Shown here piece after piece: positions 1 through 64,000 of a stretch of 64,000 bases of DNA (positions are counted from its first letter, which is position 1; the number at the start of each line of letters is the position of its first letter). The stretch is from an uncultured bacterium (GTDB taxonomy: Bacteria > Babelota > Babeliae > Babelales > Vermiphilaceae). The position numbers and the translations under genes are program-made. The stretch lies in NCBI GenBank assembly GCA_963719415.1, contig OY970383.1, forward strand, positions 748,100 through 812,099. Reading direction: 5' to 3'. The notes under the pieces were generated by a model. It saw nothing but the letters and a program-made list of their open reading frames with translations. It was not told where the DNA came from and did not search any database.

Positions 1-806
1 AACGTGAATTTACAGCCGATGTATTTTCAGCAACACTGGGGCTAGATGAGGCTCAATTAATACATGCTGATTTAGAACGATATACATTCGCTGGCATGAT
101 TAATAATGGTATTCATACAGAACCTCGAATATTACTAGAAGCAGTTTCTTGCATTTTAAAAGCCCATCAAAACAATGGGATTCCAAAAATAGAAGGGTCA
201 GGTGGCGAGACGCAAAGTTCATTTACGAAGCTTGGTGTTGGTGGATGTGTTATAGCGGCAATGACAGGCGTCTGGGCACTTCTAGAATTAGTACCTAGTT
301 ATCGATCAAAAAATAGTACAACAAAAACAAGCTCTCCTGTGAATCAAAGTGAAGTTACAGTAGATGGAGTTCAAAACTTAGAGAAAAGCTTAGGCCAAAG
401 TGGAAGCCTAGCAGAAGACGTCTCTACAATAGTTGAAGAAGCAAAAACAGAAGACATTGTCACCAATCTAGATAAAGCCTTGGAGCAAGCTAAAAAAAAC
501 CTAACTGAAACAACTGTCGGAGACTCAAGGCAAAATAAAAAAGTTCAAGTCTCCGCTCAAGAGAAGTTAAGCTTAGGTCCGATATCAAACGAAACCTTGA
601 GTACGGTGAAAAAAACAGCATTGATTAGTGTATTGGCAGCAGGAGCATTAAAGCTTTGCCATTATTGTTACTCGAATAATGGGGCTAATAAAGCTCAAAT
701 CTGGGTGAAAAAAGCACTTTATTATGCTCAAAAGTATAAAAAAATGACAATGGCCGCAGTGGGTAGCTTAATGGTTGTTGGATTTTATTCTTTACAAAAT
801 AGATAA
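1..806 (+). CDS. hypothetical membrane protein, 5' end outside the window
   Basis: The frame of ORF 96..806 stays open back to base 3 (REFTADVFSATLGLDEAQLIHADLERYTFAG...), so the listed Met is probably internal. Hydrophobic segments: GVGGCVIAAMTGVWALLELV, ALISVLAAGALKL, MTMAAVGSLMVVGFYSL. No family motif recognised. Confidence 0.5.
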   Translation, partial: REFTADVFSATLGLDEAQLIHADLERYTFAGMINNGIHTEPRILLEAVSCILKAHQNNGIPKIEGSGGETQSSFTKLGVGGCVIAAMTGVWALLELVPSYRSKNSTTKTSSPVNQSEVTVDGVQNLEKSLGQSGSLAEDVSTIVEEAKTEDIVTNLDKALEQAKKNLTETTVGDSRQNKKVQVSAQEKLSLGPISNETLSTVKKTALISVLAAGALKLCHYCYSNNGANKAQIWVKKALYYAQKYKKMTMAAVGSLMVVGFYSLQNR

Positions 807-929
807 TAAAGTCATTCTGCATAATTTAAAAACACTTAACAAATCTAAAAAATTAACATACGCTTTTGCTAATAAAAGCTATTATAAAATCATAAAATTA
901 TTATTTAGATAATCTTGTTAGGTAATCTT

Positions 930-2447
930 ATGTCAAAAACAACAAATCAGTTAGATAAAGCAGATCAAACATTAAAAATAACCAATACCCTATCGAACAA
1001 GAAAGAAGTCTTTATACCAATAGATCAAAATAAAGTCTCCATGTATATTTGCGGCATAACCCCTTACTCATCTTCACATATTGGCCATGGACGTTGTTAT
1101 GTCACTTTTGATCTGCTCTATCGCTTACTCTCTTTTTTAGGGTACGAAGTTACCTATTGTCGTAACTTTACTGATATTGACGATAAATTATTACATAGGG
1201 CGCAAGCTGAATTGGGCGATAAACTCCTGTATCGATCCATCGCCGATAAATACATTAAAGAATACCATGAAAACATGAACGATTTGAACTGTATCTCACC
1301 TACCTATGAACCACGAGTCACCGATCATATTCCCGAAATTATCGCTTTTATACAAAATCTAATAGACCAAAATAAGGCGTATGTGATAAATGACGATATA
1401 AATAACAATAGAGAAAATAGCGCTACAGCAAATGGCGATATAAACAATAGTAATATAGGTAGCGATGTCTATTTCCATATTGCTAGCTTTCCGGAATATG
1501 GAAAACTTTCTAAACATAACGTTAAAGATTTAAAAGCCGGCTCCAGGGTCGATATTGATACAAAAAAAAGAGACCCTCTCGATTTTGCATTATGGAAAGG
1601 GGAAAAAGAAGGAACTTTTTGGCAAAGCCCTTGGGGATATGGTAGACCAGGATGGCATATTGAATGTTCTGCTCTAGCCCTTCATTATCTCGGCAAAGAG
1701 ATCGATATTCATGGAGGAGGATTAGATCTTGTGTTTCCACACCATGAAAACGAAGTAGCGCAATCAGAAAGTCTGCTTGGACATATATTCGCACGTTACT
1801 GGATGCACAATGGATTTGTCTGTATTAATGCTGAAAAAATGTCTAAATCTCTCGGAAACTTCTTCACTCTTGATACTATTTTTGTCAAATTTTCTCCTAT
1901 GCTTATTCGTTTCTATTTTTTAAATCATAATTATCGTTCACCGATCGATTTTTCTGTTGAACATGTAGAAATCGTACAGAAAAGCTATCAAAAATTAAGC
2001 AAGCTTTTTGCGGATATAATAAAAAAAAATATTAAAAATAATAACTTAGAAAATAGTCACCACAGTTTGAGCATGCCCATTTTCACTCATGTGAAAAATA
2101 GTTGGCTTGCATATCCATTAATTACCGAAATGCTCAATTTTTTACTTGATGACATGAATACTGTGGGCATGTTTGGAATTTTGTTTGAACAAGTTCATAG
2201 ACTTACTGATAATCAGAAAAACAATGATTTAAGTGAACTAATCGTTTTACATGACTTTCTTTCTACCGTATTGGGACTTGCTTTTGATCCTATAGAAGAA
2301 AAAATTATCGAACTAACACCAGAAATTCAATATCTTATCAATGAAAGAGAGCACGCTCGAACCAATAAAGAATGGGAGCGCGCAGATAGCATTCGCGACC
2401 AATTACATTCCCTAGGATGGATTGCACACGACAAGAAATTGAATTAA
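930..2447 (+). CDS. cysS: cysteinyl-tRNA synthetase
   Basis: Class I aaRS motifs are readable: HIGHGR (HIGH) and KMSKSLGN (KMSKS), plus a WHIECS segment. ATG 930 is preferred over TTG 915. Contains an Asn-rich insertion, NDDINNNRENSATANGDINNSNIG. Confidence 0.95.
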   Translation: MSKTTNQLDKADQTLKITNTLSNKKEVFIPIDQNKVSMYICGITPYSSSHIGHGRCYVTFDLLYRLLSFLGYEVTYCRNFTDIDDKLLHRAQAELGDKLLYRSIADKYIKEYHENMNDLNCISPTYEPRVTDHIPEIIAFIQNLIDQNKAYVINDDINNNRENSATANGDINNSNIGSDVYFHIASFPEYGKLSKHNVKDLKAGSRVDIDTKKRDPLDFALWKGEKEGTFWQSPWGYGRPGWHIECSALALHYLGKEIDIHGGGLDLVFPHHENEVAQSESLLGHIFARYWMHNGFVCINAEKMSKSLGNFFTLDTIFVKFSPMLIRFYFLNHNYRSPIDFSVEHVEIVQKSYQKLSKLFADIIKKNIKNNNLENSHHSLSMPIFTHVKNSWLAYPLITEMLNFLLDDMNTVGMFGILFEQVHRLTDNQKNNDLSELIVLHDFLSTVLGLAFDPIEEKIIELTPEIQYLINEREHARTNKEWERADSIRDQLHSLGWIAHDKKLN

Positions 2448-2474
2448 AAACAAAGTAATAAAAAAAGGATTACG

Positions 2475-3326
2475 GTGAATAGATTGTTTAAAGTAAGTTT
2501 TTTAATAGCAAGTTTAATATCAACCGTAACATTTACTTCAAATATACAGAGAATTCGAACGATTTTAACCAAAGCTTCTTCTGAATATCAATTAGCACTC
2601 GCACAAGTTATTGAAGCCAACACAAAACGCATAAATCATGAGTTACGCGATGAAAGCTTAGAATCAGAATTAAAAGCATCACAAGAAAAACTTGAAGTTG
2701 TCGCAAAAGAATTAAACGATACTGTCAAAAGTATGCCTAGTGACTCTTTATCTAGCCAGCGACAATTATTAAAAACAACAGTTTGGCTAGGACAAGCTCG
2801 ATTAAGGCAATCCTCCCCATTCTTAACCGAAAAGGAAATAGCGGAAGTCCTTGGTGGAGGAATACCCTATGCTGATGTAGATAGAGCTGAGTTTGAATTA
2901 GATTTTGCAATTGAAAACTGTTTTAGTCCACTCCTACCTGCAAAAACACCTTTGGAAATACAACAAACAGTCAATACCGCTTTAGATGATTACATTGTTG
3001 AAGCCACAGGGCCTGAAAGTCAATCCAAAGAATACAAAGCCAATGCGTACTTGCGTTTTATACAAAGAGTTCAAATAGCATGTCCTAATGCTCACACAAC
3101 CATAATTCCTAAAAGCTGGGAGCCTACTCGTTTCAGAAAAAAGCATAGTCGCTTTAGACAAGAACAATATGATCCTGAAGATTATTATAACACCACAATT
3201 AATCCTGCATCCATAGAATTTGATCCATATGCAGAGGGAAAAGAAATATCCTGGCTCGATACTTTGCGATGGACAAAATGCTATTCTTTGCCAGAATTAA
3301 AAAATCCTGAAGCTAGAGCAAAGTAA
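2475..3326 (+). CDS. hypothetical secreted protein
   Basis: GTG start preceded by AAGGA. N-terminal hydrophobic signal-like segment FKVSFLIASLISTVTFTS. No recognisable domain. Confidence 0.55.
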   Translation: MNRLFKVSFLIASLISTVTFTSNIQRIRTILTKASSEYQLALAQVIEANTKRINHELRDESLESELKASQEKLEVVAKELNDTVKSMPSDSLSSQRQLLKTTVWLGQARLRQSSPFLTEKEIAEVLGGGIPYADVDRAEFELDFAIENCFSPLLPAKTPLEIQQTVNTALDDYIVEATGPESQSKEYKANAYLRFIQRVQIACPNAHTTIIPKSWEPTRFRKKHSRFRQEQYDPEDYYNTTINPASIEFDPYAEGKEISWLDTLRWTKCYSLPELKNPEARAK

Positions 3327-3337
3327 AAATTCAAAAT

Positions 3338-3371
3338 GGGTAGAAGACGATTTAAATTTCGCCTCCTACCC
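3338..3371. terminator. imperfect hairpin between convergent genes
   Basis: gggtag...ctaccc arms lie between the stop of 2475..3326 (+) and the stop of trxA (-), followed by an A/T-rich flank. Confidence 0.35.
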
Positions 3372-3402
3372 AATAAATAAAATTCTAATATTTAGCTTTA
3401 GA

Positions 3403-3726
3403 TTAAACGACAAAGGTCATTTCAATTTTTTTTCTAAACGCTTCTTTGTTCATATATCCCGTTACTTTTTCTTTTACTACATTATTATGGATAAAAAGAA
3501 AAGTTGGAACAGATGTTACGCCATATTTAATAGAAATTGCACGCGCTTCATCAACATTAAGCTTAGCAAATACATACTCATCGCCCATATCTTTTTCTAA
3601 TTCTTCAAGAATAGGAGCCATTTGCTGACACGGCCCACACCAAGTAGCATAAATGTCTAAAATAACTGGTTTTGTGGCTTTTTCTATTTCTTTTTCAAAA
3701 TTTTCAGCATTAACTGATATAATCAT
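3403..3726 (-). CDS. trxA: thioredoxin
   Basis: 107 aa with the canonical WCGPC active site and the downstream VTSVPTFLF segment. Confidence 0.92.
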   Translation of the reverse strand: MIISVNAENFEKEIEKATKPVILDIYATWCGPCQQMAPILEELEKDMGDEYVFAKLNVDEARAISIKYGVTSVPTFLFIHNNVVKEKVTGYMNKEAFRKKIEMTFVV

Positions 3727-3829
3727 GATAGACCCTTTAATACACGTATATAAAATATTATATTTTATAATATCATGTTATCTGGTAATAGTATAAACTT
3801 TTAGCCAACTAATAAAAAAACAGTACTCA

Positions 3830-4471
3830 CTATTTATTTACAACACAACACTGTGTCTCCCGTTTTCCTGGATTATCTGACGACTCTTTTGTTGGGCATG
3901 AATAGCCTTCTACCATAAGACTTTTAATAGTAACAATAGGGACTGTTAATTTTTCCGACTTAGTTGATCCATCCTCATCATCAAGAATACGATTAGCATA
4001 TAACATGGTGTTAGACTCAATAAGATATGACCCCTTAACTTGACTATCTTTTTTTCTTACAATTTCTATATATTCTTGCACTCTAAAACCCTCTTTGCCT
4101 TTATAAATCCATAATTGATGCCGGTGAGGGACTTCCAATTCTTCTTGTATAAATTCGTTTAAATCAACAGTAACTTTAACTAATTCTGTTTTAGGATCAA
4201 TTTTTAATTCTATCGTCTCTCTTTCTCCTGTTCTAACCGCTGGATCATGATTCTGTGGCTTTTCATACAAAAGAATATTTTTTGTCTTACCCTCTTCCCC
4301 GATAGCAATATTTTCAATAGCGTACATTTTGCCACCCTCATATGTTTCTAGCTTTCCATAAAAAGAAGCTCCCTTTTTTTCTGGTGCTGACGGAAAACAT
4401 GATAAAAAGGATGGAAAATTAAACATTATAGCAACTATTAAAACCGCCAAACCTATCTGTTTTTGCTTCAT
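3830..4471 (-). CDS. hypothetical lipoprotein
   Basis: Signal peptide MKQKQIGLAVLIVAIMFNFPSFLSC with a lipobox-like L-S-C. The rest has no recognised family. Confidence 0.55.
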   Translation of the reverse strand: MKQKQIGLAVLIVAIMFNFPSFLSCFPSAPEKKGASFYGKLETYEGGKMYAIENIAIGEEGKTKNILLYEKPQNHDPAVRTGERETIELKIDPKTELVKVTVDLNEFIQEELEVPHRHQLWIYKGKEGFRVQEYIEIVRKKDSQVKGSYLIESNTMLYANRILDDEDGSTKSEKLTVPIVTIKSLMVEGYSCPTKESSDNPGKRETQCCVVNK

Positions 4472-4498
4472 ATACTTCCTTTATTTAAACATAGTACC

Positions 4499-4550
4499 AT
4501 TATTACCCAATATTATTACCTAATATTATTACCCAATATTATTACCCAAT
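4499..4550. repeat. tandem repeat, 4 x 13 bp (attattaccYaat)
   Basis: Counted directly: 4499-4511, 4512-4524 (one C>T), 4525-4537, 4538-4550. Lies 28 bp upstream of the start of the minus-strand gene at 4471, in a divergent intergenic region. Confidence 0.9.
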
Positions 4551-4740
4551 GTACATTTACTATAACGTTATAAGATATATAATTTCTATATTTTATTTTA
4601 AAGTATAAAAACGGAAATCTATTTTATAGGCTGACATATTTTTATATCAAAAACAAGTGTTGATTTTGTATTTGAAATTATGTGATACTTGTTTTTAGCA
4701 CCAATATTCTTTCTATATTAGTTATGGATAAGGGAAAAAA

Positions 4741-6597
4741 GTGAGCATTCAAAAAATTATAAAAAAAACAATCATGCCTGCTCTCGTAACTAGCCTCATA
4801 GCGGGAAGTCTTCACGCAGAAACTAATGAACAAAAACTGACTATGTCTACTCCGCCCTCTGAAAATAAAGCTGTCCCCTACTCTGAACCAACTACACAAC
4901 CAATTGTCAAACCAGCTACTCAGCAAACTACTCCGACAGTTACACAATCAATCGAACAACCACCAGCCCAACAACCATCCACGCAGCCGATCAGTCTGAT
5001 AAATAATCAAGAAAACATACAGACCCCGGCTATCCCTGAACAATTTTTAGATAAAAAAACAGAGTTCGATGAAAGCGCAAAACGCAAGAGCGTTGTTGAT
5101 CTTGTTGAACGCGGCGTTGCCTATTTTAATACACATCTTTTAACAGATTCCTGTAATACCTTTTCCCATACACAAAACTTTGTAGAGGGAGAGCTCTATC
5201 TATTTGTCTATAGATTTGATGGTACAGTATTTGCCCATGGACAACAGGTTGATCTTTTATGGAAAAACTTATATAACACAGAAGATGATTTTGGCACACT
5301 TATAGTTCAATCGCTCATCAAAAAAGCTCGGAATGGTGGTGGTTGGGTTACCTACAAATGGCGTAATGCCACCAAAGTTTCATATATAAAAGAAGTAGAA
5401 AAAGATGGCAAATCTTATGTCATTGGAACCGGCTATTATCCTCATTCTAAAATTGATGCCGTAGTCAATTTAACCAAAAGCGCGGTGGCCTTTTTTAATA
5501 AAACTATCAGCGAAGGACGTTCTATTGATGACGCATTCAGCCCCTTAAGTTATCCAATTGGAAAATTTGTATATGGAGATCTCTATCTACACGCATTAAG
5601 CTTTCAAGGAGTCAACCTCGCCCATGGAAGAAGACCTGGTTTAATTGGCACCAGTTCATGGAATTATAAAGACTCACAGGGAGTTTTTGTTAATCAAGAA
5701 ATAATAAAAAAACTCAATCAAGCACCTGATAAAGGTATCTGGGTAGAATATATTTCTGCTGGAGCCCCAAAACGTACATATGCAGAAAAAGTTAAAGATA
5801 AAGAAGGTAATGCCTATTTTATCGCTTGCGGCTACTATCCAGACGCAGATCGCAATAAAACAGAAAATCTGGTACGCAAAGGATATCAGTTTATGAAAAT
5901 GCATGGCCTTTCAACAGCCCAAAAAGCATTTGATAATATCAATGATGTTGATTATAGATATGGGGACTTACATCTTTTTGTCTATGATACAAATGGTAAA
6001 GTATATGCCTACGGAGGAAATACTGAATTAGTTGGGCAAAATCATTATAATCAAATAGATCAAGATGGTAAATTCTATGTACAAGATTTAATTAAAAAAG
6101 CTGAAAGTGGCGGTGGATGGATTGATATTAAAACGAAAAATTCTTTTAAATCACTCTATGTAGAAAAAATAGAATTAGGCGATCAAACCGGAACCTATAT
6201 CATAGGATCAGGAGTATATCCTATTTCGAAAAGTGAGACCATGGAGCTTTTAGCTAAAAGTGGCGCGGATTATTTATCTTCTCATGATTATACAGATGCA
6301 TTTGCTCAATTTGCTAATCCACAAGGACGCTTTATTCGTGGAGATTTAAATCTATTTGTTTTTGATACTGAAGGCATCTGCTATGTATACGGGAATGATA
6401 ATACCTTAATATGGCGCAAAGGAATCAAATGGGTTGATGATGACAATCTCGCATTTATACAAGAAATAATCAATCAAGCTAGTTTTGGGCCAGGATTAGT
6501 AGAATATAAACTGAACAAAGTTCAAAAAATTGCGTACGTAAAATCTATCCAAAAAGAAAACAAAACGTTCATAGTGGGATCAAGTTATTTTAAATAA
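4741..6597 (+). CDS. secreted protein with four tandem single-Cache (sCache_2-like) domains
   Basis: GTG start after AAGGGA. Signal peptide ...MPALVTSLIAGSLHA, then a Q/P/T-rich linker. A block repeats four times: [GD]L[YHN]LFV[YF]xxxG...HG ... GGGW[VI]xYKW / GIWVEY / GGGWIDIK / GPGLVEYK ... SY[IV]...Y[VI]IG[ST]G[YV]YP. This matches the Cache_2 pattern (Y.F..d.dG....hp ... GGGfv.Y.W ... K.sYv ... w.igtGvY). Confidence 0.7.
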   Translation: MSIQKIIKKTIMPALVTSLIAGSLHAETNEQKLTMSTPPSENKAVPYSEPTTQPIVKPATQQTTPTVTQSIEQPPAQQPSTQPISLINNQENIQTPAIPEQFLDKKTEFDESAKRKSVVDLVERGVAYFNTHLLTDSCNTFSHTQNFVEGELYLFVYRFDGTVFAHGQQVDLLWKNLYNTEDDFGTLIVQSLIKKARNGGGWVTYKWRNATKVSYIKEVEKDGKSYVIGTGYYPHSKIDAVVNLTKSAVAFFNKTISEGRSIDDAFSPLSYPIGKFVYGDLYLHALSFQGVNLAHGRRPGLIGTSSWNYKDSQGVFVNQEIIKKLNQAPDKGIWVEYISAGAPKRTYAEKVKDKEGNAYFIACGYYPDADRNKTENLVRKGYQFMKMHGLSTAQKAFDNINDVDYRYGDLHLFVYDTNGKVYAYGGNTELVGQNHYNQIDQDGKFYVQDLIKKAESGGGWIDIKTKNSFKSLYVEKIELGDQTGTYIIGSGVYPISKSETMELLAKSGADYLSSHDYTDAFAQFANPQGRFIRGDLNLFVFDTEGICYVYGNDNTLIWRKGIKWVDDDNLAFIQEIINQASFGPGLVEYKLNKVQKIAYVKSIQKENKTFIVGSSYFK

Positions 6598-6619
6598 ACA
6601 TTATACGAAAGGGTTTTTT

Positions 6620-7036
6620 ATGAATTGCAACTGTAACTGTCGGAATGGTGAGAAGTGTGAAAAATGTATGTCAAACAAAGGATGTGATACTAACAATCAA
6701 TCATCCAACAAAAACAAAGAACATGGATCACAAAACAAAAACAACCAAAACGAATCACAGAACAAGAACAAAGAACAGGGATCGTCTGGCAGCCAAAAAT
6801 CAACTGGAAGTCATGATTGGGAACAAGATTCGTCAAGCAAAAACAAACAGCAGGGCCAAGGATCATACAACAAAGACAACCAAAACGAATCACACGATAA
6901 AAATAAAGAACACGAATCTCATGACAAAAACAACCAAAATGGGTCACACAACAAAAACAGAGATAGCGAACACGAATCATCACACAAAAACAAAGAACAT
7001 GAAAACAGCACAAAGAAAGATACTCACAAAAAATAA
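6620..7036 (+). CDS. Cys-rich N-terminus plus His/Asn/Lys-rich low-complexity protein
   Basis: The N-terminus MNCNCNCRNGEKCEKC is shared with the next gene. The remainder is degenerate repeats such as NKNKEHGSQNKNNQNESQ and NKNKEHESHDKNNQNGSH. RBS-like aaaggg lies upstream of the ATG. Confidence 0.5.
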   Translation: MNCNCNCRNGEKCEKCMSNKGCDTNNQSSNKNKEHGSQNKNNQNESQNKNKEQGSSGSQKSTGSHDWEQDSSSKNKQQGQGSYNKDNQNESHDKNKEHESHDKNNQNGSHNKNRDSEHESSHKNKEHENSTKKDTHKK

Positions 7037-7068
7037 AAGCTGATCGTTTGTTTCATATTGATTTTCAG

Positions 7069-7094
7069 GCAGATAGGCTTAACCGCCTATCTGC
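7069..7094 (+). terminator. 10-bp perfect hairpin downstream of 6620..7036
   Basis: gcagataggc (7069-7078), loop ttaacc, gcctatctgc (7085-7094). The T-tract is weak. Confidence 0.45.
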
Positions 7095-7144
7095 TGTCTA
7101 GTGTTTAAATAAAAATATTCTACTTATACATAAAAGGGTCTTCT

Positions 7145-7588
7145 ATGAATTGCAACTGCTCAGCGAATAAAACATGTGAAAAATGTATATCAAAAAAAGA
7201 ACATGATACAAAAAATCAATCAGCAAACAATAATAATCAACAAGAAAATGGTATTAAAACAATAACCGCTGAGCAATTATTAGAAAAAATGAAAAATGAA
7301 AATTCACTGACCGTCATTAATGTATTATCGCAAGCGTATTACAATAAATGCCACATAAAAGACTCCATCAATATCCCCGTTGATCAGCTACAAGGCACAG
7401 CAAAAGAAAGCTGGGATACAAATGACGAAATAGTCGTTTATTGCGCTAATGATGAATGCCCTCTAAGTCGCAATGCGTATAGCATACTCAAAAAACTTGG
7501 TTTTACTCACATATTGGCATATGAAGGTGGCATTGCAGAATGGAGTAAAAAAGGATATCCCACTGTTGGAGATGACTGTACATTCTAA
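7145..7588 (+). CDS. rhodanese-domain protein with an N-terminal CxC-x5-CxxC module
   Basis: N-terminus MNCNCSANKTCEKC, then a rhodanese-like fold: LTVINVLS...YNKCHIKDSINIP...IVVYCANDECPLSRNAYSILKKLGFTHILAYEGGIAEWSKKGYP. The active-site loop reads CANDEC rather than CRxGxR. Confidence 0.7.
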   Translation: MNCNCSANKTCEKCISKKEHDTKNQSANNNNQQENGIKTITAEQLLEKMKNENSLTVINVLSQAYYNKCHIKDSINIPVDQLQGTAKESWDTNDEIVVYCANDECPLSRNAYSILKKLGFTHILAYEGGIAEWSKKGYPTVGDDCTF

Positions 7589-7636
7589 ACTTTTTAACAC
7601 TTTTAAGTAATATAAATAAATTAAATTGACGCTATC

Positions 7637-7657
7637 ATAGCCCCCAAAGGGGGCTAT
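7637..7657. terminator. bidirectional hairpin between convergent genes
   Basis: atagccccc aaa gggggctat is a 9-bp GC-rich stem with a 3-nt loop, located between the rhodanese gene (+) and the VKOR gene (-). Confidence 0.6.
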
Positions 7658-7726
7658 AGCTCTTATGTCCCTAAAATCTCTTTTTCTATTGCCATTTCTC
7701 ACGAAACTGAGATTAATTACCGGTTT

Positions 7727-8146
7727 TTATTTTCTTAATTGTGTCACCAATAACAGGACATTAATTATATACATAGACACACACACAACACAAAACGACT
7801 TAATTTGCGTAACTAAAATAAGAAAGAGCACCGCAGATGCAAAACAACCTGTAATAGACAGCCAAAAAAGTGCTGTTTTCATACACAATAAAGCACATAT
7901 AATAATACTCAGATAAAAAAATATACCCAATAGAGAATTCGAGATACCAAACATCTTATTATAAGGACTTAAAAGAGGCTTTGAACAAGAAAAACGATCC
8001 GATATATCACAAAAGGGCTTATAGTTTTGATCTTTTTTTAATAAATAGTCTAACCTATACGAATATATCGAAAAGAACAAACCCAATACTGCCAATATAA
8101 TAGTATGTGTCATCATAGCTTGAGCGCCTATAATAGGTATTATCAT
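7727..8146 (-). CDS. vitamin K epoxide reductase (VKOR) family membrane protein
   Basis: Four hydrophobic helices. Loop cysteine pair and Ser in FCDISDRFSCSKPLLSPYNKMFGISNSLLG. CxxC sits in the last helix (SFCVVCVSMY). Confidence 0.78.
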   Translation of the reverse strand: MIIPIIGAQAMMTHTIILAVLGLFFSIYSYRLDYLLKKDQNYKPFCDISDRFSCSKPLLSPYNKMFGISNSLLGIFFYLSIIICALLCMKTALFWLSITGCFASAVLFLILVTQIKSFCVVCVSMYIINVLLLVTQLRK

Positions 8147-8182
8147 AACTTAAATCCCTTTTTAATTATTATTTTTTTCTTC

Positions 8183-8845
8183 CTATTCTGGAAACCTAAC
8201 TACCCCTTGCTTCTGCCAATCAGCTAGAAAATTCGCCATGCCACTCTGCGTCAAAGGATGCCGCAACGCTTTTTCTAGAAGAGAGACGGGTAGCGTTGCT
8301 ATATCTGCTCCCGCTTCAATAGCTTTGCAAAATTGATCAACATCACGTAAAGAGGCAGCCAAAATTTTTGTTGAAAAACCATACTGATCGATCATACTCC
8401 GCAATAAATATAGCAGCGAAATTCCGTCACTCCCTATATCTTCTAGGCGACCAATAAAAGGCGATATATAGGTTACACCAAGTTTACACATCATAAGCGC
8501 TTGTGGCAGCGTAAAAACAAGCGTCACATTAATTAAAATACCTTCAGAAACTAATCGCTTTATAACAGAATAATACTGAATATCAGCAGGAATTTTAACA
8601 ACGACATTGGTCGCTAATGCTGCAATAGCTAATGCTTGTTTATATACTAAATCTGGATCTTGTTCAGTAACTTCAACACTTACCGGCTTATCTTTCATAA
8701 TTGTGGCAATTTTTTTTATTAATTGAGTTGGATCCTTTTTTTCATGACTAACAAGAGATGGATTAGTGGTAACGCCATCAACAATACCCCTTTTTGCCCA
8801 CAATTCAAGAGCATCGCTATCAACAGTATCTAAAAAAATATGCAT
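8183..8845 (-). CDS. tal: transaldolase / fructose-6-phosphate aldolase family (short type)
   Basis: 220 aa: MHIFLDTVD...GVTTNPSL, Schiff-base Lys context VVKIPA, NVTLVF, ISPFIGRLEDIG. Confidence 0.88.
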   Translation of the reverse strand: MHIFLDTVDSDALELWAKRGIVDGVTTNPSLVSHEKKDPTQLIKKIATIMKDKPVSVEVTEQDPDLVYKQALAIAALATNVVVKIPADIQYYSVIKRLVSEGILINVTLVFTLPQALMMCKLGVTYISPFIGRLEDIGSDGISLLYLLRSMIDQYGFSTKILAASLRDVDQFCKAIEAGADIATLPVSLLEKALRHPLTQSGMANFLADWQKQGVVRFPE

Positions 8846-8943
8846 TTCTATTTCCTCTATAAATATGTTAGATATATATATGTTATAAATTTTTAATAAA
8901 TTTTTGATAGCTATTTATACTTACTATAAAAAAGTACACTCGC

Positions 8944-10062
8944 ATGTATCCATTACTTTTTTACCTATCTCCATTGTTTTTTATTATATCCTGCACGTTT
9001 GCCACCTGCACAACTTCGATAACAACAAAGCCAAACAAAATAGTAGGGCTTGTACAAGCTCGAAACGAAGCCGATATTATAGAACAATGTCTACGAAGTC
9101 TGGCAGTCTACACCGATGCCATAGTGCTTCTTGACGATAACTCTTGCGACAAAACAGCTCTTATAGCACAACAACTATCTCGTGAACTAACTATTGAACA
9201 TATTATTAAACAACCCTATTCTGGCTGGGAAAAAACATCAGAATCAGCTAACCGACAAACTCTTTTAGATGCTGGACGCGCTATTGGCGGCACCCATTTT
9301 ATACTTATAGACGCTGATGAGCTTTTCATGGCACCGTGTTCAAAAAACATAGATGACCATAAAAAAGTAATCGTAGATTCACGGCAATCAGATGAAACTA
9401 GTAGGGGCACTAATTGGCTTCGCACTCAAATTCTGACTTTAAAACCAGGACAATATATATCATTTCCCATGGTCAACGTATGGGGAAACACGTCTGTATA
9501 TCGAGATGATAAATTTTGTAGCCCTAGAGATAACACCTGGAGAAAAAAACCAATTATTTTTTACGATGACGGGAAATGCTCTTATCTTAATAATTCGACT
9601 AATCTACACAATATACATACTACAAACATGCTTCATGCATCTCGCATTCCTCGTAACTTACTCTGTTGGGAACCAAAACGGGAGCTTATTGTGCGTGATA
9701 TCAATCATGGTATCATACATTTTAAATGGGTTAATTTTGAAAACATACTTAATAAAAAAATATGGTACATGATGCTCGAATATATACGTGCACACGAACA
9801 TTGGTCGAATCATGATCAAAACAAAATAGCCCATATTATTAATAATTTTTATAACAACCGTGAATTTAAAAACATGATGCCAGAAGAACAAAATATACTA
9901 CTAAAACCCGTACCAAAAAGCTGGTATGATTACCCTTTTTTTGATGCTACCTGCTATACGAAATTAAATCAAAGTCGACAATGCGATATTGCTCGTTGGC
10001 TTGAAACCTATGGGACTGATTATTTTTCTCGCTTAGATTTATCTTGCTTCCTCAGAGCTTAA
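8944..10062 (+). CDS. glycosyltransferase family 2-like protein with an N-terminal anchor
   Basis: VGLVQARNEADIIEQCLRSL...IVLLDDNSCDKT and ILIDADE (DxD-like) resemble GT2 / Glyco_tranf_2_4-type enzymes. The N-terminus is hydrophobic. Confidence 0.55.
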   Translation: MYPLLFYLSPLFFIISCTFATCTTSITTKPNKIVGLVQARNEADIIEQCLRSLAVYTDAIVLLDDNSCDKTALIAQQLSRELTIEHIIKQPYSGWEKTSESANRQTLLDAGRAIGGTHFILIDADELFMAPCSKNIDDHKKVIVDSRQSDETSRGTNWLRTQILTLKPGQYISFPMVNVWGNTSVYRDDKFCSPRDNTWRKKPIIFYDDGKCSYLNNSTNLHNIHTTNMLHASRIPRNLLCWEPKRELIVRDINHGIIHFKWVNFENILNKKIWYMMLEYIRAHEHWSNHDQNKIAHIINNFYNNREFKNMMPEEQNILLKPVPKSWYDYPFFDATCYTKLNQSRQCDIARWLETYGTDYFSRLDLSCFLRA

Positions 10063-10157
10063 AAAAAAACAATTTAAATCAAACAGGACATGTCAATGTG
10101 TCAATGCGATTCAAGCAAACCATATCATTATTCCTAACTTTCACCTTTTTTACGCAG

Positions 10158-11324
10158 TTACACATGCTTAAGACGGCTACTAAACACCTTGAAGGCTATT
10201 ATACCAAGCGCCATACCAAATCCCCTCGAAATCCACAGAGTTTGATTTTGTTGTTGTTCCTGCAAAAGTCGTTGCTGCTGCAAAAGTTGCAGCTGTTGTT
10301 GTAGAAATTGTTGCCGTTGTTGTTGCTGTTGTTGCCGCTGTTGTAGAAATTGTTGCTGTTGTTGCCGCTGTTGTCGTTCCTGCAAAAGTTGCTGCTTTTC
10401 CTCCCTACTAAGCAGACCTGAAGGCTCTGGAGGCAACAGAAACAATCCTTCTTTCCTATGATGCGCTTCAAGAATTCTATATGATACTTCAACCGTCCTT
10501 TTTGGATCTGGATGCTTATCATTTGCTATAAAATATGGATTTTGGGCTTTTGATAAAATACCCTTATACACAAATAAAGCAATATTGATATCTCCAAGAG
10601 CAGCTGGAAGCAGGTCTGCTGTAATTTCATGTATTCCAGCAAAAGCATTCTTGTCTTCAACAGACAACTGCTTACCTCGAGTACAATTAATAAGCATTCT
10701 TACAAAAGAATGTAATTCTTGTATATGCGTTGCCTCATGATACGCTACTTGCAAGGCCCGATCAGGACGGCTCAATTCTAATGGAATAGAATCTAAATCA
10801 CACTCTAGACAATACTGCATCTTGGAACCATTATTAGGTAAAAATTCAAAATCTAACACAACCCTCATTGCTGCAGTAGGCAAAAGACTTACTCGATAAT
10901 CAATGTTTAAAGGGTTAATACCTGCAGCCCGCAAACTAGATTCGAAAGCATCTATTATGATCTGAGGCATACGATCATCCCTTATTGGTGGATAAGGCAA
11001 AGGACGTTCTTTTTTTAAAATCTCTAGATGATCTCTTACTATATTTTTAATTACCGAAAAGCGTGATTCAATATCTTCTTCCTCTACACCTTGTACTTGT
11101 AGCGCTATCTTTAGAGCTTCATCATCATTTCGCCTTAACTGAACAGCATAGTCTTCTGGTCGAACAAGCTGTGGCGAAAGCAAAGCATTAATTGCCCGAT
11201 CTTGCCAAGCCCTTTTATTAGAAAGAGTTAAACTATTTTGCGCAAGCTGTTCTGCTCCAAAACAAAAATAAATTTGCATACAAAAAAATATAATAATAGA
11301 AAAATAGCGGCAAAAATGTCTCAT
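10158..11324 (-). CDS. hypothetical secreted/anchored protein with an HExxH motif and a poly-Q tract
   Basis: Signal-like N-terminus FSIIIFFCMQIYFCFGA. YHEATHIQELH contains HExxH. Q-rich tract REEKQQLLQERQQRQQQQQFLQQRQQQQQQRQQFLQQQLQLLQQQRLLQEQQQNQ. C-terminal hydrophobic segment GFGMALGIIAFKVF. Confidence 0.5.
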   Translation of the reverse strand: MRHFCRYFSIIIFFCMQIYFCFGAEQLAQNSLTLSNKRAWQDRAINALLSPQLVRPEDYAVQLRRNDDEALKIALQVQGVEEEDIESRFSVIKNIVRDHLEILKKERPLPYPPIRDDRMPQIIIDAFESSLRAAGINPLNIDYRVSLLPTAAMRVVLDFEFLPNNGSKMQYCLECDLDSIPLELSRPDRALQVAYHEATHIQELHSFVRMLINCTRGKQLSVEDKNAFAGIHEITADLLPAALGDINIALFVYKGILSKAQNPYFIANDKHPDPKRTVEVSYRILEAHHRKEGLFLLPPEPSGLLSREEKQQLLQERQQRQQQQQFLQQRQQQQQQRQQFLQQQLQLLQQQRLLQEQQQNQTLWISRGFGMALGIIAFKVFSSRLKHV

Positions 11325-11420
11325 GCAAAAGCCTTTTGCAATAGTAAAAAATTACAATTTTTATGTGTTTGTTTATAGTGTATAAGATTTATGAGCAAAA
11401 TCAATTTTATAGGAGGGTTA

Positions 11421-12515
11421 ATTCAAGTTCGAAGTGCAAATTCCATACTCTCGTAAAATAGTTTTGCCGGTGTTTGGTATCCAAGAATTTTTCTAGGTGT
11501 ATTATTTAATTTATTTTGAATATCCATTAACTGATTTGCATCAAGGTATGAGATAGACGATCCTTTGGGCAAATAACGCCGCAACAATAGCGTTAGATTT
11601 TTCAACCTGCCCTTTTTGCCACGGCGAATGAGGGTCGCAGAAATAGGTCTTAAAATCAGGAAACGTATGCAATAAAGAATGTTGTGTAAATTCTGTACCA
11701 TTATCAAAAGTAATAGATTTACGCATAATTTTAGGAATTGATGCCATTGCCTTAAATGCATTCACAATAACTAAATTCGATTTTTTTTGAGCTATTTTTA
11801 ATGAGAATCATGTATCTTGTTTTACGATCAACGATGTTCATAATATTTTGTGATTGGTCTCCACCGCCAAAAAGTAAATCTCCCTCAAAATGGCCAACTT
11901 CTATACGTTTATTAATGGCTTCAGGTCTATCATGTATAGATACCCGTTCTGGAATTGTAGTTTTTCTAGATTTTTCTTGCGCCTCTTTGATTTCTTTTGC
12001 TTCGCATTGAGGCTAAAAAAAGATATAGCGGGGGTCTTTTTTTAGCCTCAAAAGATGATTTTTTTTCTGCATCGAAATAAATATATGAATAAATTGTTTC
12101 TGTTGTTATTGTTGTTGCCATTGATTTTTTACTTTCAGCGGCAATCACATCTGGAGACCATTTCATTTTTAATTTTTCAATTATAAAATCGTTTAATTTT
12201 TTATCTTTTTCTAATTTTCGTACTAAAACATATTTTCTTTTTTTAGCCATATTGTGAGCTTTATCTGGGGTATACTCAATAGCATCATTGTAGCGATTAC
12301 ATCTCAATTCTCGAGAAATTGTCGATTCATGTCGTTTTATTTCTTTTGCTATTTCTGTATTTTTTTTTCCACTTTGCTTCATCTCAAATATCGTTTCTCG
12401 CTCTTTTAATGTTAATTGTGTATAATTTTTCATGCGCAGGACCTTTTTTATGATTTGTTTTTTTTGTCAAAAACAGTTTATCACGAAATAGGTTCTTGCA
12501 CTTCATTATAGAATT
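11421..12515 (-). mobile_element. IS30-family insertion sequence, degenerate
   Basis: Imperfect terminal inverted repeats: aattcNNNNNNgaagtgcaa at 11421-11440 and its complement ttgcacttcNNNNNNgaatt at 12496-12515. They enclose a frameshifted IS30-type transposase. Confidence 0.65.
11423..12433 (-). pseudogene. IS30-family transposase broken by at least three frameshifts
   Basis: N-terminal HTH ORF (LTLKERETIFEMKQSGKKNTEIAKEIKRHESTISRELRCN). The unlisted middle frame reads IPERVSIHDRPEAINKRIEVGHFEGDLLFGG. Then ITFDNGTEF ... CDPHSPWQKGQVEKSN, and in another frame RRYLPKGSSISYLDANQLMDIQNKLNNTPRKILGYQTPAKLF. Shifts lie near 11965, in an A8 run near 11770, and near 11580. Confidence 0.8.
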
Positions 12516-12609
12516 TTCCATGACTTGCTCCTATGAGGGCAATAAAAAATGCTATTTATAAAAACAGAATGCATAACAATATTAAAAATTTTAAAAAAAA
12601 GCATAGTCT

Positions 12610-13098
12610 ATGATGAAAAAAAAATGTACTTTTATATCCTTATTGTTGATTATTCTATTGCATGAATCAGCTTCTGCCATGCATAATTCTAAAGCTTTAG
12701 TAAGACAATTTTCAAAGGTTCCAAAGCGAATGATGTGGCAGGGTAACCGCAATGGCTTTGGTGATGAAACACCAGGCCTACATGGTGCTGTTGCTGGTAT
12801 CCTAGGAGGATCATTTGGTATGCTTTTGGGCGCAGCAAGCGGTCCAGGAATGGTTATGTTGATTTCTGTACCTGTATATTTTATAACTGAAACTATCGAT
12901 CCTACTCCTAGCAAAAAAAAGCCTTCTGAGGGTCCGGATCCTATGCCATTAGTTCTTTACCGTAGCATACAAGTTGGAAGTGCCGTCGGAGGTACTACTG
13001 GAGCTGCCTATTTTGGCGGAAAAGCTGGTGTAAAAGGATTTGCAATATTTGCTGGTGCTGTAGCTGCAAATGCGGCGTATCACAAATACATAAAATAA
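12610..13098 (+). CDS. glycine-zipper membrane protein, hypothetical
   Basis: Signal peptide ...LLHESASA, then Gly/Ala-rich hydrophobic segments GAVAGILGGSFGMLLGAASGPGMVML and GSAVGGTTGAAYFGGKAGVKGFAIFAGAVAANAA. Confidence 0.5.
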   Translation: MMKKKCTFISLLLIILLHESASAMHNSKALVRQFSKVPKRMMWQGNRNGFGDETPGLHGAVAGILGGSFGMLLGAASGPGMVMLISVPVYFITETIDPTPSKKKPSEGPDPMPLVLYRSIQVGSAVGGTTGAAYFGGKAGVKGFAIFAGAVAANAAYHKYIK

Positions 13099-13196
13099 AC
13101 TCATTTTTCAGCAAAAAACAGCTTCCTCTTATTACTATTAATTTTGTAACATGCTTCTTAATAAATAGAATTTTTAACAAGATATGAGGAAAATGT

Positions 13197-13532
13197 ATGG
13201 AAATTAATTTAGATATGATAACAACATCTTTTGATATTCCGGGATACAACATTACTCAATCACTTGGCATCGTACAAGGAATTTCCGTGGTATCTGCTGG
13301 TGTATTTGGTAACTGGAGAGCCTCTTGGCAATCAATGGCATCAGGAAACGTTCCACGATTCACAAGACTATGCGAAGAAACAAGAGATGCTGCTTTTAAA
13401 GTTCTAATTAAACATGCTCAAAAACTTGGAGCAAACGCAATTATAGGGTTACGATTTGATTCTAATGAAATTGGCGATGGAATTACAGAAATACTTGCTT
13501 ATGGCACTGCCGTAATTATAGAAAAAAAATAA
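13197..13532 (+). CDS. YbjQ/UPF0145 family protein
   Basis: GAGGA RBS. MITTSFDIPGYNITQSLGIVQGISV...LGANAIIGLRFDSNEI...AYGTAVIIEK is colinear with E. coli YbjQ (TTPTLEGQ...GVVTGEA...LGADAVVGIDIDYE...SGTAVK). Confidence 0.8.
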   Translation: MEINLDMITTSFDIPGYNITQSLGIVQGISVVSAGVFGNWRASWQSMASGNVPRFTRLCEETRDAAFKVLIKHAQKLGANAIIGLRFDSNEIGDGITEILAYGTAVIIEKK

Positions 13533-13673
13533 ATAAATAAACCATAAACCCAACAATAAAAAAATCTCTTATCCCAAAAAACTATTACACCAATTTCAGG
13601 CTATATCGTCTATTTTTAAAACTACCTATTTCTAGAATCACTATTTTTTGGCTGCTATACAACGAAACTGGCA

Positions 13674-14090
13674 TTACTTTTGAATAACTTTAATAGAAAT
13701 CGATAACACCTCGCCCTTCTCATTTTCAAGTTCAAAAACAGCTGGTGCATTCCACGAAACTTCATAAGCTTTATTAGCAATTAAATCGTAGTCACCATTC
13801 CCGTTATCACGATACATTTCTACCGCAACAATAACTGTTGATTCCCGAGTGCAAATAACATAATTAATAATACCAGATTCATCGCTCAGCACATTAATTC
13901 TATAAACACTATCATATTTAACTGATGTTTCTGTATCTGGTATAACCTGTTTCTGAACTATTTTTTTACTATTCTCACCACTAATAAAAAGCAAATCCGC
14001 TTCTACAATTACTTTTGCTTGAATAGAAAGTGTTAATGCTGCAAAAGAGAACATTGATACAAAAAATATAAAAAACTTTTGTATACTCAT
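13674..14090 (-). CDS. small secreted protein, divergent member of the local six-gene paralogue family
   Basis: Signal peptide FFIFFVSMFSFAALTLSIQA. Core VIVAVEMYRDNGNGDYDLIANKAYEVSWNAPAVFELENEKGEVLSISIKV is colinear with the cores of the five genes further along the + strand. Confidence 0.55.
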   Translation of the reverse strand: MSIQKFFIFFVSMFSFAALTLSIQAKVIVEADLLFISGENSKKIVQKQVIPDTETSVKYDSVYRINVLSDESGIINYVICTRESTVIVAVEMYRDNGNGDYDLIANKAYEVSWNAPAVFELENEKGEVLSISIKVIQK

Positions 14091-14186
14091 TATTCAATTA
14101 CTCCGTAATAGATTATTTCATACTCACCGACTACATCCAACTTCAAAAACAATATCAATCAACTCTCTATTCCATTTTCTGCTGAA

Positions 14187-14819
14187 TTATAAACAACCTA
14201 ATTCTCCATTTTTTGCATCTTTCCAGTTTCGCCAAATTTCAAATTCTTTTTGCCTACGTCTTCTATCTTCTTCCAGCTTAACCGTTTCCTTTTCCTCTGC
14301 TTCTTGCCTGCGCTTTAACCCTTCTTCCACTAAGCTGCGTAACTCTTCTTCTTTAGCTCCTTGGCCTTGCAGCTTCTCTTCTTCTATCGCCGCTTTTGCA
14401 AAATCTGCTAAAAGTTCGTCACATCGTTTTAAAAGCAACCAATTCGATCCCACAATTACCACTACTCCTGGTATAACTACAGGTACAGCTGCCAATGAAC
14501 CAAAAGGTACCGATGCCCCAAAACCCAATCCTGCAATTGCTCCCGTGCTCGCCAAACCTCCTATCCATCCTTTTTGCGCTTTGCAAGAACCAATTAAATC
14601 AGCGCCATATTTACGCGCTACTTCTCCTGGTATAACACTTGTAGCAACTCCTGCAAACCCACTACCAACGCCTCCTGCTCCACCAAGCACGGCACTCCCG
14701 ATTGCGCCAGCCAAAGTTTTTGCTCCTAAATTTGGTATTTTTATAAAACGCATGGCACTTGTCGACCCAGATAATATAATAAAAAACAATAACAACAGAA
14801 TAAAGTTCGCTACTCTCAT
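14187..14819 (-). CDS. glycine-zipper membrane protein with a charged coiled-coil tail
   Basis: ATG 14819 with a GGGAGAG RBS is preferred over TTG 14861. Signal-like MRVANFILLLLFFIILSGSTSA. Gly-rich hydrophobic segments GAIGSAVLGGAGGVGSGFAGVA and GGLASTGAIAGLGFGAS. Tail EEEKLQGQGAKEEELRSLVEEGLKRRQEAEEKETVKLEEDRRRRQKEFEIW. Confidence 0.55.
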   Translation of the reverse strand: MRVANFILLLLFFIILSGSTSAMRFIKIPNLGAKTLAGAIGSAVLGGAGGVGSGFAGVATSVIPGEVARKYGADLIGSCKAQKGWIGGLASTGAIAGLGFGASVPFGSLAAVPVVIPGVVVIVGSNWLLLKRCDELLADFAKAAIEEEKLQGQGAKEEELRSLVEEGLKRRQEAEEKETVKLEEDRRRRQKEFEIWRNWKDAKNGELGCL

Positions 14820-14941
14820 GACTCTCCCTGTTTCAATAAAAGAAGGGAACCCGTAAGACAAACCTAGTATATCTCACTTATTCCCTTCTTAATTTATTTT
14901 AAAACTAAGTTACTTTCTACAATTAATTAAGCTATTAATTT

Positions 14942-15496
14942 TTAAGGAGCAGCTTCACAAACTGTTTCTTGATGCTTTATTTCTTCACAAGCCTCGCGTG
15001 ACGCTTCTTTGCTAGCTACTGGACAATCAGTTGTTATAGCGTTACTAGCACAATCTATATTCGTAAAATCAGCAGCTGCTACACTAACAACATCTCTGCA
15101 TACAACAAAGGTAATTAGTCTATCTTCAAGAATTTTTCCTGCTGCGTCTTTTCTTCCAAAACGAGCGTAAGCTTCTCTTCCCGGTGCAAGAGAATATACG
15201 CCCTTAATAACTAACCTAAACTCACCTTTATCATTTTTTGCAAACAACTCAATGGCAAATACAACATCTTTACCATCATCAGCGATAATAGTATATACTA
15301 TTTCACAATCGTCGCTAATGCTCAATTTGGCATGCCGATTATCGGTAATATTAAAATCGAGCCCAAAATCTGAGGTTTGAATACGGTTTTGTGTAGAACT
15401 TTCTTTTATCGTATGCACAACCTTCGATTTAATATGTATATCAGCAAAAACAGGTGCTGAAACTAGCAATGCTAAAACTAAAAACATATTTTTCAT
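14942..15496 (-). CDS. small secreted protein, paralogue family member with a Cys-rich tail
   Basis: MKNMFLVLALLVSAPVFADIHIKS signal. Core VVFAIELFAKNDKGEFRLVIKGVYSLAPGREAYARFGRKDAAGK. Tail has 5 Cys (CASNAITTDCPVASKEASREACEEIKHQETVC). Confidence 0.65.
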   Translation of the reverse strand: MKNMFLVLALLVSAPVFADIHIKSKVVHTIKESSTQNRIQTSDFGLDFNITDNRHAKLSISDDCEIVYTIIADDGKDVVFAIELFAKNDKGEFRLVIKGVYSLAPGREAYARFGRKDAAGKILEDRLITFVVCRDVVSVAAADFTNIDCASNAITTDCPVASKEASREACEEIKHQETVCEAAP

Positions 15497-15564
15497 GAAA
15501 GATTTTCTCTATCTTGATTGTGATTCTATCCGAGACACAATTTAAAAATTCTTAATACACTCTA

Positions 15565-16083
15565 CTATGCTGCAACTTCTTCTGTTGCTTCTGTTGCAAA
15601 TTCTTGATCTACAACTTCTTCAGTCGCTCCTTTTTCACTTACCATACCAGCAACATCTTTATGAGCAACTTTACGAGCAACGATAGTAATTGATTTGCTT
15701 TCAGCCACTTCATTTGCTACATTTTTTTCCCCAAAACGAATAAATGCTTCTTTGTCCCATGCAACAACCAATGTTGAGTTACGAACTAATTCAAATTCGT
15801 CTTGACTGTTTTTTTCAAACCAATGAATGGCAAGCACTATTCCTGTATCCGTGACATCAAGAATAGTATAGGTAAACTGGAAATTTTCGATACGAAATGT
15901 AGCTAGCCGATCATCAATATCATTAAAAACACAACCATTAAACAAAAACTCAAAACTTACTTCTCGAGTGCTACTTTGTGTTGGAGTTTTTTTTACTGTG
16001 CTTACAAAATTTGACTGAATATGTATATCGGCCAAAGCAGATGCTGAGATCAATAATGCCATACTCAATAATACATTTTTCAT
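15565..16083 (-). CDS. small secreted protein, paralogue family member with an acidic tail
   Basis: MKNVLLSMALLISASALADIHIQS signal. Core IVLAIHWFEKNSQDEFELVRNSTLVVAWDKEAFIRFGEKNVANE. Tail is E/T/A-rich. Confidence 0.65.
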   Translation of the reverse strand: MKNVLLSMALLISASALADIHIQSNFVSTVKKTPTQSSTREVSFEFLFNGCVFNDIDDRLATFRIENFQFTYTILDVTDTGIVLAIHWFEKNSQDEFELVRNSTLVVAWDKEAFIRFGEKNVANEVAESKSITIVARKVAHKDVAGMVSEKGATEEVVDQEFATEATEEVAA

Positions 16084-16187
16084 AGGGATTCCTTACAACA
16101 TAAAATACACTATTATTTACAAAAAATTACCCAGTAATTATACCATGCTGCTATTATAATTACCAAAAAAATTTAACATTAATTAAA

Positions 16188-16685
16188 TTATTCGCTTTTA
16201 ATATCAGATTCACAAACAGCAGATTCGCAAGCATTTATTTGATCGCAGGCTACTTCTTTACAAGCTTTTTTAGAATCGCATTCTGCTTCTACTTTATCGC
16301 CATGATCGCTATGATAAACTACAATCGTTATCGTCAATAATGGCTTTCCTTCTTCATCAAGCCAAAGGCCGCAAACCTTTTTGCCCCATGCTACCAATAC
16401 TATATGCTTGCCAAACAACTCTTCTTTGTCAGATATTACTTCCAGCGTTGCTGTTTCATCATTAACTCTTTTTAAAACAAAAGTCATAGTACCATCTTCG
16501 GTAGATAGCACAACCTCTCCATTAGCATCAAATTTTAATTTAGACGCTGCAACTACTTTACTCACATCATCTACGACATAATTAACGGTGACATCCAATA
16601 AAACCTGTGAAACATCAATCGTATGACAAACAACAAATGCTGGAACTGAGAATGCTAATACTAATGCTAAAATCATATTTTTCAT
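16188..16685 (-). CDS. small secreted protein, paralogue family member with a Cys-rich tail
   Basis: MKNMILALVLAFSVPAFV signal. The core is more diverged (LEVISDKEELFGKHIVLVAWGKKVCGLWLDEEGKPLLTITIVV). Tail ECDSKKACKEVACDQINACESAVCES. Confidence 0.6.
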   Translation of the reverse strand: MKNMILALVLAFSVPAFVVCHTIDVSQVLLDVTVNYVVDDVSKVVAASKLKFDANGEVVLSTEDGTMTFVLKRVNDETATLEVISDKEELFGKHIVLVAWGKKVCGLWLDEEGKPLLTITIVVYHSDHGDKVEAECDSKKACKEVACDQINACESAVCESDIKSE

Positions 16686-16799
16686 GACTATATCCCTATT
16701 TTCTCTTATTATTTATTATATAGGCTAAAATGAAGTCCTTAATTTTAAACAACTGCTTCGTTATTTTCACACACAACTTCTCTACTTTTTTCACTCTTA

Positions 16800-17336
16800 T
16801 TACTTTTCTTCGCCTTCATCACTATCATCAAATAGACCAATATCGACTCCTCTCAAATGATCATCATCATCATTATCATCATCATCGTTATCATCATCGT
16901 TATCATTTTCGTGAGCCGTAATGGCAAGTGAAACACTTTCAGTTTTTTGACCTGCTGTATCTTTTCTTCCAAAAAAAACAACCGCTTCTTGATCCCACTT
17001 AAGAGTCAATGTCGGATTACAAACTAACTTAAATTCACCTTGACTGTTTTTTTCAAACCATTCAACAACAAGAATAAGTCCCTCATCCATAACAGCAAGA
17101 ATAGTATAAAGTATCTTAGACTCAGAATCTCTACCAATCACTATAGTAGAATGATCACTGACCTCTTTAAACTCTAAATCAAAATTCAATTCTTGTGTAC
17201 GACCTTGCTTCGATTGAGTACAACTCCGCTCTATAACTTCCCTTGTAAAATGGGAGCAAATACGTATATCCGCAAAAAGAGGGGCTGATATTGATATCGA
17301 AATTAATAGAGCTAATGATAAAATGATATTTTTCAT
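16800..17336 (-). CDS. small secreted protein, paralogue family member with an Asp/Asn-repeat tail
   Basis: Start reassigned to ATG 17336 (MKNIILSLALLISISISAPLFADIRI). Core LILVVEWFEKNSQGEFKLVCNPTLTLKWDQEAVVFFGRKDTAGQ. Tail NDNDDDNDDDDNDDDD. Confidence 0.65.
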   Translation of the reverse strand: MKNIILSLALLISISISAPLFADIRICSHFTREVIERSCTQSKQGRTQELNFDLEFKEVSDHSTIVIGRDSESKILYTILAVMDEGLILVVEWFEKNSQGEFKLVCNPTLTLKWDQEAVVFFGRKDTAGQKTESVSLAITAHENDNDDDNDDDDNDDDDHLRGVDIGLFDDSDEGEEK

Positions 17337-17523
17337 AAAAGCCTTTCTAACGTATAAATATAAAATAAAATACTTATAAAATAAGATACTTAACGTGCAC
17401 AAAAAACCCCAATTTAAACAAGAGAACGACGAAGTATAACCTCATCGTTCTCTTGTTTATTTATTCTAAATTGAAGCTACTTAATTATGAGTAGTTTTTT
17501 TTATCCTACTCACCAGTAACTTT

Positions 17524-18054
17524 TTAACTTACAACTTCTGCGTTCTGTTCGCTCACAACTTCTTCACTCACGCCATTCTCAACATTAGCTACAGTGCTAT
17601 CAACTGAAATTATAGCACCATCTTCACCATTTTTTTGGGCAACAACAACGATAAATAGATTATCTTCTGTATTCTCAGTCTCTTTGTCTTCCGACTCGCT
17701 AATAGCAATAACTGCTTCTTGTCCCCACTGGGTTGATACAGTCGCCGTTGAAACTACTTCAAATTCGCCTTCATCATTTTTTAAACATAATGAAATAGTA
17801 TATTCAACTTCTTCGTCTTCTACCTTAATAATAGTACATGTCATTTTGCAAAATTCATTAATAAGTTGCTCTTTAGATAGCGGATACTCAGAATTGGAAG
17901 CAATATCAAAAGGAAATAGCAGAGCCATTTTTCTCATTAATTCTTTTACTCGATGCACTAAAGCTACTCGTATTTCTATTTTTTCCACAACAGCAAAAGT
18001 AGGCGCGGAAACCAACAATCCCATAAATACCATACCCAATAATAACTTCTTCAT
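17524..18054 (-). CDS. small secreted protein, paralogue family member with an acidic tail
   Basis: Start reassigned to ATG 18054 (MKKLLLGMVFMGLLVSAPTFA). Core VEYTISLCLKNDEGEFEVVSTATVSTQWGQEAVIAISE. Confidence 0.6.
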   Translation of the reverse strand: MKKLLLGMVFMGLLVSAPTFAVVEKIEIRVALVHRVKELMRKMALLFPFDIASNSEYPLSKEQLINEFCKMTCTIIKVEDEEVEYTISLCLKNDEGEFEVVSTATVSTQWGQEAVIAISESEDKETENTEDNLFIVVVAQKNGEDGAIISVDSTVANVENGVSEEVVSEQNAEVVS

Positions 18055-18176
18055 AAAAACTCCTTCGTATAAATATAAATAAATATAATTTCTCAACATA
18101 CTAGCAAAATGATACTATCAAAATGCATATCCATGATAGTTGAAAATTTATTAAATAACAAATAATTTAAAATTTA

Positions 18177-20747
18177 TTAAATAACAAAATTTATTAAACG
18201 GTTTGGTACAAAAACTATTTTCTTAATCGATGACGCTACAAGCCATTTTGAGACCAACACAATCGCTTCTTGCTCTATATCTTCTTGACTACTATCACGA
18301 GCAATCATAAGAGTACCCCGCACTTTTCCTTGGACCTGCACCACGAGAGGAATCTGTAACTCAATAGTAAATTTTTCATTATAAGTCGGCCATGAACAAT
18401 CTATGAGTGATTTTTCACAGACAACTTCCAATAATTCACTTGCCATACAGGGAACAAGGGTAGATAAAACTACGAATATAGATTCCCATGATTCTTTATT
18501 CAGTTTCATCTGCTGAGCATAGACATCATTCATAAGTTCCATCGCAGCTGATACTGCCGTATTAGGCTTAAATGCATCTATACGCTTTTGAAAATCCTTT
18601 ATAAATTGATGCAATCTTCTCGTAACAGCCATTGGCTGTTCTTCATTACTACGTAATATATTATTTGCATTTGTGCTATAGGACCACAATCGATTTAAAA
18701 ACCTTTTAACCCCATCAAGTCCTGTATCTTGCCATTCACAATCCAATTCTGGTGGTCCCATAAAAAGAATATACATACGTAATGCATCAGAACCAAACCT
18801 GTTTACAATTTCATCAGGGTTAACTACATTCCCCTTAGATTTTGACATTTTTTCAACATGGCCCGTTAATTCAGACAATTTAAGAACCATCCCTTGATTA
18901 AAAAGCTGAGCAAACGGCTCATTAAAAGGCAAATGGCCCAAATCGTAGAGTACTTTTACATAAAATCTGGCATACAGCAAATGTAAAATAGCATGTTCGA
19001 TACCTCCCACATAAAGATCAACCGGCAACCAATAATTCATGTCTTCTTGACTCCATGGTTTATCGGTTAATGTCGGATTTGGGTAGCGTAAAAAATACCA
19101 ACAAGACCCCGCCCATTGAGGCATGGTATTGGTCTCTCTCTTAGCGCTTTTATTACATGAAGGACATACCGTATTAACCCACTCAGTAATGGCAGCAAGA
19201 GGCGATTCCCCGGTACCTGTCGGCTGATATTTTTCCACTTCCGGCAAAATAACGGGTAACTGATCTTCGGGAACCGGCACAATACCACAATCCGTACAAT
19301 GAATAAGCGGAATAGGTTCTCCCCAATAACGTTGACGAGAAAAAATCCAGTCACGTAATTTATATTGATGAGTAAGTTCTGCTAAACCCCTGTCTTTGCA
19401 ATACTCGATAATCTCTTTTCTGACGTCGCCAGCCCGACAACCCTTAAATTCAGCAGGAGCTGACAAAATGCCATTTTCCATATCTGTGTAACAAAACTCT
19501 AAGTTAGCAACCTGTTGAGCTAATACGGGATCGGTAGGAAACAATACCGGCTTTAAAGGGATATTATATTTTTTAGCAAAATTAAAATCACGTTGATCAT
19601 GAGCTGAACATTTCACTATACCCGTGCCATAATGAGCAAGCGCAAAGCTAGCAACCCAAATCGGTAGTTCAGTATTGCTTACTGGATCTATAATATAACG
19701 GCCAGTAAAAATACCCTCACTATTATTTATCTTATCAGACTCTTTTTCATTATTTTTCTCTTGCTTTCGACTATCAACTATTTTTTTACAAAAAGCTATA
19801 ATCTCATCCTTATTGGCAACGGGATCAATTAAGTCTAAAAGAAGCGGATGATCGGGCGCAATAACCACGAACGTATCTGATGCAAAAGCTTCAAAATGGG
19901 CATTAAAAGTCTGAATAATTATACTCTTTTCAGCTGATTTTAATAGATGGGAGGATTGGTCGTTTCTCTCTAAAGAGGGAGAACAATCGGTAGTTTTGCT
20001 CGCGTATTGAGAGGCCAAAACTTTGACTGGTGCGGCAAAAAGTAAACCCTTACTTTTGCCAATCCAATTTCGTTGCATTGTCTTAACTTTTTCTGGCCAA
20101 TTCAGCGTATCAAGATCATTTAACAGCTTTTCTGCATAATCGGTGATACGTAAAACCCACTGCCTAATCTCTTTTTGTTCAACCAACGTACCGCATCGTT
20201 CACAACCACCATTCACCACTTCTTCATTTGCCAAACCAGTCAAACAAGATGGACACCAATTAATCGGCATAAATCCTTCATAGGCAAGACCAGCTTTATA
20301 CATTTGTAAAAAAATCCACTGCGTCCATTTATAATAGGCTGGATCGGTAGTATTGATCTCTTTAGACCAATCATACAGAGCGCCAATCTGCTTAAGCTGA
20401 GTTTTAAAATGAGCAATGTTACGATCGGTACCTGCTTGAGGATGAATTCCTTTTTTAAGAGCATCATTTTCTGCTGGAAGACCAAAAGCATCCCACCCCA
20501 TTGGATGTAAAATTTGATAACCCTGCAACCATTTTATACGAGCGTAAACATCAGAAAGAACATATCCTCTCCAATGACCAACATGAAGACCCGAACCTGA
20601 AGGATAAGGAAACATATCTAGACAATAATATTTTTTACCCGTTTTATTATTTTTTTCGCTACCATTTTTTACTAAAAGATCCGATTCTATCCGTGCATGC
20701 CACTTCTGCTCTACCTGTTTTATATCATATTTTATATCTTGTTGCAT
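18177..20747 (-). CDS. leuS: leucyl-tRNA synthetase
   Basis: 856 aa: [12 protein letters not shown] (HIGH), KMSKSKGN (KMSKS), NWIGKSKG, a CP1 segment with [18 protein letters not shown], and [16 protein letters not shown]. Confidence 0.95.
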
Positions 20748-21078
20748 AACAATTCCCTTTCGCTAAAAAAAATAACTCAAAAAACAGATCTAAAAAATAT
20801 ATAGTAACCCTCCCCCCACTATGAGAGAATTATAAAATTGGGGCCTATGGGGGTCCCACTAAAAAACTAAATTTCCCACCGCAAACGAGGAAAAAAAACG
20901 AGCAATACTAAGCACGAATAACTAAATTTTAACAATTTATTGTTCGCAAAATTAATATTGGCTACTAAAATCACTCACTACAATCGGGTAAAATTAATGT
21001 TATTATGATAATCGTATGTTTTTTAAATAATAGCGTCAAAAAATTAACAACAATCAATAATTAAAAGAGCTCATATAT

Positions 21079-21720
21079 ATGAACCAACAAGCAAACCAAT
21101 GCACCAACACAAACAAAAAACAACTCACCAATAAATCTATTGACGAATCTATTTTGGTAATAAAGCGAGATATACTATTTCATGATGGCAACGTTCAGGG
21201 GCTTAAACTAACAAACATAGATAGCTATAGAGATCTTATCCAACAACATAAAGAGTTTTTGCCCCGGTCTTTAATGGAAACCGATTATGCCTACAAACAG
21301 GTTATCCCTTACCTTATATTTACCCATGAAAATCATTATTTTTTAATGCAAAGACACGCAAAAGCATCAGAAACAAGACTGCAAAACAGATTTTCCCTCG
21401 GTATAGGAGGACATATTTATCAAAAAGATATGCTAACTAACGATATCTATGCATGGGCAGAGCGAGAGTTTCATGAAGAGATAAACTATACCCACTCTTT
21501 AACCAAAATAGAACCTATTGGCATTTTGAACGACGACTCAAACGATGTAGGACGCGTTCATGTGGGCCTTGTTTTATTGCTTCACGGAGATTCTTCTACT
21601 ATTAACATTAAATCAGAGCTTGCAAGCGGCAAACTGGTTTCATTGAAAGAATGCGAGACTCACAGACCTCAGTTAGAAAGCTGGAGCTCTATTGTTTTTG
21701 ATTATTTGTTAATTAGATAA
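21079..21720 (+). CDS. Nudix-box-containing hydrolase-like protein
   Basis: GIGGHIYQKDMLTNDIYAWAEREFHEEINY fits the Nudix box Gx5Ex7REUxEExGU only loosely (REFHEE matches the core). Confidence 0.45.
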   Translation: MNQQANQCTNTNKKQLTNKSIDESILVIKRDILFHDGNVQGLKLTNIDSYRDLIQQHKEFLPRSLMETDYAYKQVIPYLIFTHENHYFLMQRHAKASETRLQNRFSLGIGGHIYQKDMLTNDIYAWAEREFHEEINYTHSLTKIEPIGILNDDSNDVGRVHVGLVLLLHGDSSTINIKSELASGKLVSLKECETHRPQLESWSSIVFDYLLIR

Positions 21721-21826
21721 TTTAATGTTATGGTAATAAAGATTATTATTTGTACTTTTTAACCCCCTTAACCCTCCACAATACGGAGTATGCTTTGTAA
21801 AAAAAAGCAGATCAAGGAACGCTTAC

Positions 21827-23692
21827 ATGTCAAAAGAATTTATACGACCTGAGCAATTTTGTACCGTAAGAACTGCTCATGTAGAACCAGAAGATTTTCT
21901 TGAGCTTTCACCCGAACAGCTAAAAGAATTGTCTGATTTATACACAGGACTCTTTGAACAATTTAAAGTTGGCAAAATTGTTAATGGAGTCGTTGTTTCA
22001 GTTGATTCTGACGGAGTACTTATTGATATAGGCTTCAAATCTCGAGGCCTTATACCAAAATTTGAATTTAAAGATTATGAACTCAAAAAAATCAAAGCTG
22101 GCGATCCTATTGAAGTAATGCTTGATGCTCTTGAAAATCCAGAAAATGGCACCGTTGTGCTCTCTTATGAAAAAGCAAAAGCTCTTAAAGCATGGCAAAC
22201 TATTATAACTCTATTTGAAGAAAACAAACCTGTTGAAGGTCTTGTTACGCATAAAGTTAAAGGTGGCCTCAACGTTGACATAGGCGTACCTGCCTTTTTA
22301 CCTGGATCACAAATTGACCTACAACGTATCACTGACTTTGATCATTTTGTTGGTCAAACTATCACCGCTAACATTCTAAAAATTAATCAAAAACGAGGCA
22401 ATGTCATTATCTCTCGCCGTAAATATCTAGGCGATATGCGCATTGACTCTCGTAAAAAAATATTAGATAAATTGAGCGAAGGTAGCATCATTCGTGGCAT
22501 GGTTAAAAATATCACTAACTATGGTGTGTTTATTGATATTGGTGGCGCTGATGGCTTATTGCATATTACCGATATGACATGGGGCCGCATTTCTCACCCA
22601 AGCGAATTAGTAAAAATTGGCGATTCTATCACGGTGAAAGTTCTTTCGTTCGATAAAAATAATCAAAAAATTGCTCTTGGCTTAAAACAGCTAACTGAAA
22701 ATCCATGGGCAAATATTGATGAAAAACTCAAAATAGGCGATAAAATCAGAGGCAAAATATCAAGCATCACTGATTATGGTCTTTTTGTTGAAGCAGCTAA
22801 GGATATCGAAGGCTTAGTCCATATTTCTGAAGTTTCATGGACTGACCGTATCAATAATTTAAATCAACGATTTAAAGTTGGCGACCTTATTGATGTTGTT
22901 GTAGTTTCTCTTGATAAAGAAAACAGAAGAATGTCTTTAAGTATTAAACAACTTGAAAACAATCCATGGGCAACTATCGACCAAGTATTTAAGCCTGAAC
23001 AACGAATCAAAGGGAAGATTAGCAATATCACTGACTTTGGTATTTTTGTTCAATTAGTTCCTGGCATTGACGGATTAGTACATATCTCTGATTTCTCTTG
23101 GACAGAACACATTGATCATCCAAGCGATCGCTACAAAATAGGCGAAGAAGTTGAAGCTGTAATACTAAACATCGATAAAGATAATAAAAAAGTATCTCTT
23201 GGTATCAAACAATTAGATAGAGATCCATGGGCAACTGTTGGTCAAGACTATCCTATTGATTCTATTGTTGAAGGCGAAGTTTCTAAAATTACCAATTTCG
23301 GTGCCTTTATTAAATTGCCTACAGGTATAGAAGGTCTTATCCATAATACAACATTAATGGAAGATCAAGGCAAAAAAGCAGAAGCATTGCTTAAAGTTGG
23401 TCAAAAAACAGAATTTCGTGTTATTAGCGTCAACAAAGAAGAGCGAAAACTTGGACTCTCTTCACAAATAGAAAAAACGAAAAAACCGGCAACACCACAA
23501 CAAGCAACTCAAGACGCACCTATTGTTGAAAATCAAGCTAAAGAAGCAGCAATAAAACGTGAAAAAGTTGCGGCAAAACCACGCGTACAAAAACAAGAAC
23601 CTGTTGCATCTAAAACCAAAAGTTCATTACAAATTGCTCTTGAAAGTGCTATGCAAAAACAAGAACAAGACGAACAAGATAGCAATAAATAA
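21827..23692 (+). CDS. rpsA: 30S ribosomal protein S1
   Basis: Six repeats of the S1 motif (e.g. GMVKNITNYGVFIDIGGADGLLHITDMTW, GKISSITDYGLFVEAAKDIEGLVHISEVSW), followed by a K/Q/E-rich C-terminal extension. Confidence 0.93.
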   Translation: MSKEFIRPEQFCTVRTAHVEPEDFLELSPEQLKELSDLYTGLFEQFKVGKIVNGVVVSVDSDGVLIDIGFKSRGLIPKFEFKDYELKKIKAGDPIEVMLDALENPENGTVVLSYEKAKALKAWQTIITLFEENKPVEGLVTHKVKGGLNVDIGVPAFLPGSQIDLQRITDFDHFVGQTITANILKINQKRGNVIISRRKYLGDMRIDSRKKILDKLSEGSIIRGMVKNITNYGVFIDIGGADGLLHITDMTWGRISHPSELVKIGDSITVKVLSFDKNNQKIALGLKQLTENPWANIDEKLKIGDKIRGKISSITDYGLFVEAAKDIEGLVHISEVSWTDRINNLNQRFKVGDLIDVVVVSLDKENRRMSLSIKQLENNPWATIDQVFKPEQRIKGKISNITDFGIFVQLVPGIDGLVHISDFSWTEHIDHPSDRYKIGEEVEAVILNIDKDNKKVSLGIKQLDRDPWATVGQDYPIDSIVEGEVSKITNFGAFIKLPTGIEGLIHNTTLMEDQGKKAEALLKVGQKTEFRVISVNKEERKLGLSSQIEKTKKPATPQQATQDAPIVENQAKEAAIKREKVAAKPRVQKQEPVASKTKSSLQIALESAMQKQEQDEQDSNK

Positions 23693-23706
23693 TAGGGATA
23701 TATAAA

Positions 23707-24201
23707 ATGAATGAACTAACATTTGCAATGATCAAACCCGATGTTATTAAAGCCAAAAACAGCGGTAAAGTTATTGATTTAATCGAACAAAATGGATTTA
23801 CCATTTTACGTATGCAAAAAGGCCAATTAAGTAAAGAAATGGCAGAAGACTTTTATGCAGTTCATGCATCTAAGCCATTTTTTAACGAACTTGTCTCTTT
23901 TGTAACCTCTGGACCAGTTATAGTAATGGCATTAGAAAAAGAAAATGCCATTAAAGACTGGAGAAATCTTATGGGTGCTACAGATCCATTACAAGCCGCT
24001 CCAGGTACCGTAAGAAAGCTATACGGTGCTAATATTGGAGAAAATGCGGTTCATGGTTCTGACAGTCAAGAAAATGCGGCTATAGAGCTTACACTATTCT
24101 TTGGCCAGCCACCGTTAGATGAAGAACAAGCAGAAGAGAGCGAAGAAGAAGAAGAAGAAGAAGAAGAAGAAGAAGAAGAAGAAGAAGAAGCTAGCAACTA
24201 A
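23707..24201 (+). CDS. ndk: nucleoside diphosphate kinase with a C-terminal poly-Glu tail
   Basis: TFAMIKPD, GPVIVMALE, NAVHGSDS (catalytic His context). Tail is ESE(16)ASN. Confidence 0.9.
   Translation: MNELTFAMIKPDVIKAKNSGKVIDLIEQNGFTILRMQKGQLSKEMAEDFYAVHASKPFFNELVSFVTSGPVIVMALEKENAIKDWRNLMGATDPLQAAPGTVRKLYGANIGENAVHGSDSQENAAIELTLFFGQPPLDEEQAEESEEEEEEEEEEEEEEEEASN
24142..24189 (+). repeat. perfect (GAA)16 trinucleotide repeat inside ndk
   Basis: Counted from the sequence. It encodes 16 consecutive Glu. Confidence 0.9.
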
Positions 24202-24251
24202 TTATTGCTGGTAAGTATTTATTATACTTATCAAAAATATAAATAAAAAAA

Positions 24252-24298
24252 TTTCCCGGAAAAAGTTGTTTAAAGACTCTTTCCGGGAAATTTTTTTT
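24252..24298 (+). terminator. rho-independent terminator after ndk
   Basis: tttcccggaaa (24252-24262) pairs with tttccgggaaa (24280-24290), followed by T8. Confidence 0.8.
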
Positions 24299-24730
24299 AC
24301 TTATATTCGATTCCCTTTTTTACCAAATTTTAATTAAAACCAAGTCTGTTTTTCTCTTTTTCTCTCTATAGCAAGACTTAAATAAAAAGTCGCAAATAGG
24401 TTAAAGTATTAAAAACTTGTGAGATAGTTTTTATCCCACAATCACACCCCGCCTAAAGGCCAGGAACCCCAGAATAAACGGAGACCCATTTTTTGTTTGT
24501 GGATCGCGACGCGGCCTACAAATGAAGAATTTTAACGCGTTTTTACTATAAAACGCTCCCCTGAATATACTCCTAGGATAAAGGTGACCCAGCTCTTATT
24601 ATACAAACTGTAAATTTTACAGAATCCATAGCCTCTGCTATACTTAAATATAATAGACCCAATATCGGCAAAATAGGCCAAAATTAAAGTAAAAAAAGTA
24701 ATAATCAATAAAAACAAAAAGAGACGGTAA

Positions 24731-26086
24731 ATGGCGAATAACCTATCATCACCTAGCTACAAAACATTTCCCTCAACACCGGGAGTCTATCTGTTTAAAA
24801 ATAGTGAAAAGCTCATACTTTACATAGGAAAAGCGATATCTTTGAAGAATCGTGTAGCCTCTTATTTCCGTAAACAGCTGACGGACTGGAAAGTAAACGC
24901 CCTTATTGCTGAACATGCAACAATAGAATATATATCTACCCCCACAGAGATAGAAGCTTCATTATTAGAAGCAGAGCTCATAAAACAGCATCAGCCAAAA
25001 TATAACGTCCTTCTCAAAAGTGGGCAACCATTTCTTTATATCTATTTTACTAAAAAACCTTATCCGACCATTAAAATAGTACGAACTAAAAAACAAAAAG
25101 GGGTCTACTTTGGACCTTTTTTACAAAAAAAAGAAGCCCGATCTACGTATAATTTTTTAGTAGAAACCTTTAAGTTGAAAATTTGCAATAAAAAAATAGC
25201 GCATGGCTGCCTGGATTATCATATAGGTTTATGCCCTGGTAGCTGTATGGCTGATTTTAGCCAACAAGACTACCTATTTCGGCTTAATCTTGCTCAACAA
25301 GTTCTTAAAAATAAACACAAAGCCTTTATTACTGATATTAACCACAAAATAGAAGAATATAATGCATCTTTAGCATTTGAAAAAGCAGCTCATATGTATA
25401 TATATCTAAATAATATCGAAACTATTTTTAACACTATTAAAATAGATTATAAAATCTCTAATTTTATTAATTCTGATAACGCGTCCAATACTATCACACA
25501 AAAACCTGAGATACCCGATATTGAAATGGCCACTATTGAGACGGCAAATAGCAATACACCTGCACACAACCCAAAACCAGATTATATAGCGAAAAACAAA
25601 AAAAAAGCTCTTGAAGATCTACAACAACTACTCGATATTCCAACACCCATTAGCACTATAGATTGTTTTGATATTTCACATTTTCAAAGTAAAAGCATTG
25701 TCGGTTCTGCTATACGATTTACGAATGGAAGTCCTGAAAAAAACAAATTTAGACGTTTTAATGTGGTAAGTATCACTCAGCAGAACGACTATGCCGCCCT
25801 TCAAGAAATTGTGTCTCGTCGCTATAAAAATGGTGATTTTCCCGACGTAATTCTCATTGATGGCGGCAAAGGTCAACTTAGTTCTGTACAAAAAATAGTT
25901 CCTGGACATATATGTATAAGTTTAGCTAAAAAAAATGAGCTCTTATTTAGCGATCTACATCCACAAGGCGTACCTCTTGATATTCATACACCAATGGGAA
26001 AATTACTAATTGAATTGCGCGACTATGCTCATCATTTTGCAATTACTCACCATCGAAATAAAAAGAAAAAAGCTGATTTAAAGTAA
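24731..26086 (+). CDS. uvrC: excinuclease ABC subunit C, short form lacking the C-terminal (HhH)2 domain
   Basis: GIY-YIG region (PGVYLFKN...LYIGKAISLKNRVASYF...EASLLEAELIKQHQPKYN). Cys segment CLDYHIGLCPGSC. UVR-like FEKAAHMY. Endonuclease domain IDCFDISHFQ...ILIDGGKGQL...LRDYAHHFAITHHRNKKK, then stop at 451 aa. Confidence 0.85.
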   Translation: MANNLSSPSYKTFPSTPGVYLFKNSEKLILYIGKAISLKNRVASYFRKQLTDWKVNALIAEHATIEYISTPTEIEASLLEAELIKQHQPKYNVLLKSGQPFLYIYFTKKPYPTIKIVRTKKQKGVYFGPFLQKKEARSTYNFLVETFKLKICNKKIAHGCLDYHIGLCPGSCMADFSQQDYLFRLNLAQQVLKNKHKAFITDINHKIEEYNASLAFEKAAHMYIYLNNIETIFNTIKIDYKISNFINSDNASNTITQKPEIPDIEMATIETANSNTPAHNPKPDYIAKNKKKALEDLQQLLDIPTPISTIDCFDISHFQSKSIVGSAIRFTNGSPEKNKFRRFNVVSITQQNDYAALQEIVSRRYKNGDFPDVILIDGGKGQLSSVQKIVPGHICISLAKKNELLFSDLHPQGVPLDIHTPMGKLLIELRDYAHHFAITHHRNKKKKADLK

Positions 26087-26092
26087 TTATGA

Positions 26093-26605
26093 CTAATAAC
26101 GCCATCCTTCCTCATTCAGCTTCAACCAATATGCATTAATATCTTTTTTAATCCGTTCAATAATAGCTCTATCTGGCAAAACAGCCGTGACCCTTTCTAT
26201 ATAATTACCAGATTTAGTTTGCGTAGAGACAATCTTCACCGCATGAACATCAGTAAACAAACCGCTGCTCAAAAAGATTGTTGCGCTCGTTACTACTTTT
26301 TCAATTTCAGGACAAAATATAAATTTTCGCAACCCAACATCGCAAACTTGTTGGCTTCTCAAAACATGCTCACCGGTTATCGAATCAGTCATTTTATTGT
26401 AAAGACAATTGATAGATTCCTCCGTTTTATTTATTGTCTCAATAAAATCTTGACCTTTTTTAATCGAAAAATCTACTAAGCTTGACTCAACTTCTACTAA
26501 TTTTTGACTAAATATTTCGCATCCAATACTCTTCTTTTCTTCTTCACCCATCGCATCAACAGAAAAAAAAGATATACATAAAAAAAGTAATAATACATTT
26601 TTCAT
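26093..26605 (-). CDS. hypothetical small secreted protein
   Basis: ATG 26605 is preferred. Signal MKNVLLLFLCISFFSVDA. No recognised family. Confidence 0.5.
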   Translation of the reverse strand: MKNVLLLFLCISFFSVDAMGEEEKKSIGCEIFSQKLVEVESSLVDFSIKKGQDFIETINKTEESINCLYNKMTDSITGEHVLRSQQVCDVGLRKFIFCPEIEKVVTSATIFLSSGLFTDVHAVKIVSTQTKSGNYIERVTAVLPDRAIIERIKKDINAYWLKLNEEGWRY

Positions 26606-26647
26606 ATCTATTTCCACGTTTATTTAAGGGCTAAAACTTTTTGTATC

Positions 26648-27139
26648 TCATTCACTAAAGCTTCTTTTATATGGTGGCAATGGCAAACAATTAATGCGAC
26701 TCTGATCAACAAAAATATCCCCATATCTTGCTGTTAATGCATTATATCGCTTTTCCAAATTATCAAGCCCTTGATTAATTATAGCAAGATCTTCCTCAAA
26801 GCTTTTTTCATCTTCTTGCTCAACATTACCGTTCTCATCTACACCGTATATTTGACGAATAAATTCTTCGCGCTTCCTCAAGCCTCCTGCAGCAAGAAGA
26901 ACAGAATATTTTTTGTTTCTGACAGACAATATCCTTTGATCAAATAATAGCGTTGATCCTTCATCCTCTATATACGGTAATACATCTCCCGTACTCCCAC
27001 TTGGGTATCGCATACGAGAAACAACACATGTCGGCATAAAAGTCTCTTCTTCCCATTCATCAGAACAAAAAATAGGGGAAAAATATAAAAAACTAAACAA
27101 AAAACCTAAAAAAACTCTTTTTTCATATAAAACAAACAT
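26648..27139 (-). CDS. hypothetical small secreted protein
   Basis: N-terminal hydrophobic segment VFLGFLFSFLYFSPIFCS. C-terminal helix LDNLEKRYNALTARYG. Confidence 0.5.
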   Translation of the reverse strand: MFVLYEKRVFLGFLFSFLYFSPIFCSDEWEEETFMPTCVVSRMRYPSGSTGDVLPYIEDEGSTLLFDQRILSVRNKKYSVLLAAGGLRKREEFIRQIYGVDENGNVEQEDEKSFEEDLAIINQGLDNLEKRYNALTARYGDIFVDQSRINCLPLPPYKRSFSE

Positions 27140-27238
27140 AAGCTACTCTCTTTCTTTTTGAACTATAAGCATAGAGAAATATAACAAAAATAGAATCATA
27201 AATACAACACTGCTTCTATATATTTATGGCTCTATTTT

Positions 27239-27622
27239 TTAATTAAAGTTATCTATTATGCCATTTTGTTTTTGCACACTGTGCCATTTTTTTTCAAATT
27301 CATCTATACGCAACTTCAATTGTACAATAATTGGAGTATCACTCTTTTGTTGTTCTTCAACACTTAAGCCAAATTGCGCATAGTTTTTATAACTTGGATA
27401 ACAATTCCCTTTTTTTTCTATACTAATCATAAAAATATTACACCCAATTGCCTTGAAAACATTAGTAACTTCAAACACTTCAGCAGGCAATGCAATACGA
27501 TAAGTAGCATTAAAGAGCAAAGTGCCTGGCAGCTTGCATACATCTCCCCATCGCTCTTGCTGTTCTACCATAGCTTCTGTTGTTATAAAAATAAAAAACG
27601 ACAAAAAAAATAAATTTTTCAT
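27239..27622 (-). CDS. hypothetical small secreted protein
   Basis: ATG 27622 with a GGGAG RBS. Signal MKNLFFLSFFIFITTEA. C-terminal helix IDEFEKKWHSVQKQNG. Confidence 0.5.
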   Translation of the reverse strand: MKNLFFLSFFIFITTEAMVEQQERWGDVCKLPGTLLFNATYRIALPAEVFEVTNVFKAIGCNIFMISIEKKGNCYPSYKNYAQFGLSVEEQQKSDTPIIVQLKLRIDEFEKKWHSVQKQNGIIDNFN

Positions 27623-27712
27623 GCCCGCTCCCTTATTTAAAATAGCGCTTATTCCCCCTATACTTATTATCTGCATTTATTCGTTAAAAACTTAATAATT
27701 TTGTAATAAGGG

Positions 27713-28327
27713 CTATAAATAGCAGGAGGAAACAGATGGTAGGCACCTATTTTGGCCACACATAACGAGCAACCTGCTGTACTCTATCCAATACTTTGAA
27801 GGCAAAATTAATTTTAATGCCATTTCCGTCTCTTCTGGGGTTTTTGTTTGAACAATGCCCAGTTGGTTAGAAATACGATGCACATGAGTATCCACACAAA
27901 TAGCTGGCATTAAAAACCCCTCTGCTTGCACCAGATTCATCGTTTTTCTGCCGACACCTGGAAATGATAGCAAATCACTTTCTCCTGAAGGCACACACCC
28001 ATTAAACCTATCTATAAGAATCTCTGCTATGGCTATCAGCTGCTCAGACTTTTTTCTATAAAAACCGACTGGATATATTAATTCTTGAATAAATGAAGGA
28101 GAAAGTTTTTTTAACATCTCTGGGGTTTTGGCGTATTCAAAAAGGCGAATTGAGGCTGGCACCGAGACAGTATCTCTTGTTCTCAGGCTAAGCACACAGC
28201 TAACAAGAGTCAAAAATGGATCTCTGCCATATGTTTTGGTGATCAAAACACCCCCCGGGGGAGCCATATGCCGAGTCGCTTCCCGTAATTTATCCATCAA
28301 AACCGATGTATTTATACCCTTTTCCAA
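27713..28327 (-). CDS. nth: endonuclease III family DNA glycosylase with a truncated Fe-S motif
   Basis: HhH-GPD segment: LLSFPGVGRKTMNLV (catalytic Lys context) and ICVDTHVHRISNQLG (Asp). The C-terminus ends ...CGQNRCLPSVSSCYL. TTG start at 28327, or the internal Met at MDKLREA. Confidence 0.8.
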   Translation of the reverse strand: MEKGINTSVLMDKLREATRHMAPPGGVLITKTYGRDPFLTLVSCVLSLRTRDTVSVPASIRLFEYAKTPEMLKKLSPSFIQELIYPVGFYRKKSEQLIAIAEILIDRFNGCVPSGESDLLSFPGVGRKTMNLVQAEGFLMPAICVDTHVHRISNQLGIVQTKTPEETEMALKLILPSKYWIEYSRLLVMCGQNRCLPSVSSCYL

Positions 28328-28722
28328 GCAATCTCCTTGATATTGGCGAAAAAAAGACCATTTTTACAAATAGCAAAAATATAAAAAATAAAAAAGGATC
28401 ACAAACTAACCCAGCTGTGATCCAATTGTATACTTAACGCTACTCTCATATTTCAAAAAATTCCAACTGCATATTTTTGTCCATATTTTTTTTGTCCTAT
28501 TTGTGAGAACTCAAAATGTATGGTACAGTAAAAATATACAATTATTTTGCAACCGGAGGCATTGGCGCTATGAATAGCGAACTCATGTTATTCAATTTCA
28601 TAAAATATCCTTTAAAATAAAGTTAATGTAAAATAAAGTTAATGGTATAGATACAAACATAAGAAACAGTTTAACACCAACAACTAAAATAGCAATTAAA
28701 AACCCAAGAAGGCTCATAAAGC

Positions 28723-31443
28723 ATGCTCTTATTTTTGACCAATGCAATCAATATTTTGCTCTCTATAATGGACAGCTGGCAATTTTTATTTGCCCTGTAT
28801 GCTATTTCTTTTTTTTTAAAATTGAGTCTGTTTGTATTTTTAGCATATAAAAAAATACAAAATACAAAAACACCCTATCAAGTATATTATCTCATACTTA
28901 TTGTATTTTCTTCTCTTATATGTGATGTTGCATGGCTACTGACTCCATTCAGCAATCATTTAGATTTCCGAATATACAACACTTTAACTCGCCTAGCATG
29001 GATCTTTTTCATTGTGCTTTATCAGATGCTCTCTCTGTTTATAGAACATCTTACTAATACACAATTTATACTTATTACTCGTCAAAAAATATTTTGCTTT
29101 ATAAGCAGCTCTTTAGCTCTAATATATCTCACAATCACTATCATAGATTTTCATTGCTTAAATTTCCATGAGAAACATTGGATTGAAAAAAAATTACCCC
29201 TTGTGATCATGATTTATTTACTCTTCCCCTTAATGATGACCAGTATAGTTAAGGTAATTCAAAAATTACGAACTCAACACATTCCCCTTTTATTAAAAAA
29301 ACAGATAAGACTTTTAATCCTCGGCATCATTGTACCCTTATGGCTTTCTGATTTTTTTCAAATCACGGCACTTTTAATATCCAACCTTGGTGGATGGGTA
29401 GACAACAATTATACTTTTGCTAGCATCAATAACATTTTGATTACGTATGCAATTTTTTACTCCATACGTAAAATTATAAAACTACGTTTTTTAAATCTTA
29501 ATTATACGATAGAATCTCCGATAAATGTTAACTTTATGACTCATTTTAAAACGATCCTTGGGCGGCTTGGCCATGTGGCTAATACCCAAGAGCTCTCCCT
29601 ATTAGTACAAGAATTTTTTAAAGAATCATTTAAAATTCCGTTTAACAAAGTGACGTTACACGTAAGAACCGATCAGGCGCCAACAGAAACTATGCTCATT
29701 ATAGAGAGTTTTCTAGCCTCTCATTCTCATACCGTAAATAAAGAATTTTATAAACATAAAATTGCTATCTATGATGAGATGGAATTCAATAATTTTTATG
29801 AGCAGAACGAATCTCGCAATATAATCATCCAATTTTTATCGAGCATACAAGCCGATATTTTTTTGCCTATTTATGAAAAAGAAAATTTAACTGCCTACAT
29901 TGTGGTAGAAAAAGAAGCACGAACAACCCACTTTTACTCGCAATCAGAACAAGACGAAATGCTTATTTTCACGAGCTATCTGAGCAATATTATTAATCTT
30001 ATAAAAAATCAACCAATAAGCACTCTCCTAGAACAAGAGAAAATACTACAAGAAGAAATTTATAGAAAACACCAAGAAATAAATCAATATAAAGAGAGCA
30101 TTCGATCATTTATTCGCTCTTCAGACCAACAACAAATCGGTATTGTTTTTTATAAAAATCGCCTCTTTTCTTTCGGCAATCAAGCCGCTCAAGAGATGAT
30201 TAAAATCAATCTTAATGCACAAATAGCACACCCCATAGCGCTGGCATTTAAACAGATAGCAACAAACATAGAACAATATAAAACAGCACAAACATGCATG
30301 GCGACTGATCCCGACGGCGGAACAACCTTTGTCCTTTCTGGGATTCCCAACACAGAAAACAACAATAGCATTATTACTGTTTCGTATCCCGATATCGCTG
30401 ATATTATAAAACAACATATTGATAAATTATATAATCCGTCAGAAAGAGACTATCTTCTCTATCTAGAAACAACAAAATCAGGCACTTTAATTAACCAACT
30501 TATTCCCGGCACAGGGGAAGTTTTGCTTAATTTTAAAATCGAACTCCTTAAAACAGCATTAGGTAAGCAAGCAACCCTTCTACAGATGCCTGAAGAAGAT
30601 TTAGAGGCTACTGTAGAACTATTGCATCATATCAGCTTACGAGACACCCTTCACACCATATCCTTACAAAGTCCCTGCAAAACAGCAGATATTGCGATAA
30701 GTCTTTTTGGCATAAATCCTATATTTAATTTAAATACTTCTGAAGCTCCCTTGCTCGACAAATTACATATGACCGGAACAATTTTTATAAAAAATATTCA
30801 CTTTTTAGACCTAGAAACACAAAAATATTTGGCTGAATACATTAGATTTGGTTTTTACAAAATGTTTAAAAGCGAACATAAAAAAATAAGCTCTGTTCGC
30901 ATTATATGTTCTACTGATCAAAACCTTCATGATCTAGTAAAAGAAGGACTTTTTTCTAAAGACCTATTTAATCAACTAAAAAAGACAGCTCTTGTTATGC
31001 CTTCTCTTACTACTTTATCTGAAGAAGAATGGAAAGCTCTGGCTGATACTTTAATCGAACAAGCTCTTGAATCATCTACTTTTAAATCACTCTTTACTCT
31101 TGCTCCCAAAGACAAACATAGACTTATTTTAAATAGATCTTCAAGTCTATCTCAACTCAAAAAAAGAGTACTTTTACTCATTAATAATAAATCTCAGAAG
31201 CATGAAATAGTTGCTGAAACAGCTACCAATATAATTACAGGAACTGCTTTTAAACCAGCAATAGAAATTAACAACCCTGAATTAATTGAAATATCTAGGC
31301 TTGGAAAGCAGGCACTAAAAGATGAATATGCCATGAGTCTATTATGGCAAACGTTTAAAAATCAAAATCAAATTGCTGCTTTTTTAGGCGTTAATCGTTC
31401 GTCTGTTAATCGAAGATGCAAACTGTACAACCTTAATGCGTAA
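28723..31443 (+). CDS. polytopic membrane protein with GAF-like, PAS-like, degenerate sigma54-type AAA+ and Fis-type HTH modules (paralogue A)
   Basis: About 7 hydrophobic helices in the first ~250 aa. AAA+ colinearity with NtrC-family: LIPGTGEVLLNFKIELLKTALGKQATLLQMPEEDLEATVELLHHISLR; GTIFIKNIHFLDLETQKYLAEYI; VRIICSTDQNLHDLVKEGLFSKDLFNQL. C-terminal IAAFLGVNRSSVNRRCKLYNL. Confidence 0.65.
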   Translation: MLLFLTNAINILLSIMDSWQFLFALYAISFFLKLSLFVFLAYKKIQNTKTPYQVYYLILIVFSSLICDVAWLLTPFSNHLDFRIYNTLTRLAWIFFIVLYQMLSLFIEHLTNTQFILITRQKIFCFISSSLALIYLTITIIDFHCLNFHEKHWIEKKLPLVIMIYLLFPLMMTSIVKVIQKLRTQHIPLLLKKQIRLLILGIIVPLWLSDFFQITALLISNLGGWVDNNYTFASINNILITYAIFYSIRKIIKLRFLNLNYTIESPINVNFMTHFKTILGRLGHVANTQELSLLVQEFFKESFKIPFNKVTLHVRTDQAPTETMLIIESFLASHSHTVNKEFYKHKIAIYDEMEFNNFYEQNESRNIIIQFLSSIQADIFLPIYEKENLTAYIVVEKEARTTHFYSQSEQDEMLIFTSYLSNIINLIKNQPISTLLEQEKILQEEIYRKHQEINQYKESIRSFIRSSDQQQIGIVFYKNRLFSFGNQAAQEMIKINLNAQIAHPIALAFKQIATNIEQYKTAQTCMATDPDGGTTFVLSGIPNTENNNSIITVSYPDIADIIKQHIDKLYNPSERDYLLYLETTKSGTLINQLIPGTGEVLLNFKIELLKTALGKQATLLQMPEEDLEATVELLHHISLRDTLHTISLQSPCKTADIAISLFGINPIFNLNTSEAPLLDKLHMTGTIFIKNIHFLDLETQKYLAEYIRFGFYKMFKSEHKKISSVRIICSTDQNLHDLVKEGLFSKDLFNQLKKTALVMPSLTTLSEEEWKALADTLIEQALESSTFKSLFTLAPKDKHRLILNRSSSLSQLKKRVLLLINNKSQKHEIVAETATNIITGTAFKPAIEINNPELIEISRLGKQALKDEYAMSLLWQTFKNQNQIAAFLGVNRSSVNRRCKLYNLNA

Positions 31444-31491
31444 AAATCCAAAAGCTTAATTTGTAATAATACAAAATAATTTGAAATAAAA

Positions 31492-31521
31492 AAGGAGGCT
31501 TTATTTTAAGCCTCCTTTTTT
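31492..31521 (+). terminator. rho-independent terminator after paralogue A
   Basis: aaggaggct (31492-31500), loop ttatttta, agcctcctt (31509-31517), running into a T-tract. Confidence 0.75.
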
Positions 31522-31800
31522 GCACAGTTTCTTCATGTACCCAGATTGCCGCATACATACATTCTTGATAATCTTTTTCTTCATATTTTTTGCTTATTTG
31601 TATTAACCAAAAATGTATGCTAGAGTAGGAGGCGATAAATTAACTTGCTGGCGGAAGTGGAGCACTAAATTTCAAGTCTATGTTGTTCATATTCATAAAA
31701 CCTCTTATAGTAATATTATTAATAATTTATGAAACATGAGAGACAGTCTAGCTATCAAAAACTAAAATAGCAACAAAAACACAAAAAAAGGCCTAGAGTA

Positions 31801-34527
31801 ATGCTATTCTCTTTAACTTTCTTAATTTCTATCATTCAAACTTTAATAAACAGTTGGCAACTCTTGTTTACTATTTATGCAATCTCATTTTCTTTTAAAT
31901 TTAGCCTATTCGGATTTCTAATCTATAAAAAAATCTACTCCACAAAAACTCCCTATCAAATATATCTTCTCATGCTCATTTTATTCTCTTCGCTGATATG
32001 CGATATTGCATGGCTATTAACACCATTTATCAACTATTTAGATTTTCGCATATACAACACTCTATTACGATTAGCCTGGATTTTTACTATTATCCTTTTT
32101 CAAGCTCTCGCTTTATTTATAGAACATCTTACGAGCAAACAATATATATTTATTTTTCGTCAAAAAATATTCTGTTTCATAAGTAGTTTTTTAGTTTCTA
32201 CATACCTAACAATTACTGTTATTGATTTTCATTGCGCAAATTTTAACGAAAAGCATTGGATTGAAATCAAACTATCATCTGTAGTGATTATCTATCAACT
32301 TTTTCTCCTTCTCCTACCCAGCATTTTTAAAACAATTCAAAAACTACAAATGAATAACATTCCACGCTTATTAACCAAACAAGTAAAATTGTTAATAGTA
32401 GGTATTATTATTCCATTTTGGCTTTCTGAATTCTTACAGGCTGCACCACTTCTTTTTAGCCCACAATACTGGATCAACACAAGCTATGCTATTGCAAACA
32501 TCAATAACATTTTAATTACTTATGCCATTTTTTACTCTATACGTAAAATTATTAAGCTGCGGTTTTTAAATCTTAACCATGCTATAGAATCTCCCATAAA
32601 TATTAATTTTATGCCCCATTTTAAAACTATACTTGAACGGCTGGGCCATGTGGCCAATACTCAAGAACTCTCTTTATTAGTACAAGAATTCTTTAAAGAG
32701 TCGTTTAAAATTTCATTTAACAAAGTAACGTTACACATAAGAACAGATTCTAACCCAACAGAAAACATGCTTTTGATAGAAAGCTTTTTAGCCTCACACT
32801 CTAACGCCGTATGCAAAGAATTTTATAAGCATAAAATTATGATATATGACGATATGGTATTCAATAATTTTTATGAGCAAAATGAATCACGTGATATGAT
32901 TGTCCAATTTTTATCCAACATACAAGCAGATATCTTTTTGCCTATTTACGAAAAAGAAAATTTAACCGCCTATATTATTGTAGAAAAAGAAGCACGAACA
33001 ACTCACTTTTACTCACAATCAGAACAAGATGAAATGCTTATTTTTACCAGTTATTTAAGCAATATTATTAATCTTATAAAAAACCAATCAATAAACACAC
33101 TCATAGAACAAGAAAAAATATTACAAGAAGAGCTCTATAGAAAACACCAAGAAATAAATCAATATAAAGAAAGCATTCGATCATTCATTCGTTCTTCAGA
33201 CCAACAACAAATTGGAATTGTTTTTTATAAAAATCGTATCTTTTCTTGCGGCAATCAAGCCGCTCAAGAAATGATTAAAATCAATCCAAATGTGCAAGCA
33301 GGTCATCCTATAGCGCAAGCATTTAAACAGGTAGCAACGAATATAGAACAATATAAAACTGCACAAACTTGCTTAGCAACTGACCCCGACAGTGGAACCA
33401 CTTTTATTCTTTCGGGTATTCCAAACTTAGAGAACAACAATAGCATTATCACTGTTTCATATCCCGCTATTGCAGATACCATAAAACAACACATCGACAA
33501 ACTATATAATCCATCAGAGAGAGACTATCTACTCTATTTAGAAACAACCAAATCAGGCACTTTAATTAATAAACTTATTCCGGGAACTGGCGAAGTTTTA
33601 CTAAATTTTAAAATTGAACTCCTCAAAACAGCATTAGGCCGGCAGGCAACTCTTTTAAGTATTCCTGAGGAAGATTTGGATGCAACGGTCGAGCTATTAC
33701 ACCATATCAGCTTACGAGATACTCTTCATACAATACACATACAAGCTATCTGCAAAACGGCTGATATTGCTATAAGTCTTTTTGGCATAAATCCTATATT
33801 TAATTTAAATACCTCCGAAGCTCCTTTGCTTGAAAAGCTACATATGACCGGAACTCTTTTTATCAAAAATATTCACTATTTAGACCTAGAAACGCAAAAA
33901 TATTTGGCTGAATACATTAGATATGGTTTTTACAAAATGTTTAAAAGCGAACATAAAAAAATAAGCTCTGTTCGCATTATATGCTCAACTGACCAAAATC
34001 TTCATGATCTGGTAAATGAAGGGCTTTTTTCTAAAGACCTATTTAATCAATTAAAAAAAACCACTCTTATCATGCCTTCTCTTGCTACTTTATCTGAAGA
34101 CGAATGGAAAATATTAACACATGCTTTAATCGAACAAACTATTGAATCATCTAGCTTTAAATCACTCTTTACTCTTAGCCCTAAAGACAAACAAAAACTT
34201 GTTTTAAATAGACCTTCTAGTCTATCTCAACTCAAGAAAAGAGTCCTCTTGCTCATTAATAATAAATCTCAAAAACGCGAAATGGATACGGAAATGATTG
34301 GTGAAACAAATGCTAGCACTGCTTTTAATCCCATTAAAGAGATAGAGGAATGTGATAATCCTGAATTAATTGAAATATCCAGACTCGGGAAATTGGCATT
34401 AAAAAATCAGTACGCCATGAATATATTGTGGCAAACTTTTAAAAATCAGAACCAAATTGCTGCGTTCTTGGGCGTTAATCGCTCATCGGTGAATAGAAGA
34501 TGCAAGCTTTATAACCTTAATTCATAA
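31801..34527 (+). CDS. polytopic membrane protein with GAF-like, PAS-like, degenerate sigma54-type AAA+ and Fis-type HTH modules (paralogue B)
   Basis: Alignable end to end with 28723..31443. Same degenerate motifs (ATLLSIPEEDLDATVELLHHISLR; GTLFIKNIHYLDLETQKYLAEYI) and an identical C-terminal HTH. Confidence 0.65.
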   Translation: MLFSLTFLISIIQTLINSWQLLFTIYAISFSFKFSLFGFLIYKKIYSTKTPYQIYLLMLILFSSLICDIAWLLTPFINYLDFRIYNTLLRLAWIFTIILFQALALFIEHLTSKQYIFIFRQKIFCFISSFLVSTYLTITVIDFHCANFNEKHWIEIKLSSVVIIYQLFLLLLPSIFKTIQKLQMNNIPRLLTKQVKLLIVGIIIPFWLSEFLQAAPLLFSPQYWINTSYAIANINNILITYAIFYSIRKIIKLRFLNLNHAIESPININFMPHFKTILERLGHVANTQELSLLVQEFFKESFKISFNKVTLHIRTDSNPTENMLLIESFLASHSNAVCKEFYKHKIMIYDDMVFNNFYEQNESRDMIVQFLSNIQADIFLPIYEKENLTAYIIVEKEARTTHFYSQSEQDEMLIFTSYLSNIINLIKNQSINTLIEQEKILQEELYRKHQEINQYKESIRSFIRSSDQQQIGIVFYKNRIFSCGNQAAQEMIKINPNVQAGHPIAQAFKQVATNIEQYKTAQTCLATDPDSGTTFILSGIPNLENNNSIITVSYPAIADTIKQHIDKLYNPSERDYLLYLETTKSGTLINKLIPGTGEVLLNFKIELLKTALGRQATLLSIPEEDLDATVELLHHISLRDTLHTIHIQAICKTADIAISLFGINPIFNLNTSEAPLLEKLHMTGTLFIKNIHYLDLETQKYLAEYIRYGFYKMFKSEHKKISSVRIICSTDQNLHDLVNEGLFSKDLFNQLKKTTLIMPSLATLSEDEWKILTHALIEQTIESSSFKSLFTLSPKDKQKLVLNRPSSLSQLKKRVLLLINNKSQKREMDTEMIGETNASTAFNPIKEIEECDNPELIEISRLGKLALKNQYAMNILWQTFKNQNQIAAFLGVNRSSVNRRCKLYNLNS

Positions 34528-34639
34528 AAAATCATAATTTTCAAAAATCTCAAAATATAGTATTATCAAAATTATTACTGAATATGATAAAAAAAATAAT
34601 AAAAATACAATTTTACCCATAATATAGGAAGAACTTATA

Positions 34640-34945
34640 ATGTTATATGGATTACTTACTGCTGGCTACGTACTCGTGTGCATTCTCCTTATTTTTTTAA
34701 TTCTTATCCAAAAAGGCAAAAGCAGTACCGGCTTTGGAGCTTTTGGTCAAGGAAGTAAAGTTCTTTTTGGTGGATCAGGCGGACAAGATATTTTTCAAAA
34801 AATGACTTGGTTCCTCGGTGCTATCTTTATGTTCGGATCTCTTGCTCTGTCTATTAGCAAAACAAAACAAACTCAAACGCTAAGCTACTCAAATTTGCTT
34901 AACAAAGATATTCCTACACAATCTGATACACCATCTAATTTTTAA
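34640..34945 (+). CDS. secG: preprotein translocase subunit SecG
   Basis: 101 aa, two TM segments, LILIQKGKSS...FGGSGGQD...KMTWFLGAIFM. Confidence 0.85.
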   Translation: MLYGLLTAGYVLVCILLIFLILIQKGKSSTGFGAFGQGSKVLFGGSGGQDIFQKMTWFLGAIFMFGSLALSISKTKQTQTLSYSNLLNKDIPTQSDTPSNF

Positions 34946-34968
34946 TACATTTCATAGATGTTGCTGCT

Positions 34969-35002
34969 GCCTAAGCCCGCGCTATGGGGGCTTAGGCTTT
35001 TT
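34969..35002 (+). terminator. rho-independent terminator after secG
   Basis: gcctaagccc (34969-34978) pairs with gggcttaggc (34988-34997), followed by ttttt. Confidence 0.8.
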
Positions 35003-35147
35003 AAGCAAATAACATTAAATCATAATTTTTCTAACTCAAAAATACCTAAACACAATATTCTATCTATATCTTATCCCGCTAAATTTTGTTAGCATAAAAG
35101 AATCTAAGCATGTTATATCTATAAAATTATATCTATAAATCAGGATA

Positions 35148-35930
35148 TTGATGGTCGTAGATTTTGTTAATTTAATTGGCTCTACTGTTATTTCTTTCTC
35201 CAGCTCTATAGGAGTTTTTGTCCTTTTTTTAACAAAAGCTATCAGAGCATTACTAACCAACAGACTCTCATTCAAAAAACTAATCTCATATATGTATTCT
35301 ATTGGTGTAGAATCAATTAATATTGTGGTCCTTACGGGAACATCCACGGGCATGGTGTTTGCGCTGCAAACGTATATCGGTTTTCAACGAGTGGGAGGAG
35401 AGCAGTTTCTTGGAGCAGTAGTAGCTCTCGGCATGATTAGAGAATTAGGTCCTGTGCTAACCGGACTCATGATTACCGGTCGAGCTGGCTCGGCAATTGC
35501 GGCTGAAATAGGCACTATGAATATTACTGAACAACTCGATGCTCTCCGTACGCTACAAATTAATATTTATCAATACTTGGTGGTTCCTCGTATTATTGGC
35601 AGTATCATTATACTCCCTTGCATGGCCATTATTGCTATGATGTGTGGTATTGTTGGTGGTTATATAATAGCTGTTCATGTATTAGGGCTCAGCCCAGAAG
35701 ATTATACAACAAGCATTAGAAATTTTGTAGAGCTTTCTGACATCAAAGGCGGCCTTATTAAATCATCTGTCTTTGGACTTATTTTAAGTTGGGTTGGTAC
35801 CTATAAGGGATATTATACAAAAGGCGGAGCTCGTGGTGTTGGCATTGCCACCACACAAAGCGTTGTCCTTAGCTCAAGCTTGATTTTAATCAGTAATTAT
35901 TTTTTAACCAAATTATTAGAACATATGTAA
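35148..35930 (+). CDS. mlaE: MlaE/YrbE-family ABC transporter permease
   Basis: GGEQFLGAVVALGMIRELGPVLTGLMITGRAGSAIAAEIGTMNITEQLDALRTL is the family's hallmark segment. Multiple TM helices. Confidence 0.85.
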   Translation: MMVVDFVNLIGSTVISFSSSIGVFVLFLTKAIRALLTNRLSFKKLISYMYSIGVESINIVVLTGTSTGMVFALQTYIGFQRVGGEQFLGAVVALGMIRELGPVLTGLMITGRAGSAIAAEIGTMNITEQLDALRTLQINIYQYLVVPRIIGSIIILPCMAIIAMMCGIVGGYIIAVHVLGLSPEDYTTSIRNFVELSDIKGGLIKSSVFGLILSWVGTYKGYYTKGGARGVGIATTQSVVLSSSLILISNYFLTKLLEHM

Positions 35931-35955
35931 AAAATAGCATGTGCAAAAAAATAGC

Positions 35956-36747
35956 ATGACACAAACAACTCCAAAAATAGCAATAAAAATAGTTGATCTT
36001 AAAAAAAAATTTGGCGACAAATTTGTAACTAATGGAGTTAATTTAGAAATTCCTGCAGGTAAAATGACGGTAATTCTCGGAAAATCTGGAGAAGGAAAAT
36101 CTGTTCTTTTAAAGCAGATTATTGGACTTTTAAAACCAACGTCAGGGAATATATTTGTCAATGGTGTTGATTTTGCAACCCTAAGTGAATCAGAGTACAA
36201 TGATCAGCTAAACAAATGTGGCTACGTATTCCAATTTGCAGCTCTTCTTGATTCTCTTAATGTATTAGAAAATATAGGGATCACTCTTTTTGAAAAAAAT
36301 GTTAAACAAGAAACTATTCTTTCTCTCGTTAAAGAAAAATTAAATCTTGTTAATCTCTCTGAAGATACACTCTACAAATATCCTTCTGAATTATCGGGTG
36401 GCATGAGAAAACGCGTAGGCCTTGCACGAACCCTGATAACAAATCCCGACATCATTCTTTATGATGAACCAACAACAGGACTCGATCCAATTACCGCACG
36501 CATTATTCATGAACTTATGTACCGCATGCAACAGGAATTAAATATAACTTCTGTTGTTATATCTCATGATATTGAAATTTTTAAATATGCTGATTATATA
36601 GCCCTACTTCACGAAGGAGTTATCAAATATTTTGGTCCAGCAAATACCATCTGGGAATCAAAAAACGAATATATCTACCAGTTTATTCGTGGCCTGTCTG
36701 ATGGTCCAATTCAAAAAGATATTGCCCATTCAAAAAACAGAATATGA
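35956..36747 (+). CDS. mlaF: MlaF-like ABC transporter ATP-binding protein
   Basis: Walker A GKSGEGKS, signature LSGGMRKRVGLAR, Walker B ILYDEPTTGLD. Directly follows mlaE. ATG 35956 preferred over GTG 35941. Confidence 0.85.
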   Translation: MTQTTPKIAIKIVDLKKKFGDKFVTNGVNLEIPAGKMTVILGKSGEGKSVLLKQIIGLLKPTSGNIFVNGVDFATLSESEYNDQLNKCGYVFQFAALLDSLNVLENIGITLFEKNVKQETILSLVKEKLNLVNLSEDTLYKYPSELSGGMRKRVGLARTLITNPDIILYDEPTTGLDPITARIIHELMYRMQQELNITSVVISHDIEIFKYADYIALLHEGVIKYFGPANTIWESKNEYIYQFIRGLSDGPIQKDIAHSKNRI

Positions 36748-36750
36748 TTT

Positions 36751-36790
36751 TTAAAAAATTAGCTCTTTAAAAAATTAGCTCTTTAAAAAA
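36751..36790. repeat. tandem repeat, 2.5 x 16 bp (ttaaaaaattagctct)
   Basis: Copies at 36751-36766 and 36767-36782, then a partial copy. Lies immediately after the mlaF stop. Confidence 0.85.
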
Positions 36791-37000
36791 ATATGTATTA
36801 TAAAAAATATACATGTCTAAATTTTAACGCTCATAACACAAAATAAAAATGGGAGCGACAATGGCCGCCCCCACAAAACACAATTTACTATACATAATAT
36901 ATAATAAAACCCGACAAACTATTTAATCTCACCTTATTTTACATAAAAAAATATTTTCATAAATTTGACACAATTCAAACAAAATTTAAAAAAAACTATT

Positions 37001-37741
37001 TTATGCTAACTGCTTTATAGTTAACGTTGCTGCTACAGGATTTTTGTTAGGACCATTTCCACCTGCATAAGCAGTAATTTCTAAAGCTGGAGAATTAGCT
37101 AATGCCGGATTTCTGACACTTAAAACTGAATTATGAACAATAGTGGTAATAAAAAAAGTACCCACCAATTGAGAATTGCCGTTTTGTGATCCTACAACAG
37201 TGGGTGGAAGTTCAACAACTCCATGACCAGAATTCAACCCCAAGACTAATTGCCCGCCTACACCAACGTATACCTGAAAAGCAACCTCATAAGTGCCTAT
37301 ATTAGGCAAAATAAAAGTAGAATTAGAATCAACTACCCGAGTAATAGTGCCACTAGTTGGACCATCTTTAGGAAATTCAACAGCGTTTCCAGCACTAATA
37401 TCAGTAGCGTTATTGGGTGGCATGATAGCATAAAAACTAGCATAACTGATTATTCTACCATCTCCCCTATCTCCCTTATCTCCCTTAGGTCCAGGCAAAC
37501 CAACTATTTCATTTATTGGAACATAATTTACTCTTAATAGACCTTTAATATTCACACATCCATCAACAGTCAAATCTTTAGTTTTTAGTACCGCAAGCAA
37601 AGCCTTACCCGCTTTGATAGATCGAAAAACAGCTGATTTACCTTTTGATGAATTCGAATGCGATTGTTTTTTTTGGTCATTTCCATAAACTGGAGACAAA
37701 AACAATGAAACTGAAAGTACCAATATTGTTTTCTTTAACAT
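37001..37741 (-). CDS. secreted protein with a short collagen-like G-X-Y run and a beta-rich C-terminal domain (BclA/C1q-like, tentative)
   Basis: Signal MLKKTILVLSVSLFLSPVYG. GLPGPKGDKGDRGDG gives five G-X-Y triplets. The C-terminal ~150 aa resemble BclA-type C-terminal domains (TFILPNIGTYEVAFQV...LVLGLNSG...LSVRNP...ATLTIKQL). Confidence 0.45.
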   Translation of the reverse strand: MLKKTILVLSVSLFLSPVYGNDQKKQSHSNSSKGKSAVFRSIKAGKALLAVLKTKDLTVDGCVNIKGLLRVNYVPINEIVGLPGPKGDKGDRGDGRIISYASFYAIMPPNNATDISAGNAVEFPKDGPTSGTITRVVDSNSTFILPNIGTYEVAFQVYVGVGGQLVLGLNSGHGVVELPPTVVGSQNGNSQLVGTFFITTIVHNSVLSVRNPALANSPALEITAYAGGNGPNKNPVAATLTIKQLA

Positions 37742-37846
37742 ACCACTCCTAAAATATAAACATTGTTTTGATAAAATTTTCTACTTAAGCAAAATAACAA
37801 ATTAAACTAAAATTAAACAATACTTTTACATAAATACTAAATTTTA

Positions 37847-38474
37847 TTACACCTCTTTTGATACATACGTGACATTAAACTGTCGTGGTTTTTGACTAAA
37901 ATTTAAACCAAGTAAAATTATTGGTTTATTTTGATCCTGTAAAGCTTCATGATATTTACGACTTTCGATCTGCTTCAGGGCTTTTTCTGCTGTTTGATTA
38001 AACCTTAATTCGATAACATAATTAACCGATGAAAGTTCAACAATCATATCAATACGTGCATGACTTATCATATGTTCTGAATAAATTTTTAAACCTGCAG
38101 CATTAAATAAAACATGTAACAAACTATGATAAAATTTTTCTTCTGGAATAGGTGTTCGATATGAAACACGAACAAGCATCGACTTAATTAATGCAACTAC
38201 TTCAACAATATTTTTTTTTAAATGCCGCCAATAATTTTTAAAAAAAACGTTCTGTTTGATCAACATCTGTTTGCGTAAAAACACTCAAAAAATATTGTTC
38301 CATAGTAGTACGGACTTCGTAATTTGGATAGTCAAGAGTACATATCTTGGTCTCTTTATCAAAACACTTTATAGTCAAGTATCCAGTCAGATTATAAATA
38401 TCTTTAGTTTTATCCACGTAAAAATAGCCATCATTATAAATGGTAAAAAAAGTAGTTATACCAAAAGGTAATTT
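37847..38474 (-). pseudogene. remnant of an AAA-ATPase_like / PD-(D/E)xK (DUF1703-type) gene
   Basis: C-terminal ORF has FYHSLLHVLFNAAGLKIYSEHMISHARIDMIVEL...YVIELRFNQTAEKALKQIESRKY (PDDEXK_9-like). Upstream, in another frame and without a start codon: LPFGITTFFTIYNDGYFYVDKTKDIYNL...DYPNYEVR (the family's N-terminal signature). The central ATPase part is missing. Confidence 0.55.
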
Positions 38475-38504
38475 TTACAAGACAGAGGTTTTCATTATTA
38501 AACC

Positions 38505-39026
38505 CTACTTTTCAAACTCTTTATACAGCAAACTTGGCTGAATTCCCTGATTATTCTGATATTTGCCACTATCATAACGATCATAAGCACCTTTAATTGT
38601 ATGATAAAATATTTGACAAATCTCTACTCCAGGATAAATACGAATTGGTTGAGCGCAAAATATTTCTAGCGTCCAATAGCCATTAAATCCTACATCACCA
38701 AATCCAGCTGTTATATGAATAAAAAGACCCAAGCGTCCAATAGAAGAGCGTCCTTCAAGCATTGGAACAAGATTGTCTGTTTTAGTATATTCAACAGTTC
38801 TGCCCAAATAAAGTCTACCTGGCTCTAAGATTAAACCTTCTTCGGGAATAATAATACTTTTCAATACATGCTTTGCTTTCATATCAAGAACTTTAGCATC
38901 ATACACTAACAATTCGCGATGCAGTTGTAAATTGTAACTATTAGGATTCAACTGTTTTTCATTAAAGGGCTCAATATAAATATCAACGCCTAATCTTTTT
39001 TTTATTTCTCTTCCAGAAAGAATCAT
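38505..39026 (-). CDS. dcd: dCTP deaminase
   Basis: MILSGREIKKRL...NPNSYNLQL...LEGRSSIGRLGLFIHITAGFGDVGFNGYWTLEI. Confidence 0.88.
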   Translation of the reverse strand: MILSGREIKKRLGVDIYIEPFNEKQLNPNSYNLQLHRELLVYDAKVLDMKAKHVLKSIIIPEEGLILEPGRLYLGRTVEYTKTDNLVPMLEGRSSIGRLGLFIHITAGFGDVGFNGYWTLEIFCAQPIRIYPGVEICQIFYHTIKGAYDRYDSGKYQNNQGIQPSLLYKEFEK

Positions 39027-39140
39027 ATAAAATTCCCAAAATTTGTTACTATAAACAGAACAAGTTAAATGAACACTAAAAAGTATATACTAATTTTTCA
39101 CGTATACTAATTTATTACGTACACCCATTTATTAAAATTT

Positions 39141-39250
39141 ATTGCTATTATATTGCTATTATATTGCTATTATATTGCTATTATATTGCTATTATATTGC
39201 TGTTGTATTGTTATTATATGGCTATTATATTGCTGTTGTGTTGTTATTAT
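39141..39250. repeat. tandem repeat, 10 x 11 bp (attgctattat; five perfect then five degenerate copies)
   Basis: Perfect units at 39141, 39152, 39163, 39174 and 39185. Variants follow: attgctgttgt, attgttattat, atggctattat, attgctgttgt, gttgttattat. Sits in the divergent dcd / secretin-operon intergenic region. Confidence 0.9.
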
Positions 39251-39409
39251 AAGATTGTTACAATAATATATAATATTCTTATTTAACTATACTTGTTATA
39301 ATAAAAAATAGTAAAACTAGAACAATAAACCTTCTACTTAATGAAAAATTTGATAAAAAATAGAAGATAACTATTGTTTGAAGAGCAAAATGCAAACAAA
39401 GGACTCCCG

Positions 39410-40564
39410 ATGAAACATCCTTTTTGGATTTTGAATAGCCTGTTATTTTTCCTTTTACTTTTTGTTATGGGATTTATATATATATTTAGATACCCCTTAC
39501 CAGAAAAAGAGACAATAGAATTAACTACTGTTGCTTTGCCTGCAACAAAAGAAAAACTGCACATCAATATCGCAAAAATTTACGAACACGATATCTTTGA
39601 TACATATAAGGAAGAAGTGCCGGTGGTTGAAGAAGAATCTCAATTAATTGAACCATTACCAGAGCCTCCTAAATCGATTCCTGTTTCTATTCCAGAACTA
39701 CCAGAGCCTCAGTTTTTAGACCAAATTAACATTACCCTTAAAGGTATTGTTGTTTTTAATACCGATAATAGTAAAAATCGCGCCATCATAGAAGATAACA
39801 AAACAAAAGAAGAAAATGTTTATAGCACTGGTGATTCTATTGAAGATGCGCGGCTCATTCGTATTTTCAGCAACAAAATAATTATTGTGCGAAGTAATGG
39901 ACAACAAGAAGTTCTCTATCTACGAGAAGAAGATGCAAAAAACGATCCGACGTATATAACTATTGATCAATGGGATGCTGCAATTAAAAAAATAACTGAT
40001 TCTGAATATACTATTGACGTAAAAGAGTTTATTAGTCGCATCAATAATCTTGGCCAGCTCGTTGATACCCTTGGATTAACTACTGCTTATGAAAGAGGAG
40101 TCAGTGTGGGATGCAAAATAGGCAAATTAGATGAAAAATCTGTTGGTCCGCAAATGGGTCTAAAATCGGGAGACATTATTCTTTCAATAAATAAGATTCC
40201 TGCCGATACAACCGAAAACAGACTTGCTATTTATCAACAGATTATGCTTCTTGGCAATAACAGTATTGTTGATGTTTCTATACGCAGAAATAACAACGAA
40301 CAAAAAATACATTATACTTTACAGATGGCAGATGATACCTTAAAAGAAAAAGAGACCGAAGCATCGCAAAATAAAGCAGAAAATAAAGCATCAGAAAACA
40401 AAGCTCCAGAAAGCAAAGAAAAATCAGAAAAAAATAGATTTTCTGATTTAAGAGCAAGATATTCATTTGCACCAACTATGAAAGAAATTCGGATGCGTGA
40501 AAAGCAGCAGATGCTAACCAAAGGAAAACGAAAAAATTCAGTATCAACGAATATTAATGAGTAA
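39410..40564 (+). CDS. GspC/PilP-like inner-membrane protein (TM + HR domain + PDZ)
   Basis: ATG 39410 after AAAGGA. TM FWILNSLLFFLLLFVMGFIYIF. HR-like ITLKGIVVFNTDNSKNRAIIEDNKTKEENVYSTGDSIEDARLIRIFSNKIIIVRSNGQQEVLYL. PDZ-like VGCKIGKLDEKSVGPQMGLKSGDIILSINKIPAD. K/E/N-rich tail. Confidence 0.65.
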   Translation: MKHPFWILNSLLFFLLLFVMGFIYIFRYPLPEKETIELTTVALPATKEKLHINIAKIYEHDIFDTYKEEVPVVEEESQLIEPLPEPPKSIPVSIPELPEPQFLDQINITLKGIVVFNTDNSKNRAIIEDNKTKEENVYSTGDSIEDARLIRIFSNKIIIVRSNGQQEVLYLREEDAKNDPTYITIDQWDAAIKKITDSEYTIDVKEFISRINNLGQLVDTLGLTTAYERGVSVGCKIGKLDEKSVGPQMGLKSGDIILSINKIPADTTENRLAIYQQIMLLGNNSIVDVSIRRNNNEQKIHYTLQMADDTLKEKETEASQNKAENKASENKAPESKEKSEKNRFSDLRARYSFAPTMKEIRMREKQQMLTKGKRKNSVSTNINE

Positions 40565-40569
40565 TTGTT

Positions 40570-43473
40570 ATGAATAAAAAAAACATACATCTTTTTTTTA
40601 ATATACTGTTTATTGCTATTCTTTTCTCTTCTACTAACTCTCTCTATGGAAGAAAAAGAAAAAAAAATCATAAGAGCCGCACTCTTTTAGTAGCTCAAGC
40701 TGCAACGCCAACTATAATTAATCCATACGACATGAGTGATCCATACGACAAAATAGAAAATAAAAATAAAATAGAAGAAAAAGAAGAGATAAGATTAGAT
40801 AGCCTACAAAGAGCACTTCCTCTTGAGCTGCTTCATAATACGCCAAAGCAACCAACAAATATCTCTTCCAAAGCTCCTATTTCTTCTGATTCTGCTCCTA
40901 CAACCATAGAAGAAACAGTAGAAAAAACAATGGTTGAAAAAGAGATCGAACAAGATCTTAAGTTAGAACCCGAACAAAAAGTTGATATTGCCGAAATTAA
41001 AGAAGATCTTAAAGTTAAAAATATAGAATTTAACTTCGAAAACTCTGACCTACTCAGTATAATTAAATTTATTGAAGATTTATTTGGAATAACATTTATA
41101 AGTGACAGCAGCATTCAGCCTCTTCCTAAAGGAGCATCGTCTCTTGCTGGCCATAAAGTAAAATTTAAAACCAATGTACCATTATCAAAAAAAGAAGCGT
41201 GGGATCTTTTTGTTACGTTTCTTAATATGGCTGGTTTTGCCATTACTCTTGATCCAAAACCAGATTGTTTTAGAATCAAATCCCTTGAAGATGCAAGAAA
41301 ATCGCCACTTCCTACTTTTATCGGCATAGATCCTGAGTTGCTACCACAAAATAATGAATTAATTCGTTATGTCTATTTTGTGGAAAATAGAAATGTTGAA
41401 GAACTAAAAGAAATTATCACTAAATTAAAAAGTAATAACGCCGATCTCATTCAGCTCACCAACCATAAAGCATTTATATTAACGGATAAAGCATATAATA
41501 TTAAAATGCTTATGCAGATAGTAAAAGAGCTTGATAAAGTAAGCATGCCCCAATCAATGTCTGTATTAAAACTACAAAGCCATGTAAGCGCCCAACAAGT
41601 AAAAGAATTGTATGATAGTCTTACCAAGACGGATACATCCCCTCAACAATTTTTTCAGGCTCGTAAACAACAAACAGCTCTTTTCTTTCCTGAAAATACT
41701 ACTATAATAGCCGAACCTCGAACCAACTCATTAATTTTACTCGGCACAAAAGATTCTATTGCCAAAATAGAACATTTCATAAAAAAACATATTGATAAAG
41801 ATCTTGATATACCGTATACCCCTTTCTATATATATCAACTCAAGTATGCGGAAGCCACGGCAATTGCTGAAATTATGAATAGCGTAACCGAGCTAGGAAA
41901 AGACGGAGGCGAAGGCAGAGATATCATCAGACATATGAAACCGATTTCGTTTATTGCTGAAGAAATAACCAATCGTCTTATTATTAAAGGCCATTATGAT
42001 GACTATATGATAGCAAAAGATATAATAGATAGGCTCGATTCTCCTCAAGCTCAAGTTGCTATAGAAATCTTAATCTTAAGCGTAAATATATCCGACGCGA
42101 AAAAATTAGGCGCACAAATTCGCAGCAAAGATCCAGGAGCTGATGGCTTTCTTGGAAAAAATGTTAAATTTCAGACATCTGGTCTTAATCAGAATAAAGG
42201 AATTGTTCCCAATACACAGCAAAGTAGTTTCGGTGTAACACGGCTTCTTGGTGACCTTGTTTCCTTGGCACAAGGAGCTATTTCAGGAAACACTGTGCTA
42301 ACGCTCGGGTCTGATTCATTTGGTATTTGGGGAATATTCCAAGCACTACAAACGATAACCAATACACAAATTGTTTCAAATCCCTTTATACTGGCTACCA
42401 ATAAAACACCTGCACAATTTTCGGTAGGGCAGACGCGCAGAGTACAAACGGGTACCATTTTCAGCGGCGGTAGCTCACCAATTGAAACTCTTGGTGACCT
42501 GAAGGCTAATTTAGACTTAAACGTTACTCCACAAATTAATTCAGATGGTATGATAGTCCTGAATTTATCGATAGATATTGTTGATTTTACCGATCCAAAT
42601 CCAGATAGTAAAAATGCAACAACAACAACACGTCACATCAAAACTCATGCTATTGTTGCCAATAATGAAGTACTTGCGCTTGGAGGCCTTATTAAAAATT
42701 CTATTGGAAGACAAGGACACCAAGTACCATTATTAGGAAAAATACCTATTATTGGTTGGTTGTTTAAAAATCAAGCTAAACAGCAAGAAAAAGATAGCCT
42801 GTTAATTCTTATATCTTCTACTATTATAGAAAAACATAAAACAAAAGACATTAATACCTTTAATCAAGAACGAATTAAAGACTATCAAGGTACGTTGGCC
42901 GCAATGCAACACCCCTCTGACTCAAAAGATCCAATAAACCGACTCTTTTTTGATAGCAATAAAAACGGTACTGAAAATTTAATTAATAATTTTATTTTCA
43001 CCAGAGCAAATATCAATATAGAAGACGACAATAACAGAAAAGCAAAAAAACCTAAAACACGCTTTCAAAAAAGAACGCATAAAAAGCAGGAAAAATTAAG
43101 AAAAAAACAGACAGAATCTAAGCCTGAACAAAACCCAACGGACTCTGTTGCGTCTACTAAGCCCCCTGACCAAAATAAACAGATAAATCAAACTACGGAT
43201 CAGGCTACATACCCCAAAGTTCAGGTCCCAACAAGTTCTGCTCGATCTATGACAACAGATTCGAAAACGACTTCTTCGGCGGCTGCGACTGTTTCGACAT
43301 CTGCGGCGCCCACAAAAACCGATTTTGTACAACCGGCTATTCCGTTTTCCTCTAAACCGAATCTGCAAAAACAACCGAATCCCAACAGAAATAGTGTTAT
43401 TTTAGCTCAAAGAAAAAAAAACAATCTCTCTGATTTTTTGCGTGAATCAAAAATAGATAGGACAAAAATATGA
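40570..43473 (+). CDS. secretin (GspD/PilQ family) A, with long low-complexity N- and C-terminal extensions
   Basis: N0-like NIEFNFENSDLLSIIKFIEDLFGITFI. N-domain repeats (YIYQLKYAEATAIAEIM). Secretin core PQAQVAIEILILSVNISDAKKLGAQI ... VLALGGLIKNSIGRQGHQVPLLGKIPIIGWLFKNQAKQQEKDSLLILISSTII. A ~190-aa K/T/Q/S-rich tail follows. Confidence 0.85.
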   Translation: MNKKNIHLFFNILFIAILFSSTNSLYGRKRKKNHKSRTLLVAQAATPTIINPYDMSDPYDKIENKNKIEEKEEIRLDSLQRALPLELLHNTPKQPTNISSKAPISSDSAPTTIEETVEKTMVEKEIEQDLKLEPEQKVDIAEIKEDLKVKNIEFNFENSDLLSIIKFIEDLFGITFISDSSIQPLPKGASSLAGHKVKFKTNVPLSKKEAWDLFVTFLNMAGFAITLDPKPDCFRIKSLEDARKSPLPTFIGIDPELLPQNNELIRYVYFVENRNVEELKEIITKLKSNNADLIQLTNHKAFILTDKAYNIKMLMQIVKELDKVSMPQSMSVLKLQSHVSAQQVKELYDSLTKTDTSPQQFFQARKQQTALFFPENTTIIAEPRTNSLILLGTKDSIAKIEHFIKKHIDKDLDIPYTPFYIYQLKYAEATAIAEIMNSVTELGKDGGEGRDIIRHMKPISFIAEEITNRLIIKGHYDDYMIAKDIIDRLDSPQAQVAIEILILSVNISDAKKLGAQIRSKDPGADGFLGKNVKFQTSGLNQNKGIVPNTQQSSFGVTRLLGDLVSLAQGAISGNTVLTLGSDSFGIWGIFQALQTITNTQIVSNPFILATNKTPAQFSVGQTRRVQTGTIFSGGSSPIETLGDLKANLDLNVTPQINSDGMIVLNLSIDIVDFTDPNPDSKNATTTTRHIKTHAIVANNEVLALGGLIKNSIGRQGHQVPLLGKIPIIGWLFKNQAKQQEKDSLLILISSTIIEKHKTKDINTFNQERIKDYQGTLAAMQHPSDSKDPINRLFFDSNKNGTENLINNFIFTRANINIEDDNNRKAKKPKTRFQKRTHKKQEKLRKKQTESKPEQNPTDSVASTKPPDQNKQINQTTDQATYPKVQVPTSSARSMTTDSKTTSSAAATVSTSAAPTKTDFVQPAIPFSSKPNLQKQPNPNRNSVILAQRKKNNLSDFLRESKIDRTKI

Positions 43474-45131
43474 TTAAAAATATTTTTTTACCTGAACAAA
43501 TTAATGGATATTTTTTATTTCCTAAGCGAGTTGTTAGTATATCTATTTTTCCTACTTTTATTAATGCAACGCAACTCTATATTAAGGGTAAGTCTTATAC
43601 GGTAGAAAAATGCCTACAAGAACAACTAGATCCAAATACGACACTTACCCTGCCTGAACGCACCATTAATGCTCTAAAAAAAATAAAAACTCAGCTAGGT
43701 GCATTTGATGAAGTACATTCGGTAGTATCAAGCAATAGTATTGTATTTAAAAAGCTTAAAGTACCTTTTGTAGATTATGAAAAAATTAAATTAATTATAC
43801 ATTTTGAAGCAGAACCACTCCTTCCTTTTCCCTTAAAAGATGCCATCATTGATTTTGTAATCATTCGACAAATACCAGAAGAGCAGAGTAGCGAAATTCT
43901 TGTTGTTGCAACACAAAAAAAGAACATAGCTGAACTTGTTGATATATTTAAACAAGCTGATATAAAACTAGATCTCGTAACCGTAGACATTGTATCACTC
44001 TACAATCTCTACCAACAAATACCAAGTTATAACCAACAAAAAGGTAATGTTGTTCTATTAGGCCTTGATATGCATGCCACGCATATTGGTCATATATATC
44101 ATAATCAGCTTCGCACCATTAGAACATTAAATAAAGGTCTATCCTTTATTATAAAAACAGTAAGCGATAAACTAAAATTACCCTATTTTAATGTTATGGA
44201 TCATTTTATACGCTTTGGCATCACTCATACCAATCAACCAGAAATAACTGATGCTCTCAAAAAAGCTACTGATGAGTTATTGCAAGAAATTCGCTTTACC
44301 CTTAGTTCTTTTACAACGCAAACAATAAAAAATGAATCAATTGATACCATCTTACTTTTTGGTGATGGTGCAGCCATCGCTCATTTTGCATCTTATATTA
44401 ATGCTAATCTAGGAATTTTGACGAGCGTTTTTACCATACAAGAACTAATAGATTCAAAAAAAATAATTATACCTTCCAGTCTTTTGCCTATAATAAACAC
44501 ACAAGTAATTAATATAAGCACCGTAATGCCTAATCAGTTTGCAACAACAGCATCACTTAATCTTTTGAAAGATGAATTTAGCCAATCTAGTTCTTATCTG
44601 CTTCTAAAGCAATTAGGGGCACTTGTTCTTATTGCAGCTGCATCGCTTGCTCTTTTGTTCACTTATTCAATGCTAGAAACTGAAAAAATAAAAACCGCTC
44701 TATTTAAGAACACCACGGAAGCAGTTGAGCTTCTAGAGCGTCATTTTCCCAATAAGATCGATATCGATCAAGAAGATAAAGAATCAGCAGGCACTGAATT
44801 AAGCGACGCGGTAGATGAGGCCGAAAAAGCATTAAAAAGTGAAGAGCTTACATGGATTGCTTTTTCTGGTCGATCAAGAATCTCCTTTTTGCACTATATT
44901 CTTGAGCTAACCAATTTAATAGATAAAAAAGATCTCGGCTTTGAAATAGAAGAACTCACTATTACTCATACAGACATGACTTTAAAAGCCAAAGTTACTG
45001 ACTATCCTGCTCTTAAAAAATTAGAAAACGAATTAAAACGTTCAAAATTATTTAACTATAAAGAACAACAAACAGAGCCAAATTTTACCATGAAAATACT
45101 GTTAGCCAAAAACGGTCAGGAACTATCATGA
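43470..45131 (+). CDS. PilM-PilN fusion (GspL-like topology)
   Basis: ATGA overlap with the preceding stop. PilM-like N-terminal half (LKVPFVDYEKIKLIIHFEAEPLLPFPLKDAIIDFVII...LVVATQKKNIAELVDIFKQADIKLDLVTVDIVSLYNLY...LGLDMHATHIG). One TM (LGALVLIAAASLALLFTYSML). Then a ~150-aa periplasmic part. Confidence 0.65.
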   Translation: MIKNIFLPEQINGYFLFPKRVVSISIFPTFINATQLYIKGKSYTVEKCLQEQLDPNTTLTLPERTINALKKIKTQLGAFDEVHSVVSSNSIVFKKLKVPFVDYEKIKLIIHFEAEPLLPFPLKDAIIDFVIIRQIPEEQSSEILVVATQKKNIAELVDIFKQADIKLDLVTVDIVSLYNLYQQIPSYNQQKGNVVLLGLDMHATHIGHIYHNQLRTIRTLNKGLSFIIKTVSDKLKLPYFNVMDHFIRFGITHTNQPEITDALKKATDELLQEIRFTLSSFTTQTIKNESIDTILLFGDGAAIAHFASYINANLGILTSVFTIQELIDSKKIIIPSSLLPIINTQVINISTVMPNQFATTASLNLLKDEFSQSSSYLLLKQLGALVLIAAASLALLFTYSMLETEKIKTALFKNTTEAVELLERHFPNKIDIDQEDKESAGTELSDAVDEAEKALKSEELTWIAFSGRSRISFLHYILELTNLIDKKDLGFEIEELTITHTDMTLKAKVTDYPALKKLENELKRSKLFNYKEQQTEPNFTMKILLAKNGQELS

Positions 45132-45688
45132 TGCTTCTTAAAAAATTAAATACCAGATTAGAATCATTAAGCGCTAAAACATTTTATATAATAAGTGGCG
45201 TCCTCGTATCAGCTACTATTGCTCTAGGTGGATTAATCATTTTTTGGCATTTTAATTCGATAAATCATTTTTATGAACAATTTGATGAGATAAATACGCT
45301 CCGTAAAGATCGCATTCAGCCTCTTTTAATTCGCGCAAAACAGGTAAGAAAAGAACATGAAAAAGTCGATGCTCTTCTGGCAGAAGACCCTAATTTCAAA
45401 ATTGGCGAAGTGATAAAAAACATATTAATAGAATTGCGCCTTACTGATAATTCAGTAATCCAAGGTTACACAACAACTGAACGAGAAGAAAAATATATAG
45501 AGACAGTATTGAGTATGCGTTTAGAAAATATTGATATGAAACAGCTTGCTCAGCTTCTTGAACAGATAGAAAATAATCAACGAATTACTATGAATACTAT
45601 TGAGATAGTAAGATCGAAAAAAAAACCTAACAAACTGGAAGTGTCTCTTACTATTGCAGAACTACAACCAAAAGAATTAGAAAAATAA
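45128..45688 (+). CDS. PilO/GspM-like bitopic membrane protein
   Basis: ATGA overlap with the preceding stop. A single N-terminal TM (FYIISGVLVSATIALGGLIIFW), then a ~140-aa soluble part. The call rests mainly on size, topology and position. Confidence 0.45.
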   Translation: MMLLKKLNTRLESLSAKTFYIISGVLVSATIALGGLIIFWHFNSINHFYEQFDEINTLRKDRIQPLLIRAKQVRKEHEKVDALLAEDPNFKIGEVIKNILIELRLTDNSVIQGYTTTEREEKYIETVLSMRLENIDMKQLAQLLEQIENNQRITMNTIEIVRSKKKPNKLEVSLTIAELQPKELEK

Positions 45689-48474
45689 TGAATATACATA
45701 CTCTATTTAAAAAAATTACTCTATTTCGTATTCTTAGTATATGTTTTATAACCTATTTTATAGTCTGTTCGGTGATCATGGCTGATAGTCAGATTCCTTC
45801 TGCACTCGATAACGATTCAGCTGAATTTTCTGCTATAGATAAAATAGATATTCAGAGCATAGAAGAAAAAACACGCGCAACAGAAATAAAATATCAGACT
45901 AATACTCAAGAAAAAAAAGATGAACTCATTTTATTTAAACCAAAAAATGAAAATAAGCTGGAAATTATTATAAATCGCCTTGCTGAGCTTTCCGGTAGAA
46001 ATATTATACTTCCCCAAGAAGCATCGTTTAAAGATATCACCGTAAACTTTGATTACCCTGAAAAAATAAGTATTGAAGATGCTTGGGAAAAATTTTTGCC
46101 AACCGTACTTGATATTGCCGGATATAGCATTTGTCCAAAAGGAGACTTATATGCGATTATCAAAAATGAAAAAGAGATAAGCAAAGAACCTATGCCTATC
46201 TATATTAATACTACTAATTCAGATAAAAATATACCCGACACAGATCAAAGAATTCGTTACCTTCACTATTTTACCAATATAAAGATTCTTACTATTAAGG
46301 ATGTTTTACAAGGTCTTGTAGCTGGATTATTCCCTTCTGACACTATTTTTGAAATGGATCCTTCCACCAACTCATTTATTCTCTGCGCCAAAGCAAACAA
46401 TATAAAAGCATTCCTAAAAATTATTGAACCGCTGGATATTCCGGGTTTTCAAGAAGAATATGATATTATAGAACTCAAATATGCTGATGCAAAAACCGTC
46501 GCTGCTATTTTTAATGATCAGATTTTAAAATCAGAACAAGATCGTAATCGCTACCGACTCGATGCAAAAAAAGAATCAAAAGAGACCTATTTTTCAAGCA
46601 CGGTAAAAATAATTCCAGCAGAAAGACTACGTTCTCTTATTTTATTAGGAAAACCTCAAGCGATTCAAAGAATCAAAGATGTTATTAAAAAATATATTGA
46701 TGTTCCTGTTGATAAAGCCGAATCTATTATTCATACCTATCAGCTACAATATCTTGATGCATATGATTTAAAACCAATACTTGAACAAGTAATACAATCA
46801 AAAAGAGGAGGTGGCACCGGTCAATCTCAAGGTCAAAATAGCGAAATGGGGCCAGAGCGTTGGTTCCAGGACGTAATCATCTATGCTGATAGTGTAAAAG
46901 AAAAGGACCACTCCCTTAAATATCCAGGAACCAATACATTGATTGTGGCTGCGCAAGCTGATGATTGGAAGCAGATCAAAGAATTAATCAAAAAATTAGA
47001 TTCTCCTCAGCCACAGGTATTAATAGAAATCCTTATCGCCGATTTAACGTTAAATGATGCTCGTAACTTAGGTGCTATTACCCGTAATCCAGACAATTTC
47101 TCTTTACCTGGCTCTATTAATTTTCAATCCGCTCACTTTAATGGCATTATAACCGATAGCCCTGTTTCTACCGGTGGTACGCCAACTACCATAAAAGCTG
47201 ATCTTCTTGGTGATACAGCAGTAGGCAGCAAACCAGGACAAACATTGGTTTCTCTCAATGATAGCAATGGTGCAACATGGAGTTTGCTACAAATAATAAA
47301 TAGTTTTACCGATTCAAAAGTACTTTCTCATCCGCATATTATTACCACCAATAATCAGTCAGCATTAGTATCCTCAGGGGAAAATCGATTACTTCCTGAC
47401 GAAGCTAGTGGAGCAACGGGGGGTACTGCAACTCAAGTATTTAGAACGGTCAAAGCAGATTTGGAGATAAATATTAAGCCTCGTATAAGCTCTGACAACC
47501 TTATCAATCTGCAAATTGACATTAATGTTGATCATTTTGCTATAGACAATCCCGTAAGCGGCACAAAAATTACCCGCAAGCTGGTAACTAATGCTAATGT
47601 ACCCAACAAAACAATCTTGCCTCTTGGTGGTATTATTCAAAAGGGTAATAGAGTTTCTCAAAATGAAACTCCCCTATTAGCTCGCATCCCTCTTATTGGA
47701 TGGTTATTCAAAAATAGAAGCGGTGATGTTGCTGAAAGTCATGTCACCATATTTATTTTACCAACAATCATACAGCCTCGCCTCCGTCCAGGAATTAGTA
47801 AATATACCAGCGATTATATTCATCTATCACAACAATATGCTGATGAAGGAAATTTATTTGATAGACTCAAAGAACCGATAACTCACCTGTTTTTTAAAAC
47901 CGATCATGATATAGAACAGGAAATTAATACTTTTCTATCAAAAGATGAATTTAAAACAGACTTCTATTCTCATCATAACGGCCCAGATGATAATCCAGAA
48001 CAAAGCTTTACCGAAATAGATAAAGAAAAAAAACAAACAAAATTAGAAAAAAAACGTAAAAAAACTAATAAAAACAAAAAAATTCGAATACGAACAACGG
48101 GTACTGATGATACAGATAGCGAGCACACGAATAACACAGAACAGGATTCTTCTGAGACAGATTCTGAAGCTGGTGTAAATGCTGCTACGACTGATACAGA
48201 CACCCATACAAAACATATAAAACAAGCAAAAAAATCTCCAACACAAATACGAACCAGAAAACGAAAAATTAATACGAGCGATAACCCAGAAGAGAATTCT
48301 ACCGATCCCTTTATAGATACAGAACAGATGAACCCAGAAGAATCTCAAAGACGAACCCAAGAAATTAATACTGCACGAGAAATTAATACTGAAGGTCCAT
48401 CGCTCAAAGAGATATTAAAAGACTCAGAAAATCCTTTTACCCGCAATAAACAACAACAAACTTTAAAAACTTAA
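45688..48474 (+). CDS. secretin (GspD/PilQ family) B, with a long low-complexity C-terminal extension
   Basis: TAATG overlap with the preceding stop. N0-like LEIIINRLAELSGRNIILPQEASFKDITVNFDY. N domains (YDIIELKYADAKTVAAIF; HTYQLQYLDAYDLKPILEQV). Core PQPQVLIEILIADLTLNDARNLGA ... ILPLGGIIQKGNRVSQNETPLLARIPLIGWLFKNRSGDVAESHVTIFILPTII. A ~200-aa K/T/E/D-rich tail follows. Confidence 0.85.
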   Translation: MNIHTLFKKITLFRILSICFITYFIVCSVIMADSQIPSALDNDSAEFSAIDKIDIQSIEEKTRATEIKYQTNTQEKKDELILFKPKNENKLEIIINRLAELSGRNIILPQEASFKDITVNFDYPEKISIEDAWEKFLPTVLDIAGYSICPKGDLYAIIKNEKEISKEPMPIYINTTNSDKNIPDTDQRIRYLHYFTNIKILTIKDVLQGLVAGLFPSDTIFEMDPSTNSFILCAKANNIKAFLKIIEPLDIPGFQEEYDIIELKYADAKTVAAIFNDQILKSEQDRNRYRLDAKKESKETYFSSTVKIIPAERLRSLILLGKPQAIQRIKDVIKKYIDVPVDKAESIIHTYQLQYLDAYDLKPILEQVIQSKRGGGTGQSQGQNSEMGPERWFQDVIIYADSVKEKDHSLKYPGTNTLIVAAQADDWKQIKELIKKLDSPQPQVLIEILIADLTLNDARNLGAITRNPDNFSLPGSINFQSAHFNGIITDSPVSTGGTPTTIKADLLGDTAVGSKPGQTLVSLNDSNGATWSLLQIINSFTDSKVLSHPHIITTNNQSALVSSGENRLLPDEASGATGGTATQVFRTVKADLEINIKPRISSDNLINLQIDINVDHFAIDNPVSGTKITRKLVTNANVPNKTILPLGGIIQKGNRVSQNETPLLARIPLIGWLFKNRSGDVAESHVTIFILPTIIQPRLRPGISKYTSDYIHLSQQYADEGNLFDRLKEPITHLFFKTDHDIEQEINTFLSKDEFKTDFYSHHNGPDDNPEQSFTEIDKEKKQTKLEKKRKKTNKNKKIRIRTTGTDDTDSEHTNNTEQDSSETDSEAGVNAATTDTDTHTKHIKQAKKSPTQIRTRKRKINTSDNPEENSTDPFIDTEQMNPEESQRRTQEINTAREINTEGPSLKEILKDSENPFTRNKQQQTLKT

Positions 48475-49707
48475 CAAATCTTCTTCGAGTCTGAGTATTC
48501 TATTATATTTTGACATGCGCTCACCTCGGCAACAAGCACCTGCTTTTATGATATTAGCGCTGACTCCAACTGCTAAATCTGCAATAAAAGATTCGTTTGT
48601 TTCGCCTAAGCTATGAGAGATTATCGTATTAAGATTATATTCTTTGCATAATCTTATAGCCTGTAAAGTCTCTGTGAGGGTGCCGATCTGACTGGGTCTT
48701 ATTACCACGGTGTCTGTAATTTCTTGCTGAATACCATTCCAAATTAATGATGCATGAGACGCAAAAATATCATTTCCCACAATACGCGTTTTAGATTTAA
48801 GTTCAGCATACAATAATGCCCAATGCTGCCAATCTGAGGCTGCCAACCCATCTTCTATTGAATAGATAGGATACTGAAAAACTATTTTTTTATACCATTC
48901 TACAAGCTCTTCGGCCAAAATCTTTTTACCCTGCCAATTATACATTTTATGGTGAGAATCATATAATTGTGAAGCTGCTATATCTAACGCAATCATTATG
49001 GTCCCATCAAACTCCTTACCAGCAATTTCTATTGCCATAGTTAAGCAATCGAGAACATCTACTTCAGACATATTTTCTGGTACAAATCCTCCTTCATCGC
49101 CAACTGCTGTAGGCTTTCCCTGCTGTATTAATAATTGTCTAAAAGTCTGAAATACCATAACACCAGCTTCAACAGCCATGCGAAAACTACTCATGCCAAC
49201 AGGAACAACCATAAAGTCTTGAATCTGTAATGCATTATTCGCCTGTTTACCTCCATTAACCAGATTAAACATAGGACTTGGAAGGGTTACTTCATCAAAT
49301 CCACACAGATAGGCTATCAATTCATAAATCTCTATACCTTCACAAAAAGCCTGAGCTTTAGCCACAGCCAAACTCACTGCTATCATCGTATTAACACCCA
49401 ATACCGATTTGTTTTCAGTACCATCAAGTTCTATCAGTTCTGTGTCTAGCTCTACAACATTAGGCTCTCTGCCAATCAACAGAGGAGCTATCTTCGTTTC
49501 TATGATATTAATAACTTTTAATACCCCATGACCCATTAATCGTGATTCGTTATCAAAAAGAGCTACTGATTCATGTTTACCAACAGAGAGTCCAGAAGGT
49601 GCTGCTGCCATTACTCGCACATCATTATGTAATATTAATTCACACTCAATAGTGGGCAAACCGCGTGAATCATAAATCTCACGAGCCGTAACATTCTTTA
49701 TCTTCAT
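48463..49707 (-). CDS. eno: enolase-family protein with substituted catalytic residues
   Basis: Colinear with bacterial enolases (REIYDSRGLPT, AAAPSG, AVGDEGGF, ALDIAASQ, YSIEDGL, IKAG...RGERMSKYNRILRLEE). Divergent at GGKQAN, QDFMV, VGNDIF, VIRPSQIGT and SHSLGETNES. Its 3' end overlaps the secretin B 3' end by 12 bp. Confidence 0.8.
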   Translation of the reverse strand: MKIKNVTAREIYDSRGLPTIECELILHNDVRVMAAAPSGLSVGKHESVALFDNESRLMGHGVLKVINIIETKIAPLLIGREPNVVELDTELIELDGTENKSVLGVNTMIAVSLAVAKAQAFCEGIEIYELIAYLCGFDEVTLPSPMFNLVNGGKQANNALQIQDFMVVPVGMSSFRMAVEAGVMVFQTFRQLLIQQGKPTAVGDEGGFVPENMSEVDVLDCLTMAIEIAGKEFDGTIMIALDIAASQLYDSHHKMYNWQGKKILAEELVEWYKKIVFQYPIYSIEDGLAASDWQHWALLYAELKSKTRIVGNDIFASHASLIWNGIQQEITDTVVIRPSQIGTLTETLQAIRLCKEYNLNTIISHSLGETNESFIADLAVGVSANIIKAGACCRGERMSKYNRILRLEEDLLSF

Positions 49708-49840
49708 ATTTCTCCTTTTTTTTAAACATTTAGCAAATTAGCATAACAAAAAAATATATCTCAAAGCCATAGGCTAAAAATAGCTGCTAAATGGGTGAGC
49801 GAAAAAATTAAATTTACCTTTTCTTAACCCTGACAAAATC

Positions 49841-49871
49841 TTGACAATGTGGGAGCCCTTAGTAGTATATT
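49841..49871 (+). promoter_or_regulatory. candidate sigma70-type promoter
   Basis: Perfect TTGACA at 49841-49846. Either TAGTAT at 49863-49868 (16-nt spacer) or TATATT at 49866-49871. About 95 bp upstream of ATG 49963. Low specificity in AT-rich DNA. Confidence 0.3.
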
Positions 49872-49962
49872 CCTGTCATAAAAAAGAAACCATTATAGCT
49901 ATACCCATAATAAATTTTTTATAATAAAGGTTTATTATAAAAAAACATAGGAGATCGTAGCA

Positions 49963-50606
49963 TGAAACAAGTTCTCATTAAAAATAAATTAATAATAGTT
50001 ACTTTAGCTTTATTTTCGATAATTAATCTCTTTACCATAACTAGTTTATTTGCTGCGCAAGAAGGTAAAAAACCAGAAAAACCAGAAAAAAAAACAAAGA
50101 ACTAATTGAGCTATACCAACAATACCTTGACCACAAACAGACTGTTTATAAAATCAAAATTTGATGCCAACTCTCGTGAAATAGCACGACTACTTTTAGA
50201 TGCTCATGCTGATATTAATGCTAAACAAATTACTGGCACAAATGCTGAATTCCACAACACCATAGGATCAAGTGCATTGCATCATGCGTCGGCATCGGAT
50301 AGATGTCCTCTAGAAGTAATAGAAATATTGTCTGAAAACATGGATGCTATGCATATTCCAGTAGACGATAATGGCGATACTCCTTTTGACTACTTATGCA
50401 AAACAATAGAAAATGATACGCAACAATTTTTTTTCCCAAAAGCAGCGACACTGCTGTGGTGGTCACATGCTTACCAATTTGCAAAAGCTCGTAATTACCT
50501 TCCAGAACCAGAAACAGCACCTCTTTTAACTGATGGCTTCAATGCTATTGTTTATGATGCACAATGCGCTCGCAAAGACTTCCCTCTTGTCCTGCCTACA
50601 ACATAA
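49963..50606 (+). pseudogene. ankyrin-repeat protein interrupted by an in-frame TAA
   Basis: ATG 49963 opens MKQVLIKNKLIIVTLALFSIINLFTITSLFAAQEGKKPEKPEKKTKN, then TAA at 50103-50105. The same frame continues into ORF 50106..50606, which has only a TTG start and carries ANK-like LLLDAHADINAK...GSSALHHASAS. Confidence 0.45.
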
Positions 50607-50812
50607 AAGCATTTAATAAATTGATGCATGAATCAGCCAAAAAATCAACTCCAATTACTTATAAATGAAACCCTATCCGTTAATACAGATATTTCCCATA
50701 TTATAATAAATTATGCATGCAAATATACACCGTTTCCTATATATAGCAAAGCGTTGATAAATAACCCCAAAAGAATATACTAATTTCTAAACAAAAATTT
50801 AGGAGTTATAGT

Positions 50813-51684
50813 ATGTATAGCGTAGACATAAGAAAAAAAGCTCTCGATTTATTAATCGAGAAGAAAATGAAAAAAACAGAAGTAGCATTGTTGCTTGATA
50901 TAGACAGAAAAACATTATATACATGGAATAAAATATTCAAAAAAGAAGGCCGCATTGCACCATTATCAGATCGAACAAAATCTGGAAAAAGCAGAAGAAA
51001 ATTAGATTTAGTTAAATTTAAACTTTTTTTGGACGAACATCAAGATTGGACCATTAAAGCAATGACTGAAGCGTTGAAAGTTGGTAAAACAGCAGTAGGA
51101 ACAGCTATAAAGGCTCTTGGTTACACTCGAAAAAAAAACAATATTTATTCAAAGAAAGAATAGAGAAAGCACGAATAGAGTTTGCAGAGAAAGTAAAAAA
51201 AATAAAAAAATCAGAATTGGTATATTTTGACGAATCTGGAATTGACAATAACGAACGATATGCATATGGATGGGGATTGCGTGGCAAGCGCGTTTTTGCT
51301 GAAAAACCCGGGAATTCTACGCAAAGAACAAGTATTTGCGCAGGTCTTTTTGAAAATAAACTTTGTGCGCCTTTAATATTCGATGGTTATTGCAATAAAG
51401 AAATTATTAAATGTTATTTTGAGGCTGTTTTGCTGCCACATATAGGCACTGGAAAGACTATTGTTTTAGATAACGCATCGTTTCACAAATGGATCGAAAT
51501 CTCTGATATTGTAAATAAAGCTGGTTGTTCTTTGCTTTTTTTACCTGCTTATTCTCCAGACTTAAACCCAATAGAACATCATTGGGCTTACCTAAAAAAT
51601 AATATTAGGCGTGAGCTTGAATTTGTTGAAAATGATATTTGGAAAGCGACTTGTAATGCATTTGAGAAAATGGGGAATTCTTAG
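50813..51684 (+). CDS. IS630-family transposase, orfA/orfB joined by a -1 frameshift
   Basis: orfA has an HTH (KKTEVALLLDIDRKTLYTWNK). orfB has a DDE triad: VYFDESGID, IVLDNASFHK, DLNPIEHHW. The -1 frame is open from the A8 run (51131-51138) into orfB, giving ...GYTRKKKQYLFKERIEKARIEFAEKVKKIKKSELVYFDESG. Confidence 0.8.
51131..51138 (+). promoter_or_regulatory. A8 slippery run, candidate programmed -1 ribosomal frameshift site
   Basis: In frame 0 it reads cga aaa aaa aac. Slipping back one nucleotide on A AAA AAA enters the orfB frame, with no stop before the DDE domain. Confidence 0.5.
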
Positions 51685-51932
51685 TGCGCTATGCTATATC
51701 AAGCGCTGGCTTATCGAGAAGGTGATAATGAATTATACATACCCAACACACGTCATATTAAAGAACCCAAAAAAAAATTGCATTATATCATAACAAAATA
51801 TATAGACTGCAAATATTTATGGTATAAAAAAATATTGGTATAATATTCGCCATTTTTTTTTGTTTATATATAATATCTCTATGTGTAACATCTATGCTTA
51901 ACATTAATTTTCTTTACTCAAGGGCCGCTTTC

Positions 51933-52208
51933 ATGAAATTACATATAGCCATATTATTCAGCGCTTGCTGTATCGCCAACAGCCTGTATCCTGCTGAAAA
52001 AAAATCGAATCGCGCTACTCGTGCTGAACTTGCTCGCACTGCTAGAAATCATGCCGCCGCTGCCCAACAACTACTTGCTGGCGATCCTAATGCTGCTCTT
52101 ACTATAAGCTTAAAAAATTTGGTAGAACATCTTTATACAAGGCCAGAGCCAAGAGTTGCAAGACCATCATTTAGCAACCGATATGAACCTAGTAGTTTAA
52201 ATAAATAG
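51933..52208 (+). CDS. hypothetical small secreted protein
   Basis: The internal Met gives signal MKLHIAILFSACCIANSLYPA. Ala/Arg-rich mature part. Locally GC-richer codons than neighbouring genes. Confidence 0.4.
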   Translation: MKLHIAILFSACCIANSLYPAEKKSNRATRAELARTARNHAAAAQQLLAGDPNAALTISLKNLVEHLYTRPEPRVARPSFSNRYEPSSLNK

Positions 52209-52260
52209 ATACTAAAAAAACTAGCTCTTAAAAAGCAAAACTGTTTTCATAAAAATAGTA

Positions 52261-53319
52261 TTATGCAAACAGTTTTGCGGTGTTTGGATATTCTCGCTTT
52301 GCGTCTTGGGTTTGCATAACATATCGCAATGAAAGATATGGTTCTCCTACAAAAGAACAGACCAATTTTGTAACACCACTAACCGGTAAAAGTTTTTTAA
52401 CTATACCTTTCATCTTTTTATTTCCTTCATGCCGCCATTGAGGTAAAAGATCTATTTCTCCTACAAAAGAACAGATCAAATCAGCAACATTACCGACAGG
52501 TATAAATTTTTGGATTTTATTTTTCATATTTTTATTTTGCTTATTTCTCCATTGAGGTGATACTTCATGAATCTTTTTCATTTCTTTGTTAATGGTACAA
52601 AACAAAGGAAGATGGTCCGGATTCTCTTGTGCAAGATAATAATGTGGTAATTGTCTCTTATCATTTAAAAGACAATCCTGATATGGCAACCACCATAACA
52701 ATAATGCCATTTTTTCTCCAAAATCAGTAGCATCTTTGCTCATTAAACATAGATTATGTAAGGGGGTATCTGTATGTTCTTTATATACAGGCATAATACA
52801 ACGCGAGAGAAATTCTATTACCTTTGTAGAGCGATTACGCGTTACCGCTTTATGTAGTGCTGTAACTCCCGGCATACATTGATAATTAAAATTAGCACCA
52901 AGCTCCGAAAAAATGCCTAATGTTTTCTCTGCCTTTGCAAAATATACAGGTGTTTCTCCGTATACGTCAAGAAATTCTAAAGAAGCACCATACATTACGC
53001 AAGCTCTAATAAGATCATTATCATTCAATAAGCAGGCATGCTTTAATAAAAAGGCTGACCCATATCCATTTATATTTGGATTAGCGCCTTGACGAATCAA
53101 ATCTATCATTTTCCTACTATTTTCAAACCAGGTAATCTTGCAGGCAATTTGACTAGATATTCTGAAAAGCTTTTTTAATTTTTGCGTGAGTAATTCGTTA
53201 TAAACTATTTGTTTGGGCCCATTGCTTTTTAAGCATAATTGCTGTTGAGATTCAGATGCCCAAAATAGTATATACGATGTAAATAAAAAAATTATTGCTA
53301 AAGTAAGTCTGTTTTTCAT
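52261..53319 (-). CDS. ankyrin-repeat protein with a duplicated C-terminal ~33-aa module
   Basis: ANK-like repeats (LIRQGANPNINGYGSAFLLKHACLLNDNDLIRACVMYGASLEF; GVTALHKAV). C-terminal repeats QWRNKQNKNMKNKIQKFIPVGNVADLICSFVGE / QWRHEGNKKMKGIVKKLLPVSGVTKLVCSFVGE. Hydrophobic N-terminus. Confidence 0.75.
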   Translation of the reverse strand: MKNRLTLAIIFLFTSYILFWASESQQQLCLKSNGPKQIVYNELLTQKLKKLFRISSQIACKITWFENSRKMIDLIRQGANPNINGYGSAFLLKHACLLNDNDLIRACVMYGASLEFLDVYGETPVYFAKAEKTLGIFSELGANFNYQCMPGVTALHKAVTRNRSTKVIEFLSRCIMPVYKEHTDTPLHNLCLMSKDATDFGEKMALLLWWLPYQDCLLNDKRQLPHYYLAQENPDHLPLFCTINKEMKKIHEVSPQWRNKQNKNMKNKIQKFIPVGNVADLICSFVGEIDLLPQWRHEGNKKMKGIVKKLLPVSGVTKLVCSFVGEPYLSLRYVMQTQDAKREYPNTAKLFA

Positions 53320-53335
53320 AATTTTTATCTGTTAA

Positions 53336-55093
53336 TTAATTAATGGGATTCCACAGTTTAGCATAAGCGCCATTTTTCTCTAAAAGTATTTCGTGATTGC
53401 CTGATTCAACAATAGAGCCCTTATCAAGTACAAAGATAGTATTAGCGCTTCGTACGGTTAAAAGACGATGTGCAATAATGATAATAGTATGATCTGCCGC
53501 TAATGTACTTATTGATTGTTGAATTGCCAGCTCAGTCTCATTATCAACGGCAGAAGTTGCCTCATCAAAAATCAATATTGGTGATTTTTTCATAATAGCA
53601 CGTGCAATTGCAATACGCTGACGCTGTCCTCCGGATAAATTTTTACCATGTTCTTCTATTTTGGTATTATATCCCTGCGGAAGACTTTCAATAAATTCAT
53701 GAACCTGAGCCATTTTGGCAGCTGCAATAATTGCATTGTCAGAAGCTCCAAAAGTACCATACGCGATATTATCTGCAATGGTTCCTTCTGCAAGATACAC
53801 ATCTTGGCTTACCAAAGCTATTGCTTTACGCAAACTACTGAGTGTTACATCTTTACTATTATTGCCATCTATCAAAATTGATCCACTTGTTGGATCATAA
53901 AAACGCAATAAAAGCTTAACAATCGTACTCTTTCCTGACCCTGTAGCTCCAACAAAAGCAACTATATTCTGGGTAGGAATCTCAAAAGACACGTTATTAA
54001 GTATCTTTACATCATTAGAATAAGAAAAAGAAACATCTTGAAACACTACATTACCACGAACTGAATCTATATCCAAAATATTCTTGCCGCCCAGCAAAGC
54101 CGGCTGACTCTCTAATACACTAAGAATACGTTTAGCACTAGCAGTTGTCCTTTCATACATATCAGTAATGGTCGCCAACGAAGTAAATGGCCACAAGAAT
54201 CGTTGTGTTAAAAAAACTAATGCAGCATACCAGTTAATAGGAATAATGCCTTGTAACGCATATATGCCTCCTACAAGCAACGCCATAATAAATCCTACCA
54301 TTATTGCCATACGTACAATAGGAATATAAAAAGCATTTATTTTACTTGCTTTGGCATTTGCTTTTAGATAAAGATCACTTTGCTGCCGCAAAAGACCAAC
54401 TTCATACGTTTCCGTTGTATAGCTTTTAATAGTAACAATGCCCTGCAATCTATATGCCATATGGCTTGCTAAATCACTGGAATAGTGACGTACCGATTCA
54501 TACAAAACAGCTAACTTATTTTGATAATAATAAGCAAGACCAATAATAACCGGTATAGGTAATAAAGTTAGTATTGCTAAAATGGGAGACAAATAAAAAA
54601 ACAATAATCCCATAACAATAATGTTAACGGTTAACTGTATAATCTCATTCGGACCCTGGCTAAAAAACTGCTCTAATTGATGTATGTCTTCCTGCAAAAT
54701 ATTGAGTAATCCGCCGGTTGTTTTATTCTCAAAATAAGCAATATCAAGATTTTGCAAATGAGTATATGTTTTTAAACGAAGATCATGTTGAATCTCTTGC
54801 GCTAAACTCCGCCAGGTAATTGCATAAAGATATTCAAAAACCGACTCTAAAATCCATAATAGTGCCGTCAAAGCGCCTACTAAGTAAAGTTGATAAAAAG
54901 GGTTTATAATTCCCAGTTTTGCCACCAAAGAATGTTGTTGATTTACAATAATATCTATTGAAATACCTATCAATATTTCCGGCACTATATCACACAACTT
55001 ATTCAAGACTGAACAGATTGCAGCAAAAAATACTTTACTTTTATTTGGTGATGCATAGTGCAATAGTTTAATTAAAGGGTTAACTCGTTTCAT
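53336..55093 (-). CDS. ABC exporter, fused permease/ATPase (MsbA/MdlB-like type)
   Basis: Six-TM N-terminal half. Walker A GATGSGKST, signature LSGGQRQRIAIARA, Walker B ILIFDEATSAVD. ATG 55093 with a GGAG RBS, 7 bp after the GntR stop. Confidence 0.88.
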   Translation of the reverse strand: MKRVNPLIKLLHYASPNKSKVFFAAICSVLNKLCDIVPEILIGISIDIIVNQQHSLVAKLGIINPFYQLYLVGALTALLWILESVFEYLYAITWRSLAQEIQHDLRLKTYTHLQNLDIAYFENKTTGGLLNILQEDIHQLEQFFSQGPNEIIQLTVNIIVMGLLFFYLSPILAILTLLPIPVIIGLAYYYQNKLAVLYESVRHYSSDLASHMAYRLQGIVTIKSYTTETYEVGLLRQQSDLYLKANAKASKINAFYIPIVRMAIMVGFIMALLVGGIYALQGIIPINWYAALVFLTQRFLWPFTSLATITDMYERTTASAKRILSVLESQPALLGGKNILDIDSVRGNVVFQDVSFSYSNDVKILNNVSFEIPTQNIVAFVGATGSGKSTIVKLLLRFYDPTSGSILIDGNNSKDVTLSSLRKAIALVSQDVYLAEGTIADNIAYGTFGASDNAIIAAAKMAQVHEFIESLPQGYNTKIEEHGKNLSGGQRQRIAIARAIMKKSPILIFDEATSAVDNETELAIQQSISTLAADHTIIIIAHRLLTVRSANTIFVLDKGSIVESGNHEILLEKNGAYAKLWNPIN

Positions 55094-55100
55094 AATTCTC

Positions 55101-55787
55101 CTAAATAAAATTATTTTTTTTAAAATCTTTAATAACGTCTTCAATCGCACCATTAATATGGTAAATCATAAGAGCTTGAGCCTTTTTTTTATCTCGCGCA
55201 AGGACGGCTCGAGCTATTTGCTGATGCTCATGATTATTAATGGATAATGCATGCTTGCTGATTTGATATGCCATACGACAATAACGATCAAACTTCATAT
55301 ATAGATTACGACGAATATCAAGAAGTGTTGGCGAATTACATCCCGAAATCAGAGCAACATGAAAGTTATAATTACATTCAGCCCATTGAGCATAAGAATC
55401 AAATTCTTTTTTATTTTCTAATAATGAGAGCTTATGAAGCTCTGCAACTATCAAAGCTTCCCAACCTGCGTCTCCATGTTCAATGGCGAGCGCCAGCGCC
55501 ATATTTTCGATCAAAGTAAAAGTGGCATAAATATCTCGTATATTAGACTCGGATATGGTCGAAACCCGAAATCCTTTGTTATCTTCAACGTCTACCAAGC
55601 CAGAAGAAACCAGGCGAGATAACGCTTCTCTTACGGGACTTTGTCCAATATTAAAACGTTCTTTAATAGGCGCAACTTTAAGTTTTTGGCCTGGCTTGAG
55701 AATTCCTTGAATAATCTCACTTTGCAATTGCTCATAACATTGCTGAGCTAATGTGCTTTCACAAGAGAATATTATCTTTTTTCCCAT
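55101..55787 (-). CDS. GntR-family (FadR/FCD-type) transcriptional regulator
   Basis: Winged HTH LKPGQKLKVAPIKERFNIGQSPVREALSRLVSSGLVDVEDNKGFRV plus a helical C-terminal domain. ATG 55787 preferred over TTG 55799. Confidence 0.85.
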   Translation of the reverse strand: MGKKIIFSCESTLAQQCYEQLQSEIIQGILKPGQKLKVAPIKERFNIGQSPVREALSRLVSSGLVDVEDNKGFRVSTISESNIRDIYATFTLIENMALALAIEHGDAGWEALIVAELHKLSLLENKKEFDSYAQWAECNYNFHVALISGCNSPTLLDIRRNLYMKFDRYCRMAYQISKHALSINNHEHQQIARAVLARDKKKAQALMIYHINGAIEDVIKDFKKNNFI

Positions 55788-55851
55788 AAAACACCCCAAA
55801 AAAAATTAATATTACATTCTTCTATCTTTTTACTTTAGCGACAATTTTTTA

Positions 55852-55865
55852 TTTTGTCGACAAAA
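55852..55865. promoter_or_regulatory. 14-bp perfect palindrome, candidate GntR operator
   Basis: ttttgtcgacaaaa lies ~65 bp upstream of the GntR start. It fits the GntR-family GT-Nx-AC core. CGACAA half-sites flank it at 55839-55844 and 55869-55874. Confidence 0.4.
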
Positions 55866-56198
55866 AAACGACAACTTTTTTGCCATAAAGTAAAAAATGC
55901 TAATCAATGGCATGCTTGATGGTGGTCTTGGTTGAAATCAAACCAAAAAGCGACAATATCATTCTTTTTACCAATTATATTGTATTATCCAGGGTGACTC
56001 TTTAAAAAAATTACAATCTAAGCTGTATGTAAATAATTAATCTAACAAATCAAATTCTCGCACTTTACTATCACTGGGGTTAATTATAAAGTCTATTATT
56101 CTAAAAATTGTAGTACCAAGACCTGGATTCTCATCTAACAACTCTTGCAATTGTATGGAAAATCGCTCATCACAAACAGTTTGTTAACAACCATCATT

Positions 56199-56378
56199 CT
56201 AAACAGAGTCGTCTATAGGCAATTCTCTTCCTGGCTCATACTCTGCAAATGCTAATTGAAAGCCATCTTCTTCTTCTTCAGCCATATGCGCAATCTGTTG
56301 CTGCCCAAACTCATCCGCTGAAAACAATGTATGCGAAACAAACAAAAAAGTTATTATTAAAATAAACTTATTCTTCAT
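56199..56378 (-). CDS. small secreted acidic peptide (59 aa), hypothetical
   Basis: Not in the ORF track (below its length cutoff). AAGGA RBS, ATG 56378. MKNKFILIITFLFVSHTLFSADEFGQQQIAHMAEEEEDGFQLAFAEYEPGRELPIDDSV. Confidence 0.35.
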   Translation of the reverse strand: MKNKFILIITFLFVSHTLFSADEFGQQQIAHMAEEEEDGFQLAFAEYEPGRELPIDDSV

Positions 56379-56531
56379 AATATATCCTTTTCCTTTTATA
56401 ATTTTTTTAGCTCATCATTCAATAATATAAAAAAGTAGGCTAAAATAGCGCTTTCTATTTTTTCTTTAAAATAGTACAATAGTCAATATAAAATAAACAT
56501 ATAAAAATACAAAAAACTAGGCGCTACATTC

Positions 56532-57464
56532 ATGAATATAAACAAGTTTAATCTATTATGTTCTCTATTGTTAATAGCCAACTCGTACACCATAATCGCA
56601 ATGGATGAAGAAAATAAAGTTATAGCTGAAGAGGCAACAATATCAGAAAAAAAAGCAAACAAAAATGCAACTTTTCTTGCTATACAAGCAATGCACACAA
56701 TAGCAAAATATATGGCTACAAATAAAAAAAAACATAACAATACAAATTTTATATTGAAAAATGAAGATGGACCTGTACCACTTTACACGGTCACACAACA
56801 AGGTCTTTTTTTATCAACTGCTAGTAATTGTCTGTGCCGGGTACATACTCCTTGGGGGGACGAGGGTATTTTTAATGTACACGGTGAAAAATCTCAACGA
56901 TACGACGAATTTTTGTCTGTATTTCAAGCATTCAAGCGAGCTGGAATAAAAATTGAATTTATAAAAAATACTGGCGAAAAACGTAACTATGAAAAAATTC
57001 GTTTTTATAAACATGATCCTTTGCATGATAACTTAAAAATAGAAATTTCTGAAAAAATACTGAATGAATGCAGAGGAACCGATACATTCATAACAACCGA
57101 TTCTTGCGGCTGCGAGTCAATTTACCGAATTATATCGGTAAACAAACGAGAATTGCCTCCACCGATATATGCTCTATACTATCCAACTTACGATCGTAAT
57201 TTAGTTGTTGATTGGAATTTGCGAAAAAGTATTTTTGAATATGATAGAGGGCAAATTGAAATACAGCAACTATATAAACTCACTCCTGAAAAAATACGTA
57301 TTCTTGATATTGTAAAAAAAATTAAAGGTTTTGCTGGCGCACATACACCACAACTTGCCTATCAAGCGTTTATGTCTCCAGCAGAAGAGAATAGTCAATT
57401 GGAAGCACCCAACTCTCGCCATATTCCAAAAGAAAATTATCTCAAAAGTTGTTTGATTTCATAA
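56532..57464 (+). CDS. hypothetical secreted protein, tandem paralogue 1
   Basis: Signal MNINKFNLLCSLLLIANSYTIIA. Alignable over its full length with 57499..58452. Confidence 0.6.
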   Translation: MNINKFNLLCSLLLIANSYTIIAMDEENKVIAEEATISEKKANKNATFLAIQAMHTIAKYMATNKKKHNNTNFILKNEDGPVPLYTVTQQGLFLSTASNCLCRVHTPWGDEGIFNVHGEKSQRYDEFLSVFQAFKRAGIKIEFIKNTGEKRNYEKIRFYKHDPLHDNLKIEISEKILNECRGTDTFITTDSCGCESIYRIISVNKRELPPPIYALYYPTYDRNLVVDWNLRKSIFEYDRGQIEIQQLYKLTPEKIRILDIVKKIKGFAGAHTPQLAYQAFMSPAEENSQLEAPNSRHIPKENYLKSCLIS

Positions 57465-57498
57465 AAAAAAAATACAAAAAAAATTAGGCGCTACATTT

Positions 57499-58452
57499 AT
57501 GAATATAAACAAGTTTAGTCTATTATGTTCTCTATTGTTAATAGCCAACTCGTACACCATAATCGCAATGGATGAAGAAGATAAGATTGCAATTGAAAAA
57601 ACAATAATATCAGAAAAAAAAGCAAACAAAAATGCAACTTTTCTTGCTATACAAGCAATGCACACAATAACAAGATATTATGTGGCTAGAAATAAAAAAA
57701 AACATAACAATACATTTTTTATATTGCAAAATGAAGATGATGGGCCTATACCATTTAACGATGCCACACAACAAGGTCTTTTTTTATCAACTGATGATGG
57801 TATTTATCTCTGCAGGGTGCATACCCCTTGGGGAGGAAGTAAAGTTTTTATGCTACAGGGTGAAGAAGAAGAAGAATCTCAAAGATACGACGCATATTTA
57901 TCTGTATTTCAAGCATTCAAGCGAGCTGGAATAAAAATTGAATTTATAGAAAATACGGGCGAAAAATGTAACGACAAAAAAATTCGGTTTTATAAACATG
58001 ATCCTTTGCAGGATGACTTAAAAATAGAAATTTCTAAAAAAATACTGAATCAATGCAGAGGAACCGATACATTCATAACAACCGATTCTTACAGCTGCAA
58101 TTCAATTTATCGAATTATATCGGTAAACAAACGAGAATTGCCTCCACCAATATATGCTCCATACTCTTCAACTTACGATCGTAATTTAGTTGTTGATTGG
58201 AATTTGCGAAAAAGTATTTTTGAATATGATAGAAAACAAATTGAAATACAGCAACTATATAAACTGACTCCTGAAAAAATACGTATTCTTGATATTGTAA
58301 AAAAAATTAAAGATTTCGCTGGCGCACATACACCACAACTTGCCTATCAAGCGTTTATGCTTCCAGCAGAGGAGAATAGTCAATTGGAAGCACCCAACTC
58401 TCACCATATTCCAAAAGAAAATTATCTCAAAAAAAGTTGTTTGATTTCATAA
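57499..58452 (+). CDS. hypothetical secreted protein, tandem paralogue 2
   Basis: Signal MNINKFSLLCSLLLIANSYTIIA. Long identical stretches with paralogue 1 (e.g. SVFQAFKRAGIKIEFI, RELPPPIYA, YDRNLVVDWNLRKSIFEYDR, QIEIQQLYKLTPEKIRILDIVKKIK). Confidence 0.6.
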   Translation: MNINKFSLLCSLLLIANSYTIIAMDEEDKIAIEKTIISEKKANKNATFLAIQAMHTITRYYVARNKKKHNNTFFILQNEDDGPIPFNDATQQGLFLSTDDGIYLCRVHTPWGGSKVFMLQGEEEEESQRYDAYLSVFQAFKRAGIKIEFIENTGEKCNDKKIRFYKHDPLQDDLKIEISKKILNQCRGTDTFITTDSYSCNSIYRIISVNKRELPPPIYAPYSSTYDRNLVVDWNLRKSIFEYDRKQIEIQQLYKLTPEKIRILDIVKKIKDFAGAHTPQLAYQAFMLPAEENSQLEAPNSHHIPKENYLKKSCLIS

Positions 58453-58550
58453 AAAAAATACAAAAAAATTTACTAAAATCAGGCTCATAATATCATAAAA
58501 AAAATACAAAAAAATTTACTAAAATCAGGCTCATAATATCATAAAAAAAT
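58447..58550. repeat. tandem repeat, about 2.2 x 46 bp, beginning at the stop codon of 57499..58452
   Basis: tcataaaaaaaatacaaaaaaatttactaaaatcaggctcataata recurs at 58447 and 58493 and partly at 58539. Its first ~20 bp also match the junction after paralogue 1 (57459-57480). Confidence 0.85.
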
Positions 58551-58596
58551 ATAGATTTTTATTGGTTTACTTTTACCATCTAATTTCCATTTTTTT

Positions 58597-58863
58597 TTAC
58601 CTCTGATACCACGGCTCTCTTTCTTTTCTTTTTTTTTCTTTAAGTATCATTAAATCTCGTAAATAGATTTTTACCTCTTTATCTTCTTCCCTTTTTTGTG
58701 CTTTCAAGTCTCTTTTGTTTGCTCTTTCATCATTTCTTTTTTGGCGAGCTAAAATTTGCCTAACCCCTTCACTTGGCTTACTGCCGCGATGAGTATTATA
58801 ACCGGCAAACAGGTCTCCTAAAAAAAAATAAACACTAAATAGCAGAATTAAAAATAATTGCAT
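58597..58863 (-). CDS. hypothetical small protein with an N-terminal TM and a K/R/E-rich tail
   Basis: MQLFLILLFSVYFFLGDLFAG, then a charged low-complexity tail. Confidence 0.4.
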   Translation of the reverse strand: MQLFLILLFSVYFFLGDLFAGYNTHRGSKPSEGVRQILARQKRNDERANKRDLKAQKREEDKEVKIYLRDLMILKEKKRKEREPWYQR

Positions 58864-59202
58864 ATAAAATCCTAGTTTAAAAAATTTATATAAATTTATA
58901 ATATTTTATGAAAACATTAGTTTTAATGCAATATATACAAAAAAATTTGTTAAATTAAAGTTTTCACACACTACCATTTATAGTTTGTTTTTTTGTCACA
59001 TTCTTTTTGCCCCATTCTTTCAGCCCTTTTTTACTCTATTATACTTACAAACTTAGATAATTAATAAAAATAAAGTAATATCTAAAGTGAAAATAAAAAA
59101 TAGGTAAACCTATATTCAATTAAATAGCGAACTTTTAAAATTAATTTTTTTAACAAGTTTAGTTATTTTTTAACTTTCTGCTAAATCTTTCAAGCGTGAG
59201 GT

Positions 59203-59980
59203 TTAGGACCTAACTAACTCCGTCGCTAACCCTAGGACACAAAAACATTCGACTGCTACACCAACATAAAACCATTTTTTTAATGCACAAAATTGCTTTT
59301 CTTCTTTCTCCATAAAAACAGCCTTTTGCTTCAAGTCAGAAATTTGACGTTTTTGTAAAGCCACAACATGATTAAAAAATTCTTTTGTAAAATTATCTAA
59401 AGGTTTTGAACAATCAACATAATTATCTCCGTCTTGATTCGATTTAATTTCTCCGCTTTCGACTATTTGACTTGTAATTAAATGCACTTTTTCCTTTATA
59501 GGCATATGCTGTGGTACATCTAGTTTTTTTGCTAAAAAAGCTTCCAAATAAAAAGGCTGACGCCAATTTTTTTTTGACAATACATCAAAAAAACTTTTTT
59601 CCAAGCCCGCTTGATAAAGCACGGTAATTTTTTTATTATTATTCATAGAATCAAAATTAGAATACCAAAGAGGATTTAAAGAATAACTATTTTTATACTC
59701 AATCGGCTCAACTTTTTCGCGAAAAAGCCTTCTATCATTGAACCCCAAAGTTACATGATAAGCTTTAGTAATAAAGATATCACGTTGCAATGCAACCTCT
59801 TGCTTTTCACAGTGCCTTGCTAATATCATTAATACCCAATCTGCTACTGCCCCTCTTTGTCAAAAACCAACTAGATGCTTTACTGGCGTTATTAATAGTA
59901 AAAACAATATTATCATCTACAGCAAAACTCGGTTGCATTGTTATACTGGCTAATAAAAATAGAAATAACCAAAAACCCAT
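59203..59980 (-). CDS. hypothetical protein with an apparent frameshift near its 5' end
   Basis: ATG 59980 with a GAAGGA RBS, 15 bp after the aspS stop, opens a signal-peptide ORF (MGFWLFLFLLASITMQPSFA...) that stops at ~59807. The 208-aa ORF 59203..59829 continues in another frame and has no signal peptide. Confidence 0.4.
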
Positions 59981-59994
59981 TATATCCTTCTAAG

Positions 59995-61773
59995 CTACTT
60001 GATTTGTGGCACCAACTGTAGGCCATACTCTAACAAATGCTTATTATCAATGCCAGTTGGCGCATCCATCATTAAATCATAGCCGCGTTGTGTTTTAGGA
60101 AACGCTATAACATCACGAATAGATTGCGACCCTGTCAACAACATGACAAATCTATCTAAACCTAATGCTATACCGCCATGAGGTGGAAAACCTAATTCTT
60201 GAGCTTCTAATAAAAAGCCAAATTTTTTCTCTGTTTCTTGTTCGGTCAACCCTAAAAGATCAAAAACTTTCTGTTGCATATCTCGGTGATGAATACGAAT
60301 AGATCCACCGCCAAGCTCAACGCCATTTAATACGATATCATACGCACGCGCTTTCATATCAGCAGGATTCAAACTTTCCCACCCTTCTTGTGGCGAAGTA
60401 AACGGATGATGTACCGCATTATAACAATTCGTTTTTTCATCGTATTCAAAAAGAGGAAAATCAACAACCCATAAAAAATTATATTTGCTGGTATCTATAA
60501 GACCTAATTCATGACCAAAAGCCAATCGTAAACGACCCAAAACTTCCCAAGCACTCTTGTATTGATCGGCAACTAAAAAAAGCGTGTCGCCCGCTTTTAA
60601 ATCAGGTAATAAAACTTCCGCCTGCTTAAGAAAATCTTCTGGTAAAAATCTAGCAACTGGTGATTCAATTTTGCCATCTTTGTTAACTCGAATCCAGAGT
60701 AGCCCTTTTGCTCCATGTTTGTGAGCTTTGTTCACCCAAGAATCTAAATCAGAACGAGAGAAATCATGCTCTTTTATATGTAGGCACCCAACTTTGCCAT
60801 TTTTACTAAGAATATCTTTTAAAAATGCTAATTCTGTTGTTGCAAACAGTTGAGTTATATCATTAATTTTTAATTCAAATCTAGTATCAGGCTTGTCGTT
60901 ACCATAATAATTAAAAGCATTATCATATGTCATACGAATTAAAGGCAAACTAATCTCTCTATTCATAACTTTTTTTAATACATAGGCAAGTAATTTTTCG
61001 ATAATAGTCTGAATGTCTTCTTCTTTAATGAATGACATTTCTATATCAAGCTGGGTGAATTCTGGTTGTCTATCTGCACGTAAATCTTCATCTCTAAAAC
61101 AACGTGCGACTTGAAAATATTTTTCCATGCCACCAGCCATTAACAATTGTTTGTATAGCTGTGGTGATTGTGGCATAGCATATACCGATCCTTTATGCAT
61201 GCGCGAAGGAACTAAAAATTCTCGTGCGCCTTCAGGCGTGTTTTTAGTTAATATCGGTGTTTCGATTTCACAAAAACCTTGCTCATGCAAAACTTCACGC
61301 ATTGCAAAAATAATATTATGCCTCAAAATAAAGTTGTCACGGACTTCTGGTCTTCTTAAATCAATGTAGCGATATTTAAGGCGTAATTCTTCTTCAACAT
61401 TACTTCCTTCTTCTAGAGAAAAAGGTAGTGTCTTAGCTTTATTTAATATTATAAGATGTTCAACCTGCAACTCAAATTTTCCCGTAGCCATTTCATTATT
61501 CATGGTTCCAGCGGTACGTTCAACTACTTTACCATATACTGAAACAACATACTCAGCTCGTAAAGAATGCGCTAACTCATGAACAGCATTATCAAAGGTA
61601 GAATTAAAAACAAGTTGCATAAGACCACTTCGATCTCTTAGATCAATAAAAATAAGTCCTCCATGATCTCTCCGTCGATGAATCCAACCAGATAGACCAA
61701 TTGATTTACCTAAAAACGTTTGATCAACAAGTCCACATCCGACAGAGCGAGTAATAGTGCGGGCAATTTGCAT
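59995..61773 (-). CDS. aspS: aspartyl-tRNA synthetase (bacterial type)
   Basis: 592 aa: GWIHRRRDHGGLIFIDLRD, FRDEDLRADRQPEFTQLDIEMSF (motif 2), GGGSIRIH, GFPPHGGIALGLDR (motif 3). Confidence 0.95.
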   Translation of the reverse strand: MQIARTITRSVGCGLVDQTFLGKSIGLSGWIHRRRDHGGLIFIDLRDRSGLMQLVFNSTFDNAVHELAHSLRAEYVVSVYGKVVERTAGTMNNEMATGKFELQVEHLIILNKAKTLPFSLEEGSNVEEELRLKYRYIDLRRPEVRDNFILRHNIIFAMREVLHEQGFCEIETPILTKNTPEGAREFLVPSRMHKGSVYAMPQSPQLYKQLLMAGGMEKYFQVARCFRDEDLRADRQPEFTQLDIEMSFIKEEDIQTIIEKLLAYVLKKVMNREISLPLIRMTYDNAFNYYGNDKPDTRFELKINDITQLFATTELAFLKDILSKNGKVGCLHIKEHDFSRSDLDSWVNKAHKHGAKGLLWIRVNKDGKIESPVARFLPEDFLKQAEVLLPDLKAGDTLFLVADQYKSAWEVLGRLRLAFGHELGLIDTSKYNFLWVVDFPLFEYDEKTNCYNAVHHPFTSPQEGWESLNPADMKARAYDIVLNGVELGGGSIRIHHRDMQQKVFDLLGLTEQETEKKFGFLLEAQELGFPPHGGIALGLDRFVMLLTGSQSIRDVIAFPKTQRGYDLMMDAPTGIDNKHLLEYGLQLVPQIK

Positions 61774-61828
61774 TTCAATATCCTTCTATTTGAAGCTATA
61801 AGTAGGCTATCTATCTCTTTTTTTCTAA

Positions 61829-63769
61829 CTAAAACTTGAACTGAACGCCTAAATTAAATGTATACGCAACATTATTACCAATATTAGGAATACGAACATC
61901 AATTGCTCCCGTAACATCAAGGCTATCTAACTCTGCTGCCTGTTCTTTATTTAATGGACGTCCCTTAATATCGGTAAAATGAGTCCCTGGAATAAAAATT
62001 GAACTAGTGCAGAATAATTTCATATCTCTAAACAGATAGTACTCAAGAAAAAGATTACCTTCAAGACCTAAATAAGCACTTGCTTTTTCTGGCAACTCTT
62101 TTTTAGTAATTGCATCAAACTTATTAATTTTAGAGTATTCCCAGAACATAAGTAAGTTAGGCCATACTAAAAATTTATTCTTACTAGCAGTCGGTTCCCA
62201 TTTCAAACTAGTACCCCAGAAAATGAGATTAGAGAAATTCGATATTGTTTTAGCAAATGTTCCTGCCTGATCTCCCTGAGGAATAGACAAAGGACGACCT
62301 ACTTTGCCAGTTCCTAAAAAGTGAGCTGATTTAACCCGCGTTCCATTATAAGCCTCTTGCAATGGAATAAAGCCAGAATAAACACAATTATTTCTGTCTA
62401 GATTCGGATCCTGATCACCAGAGCTAACCCCTGCAGCAACTGCTAGTTTCAAATCTTTTTCATAGAGCCAGCACGCAGCATCACCGACAGCCATAAATCC
62501 TCTATATTGATTACTATGCGGATTACGGTATCTATTAGGCGCATTAACCAATGAAACCGGCCCTTCTATCCCTGCCTTAGGCAGAAAACCAACAGAAGCA
62601 ACTTCGCCTATAGCTTTACCATTAAGGGATTCATCTTGCTGAGTTTTATTGCGATTGATAATAAGTTTTTGAGCTTCGCTTTTAGGAACAAATGGAATAT
62701 TATTACCATTGCCATCAGTAACATGTGTATTGATAAATGCAAGTTTAGAATTAATATTGGTTGTGCCAACTTGAGTTCTATCCCACCCCAATACTTTTTG
62801 TCTGCCAATATTAAATCCACAATCAAAACCGAATTCAAACAAATTATGTACATATTCACCAGCCAGACCAAATGTGGCTAATTTACTTGATGCGTCAGCA
62901 ACAAATTCAATCTTTTGCTCTGGGTCATGATTATAAAGACCATAAGGCTCAAGAATCAATTTACCATAAGTACCGTCAAGAGCTTTCCACTTTAAGCGAC
63001 TAGCAAAAACAAAATTTATTTTGCCAAATCCTCGCTGAGGGCTATCGTAATGATCATATTCTTGGCCACGAATTTTTTGTGCAGTTTCAGCAAAATTATT
63101 ACATTTATTTTGCAAGATAGCTAAATAAAAATCATAATGTAATTTTTTAGCAATAAAATCACCTTCTAGCAACGCACCACACGCAAATTGATCAACAAAT
63201 CCGTCAGAATAAAAACCTAAATAGTTAGGGCCTACTGCATAAGCATCACCCAAAGAAATACCACGCCCCAACTGAAAAGGAAAAGCTCCAACTTTAAAAT
63301 GATGCGACGTATCAAAATTAAGACCTAACGCTTTGCCAACATTAATATCAAGCCATGCTTCTCGCATCCAGAAAATATAACGAGGAATACCGTGATTGTG
63401 TTCTTGGCCAACAGCATCCAAAATCTTGGTTTCAGCGTTTATAGTTTTAATAGTACCATCGTTGCTACCCCAAAGTCCGTTATTACGTAACACAAACTGA
63501 AATTCAGCAACGGCATCATTATATATGTCTTTGAGGTACAAAAGATGCGCCTTAACATCTAATTTATGACGCCAATAAAGAGCTTGGTCATAGGGAATAC
63601 TATTATTAAGCAGTCTAATATGCCGTCCATAAAAAGTCTCTTGAGAATACATACCAGAAAAATCATATAACCAATCACTTGTTTTAACCTGAACCTGCGG
63701 TTGAGACAACAACGTAAAAGTATTAAAAACAAAACAGATAAACAATATAAAAACATTCGCCTTCTTCAT
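61829..63769 (-). CDS. outer-membrane beta-barrel protein, family unresolved
   Basis: ATG 63769 with an AAGGA RBS. Signal MKKANVFILFICFVFNTFTLLS. Alternating beta-strand-like pattern, aromatic-rich, with a C-terminal ...YTFNLGVQFKF ending in Phe. Confidence 0.6.
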   Translation of the reverse strand: MKKANVFILFICFVFNTFTLLSQPQVQVKTSDWLYDFSGMYSQETFYGRHIRLLNNSIPYDQALYWRHKLDVKAHLLYLKDIYNDAVAEFQFVLRNNGLWGSNDGTIKTINAETKILDAVGQEHNHGIPRYIFWMREAWLDINVGKALGLNFDTSHHFKVGAFPFQLGRGISLGDAYAVGPNYLGFYSDGFVDQFACGALLEGDFIAKKLHYDFYLAILQNKCNNFAETAQKIRGQEYDHYDSPQRGFGKINFVFASRLKWKALDGTYGKLILEPYGLYNHDPEQKIEFVADASSKLATFGLAGEYVHNLFEFGFDCGFNIGRQKVLGWDRTQVGTTNINSKLAFINTHVTDGNGNNIPFVPKSEAQKLIINRNKTQQDESLNGKAIGEVASVGFLPKAGIEGPVSLVNAPNRYRNPHSNQYRGFMAVGDAACWLYEKDLKLAVAAGVSSGDQDPNLDRNNCVYSGFIPLQEAYNGTRVKSAHFLGTGKVGRPLSIPQGDQAGTFAKTISNFSNLIFWGTSLKWEPTASKNKFLVWPNLLMFWEYSKINKFDAITKKELPEKASAYLGLEGNLFLEYYLFRDMKLFCTSSIFIPGTHFTDIKGRPLNKEQAAELDSLDVTGAIDVRIPNIGNNVAYTFNLGVQFKF

Positions 63770-64000
63770 AAAATCCTTAAAACCTTGGTGCACTAAAACG
63801 GCTAACACAGCGAATTAATACTATATTTTTTTATTATTTTGTCAATGCAAATAGGCCGTTTTTTTATTTAAAAAGCTATATTTCATGGTATATTTTTATG
63901 TTATATTTTTATATGTTCATACAATAAGCAAAATAGATAGAACAAAACTTATAAAAAAAGAATATAATTATGATAAAAAAAAATGCCTTACTCGGCGCAC

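Follow-up and report, generated by a model that had tools for sequence, protein, structure and literature searches.

A tandem expansion of an unnamed family of putatively exported beta-domain proteins downstream of leuS in a Babeliales (Dependentiae) genome

Members of the Dependentiae parasitise protists; they are widespread, yet few have been brought into culture, and their large secretome of unknown proteins is thought to hold the host-interaction machinery. A gene for a small exported protein placed after leuS also recalls the Proteobacteria, in which leuS and lptE are a classic gene pair and LptE has an alpha/beta fold. In Chromulinavorax destructans, signal peptides have been found on 44% of the CDS, with a secretome enriched in ORFans (PMC6561590). 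The Babeliales have been described as devoid of LPS genes, and two gspD genes have been found in all TM6 genomes (PMC4776705).

The locus described here lies in a window of 64,000 nucleotides from a Babeliales/TM6 (Dependentiae) genome of 1.416 Mb and 35.5% GC. MAGs of TM6/Babeliales supply the nearest matches to its leuS. Six ORFs of one family (A to F), all on the minus strand, are present in this window (Table 1), and an HMM search of the whole genome found no family copy outside the array. The six frames are intact, a purine-rich SD-like element stands before every ATG start (GAAGGAG in the case of copy D), and coding on the minus strand agrees with the GC skew. An extended -10-like sequence, TGGTATAAT, is found upstream of copy B. 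When the array was scanned for promoters and terminators, the signal was no better than in shuffled sequence. A previous sequence-only reading of this DNA had placed leuS at the right border of the block, which is confirmed, and a decayed IS30 copy at the left border. The latter is borne out by an HTH_38 match on one 155-aa fragment (Pfam, 8.9e-14) and by nothing further, the remaining IS30-like fragments matching no Pfam family. The YbjQ/UPF0145 gene had been placed among the array genes; it lies beyond their left end and is itself a secure assignment (98.2 bits, the cut-off being 23, with profile positions 2-103 of 103 matched by Pfam YbjQ_1).

Table 1. Features of the leuS-proximal array and its left flank, in window positions
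Feature	Coordinates	Strand	Description
leuS	18177..20747	-	Confirmed; conserved upstream neighbour on the strand of the array
Copy D	17524..18054	-	Putative signal peptide; beta core of eight strands; acidic tail rich in E, V and S; nearest copy to leuS
Copy C	16800..17336	-	A-subfamily member; Asp/Asn-rich tail, net charge -18
Copy E	16188..16685	-	Divergent member; beta5-beta6 hairpin shortened, five-Cys tail
Copy B	15565..16083	-	A-subfamily member; E/V/T/A-rich acidic tail
Copy A	14942..15496	-	Core at residues 19-134, then disordered four-Cys tail; member modelled
G2	14187..14819	-	ORFan between A and F; no Pfam or NCBIfam match
Copy F	13674..14090	-	Tail-less; last gene of the array
YbjQ/UPF0145 gene	13197..13532	+	Flanks the array, outside the family; Pfam YbjQ_1 5e-28
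G1	12610..13098	+	ORFan beyond the left end of the array
IS30-like remnant	11423..12433	-	Fragmented; left edge of a ~5.5-kb stretch absent from the nearest relative, L009

Two further genes, G1 and G2, had been described as a second, glycine-zipper gene type interleaved with the six, and neither part of that description holds: only G2 is inside the array, and the two proteins share an architecture with no significant similarity in sequence. G1 has a putative signal peptide followed by Gly/Ala-rich hydrophobic segments; in G2, a signal or anchor sequence is combined with two such segments and a charged helical tail. GxxxG-rich stretches can be seen in both sequences by eye, and neither matched any model, whether glycine-zipper, Rick_17kDa or other, in Pfam (to E 1) or NCBIfam (to E 0.1). 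The only match of G2, among 5.8 billion proteins as well as in 60 relatives, is to itself, and the gene is missing from the syntenic region of L009; G1 is likewise its own only match in database and relative searches. Both are strict ORFans, unrelated to each other as far as is detectable.

The assignment of the six minus-strand genes to one family, already proposed from the sequence, is confirmed. Copies A, B, C, and D are unambiguous paralogues by BLASTP (1e-8 to 6e-31, 26-42% identity), and E and F are joined to them by profiles only. In a genome-wide search, an HMM of A-D matches F (E 1.9e-5) and does not match E (E 0.39). The E type is linked to the rest of the family by hhalign (97.8%, E 8e-13), and a profile of 49 family sequences matches all six copies at E values of 2.2e-35 to 2.8e-21 (2.8e-21 for E and 2.1e-24 for F). 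Three of the proteins, and not four as had been stated, begin with the ...ADI[HR]I type of N-terminus. The sole conserved signature of the core is KN..GE..LV..P.....W..EA, whose W and P are lost in copy A; residues of a catalytic type are not conserved in the family core, nor is any His, Met or Cys. As had been said of the six-gene core, it belongs to no recognised family: no match was found in Pfam, NCBIfam, PHROGs or PADLOC, a PDB sequence profile search with the family gave nothing significant, and a name for these proteins appears in no source. A match to a 2926-aa cadherin-repeat protein (P0015) raised the question of a cadherin-like kinship, which was rejected on an hhalign probability of 0.1%; the acidic tail columns had driven the match. 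Another hit, P0013, was discarded as a repeat artefact.

All six proteins appear, by inspection, to carry export signals. Their N-termini combine Lys in the n-region with an h-region that is hydrophobic and with a small-x-small cleavage motif, having small residues at -3 and -1 as for Sec/SPase I export and putative cleavage sites VFA/D, ALA/D, LFA/D, TFA/V, VPA/F, and IQA/K. This agrees with the shared signal peptides of the sequence-only reading, and in the AF2 model of copy A the N-terminus, predicted with low pLDDT, is not part of the fold. The constant beta-rich core with a modular, variable tail that was proposed in the same reading is supported by modelling. The full-length AF2 model of copy A has a pLDDT of ~95 for residues 20-134 and <50 for residues 143-168, and the core alone is predicted as an all-beta domain of eight strands (pLDDT 94.1, pTM 0.80). 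The strands show a strict alternation of hydrophobic and polar residues, and the charged surfaces likewise argue for a soluble domain. An outer-membrane eight-strand beta-barrel of the OmpA/OmpX type was considered and rejected: such a barrel would need a lipid-facing hydrophobic belt, whereas each strand has one face rich in T/E/K/S, the C-termini (...TAHNE, ...ATKI or acidic tails) have no aromatic beta-signal, and the Foldseek TM to OmpA is only 0.30. A Foldseek comparison of the model with PDB and BFVD gave no convincing neighbour (no match below E 1e-3, best TM about 0.4), a result that may stem from low sensitivity for all-beta folds instead of true novelty.

The tails, present in five of the six copies, are disordered, of low complexity and all acidic (net charge -5 to -18), F being without one. 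Their composition is as had been read from the sequence: Cys-rich in A and E (4 and 5 Cys), E/V/T-rich in B and D, and Asp/Asn-rich in C, in which an (ATC)n microsatellite at 16860-16906 codes for the stretch NDNDDDNDDDD. Such tails invite a reading of the proteins as periplasmic cation or metal buffers, or chaperones, in which the beta core would serve as carrier, and Ca2+, Mg2+ or transition metals would be bound by the tails with their poly-Asp/Glu and CxnC stretches. The uniform acidity, the 4-5 Cys in two of the tails and a best PDB sequence match to the periplasmic copper protein CopC all point in this direction, although that match is non-significant (E 0.48) and at noise level, and CopC is absent from the Foldseek matches. 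Kinship with CopC/PcoC would also call for conserved metal ligands, and the core has no conserved His, Met or Cys. Moreover, most of the family is tail-less, and the "heavy-metal-binding" of YbjQ is an annotation label on a gene that is missing at the matching position in L009. A role of the family as cation or metal buffers or chaperones is quite improbable.

The family itself is not lineage-specific, contrary to what had been supposed. Of 261 Dependentiae genomes, at least 62 carry it, spread over at least 39 of 145 genera, with one or two copies per genome compared with six here; only the six-copy expansion and the tails are local. Among 189 high-quality genomes, 49 are positive. A search of 1.84 billion proteins yielded 51 family representatives, mostly of 117-142 aa, and the typical member is single-copy, tail-less and about 120 aa long. 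In one clade, that of the present genome, and only there, the family gene follows leuS on its strand at a distance of 30-120 bp (G001, G007, G008, G011, G013, L009, L091-L094, and L014); no other conserved neighbour was found. The nearest relative, the metagenome contig L009, has four of the types after leuS in the order D, A, E, F. The D orthologue (P0006) occupies the same position (55% identity, dN/dS 0.44), the A orthologue (P0004) has a core that is 55% identical and a tail that is non-homologous, the E orthologue (P0010) is 54% identical, and the F orthologue (P0009) is again the last gene of the array (56% identity, dN/dS 0.37). Copies B and C have no counterpart there. The block had been called accessory; it is not simply that, because four of the six types follow leuS in the same order in L009.

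Evolution of the family is fast, as had been claimed. Orthologue dN/dS is 0.37-0.57, whereas leuS, rpsA, and one gene nearby give 0.06-0.12; the family orthologues thus change at 5-10 times the rate of the genes that flank them. On the other hand, the description of the family as diversifying is not borne out, pairwise core dN/dS being 0.31-0.52 and always below 1; the core is under relaxed or weak purifying selection, with no sign of positive selection. High dN/dS relative to the neighbours, together with the disordered tails of low complexity, might suggest decaying or non-functional duplicates or even non-gene ORFs. This is very improbable: the six frames are intact with SD-like sites, the GC skew fits coding on the minus strand, four intact orthologues exist in L009 with dN/dS clearly below 1 (0.31-0.52), and the core fold is confident. 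In the tree, C groups with A, B, and P0008 (94/91). No recent gene conversion was detected among the copies, the longest shared DNA being 109 nt at 71% identity. At least one tail, that of copy C, arose through trinucleotide slippage, and another, that of copy A, was replaced after the split from L009.

The same data bear on a more conventional reading, in which the protein is a resident housekeeping component of the periplasm or envelope, co-transcribed with leuS and supporting the LPS-less outer membrane or the peptidoglycan, with extra copies that are near-neutral and have no host-directed role. The close, same-strand position 3' of leuS in at least 10 lineages, the occurrence in many genera, a Sec signal followed by a soluble beta domain and dN/dS below 1 are all what this reading would predict. 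However, the family was detected in only about a quarter of the genomes, whether all or only those of high quality are counted, the linkage with leuS is confined to one clade, and the rate is far above that of neighbouring housekeeping genes, whereas conservation is as a rule higher in essential parts of the envelope. A housekeeping role is unlikely.

The explanation that we favour, and consider fairly probable, is a local tandem expansion of an unnamed Babeliales family of exported beta proteins, each a non-enzymatic binding or structural module of the envelope or of the host interface. The family and its expansion are real; the role as an envelope or host-interface module is one that we infer. 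The ancestral form would have been a single gene of ~120 aa, encoding a Sec-type signal peptide and then one compact, soluble, eight-strand all-beta domain. In the present genome, the leuS-adjacent gene would have expanded locally, with B and C added as copies of the A subfamily. Sec would deliver the proteins to the periplasm of a diderm cell that lacks LPS; there they might stay as parts of the envelope or surface, or they might exit through the type II secretin pathway or in vesicles. They would act as non-enzymatic binding or structural modules, to which the tails would add polyanionic or disulfide/metal-binding capacity. The term "binding module" is argued from the missing catalytic features, no ligand, partner or conserved neighbour beyond leuS having been found. 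A host- or environment-facing protein fits the fast evolution, the patchy distribution and the changes in copy number; the position behind a housekeeping gene could equally reflect a constitutive envelope role without host contact. A bolder version would see a new small beta fold in a Dependentiae-only family of surface or host components, with the array as adaptive neofunctionalisation by tails; for example, polyanionic or disulfide-rich tails might capture cationic proteins of the host, or metals. We regard this bolder version as distinctly unlikely. Apart from its function, the favoured expansion is of biological significance because an anonymous cluster has become a defined family, with a profile, a signature, a confident model, at least 39 genera and an anchor at leuS. 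The definition of the family by itself reveals no new mechanism. It does offer proteins suited to structural work and, in the small number of Babeliales that grow in culture, to studies of localisation.

Three known systems can be compared with this family. Structurally, the top Foldseek class, which recurs as the best match, is that of C2 domains (C2A of plant E-Syt1, 7atp/7as6; cPLA2 GIVD, 5izr; and a Trichomonas C2 domain, 9zk1), with which the core shares an eight-strand all-beta domain of ~120-130 residues at a Foldseek probability of up to 0.98-1.0. However, E was never below 1e-3, TM was 0.28-0.40 and rmsd 6-14 A, and none of the 49 family members matched C2 in Pfam; with neither a Pfam C2 match nor a TM >0.5, the resemblance is one of size and strand count only and not membership. 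The second system is LptE, since here too a small exported protein is encoded directly after leuS, as in Proteobacteria, and one could imagine a diverged plug of the LptE kind or some other part of the Lpt system. This is extremely improbable and the analogy was rejected: the family has no sequence match to LptE and no lipobox, its model is all-beta and not alpha/beta, no LptD (PF04453) or LptE (PF04390) was matched in the genome to E 1 in a search that was positive in control genomes, and the Babeliales have no LPS synthesis genes (PMC4776705).

Finally, the third comparison is with the ORFan secretome of the Dependentiae (PMC6561590; PMC4776705), which belongs to the same phylum and in which Sec signals are carried by a large share of the proteome, a share enriched in proteins of unknown function; in the present genome, a crude count gives signal-peptide-like sequences on about 30% of the ORFs. 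An LPS-less diderm cell, the core of type II secretion and a pair of gspD genes are common to the TM6 genomes and this one, which has two Omp85 genes and two secretin genes; the secretin pair and the missing LptD and LptE agree with the earlier description (PMC4776705). The difference is one of resolution: those studies cover the phenomenon, whereas here a single family is given, with its signature, fold, distribution, and anchor at leuS.

The array belongs to a family whose members are small, carry an export leader, and have an all-beta core that is predicted with confidence. All six minus-strand genes (copies A to F) were found exactly where the sequence-only reading had placed them, and their strand fits the strongly negative GC skew across 13.5-18.5 kb of the window. 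Their N-termini are consistent with Sec/SPase I leaders under the -3/-1 rule, and a purine-rich SD-like element precedes every annotated ATG, which favours the start codons chosen in that reading over longer alternatives. An AT-rich element of about 25 nt is common to the regions just upstream of the C and D SD sites; it probably reflects the duplication of a promoter or leader region, and it gives rise to the spurious upstream ORF extensions (…YLYLY…). The proposed paralogy is clear for A, B, C, and D in all-against-all BLASTP (E 1e-8 to 6e-31, 26-42% identity); in this comparison copy F is marginal and copy E is alike in little beyond the leader. An HMM of A-D, run against every ORF of the 1.416-Mb genome, finds F at E 1.9e-5, gives copy E an E-value of 0.39, and has no match outside the array. 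The membership of E and F becomes unambiguous once relatives are added to the profiles: the E type aligns with the rest of the family over the whole core (hhalign probability 97.8%, E 8e-13), and a 49-sequence family profile matches all six copies (E 2.2e-35 to 2.8e-21).

Features of the array and its surroundings (window positions)
Feature	Position	Strand	Description
Copy A	14942-15496	-	family gene
Copy B	15565-16083	-	family gene
Copy C	16800-17336	-	family gene
Copy D	17524-18054	-	family gene
Copy E	16188-16685	-	family gene
Copy F	13674-14090	-	family gene
G1	12610-13098	+	glycine-zipper-like gene
G2	14187-14819	-	glycine-zipper-like gene
YbjQ gene	13197-13532	+	
leuS	18177-20747	-	
AT-rich element	17351-17391 and 18066-18090		upstream of C and D
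Tandem duplication, 26 bp	18136-18188		leuS stop codon and beginning of leuS-D spacer
Stretch without L009 counterpart, ~5.5 kb	8146-13600		YbjQ, G1, IS30 remnant, HExxH poly-Q protein, GT2 glycosyltransferase
Secretin (GspD-like, PF00263) match 1	~42343-42831	+	inside 970-aa ORF
Secretin (GspD-like, PF00263) match 2	~47302-47775	+	inside 947-aa ORF

That no known family is recognisable in the core was borne out by the searches. Pfam (E up to 0.1) matched none of the six copies and at most one of the 49 members; NCBIfam, PHROGs, and PADLOC gave no match, and PDB sequences gave only noise with the family profile (best CopC, E 0.48). The constant beta-rich domain with a variable tail is likewise supported by the AlphaFold2 model of copy A, built with the family alignment, in which residues 20-134 have a pLDDT of about 95 and the tail falls below 50 (core-only model: pLDDT 94.1, pTM 0.80). 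The modelled core has eight long strands of 7-13 residues that simply follow one another in sequence, with turns of 2-5 residues between them. Since Foldseek against PDB and BFVD gave no match below E 1e-3, and TM-scores of only 0.28-0.42 with large rmsd, the predicted fold is best described as having no convincing known neighbour, and a new fold is not claimed; C2 domains rank first among the hits, ahead of GFP-like barrels, OmpA-like barrels, and one de novo beta protein. In the column statistics, hydrophobic and polar positions alternate strictly and the outer faces are rich in T, E, and K, a pattern that points to a soluble domain. The sole conserved signature, KN..GE..LV..P.....W..EA, lies around the beta5-beta6 hairpin and the beta6-beta7 loop, and the core columns hold no conserved catalytic-type residues.

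Among 1.84 billion representative proteins, 51 match the profile at E up to 1e-3, nearly all of them tail-less proteins of 117-142 aa (leader plus core), and none is named in any source. The family is real and unnamed. In this analysis it turned up in Dependentiae genomes alone, its other members being metagenome proteins with no assigned origin. It was detected in 62 of 261 Dependentiae genomes (39/145 genera, several families of the order), each with one or two copies except the present genome, whose six are the maximum. The suggestion that it is lineage-specific was not upheld; what is local is the expansion to six copies together with the tails. In one clade, leuS is followed immediately, on its own strand, by a family gene (the same-genus genome G001, four other genomes, and the metagenome contigs L009 and L091-L094); outside this clade no recurring neighbour was found. 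In the more distant Babeliales MAG AMX-MBFR-12 (L014, 6475-8355), leuS and a 187-aa ORF are followed by three tandem small signal-peptide ORFs that match the profile weakly (E 5.6e-6 to 5.4e-4); these may represent an array at this locus that is either independent or ancient.

The array is a tandem expansion, in this genome, of a leuS-linked single gene, with acquisition of disordered acidic or Cys-rich tails. In-place duplication followed by fast divergence and tail gain is the simplest history, because the same-genus genome G001 has a single tail-less copy after leuS. In L009, whose leuS is 90% identical to that of the window, the order is leuS, D-like, A-like, E-like, and F-like genes, then transaldolase and VKOR; in the window it is leuS-D-C-E-B-A-G2-F, then a stretch of ~5.5 kb in the place of the transaldolase gene, then VKOR. 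This stretch could have arisen by insertion or rearrangement linked to its IS element. In the tree, D, A, E, and F each pair with their own L009 counterpart (support 100). B and C, together with a third metagenomic sequence, group inside the A subfamily (94/91) and are therefore older than the split from L009, which may have lost them. No sign of recent gene conversion among the copies was seen. The 856-aa leuS product exceeds that of L009 (822 aa) by a low-complexity insertion of ~34 aa in the editing-domain region, and a 26-bp tandem duplication (ATAATTGAAAATTTATTAAATAACAA, two copies, 92% identical) runs across the leuS stop codon into the beginning of the leuS-D spacer.

The YbjQ gene has a solid Pfam match, but its position is outside the array and L009 lacks it; of the two glycine-zipper genes, G2 is interleaved but G1 is not. 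Their architecture is alike, with GxxxG-rich hydrophobic segments and a leader that ends in SAM[HR], to which G2 adds a charged helical tail. The similarity between them is not significant, and both are strict ORFans with self-matches only (5.8 billion proteins, 60 related genomes).

When the window is compared with L009, leuS and rpsA show 90-95% identity at a dN/dS of 0.06, and the ratio for a neighbouring hypothetical gene is 0.12. The four pairs of family orthologues, by contrast, have 50-56% identity and dN/dS of 0.37-0.57 (cores alone 0.31-0.52), ratios that are rough because dS (0.5-1.1) is near saturation. The family thus evolves fast under weak purifying selection, and the description of it as diversifying was not sustained; that the array genes are non-functional duplicates is unlikely. 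The tails, as described in the earlier reading, vary, and every one is acidic. Copy A and its L009 orthologue have non-homologous tails, which indicates tail turnover, and an (ATC)n microsatellite encodes the Asp/Asn tract of copy C. Strongly acidic tails (net charge of -8 or lower over the last 30 aa) are rare in the genome (~19 of ~1250 ORFs, one being ndk with its poly-Glu tail); the array contributes two of these ORFs, and three more of its six genes have milder acidic tails. The tails might add polyanionic or disulfide/metal-binding capacity, and cation or metal buffering is a rival account of the proteins as a whole.

The proteins would be exported to the periplasm, with possible release through a secretin pathway or vesicles, and could act there or at the host interface as binding or structural components of the envelope without enzymatic activity; a rival view gives them a purely housekeeping role in the envelope. 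The genome (one 1.4-Mb contig, 35.5% GC), whose leuS has its nearest relatives in 'candidate division TM6' and 'Candidatus Babeliales' MAGs, has two Omp85 genes and two secretin genes, the latter both within the window and ~5 kb apart. An LptE analogue was rejected, neither LptD nor LptE being present in the genome. The observation is sound and the family definition useful. According to published comparative genomics, most LPS genes are missing from Babeliales, and every TM6 genome has a type II secretion core with two gspD copies (PMC4776705); the present genome resembles them in its two gspD-like secretins and in being without LptD/LptE. In Chromulinavorax, signal peptides occur on 44% of CDS, a set enriched in ORFans (PMC6561590), and in the present genome about 30% of the ORFs have signal-like N-termini by a crude rule. 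The array fits a known pattern, that of the tandem, fast-evolving exported ORFan families of Dependentiae.

What the first reader, a model, noticed from the sequence alone, without database searches (positions are those of the whole stretch)
39410..48474. Translationally coupled five-gene envelope operon with two secretins around a PilM-PilN fusion
Seen in sequence: the gene order is [TM + HR + PDZ, GspC/PilP-like] - [secretin A, 967 aa] - [PilM-like domain + TM + periplasmic part, 553 aa] - [bitopic PilO/GspM-like, 186 aa] - [secretin B, 928 aa]. All five are on one strand. Junctions are a 5-bp gap (40565-40569), ATGA overlaps at 43470-43473 and 45128-45131, and a TAATG overlap at 45686-45690. 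Both large ORFs have N0-like starts, repeated N domains and the secretin core ending in LLG/LLA-[KR]IP[IL]IGWLFKN. Both replace the usual short C-terminal S-domain with ~190-200 aa of low-complexity sequence containing strongly basic patches (RKAKKPKTRFQKRTHKKQEKLRKKQ; KKRKKTNKNKKIRIRT). Secretin A also has a ~130-aa low-complexity N-terminal extension. No GspE/PilB-type ATPase, GspF/PilC platform, (pseudo)pilin or prepilin peptidase gene lies in this window. Established knowledge: T2SS uses one GspD with GspC/L/M, and T4P uses pilMNOPQ with one PilQ. Inference: this is a hybrid outer-membrane/alignment module. Either two secretins share one PilMN/PilO-type subcomplex (as alternative conduits or a mixed channel), or a gspCD pair has fused with a pilMNO-Q block that lost pilP. 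The HR domain is PilP-homologous and could serve both.
Basis: partly seen in the sequence, partly recalled or inferred. Interest (0 to 1): 0.75.

Follow-up and report, generated by a model that had tools for sequence, protein, structure and literature searches.

The report
Two-secretin secretion scaffold operon of Dependentiae
This is a real five-gene operon encoding the envelope scaffold of a type II secretion / type IV pilus-like machine with two paralogous outer-membrane channels; every sampled genome of the parasitic phylum Dependentiae keeps it, the doubled secretin was already noted in 2016, and nobody yet knows why two channels are needed.

Summary
Five co-oriented, overlapping or near-abutting genes encode GspC (HR+PDZ), a GspD-type secretin (A), a PilM-fold/TM/periplasmic fusion (GspL-equivalent), a GspM/PilO-fold bitopic protein, and a second GspD-type secretin (B).

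The window comes from an unnamed Candidatus Dependentiae (TM6) genome. The same order, flanked by dcd and enolase, occurs in essentially all ~85 related loci examined, down to 26% identity.

The two secretins are ancient paralogues of each other, not a GspD plus a PilQ. Both keep an S-domain-like segment. Each then adds a fast-evolving disordered tail that ends in a paralogue-specific short motif.

No ATPase, platform or pilin gene lies in the window or within 9 kb of the operon in any relative. Published COG tables for Babela and TM6SC1 list two PulE, two PulF, one PilM and no PilT.

My best reading is one shared C/L/M alignment complex serving two distinct homo-oligomeric secretin channels. 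A mixed channel is not excluded.

Yeoh et al. (2016) already reported two gspD copies in all TM6 genomes. What is added here is the operon architecture, the paralogy and the tail motifs. Interest is moderate.

The parts
39410..40564 (+). gspC-like gene (384 aa from the ATG; an alternative TTG start lies at 39374). It has a TM helix at residues 5-26 (39422-39487), an HR/T2SSC domain at residues 46-171 (39545-39922), a PDZ domain at about residues 221-304 (40070-40321), and a low-complexity Lys/Glu-rich tail at residues 305-384.
   Evidence: Pfam T2SSC 6e-8 (33 bits, above the 27-bit cut-off), PDZ_6 6e-4. NCBIfam GspC_delta 4e-22 over model positions 45-310 of 311 (79 bits, below the 150-bit cut-off). 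An AAGGA sits 7 nt before the ATG. An orthologue is present upstream of secretin A in all related loci.
40570..43473 (+). Secretin A (967 aa, GspD-type). Layout: signal peptide at about residues 1-27; variable low-complexity N-extension 28-150; N0-N3 151-~510; secretin core 592-754; conserved S-domain-like segment 755-810 (KDPINRLFF at 42925-42951); variable tail 811-967 with a basic patch (43036-43110); C-terminal motif NLSDFL (43423-43440).
   Evidence: Pfam Secretin 4.9e-35, Secretin_N x3, N0 2.3e-6. TIGR02517 GspD 6e-82 (276 bits, cut-off 351), against PilQ at 138 bits. Best PDB match is GspD 5zdh, 158 bits. Collinear with E. coli GspD residues 25-624. Conservation map; tails.
43470..45131 (+). 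GspL-equivalent PilM-PilN-type fusion (553 aa). Layout: conserved N-terminal MIKNIFLPE (43470-43496); full PilM-fold actin-like domain, residues 1-~352; FNLL-type motif SLNLLKDEF just before the membrane (44553-44579); TM helix running into a long helix, 375-425 (44592-44744); periplasmic alpha/beta domain 486-545 (44925-45104).
   Evidence: Pfam PilM_2 9.6e-20; TIGR01175 pilM 1.9e-25; weak GspL C-terminal part 0.009. Homologues carry precomputed T2SSL+PilM_2. AF2 pLDDT 82.9. Foldseek: PilM 5eou 2.9e-21 and 2ych TMt 0.81; GspL cytoplasmic domain 1yf5 2e-9, TMt 0.67. The N-terminal motif is present in 79 of 82 orthologues. N364 and L365 are nearly invariant.
45128..45688 (+). GspM/PilO-like bitopic protein (186 aa). 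Layout: TM helix at residues 19-42 (45182-45253), a long helix to residue 86, and a ferredoxin-like periplasmic domain at 92-181 (45401-45670).
   Evidence: The window protein has no family hit. Of 47 orthologues, 14 hit Pfam T2SSM, best 5e-6, and the L088 orthologue has T2SSM (weak). AF2 pLDDT 85.4. Foldseek: PilO 2rjz 1.2e-4; EpsM 1uv7 TMt 0.60-0.64; PulM 8a9x TMt 0.65. An equivalent 180-200-aa bitopic ORF sits at this position in all 73 loci examined.
45688..48474 (+). Secretin B (928 aa, GspD-type paralogue of A). Layout: signal peptide at about residues 1-32; variable 33-85; N0-N3 86-~470; secretin core 540-696; conserved S-domain-like segment 697-750 (KEPITHLFF at 47869-47895); variable tail 751-928 with a basic patch (48049-48096); C-terminal motif LKEILKDSENPF (48403-48438).
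   Evidence: Pfam Secretin 4.1e-30, Secretin_N x3. TIGR02517 GspD 4.4e-81 (273 bits), against PilQ at 133 bits. Best PDB match is GspD 5wq8, 101 bits. 29% identity over 657 aa to secretin A. Collinear with E. coli GspD. The C-terminal NP[FL] motif occurs in 49 of 69 B orthologues and 2 of 76 A orthologues.

Best explanation
The operon encodes the envelope-spanning scaffold of the type IV-filament machinery (T2SS / T4P-like) of a Dependentiae bacterium. This is the only dedicated secretion apparatus reported for the phylum.

Proposed roles of the five products:
- GspC is anchored in the inner membrane. Its HR domain docks onto a secretin N0 ring.
- The PilM-PilN-type fusion does the job of GspL. 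Its cytoplasmic actin-like domain holds the hexameric GspE/PilB ATPase. Its periplasmic domain pairs with the GspM/PilO-like protein.
- Two GspD-type secretins form gated channels in the outer membrane.

Overlapping stop and start codons couple the translation of the five products. The motor, the platform, the (pseudo)pilins and the prepilin peptidase are encoded elsewhere in the genome.

The two secretins arose by an old duplication inside this lineage and have been kept, in fixed positions, throughout the phylum. I infer that they form two separate homo-oligomeric channels that both dock on the single GspC/L/M scaffold. That would give two machine variants, matching the two PulE and two PulF genes reported in Babela and TM6SC1. 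One variant would export Sec-delivered folded effectors. The other would serve a pilus-like or stage-specific function.

Each paralogue carries its own disordered C-terminal tail with its own terminal motif. I propose these tails keep targeting and assembly of the two secretins apart.

Shown: gene content, folds, paralogy, conservation, tail motifs. Inferred: the docking partners, separate rather than mixed rings, and the division of labour.
For: Conservation. Order and strand are conserved in all ~85 loci where the contig allows. The upstream secretin always scores higher to window A and the downstream one to window B; in L005, for example, the scores are 653/231 against 253/542. Neither secretin is missing in any locus. 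The only split copies are in three frameshift-ridden assemblies, L023, L041 and L085, which argues against simple redundancy.

Paralogy. A and B share 249 bits, more than either shares with any solved secretin. The split {E. coli GspD, HofQ} | {all A and B} has 97/100 bootstrap support.

One scaffold, two motors. There is one GspC, one GspL-like and one GspM-like gene per locus. In the published COG table Babela and TM6SC1 each have PilM 1, PulE 2, PulF 2 and PilT 0, with PulD 3 and 2 respectively (PMC4378268 Additional file 11).

Tails. Every orthologue of both secretins has at least 111 aa after the core motif. The terminal motifs are paralogue-specific: the B motif occurs in 45/69 B against 0/76 A, and the A motif in 21/76 A against 0/69 B. 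Tails evolve by indels while folded parts stay 80-96% identical.

Literature. Diverse targeting routes of related secretins are thought to prevent non-functional mixed multimers (PMC3230066). The P. aeruginosa Xcp system can work with an alternative GspC/GspD pair, XphA/XqhA (PMC6567927).
Against: Nothing here shows physical interaction, stoichiometry or channel composition.

The persistence of both secretins in one translationally coupled operon across a whole phylum would also be expected for an obligate mixed complex.

The count of two ATPases and two platforms rests on a COG table for two genomes. I could not inspect those genes or this genome outside the window.

There is only one GspC. 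In the known XphA/XqhA case each secretin brings its own GspC.

Bootstrap support for monophyly of A (53) and of B (58) is modest. In a deep clade of 15 loci A and B are as close to each other as to their positional orthologues.

No pili were seen on Babela (PMC4776705).
Confidence: 0.5

Rival explanations
1. Obligate mixed machine. Secretins A and B co-assemble into one outer-membrane complex on one GspC/L/M scaffold. This could be a hetero-oligomeric ring, or two coaxial or stacked rings such as channel plus cap or collar.
For: Both genes sit in one translationally coupled operon. The order is fixed in ~85 loci over very large divergence, and neither copy is ever lost. Conserved gene order at that depth usually marks physically interacting products (established knowledge). 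Both proteins keep full N0-N3, core and S-like segments. A single GspC is present.
Against: No natural hetero-oligomeric secretin is known to me (from memory). Mixed multimers of related secretins are regarded as non-functional, and cells are thought to avoid them (PMC3230066). A and B are only 29% identical. They carry different C-terminal motifs, which suggests different partners. Two PulE and two PulF are reported in Babela and TM6SC1, which suggests two machines.
Confidence: 0.2
2. Redundant or condition-specific alternative conduits for one and the same T2SS. This would resemble XcpQ and XqhA in Pseudomonas aeruginosa, with no second machine.
For: There is precedent for an alternative GspC/GspD pair that works with the Xcp machinery (PMC6567927). 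There is one scaffold for two secretins. Dependentiae alternate between an extracellular and an intracellular stage (PMC6561590).
Against: Redundant copies are expected to be lost in reduced genomes of 1.1-1.7 Mb, yet both are retained in every locus. The genes overlap, so they cannot easily be regulated apart. No promoter-like or terminator-like signal exceeds the shuffled background inside the operon.
Confidence: 0.15
3. Chimeric origin. A gspC-gspD pair was joined to a type IV pilus pilM-N-O-(P)-Q block that lost pilP, so secretin B is a remodelled PilQ.
For: The order fusion(PilM+PilN)-PilO-like-secretin mimics pilMNOPQ, while gspC-gspD mimics T2SS operons. The cytoplasmic domain is closer in fold to PilM than to GspL. 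The best fold matches of the 186-aa protein are PilO. Yeoh et al. suggested that one gspD may stand in for pilQ.
Against: B scores as GspD at 273 bits against PilQ at 133. It has three Secretin_N domains plus an N0-equivalent region and no AMIN domain. B is nearer to A than to any PilQ. 'B+HofQ' is recovered in 1 of 100 bootstraps. Orthologues of the 186-aa protein hit T2SSM, not PilO, in Pfam.
Confidence: 0.1

Closest known systems
Canonical type II secretion system outer-membrane and assembly-platform components GspC-GspD-GspL-GspM (e.g. E. coli K-12 gspC-O, Klebsiella Pul, Vibrio Eps)
   Same: GspC has a TM helix, an HR domain and a PDZ domain. The secretins are GspD-type with N0-N3, core and S-like segment, collinear with E. 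coli GspD. A bitopic protein with a cytoplasmic actin-like domain (GspL role) is paired with a bitopic GspM-fold protein. gspC lies directly before gspD, and the L-like gene directly before the M-like gene.
   Different: There are two secretins instead of one. The E, F, G-K and O genes are not in the cluster, nor within 9 kb in any relative. The cytoplasmic domain is a full PilM fold rather than the shortened GspL domain. Both secretins carry long disordered C-terminal tails. All NCBIfam equivalog scores fall below the curated cut-offs.
Type IVa pilus alignment subcomplex PilM-PilN-PilO-PilP-PilQ (P. aeruginosa, M. xanthus, T. thermophilus; E. coli hofMNOPQ)
   Same: A PilM fold is present. 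An INLLP-like motif (FNLLK) lies just before the TM helix, where the PilN N-terminus would be. The partner has a PilO-like fold. The HR domain of GspC is homologous to PilP (established knowledge). A secretin gene follows the PilO-like gene.
   Different: PilM and PilN are one polypeptide. PilP is replaced by a PDZ-bearing GspC placed upstream. Neither secretin is PilQ-type: there is no AMIN domain, and GspD scores exceed PilQ scores. PilT is absent from Babela and TM6SC1. No pili have been seen on Babela.
Pseudomonas aeruginosa XphA/XqhA, an alternative GspC/GspD pair that functions with the Xcp T2SS (Michel, Durand and Filloux 2007, cited in PMC6567927)
   Same: More than one secretin can serve a single inner-membrane T2SS platform.
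   Different: In Pseudomonas the second secretin comes with its own GspC. It lies outside the xcp locus, is separately regulated and is dispensable. In Dependentiae there is one GspC, both secretins are in one coupled operon, and both are universally retained.
Akkermansia muciniphila Amuc_1098-Amuc_1101 pilus-like cluster (NCBIfam Amuc_1098_fam secretin, Amuc_1101_fam PilM-like; Amuc_1100 structures)
   Same: The 553-aa protein hits Amuc_1101_fam (9.1e-20). Both secretins weakly hit Amuc_1098_fam. The 186-aa model matches Amuc_1100 structures (6kny, 6lad). Long PilM-like fusion proteins therefore exist in other host-associated lineages.
   Different: The scores are far below the family cut-offs. 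As far as I know that cluster has one secretin (from memory).
Chlamydial T2SS (classed as 'generic' and chimeric by Denise et al. 2019, PMC6668835)
   Same: It is a divergent T2SS-like system of an obligate intracellular bacterium. Standard models fail to class it.
   Different: The chlamydial system reportedly lacks GspL and GspM. Dependentiae keep both, and have two secretins.

Membership tests
Type II secretion system (T2SS) | GspD-type secretin with N0-N1-N2-N3, secretin core and S-domain | tested here: met
   Both large ORFs have Pfam Secretin plus three Secretin_N domains. Both are collinear with E. coli GspD residues 25-624. TIGR02517 gives E-values of 6e-82 and 4.4e-81. Their scores (276 and 273 bits) are below the equivalog cut-off of 351.
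Type II secretion system (T2SS) | GspC with a TM helix and an HR domain (plus PDZ or coiled coil) | tested here: met
   Pfam T2SSC scores 33.1 bits, above the 27-bit cut-off. GspC_delta gives 4e-22 across the whole model. PDZ hits are weak.
Type II secretion system (T2SS) | GspL (cytoplasmic actin-like domain + TM + periplasmic domain) and GspM | tested here: met
   The topology and folds are present. T2SSM is hit in 14 of 47 orthologues, and T2SSL in homologues. The cytoplasmic domain is PilM-type rather than GspL-type.
Type II secretion system (T2SS) | GspE ATPase, GspF platform, GspG-K pseudopilins and GspO peptidase | not testable with these tools
   These are absent from the window and from the +/-9 kb flanks of 84 related loci. 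The rest of this genome cannot be read. Published tables list PulE 2, PulF 2, PulG 3 and PulO 1 in Babela.
Type II secretion system (T2SS) | A single secretin per machine | tested here: not met
   Two secretin genes lie in the operon in all relatives.
Type II secretion system (T2SS) | Secretion of folded periplasmic proteins | not testable with these tools
   This needs experiment. The literature only predicts it (PMC4378268).
Type IVa pilus machine (T4aP) | PilQ-type secretin (AMIN domains, N0, N3, core) | tested here: not met
   No AMIN hit at E<=0.1. TIGR02515 PilQ scores 138 and 133 bits, against GspD at 276 and 273. PDB PilQ matches are weaker than GspD matches.
Type IVa pilus machine (T4aP) | PilM actin-like protein that binds the PilN N-terminus; separate PilN, PilO and PilP | tested here: inconclusive
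   The PilM fold is present (TMt 0.78-0.81) and so is a PilO-like fold. However, PilM and PilN are fused, and PilP is replaced by GspC. An INLLP-like motif is present, but its docking was not examined.
Type IVa pilus machine (T4aP) | Retraction ATPase PilT and surface pili | not testable with these tools
   The published COG table gives PilT 0 in Babela and TM6SC1. No pili were seen on Babela.

The most novel reading that the evidence does not exclude
Dependentiae build an obligate two-secretin machine. Either it is a mixed or stacked outer-membrane complex of two paralogous GspD proteins, or it is a single GspC/L/M alignment complex that switches between two dedicated ports and two motors. 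The paralogue-specific C-terminal motifs (A: ...LS[LV][ST]DFL; B: LKxLLxxxxNP[FL]) at the ends of disordered tails would then act as sorting or docking signals. Either form would be an architecture not described for any T2SS or T4P.
Probability: 0.3. Interest if true: 0.75.

Novelty: new variant of a known kind. Interest (0 to 1): 0.5.

Why it matters
Dependentiae are widespread obligate parasites of protists. They have very small genomes, and a large share of their proteins carry signal peptides. This apparatus is the only dedicated secretion system reported for them, so it is probably the route by which effectors such as the many ankyrin proteins reach the host.

A reduced genome that keeps two secretins next to a single alignment complex, across the whole phylum, implies that the second channel does something essential.

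For the T2SS/T4P field it offers a natural case to study three things: how one GspC/L/M scaffold recognises two secretins, how related secretins avoid or exploit mixing, and what long disordered secretin tails with terminal motifs do.

Yeoh et al. left open in 2016 whether one gspD substitutes for pilQ. That question becomes more specific: both copies are GspD-type paralogues embedded in one operon.

Tried and rejected
1. Direct family assignment of the 186-aa protein failed. It has no Pfam or NCBIfam hit, and a 47-sequence profile found nothing in PDB sequences. Scanning the orthologues individually and fold comparison resolved it.

2. The first homologue search for the 186-aa protein found only 3 proteins. 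An alignment-based search was needed.

3. I could not locate the ATPase, platform and pilin genes of this genome. The 1.416-Mb contig could not be read (one search returned only an 11.6-kb Logan contig). I relied on published COG tables instead.

4. McLean 2013 is not held. The supplements of Yeoh 2016 and Deeg 2019 are not held or have no hits.

5. Promoter and terminator scans inside the operon were not above the shuffled background. They say nothing either way about internal promoters.

6. I rejected lipoprotein-type (pilotin-independent) targeting of the secretins. Lipobox-like motifs occur in only 7/76 and 3/69 orthologues.

7. I checked whether the genome is the Noda2021 isolate. It is not: that genome is 1,222,284 bp at 38.3% GC, against a 1,415,691-bp contig at about 34% GC here.

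8. The NJ tree has only two outgroups, both from E. coli. No ML program was available. It argues against a GspD+PilQ origin but does not date the duplication.

9. The SecB NPF-like motif resembles eukaryotic EH-domain ligands. I did not pursue this, because secretin C-termini are expected to be periplasmic.

Full report
**Observation**

The five ORFs exist at the stated coordinates on the + strand. Their junctions are as described: a 5-bp gap, two ATGA overlaps and one TAATG overlap.

Profile searches identify four of the five products:
- ORF1 is GspC-like: Pfam T2SSC above its cut-off, NCBIfam GspC_delta 4e-22 over the full model, and weak PDZ hits.
- ORF2 and ORF5 are secretins: Pfam Secretin 5e-35 and 4e-30, with three Secretin_N stretches each.
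- ORF3 is PilM-like: PilM_2 1e-19.

ORF4 (186 aa) has no hit of its own. Of 47 orthologues, 14 hit Pfam T2SSM (best 5e-6), and T2SSM is the only family hit by more than four of them. An AF2 model (pLDDT 85.4) shows a TM helix, a long helix and a ferredoxin-like domain. Its best PDB matches are PilO, EpsM and PulM.

The AF2 model of ORF3 (pLDDT 82.9) has three parts. The first is a complete PilM-type actin-like domain: Foldseek gives 5eou 2.9e-21 and 2ych TMt 0.81, FtsA ranks next, and the GspL cytoplasmic domain 1yf5 gives 2e-9 with TMt 0.67. The second is a TM helix that continues as a long helix. The third is a C-terminal alpha/beta domain. This is GspL topology built from a PilM-type module.

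Two short motifs in ORF3 are conserved. One is the N-terminal MIKNIFLPE, present in 79 of 82 orthologues. The other is an FNLL-type motif just before the membrane (N364 and L365 nearly invariant), where the INLLP motif of PilN would sit. The PilN comparison is from memory.

**Source organism and conservation**

The GspL-like protein has an exact match on a 1,415,691-bp contig. Its relatives are annotated Candidatus Dependentiae. At 50% clustering the family has 782 representatives with E<=1e-30, and all of the best 150 are about 500-570 aa long.

A scan of one genome per GTDB species returned 80 loci. Those whose titles name a lineage are labelled Dependentiae, Babeliales or TM6, apart from 20 labelled 'uncultured Pseudomonadota' that carry the same locus; the rest are unclassified. 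Further contigs came from metagenomes.

In every locus where the contig is long enough the order is GspC, secretin, GspL-like, GspM-like, secretin, all on one strand. dcd usually lies divergently upstream, enolase convergently downstream, and mlaEF often further upstream. A 180-200-aa bitopic ORF sits between the GspL-like gene and the second secretin in all 73 loci examined, including those too divergent for phmmer. The arrangement holds down to 26% identity of the GspL-like protein.

**The two secretins**

Both are GspD-type:
- TIGR02517 gives 276 and 273 bits, against PilQ at 138 and 133.
- The best solved relatives are GspD proteins.
- Both are collinear with E. coli GspD residues 25-624.
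- Neither has an AMIN domain.

The two share 29% identity over 657 aa (249 bits). That is more than either shares with any solved secretin (158 and 101 bits).

In an NJ tree of 147 sequences and 655 columns, the split {E. coli GspD, HofQ} | {all A and B} has 97/100 support. 'A+GspD' and 'B+HofQ' each appear in 1/100. Across loci, the upstream copy always scores higher to window A and the downstream copy to window B.

Monophyly of A (53) and of B (58) is only moderately supported. In a deep clade of 15 loci the two copies are as close to each other (p=0.65) as to their positional orthologues (0.67 and 0.70). The duplication is therefore old and lineage-specific. Its exact timing relative to the deepest split is unresolved.

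**Tails**

A conserved segment of about 55 aa follows the core in both proteins and aligns with the S-domain region of E. coli GspD. In A it is residues 755-810 and contains KDPINRLFF. In B it is residues 697-750 and contains KEPITHLFF.

After this segment come variable, low-complexity tails:
- Every orthologue of both paralogues has at least 111 aa after the core motif, with a median of about 165.
- Basic patches are common but not constant. The maximum K+R count in a 25-aa window has a median of 9 in A and 7 in B. The window's value of 14 in each is at the high end.
- Against an 85%-identical relative, folded parts are 80-96% identical. The tails are 35-60% identical with many indels.

Near the C-terminus each paralogue has its own short conserved motif:
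- A: ...KKRxxLS[LV][ST]DFL. The strict form occurs in 21/76 A and 0/69 B.
- B: LKxLLxxxxNP[FL]. It occurs in 45/69 B and 0/76 A. NP[FL] alone occurs in 49/69 B against 2/76 A.

Paralogue-specific terminal motifs at the ends of disordered tails suggest different binding partners.

**Missing parts**

phmmer with E. coli K-12 GspE, F, G-K, L, M and O and HofM-P (loci L086 and L087) finds nothing in the window or in any of 84 related loci at E<=1e-3. The motor and the filament genes are therefore consistently unlinked from this operon.

The published COG table for Babela massiliensis and TM6SC1 lists the following (PMC4378268 Additional files):

| COG family | Babela | TM6SC1 |
|---|---|---|
| PulD | 3 | 2 |
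| PulE/PilB | 2 | 2 |
| PulF | 2 | 2 |
| PulG | 3 | 0 |
| PilV | 2 | 0 |
| PilE | 1 | 1 |
| PulO | 1 | 1 |
| PilM | 1 | 1 |
| PilT | 0 | 0 |

The Babela genes that could be located in the table are scattered over the genome.

**Mechanism**

The operon supplies a single GspC/GspL/GspM alignment complex and two outer-membrane channels.

I favour two separate homo-oligomeric channels sharing the scaffold (confidence 0.5), for these reasons:
- There are two ATPase/platform pairs but only one PilM-type protein in the published tables.
- Neither secretin is ever lost in these reduced genomes.
- The two secretins carry different terminal motifs.
- Cells are thought to avoid mixed secretin multimers (PMC3230066).

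An obligate mixed or stacked complex fits the tight, universal operon linkage equally well and remains possible (0.2). Purely redundant alternative conduits, as with XcpQ and XqhA in Pseudomonas (PMC6567927), are less likely given universal retention (0.15). A chimeric gspCD + pilMNOQ origin is not supported by the secretin comparisons (0.1).

**Comparison with the literature**

- Yeoh et al. 2016 wrote that pilQ is absent in TM6, that two gspD copies are present in all genomes, and that one might substitute for pilQ. They called this an open question (PMC4776705).
- Pagnier et al. 2015 called the T2SS the only secretion system of Babela.
- Deeg et al. 2019 suggested that pili might use 'a derived pulD channel'.
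- No paper found describes the operon order, the paralogy, the PilM-type GspL or the tails.
- Denise et al. 2019 do not mention Dependentiae.

The finding is therefore a variant of a known kind of system. It is partly anticipated in the literature and has not been studied experimentally.

**An additional point bearing on the operon**

In 70 of 72 related loci a moxR-type AAA+ gene lies directly upstream of gspC on the same strand. It is absent from the whole window and from the 85%-identical relative. In this genome the dcd-gspC spacer instead carries 17-bp and 11-bp tandem repeats.

Noticed in passing
window 39027-39409 (dcd-gspC spacer); related loci e.g. L002 5128-6120, L005 5018-6004, L006 4079-5131: A moxR-type AAA+ ATPase gene (Pfam bpMoxR/AAA_3) lies directly upstream of gspC, on the same strand and less than 400 bp away, in 70 of 72 related Dependentiae loci. 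It is missing from this whole 64-kb window and from the 85%-identical relative L090. The conserved unit in the phylum may therefore be six genes. The role of the ATPase is unknown; a part in secretin or scaffold assembly is one possibility.
   Followed up: partly
window 39086-39132 and 39140-39251: Two tandem-repeat arrays lie in the promoter region of the operon: a 17-bp unit x2.8 and an 11-bp unit TATTGCTATTA x10.2. They occupy the place where relatives carry moxR.
   Followed up: no
window 28723-31443 and 31801-34527 (+): Two tandem paralogous proteins of about 907 aa. Each has an N-terminal polytopic membrane part, a partial sigma-54-interaction (AAA+) domain (Pfam 1e-9, C-terminal half of the model only) and an HTH-like C-terminus. 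They lie about 5 kb upstream of the operon.
   Followed up: partly
window 37001-37741 (-): A secreted protein with a short collagen-like Gly-X-Y run (GLPGPKGDKGDRGDG) and a BclA_C/C1q-like head (Pfam 3.3e-5, below the cut-off).
   Followed up: partly
window 14942-18099 (-) and 56532-58452 (+): Two arrays of tandem paralogous signal-peptide proteins: five of 165-200 aa and two of 310/317 aa. The two scanned (14942-15496 and 56532-57464) have no Pfam family; the others were not scanned. They are candidate lineage-specific secreted proteins, and so possible substrates of the machine.
   Followed up: no
window 49708-59994: About 10 kb lies between enolase and aspS. It holds ankyrin-repeat genes (50106-50606, 52261-53319), what looks by eye like an IS630/Tc1-like transposase split over two ORFs (50813-51684; not scanned), and what look by eye like an ABC exporter and a GntR regulator (neither scanned). 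In the close relative L090 enolase and aspS are only about 1.8 kb apart, so this looks like an insertion.
   Followed up: partly
window 48463-48474: The stop codon of secretin B overlaps the 3' end of the convergent enolase gene by 12 bp. No terminator-like hairpin was found there.
   Followed up: partly
window 4741-6597 (+): A secreted 618-aa protein made of three Cache-type domains (sCache_2 3.8e-32) with no attached signalling output domain.
   Followed up: no
related loci L065-L082 (deep Dependentiae clade): In this clade the two secretins are as similar to each other as to their positional orthologues, and the SecB NP[FL] motif is missing. Possible causes are gene conversion, an independent duplication, or saturation.
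   Followed up: partly
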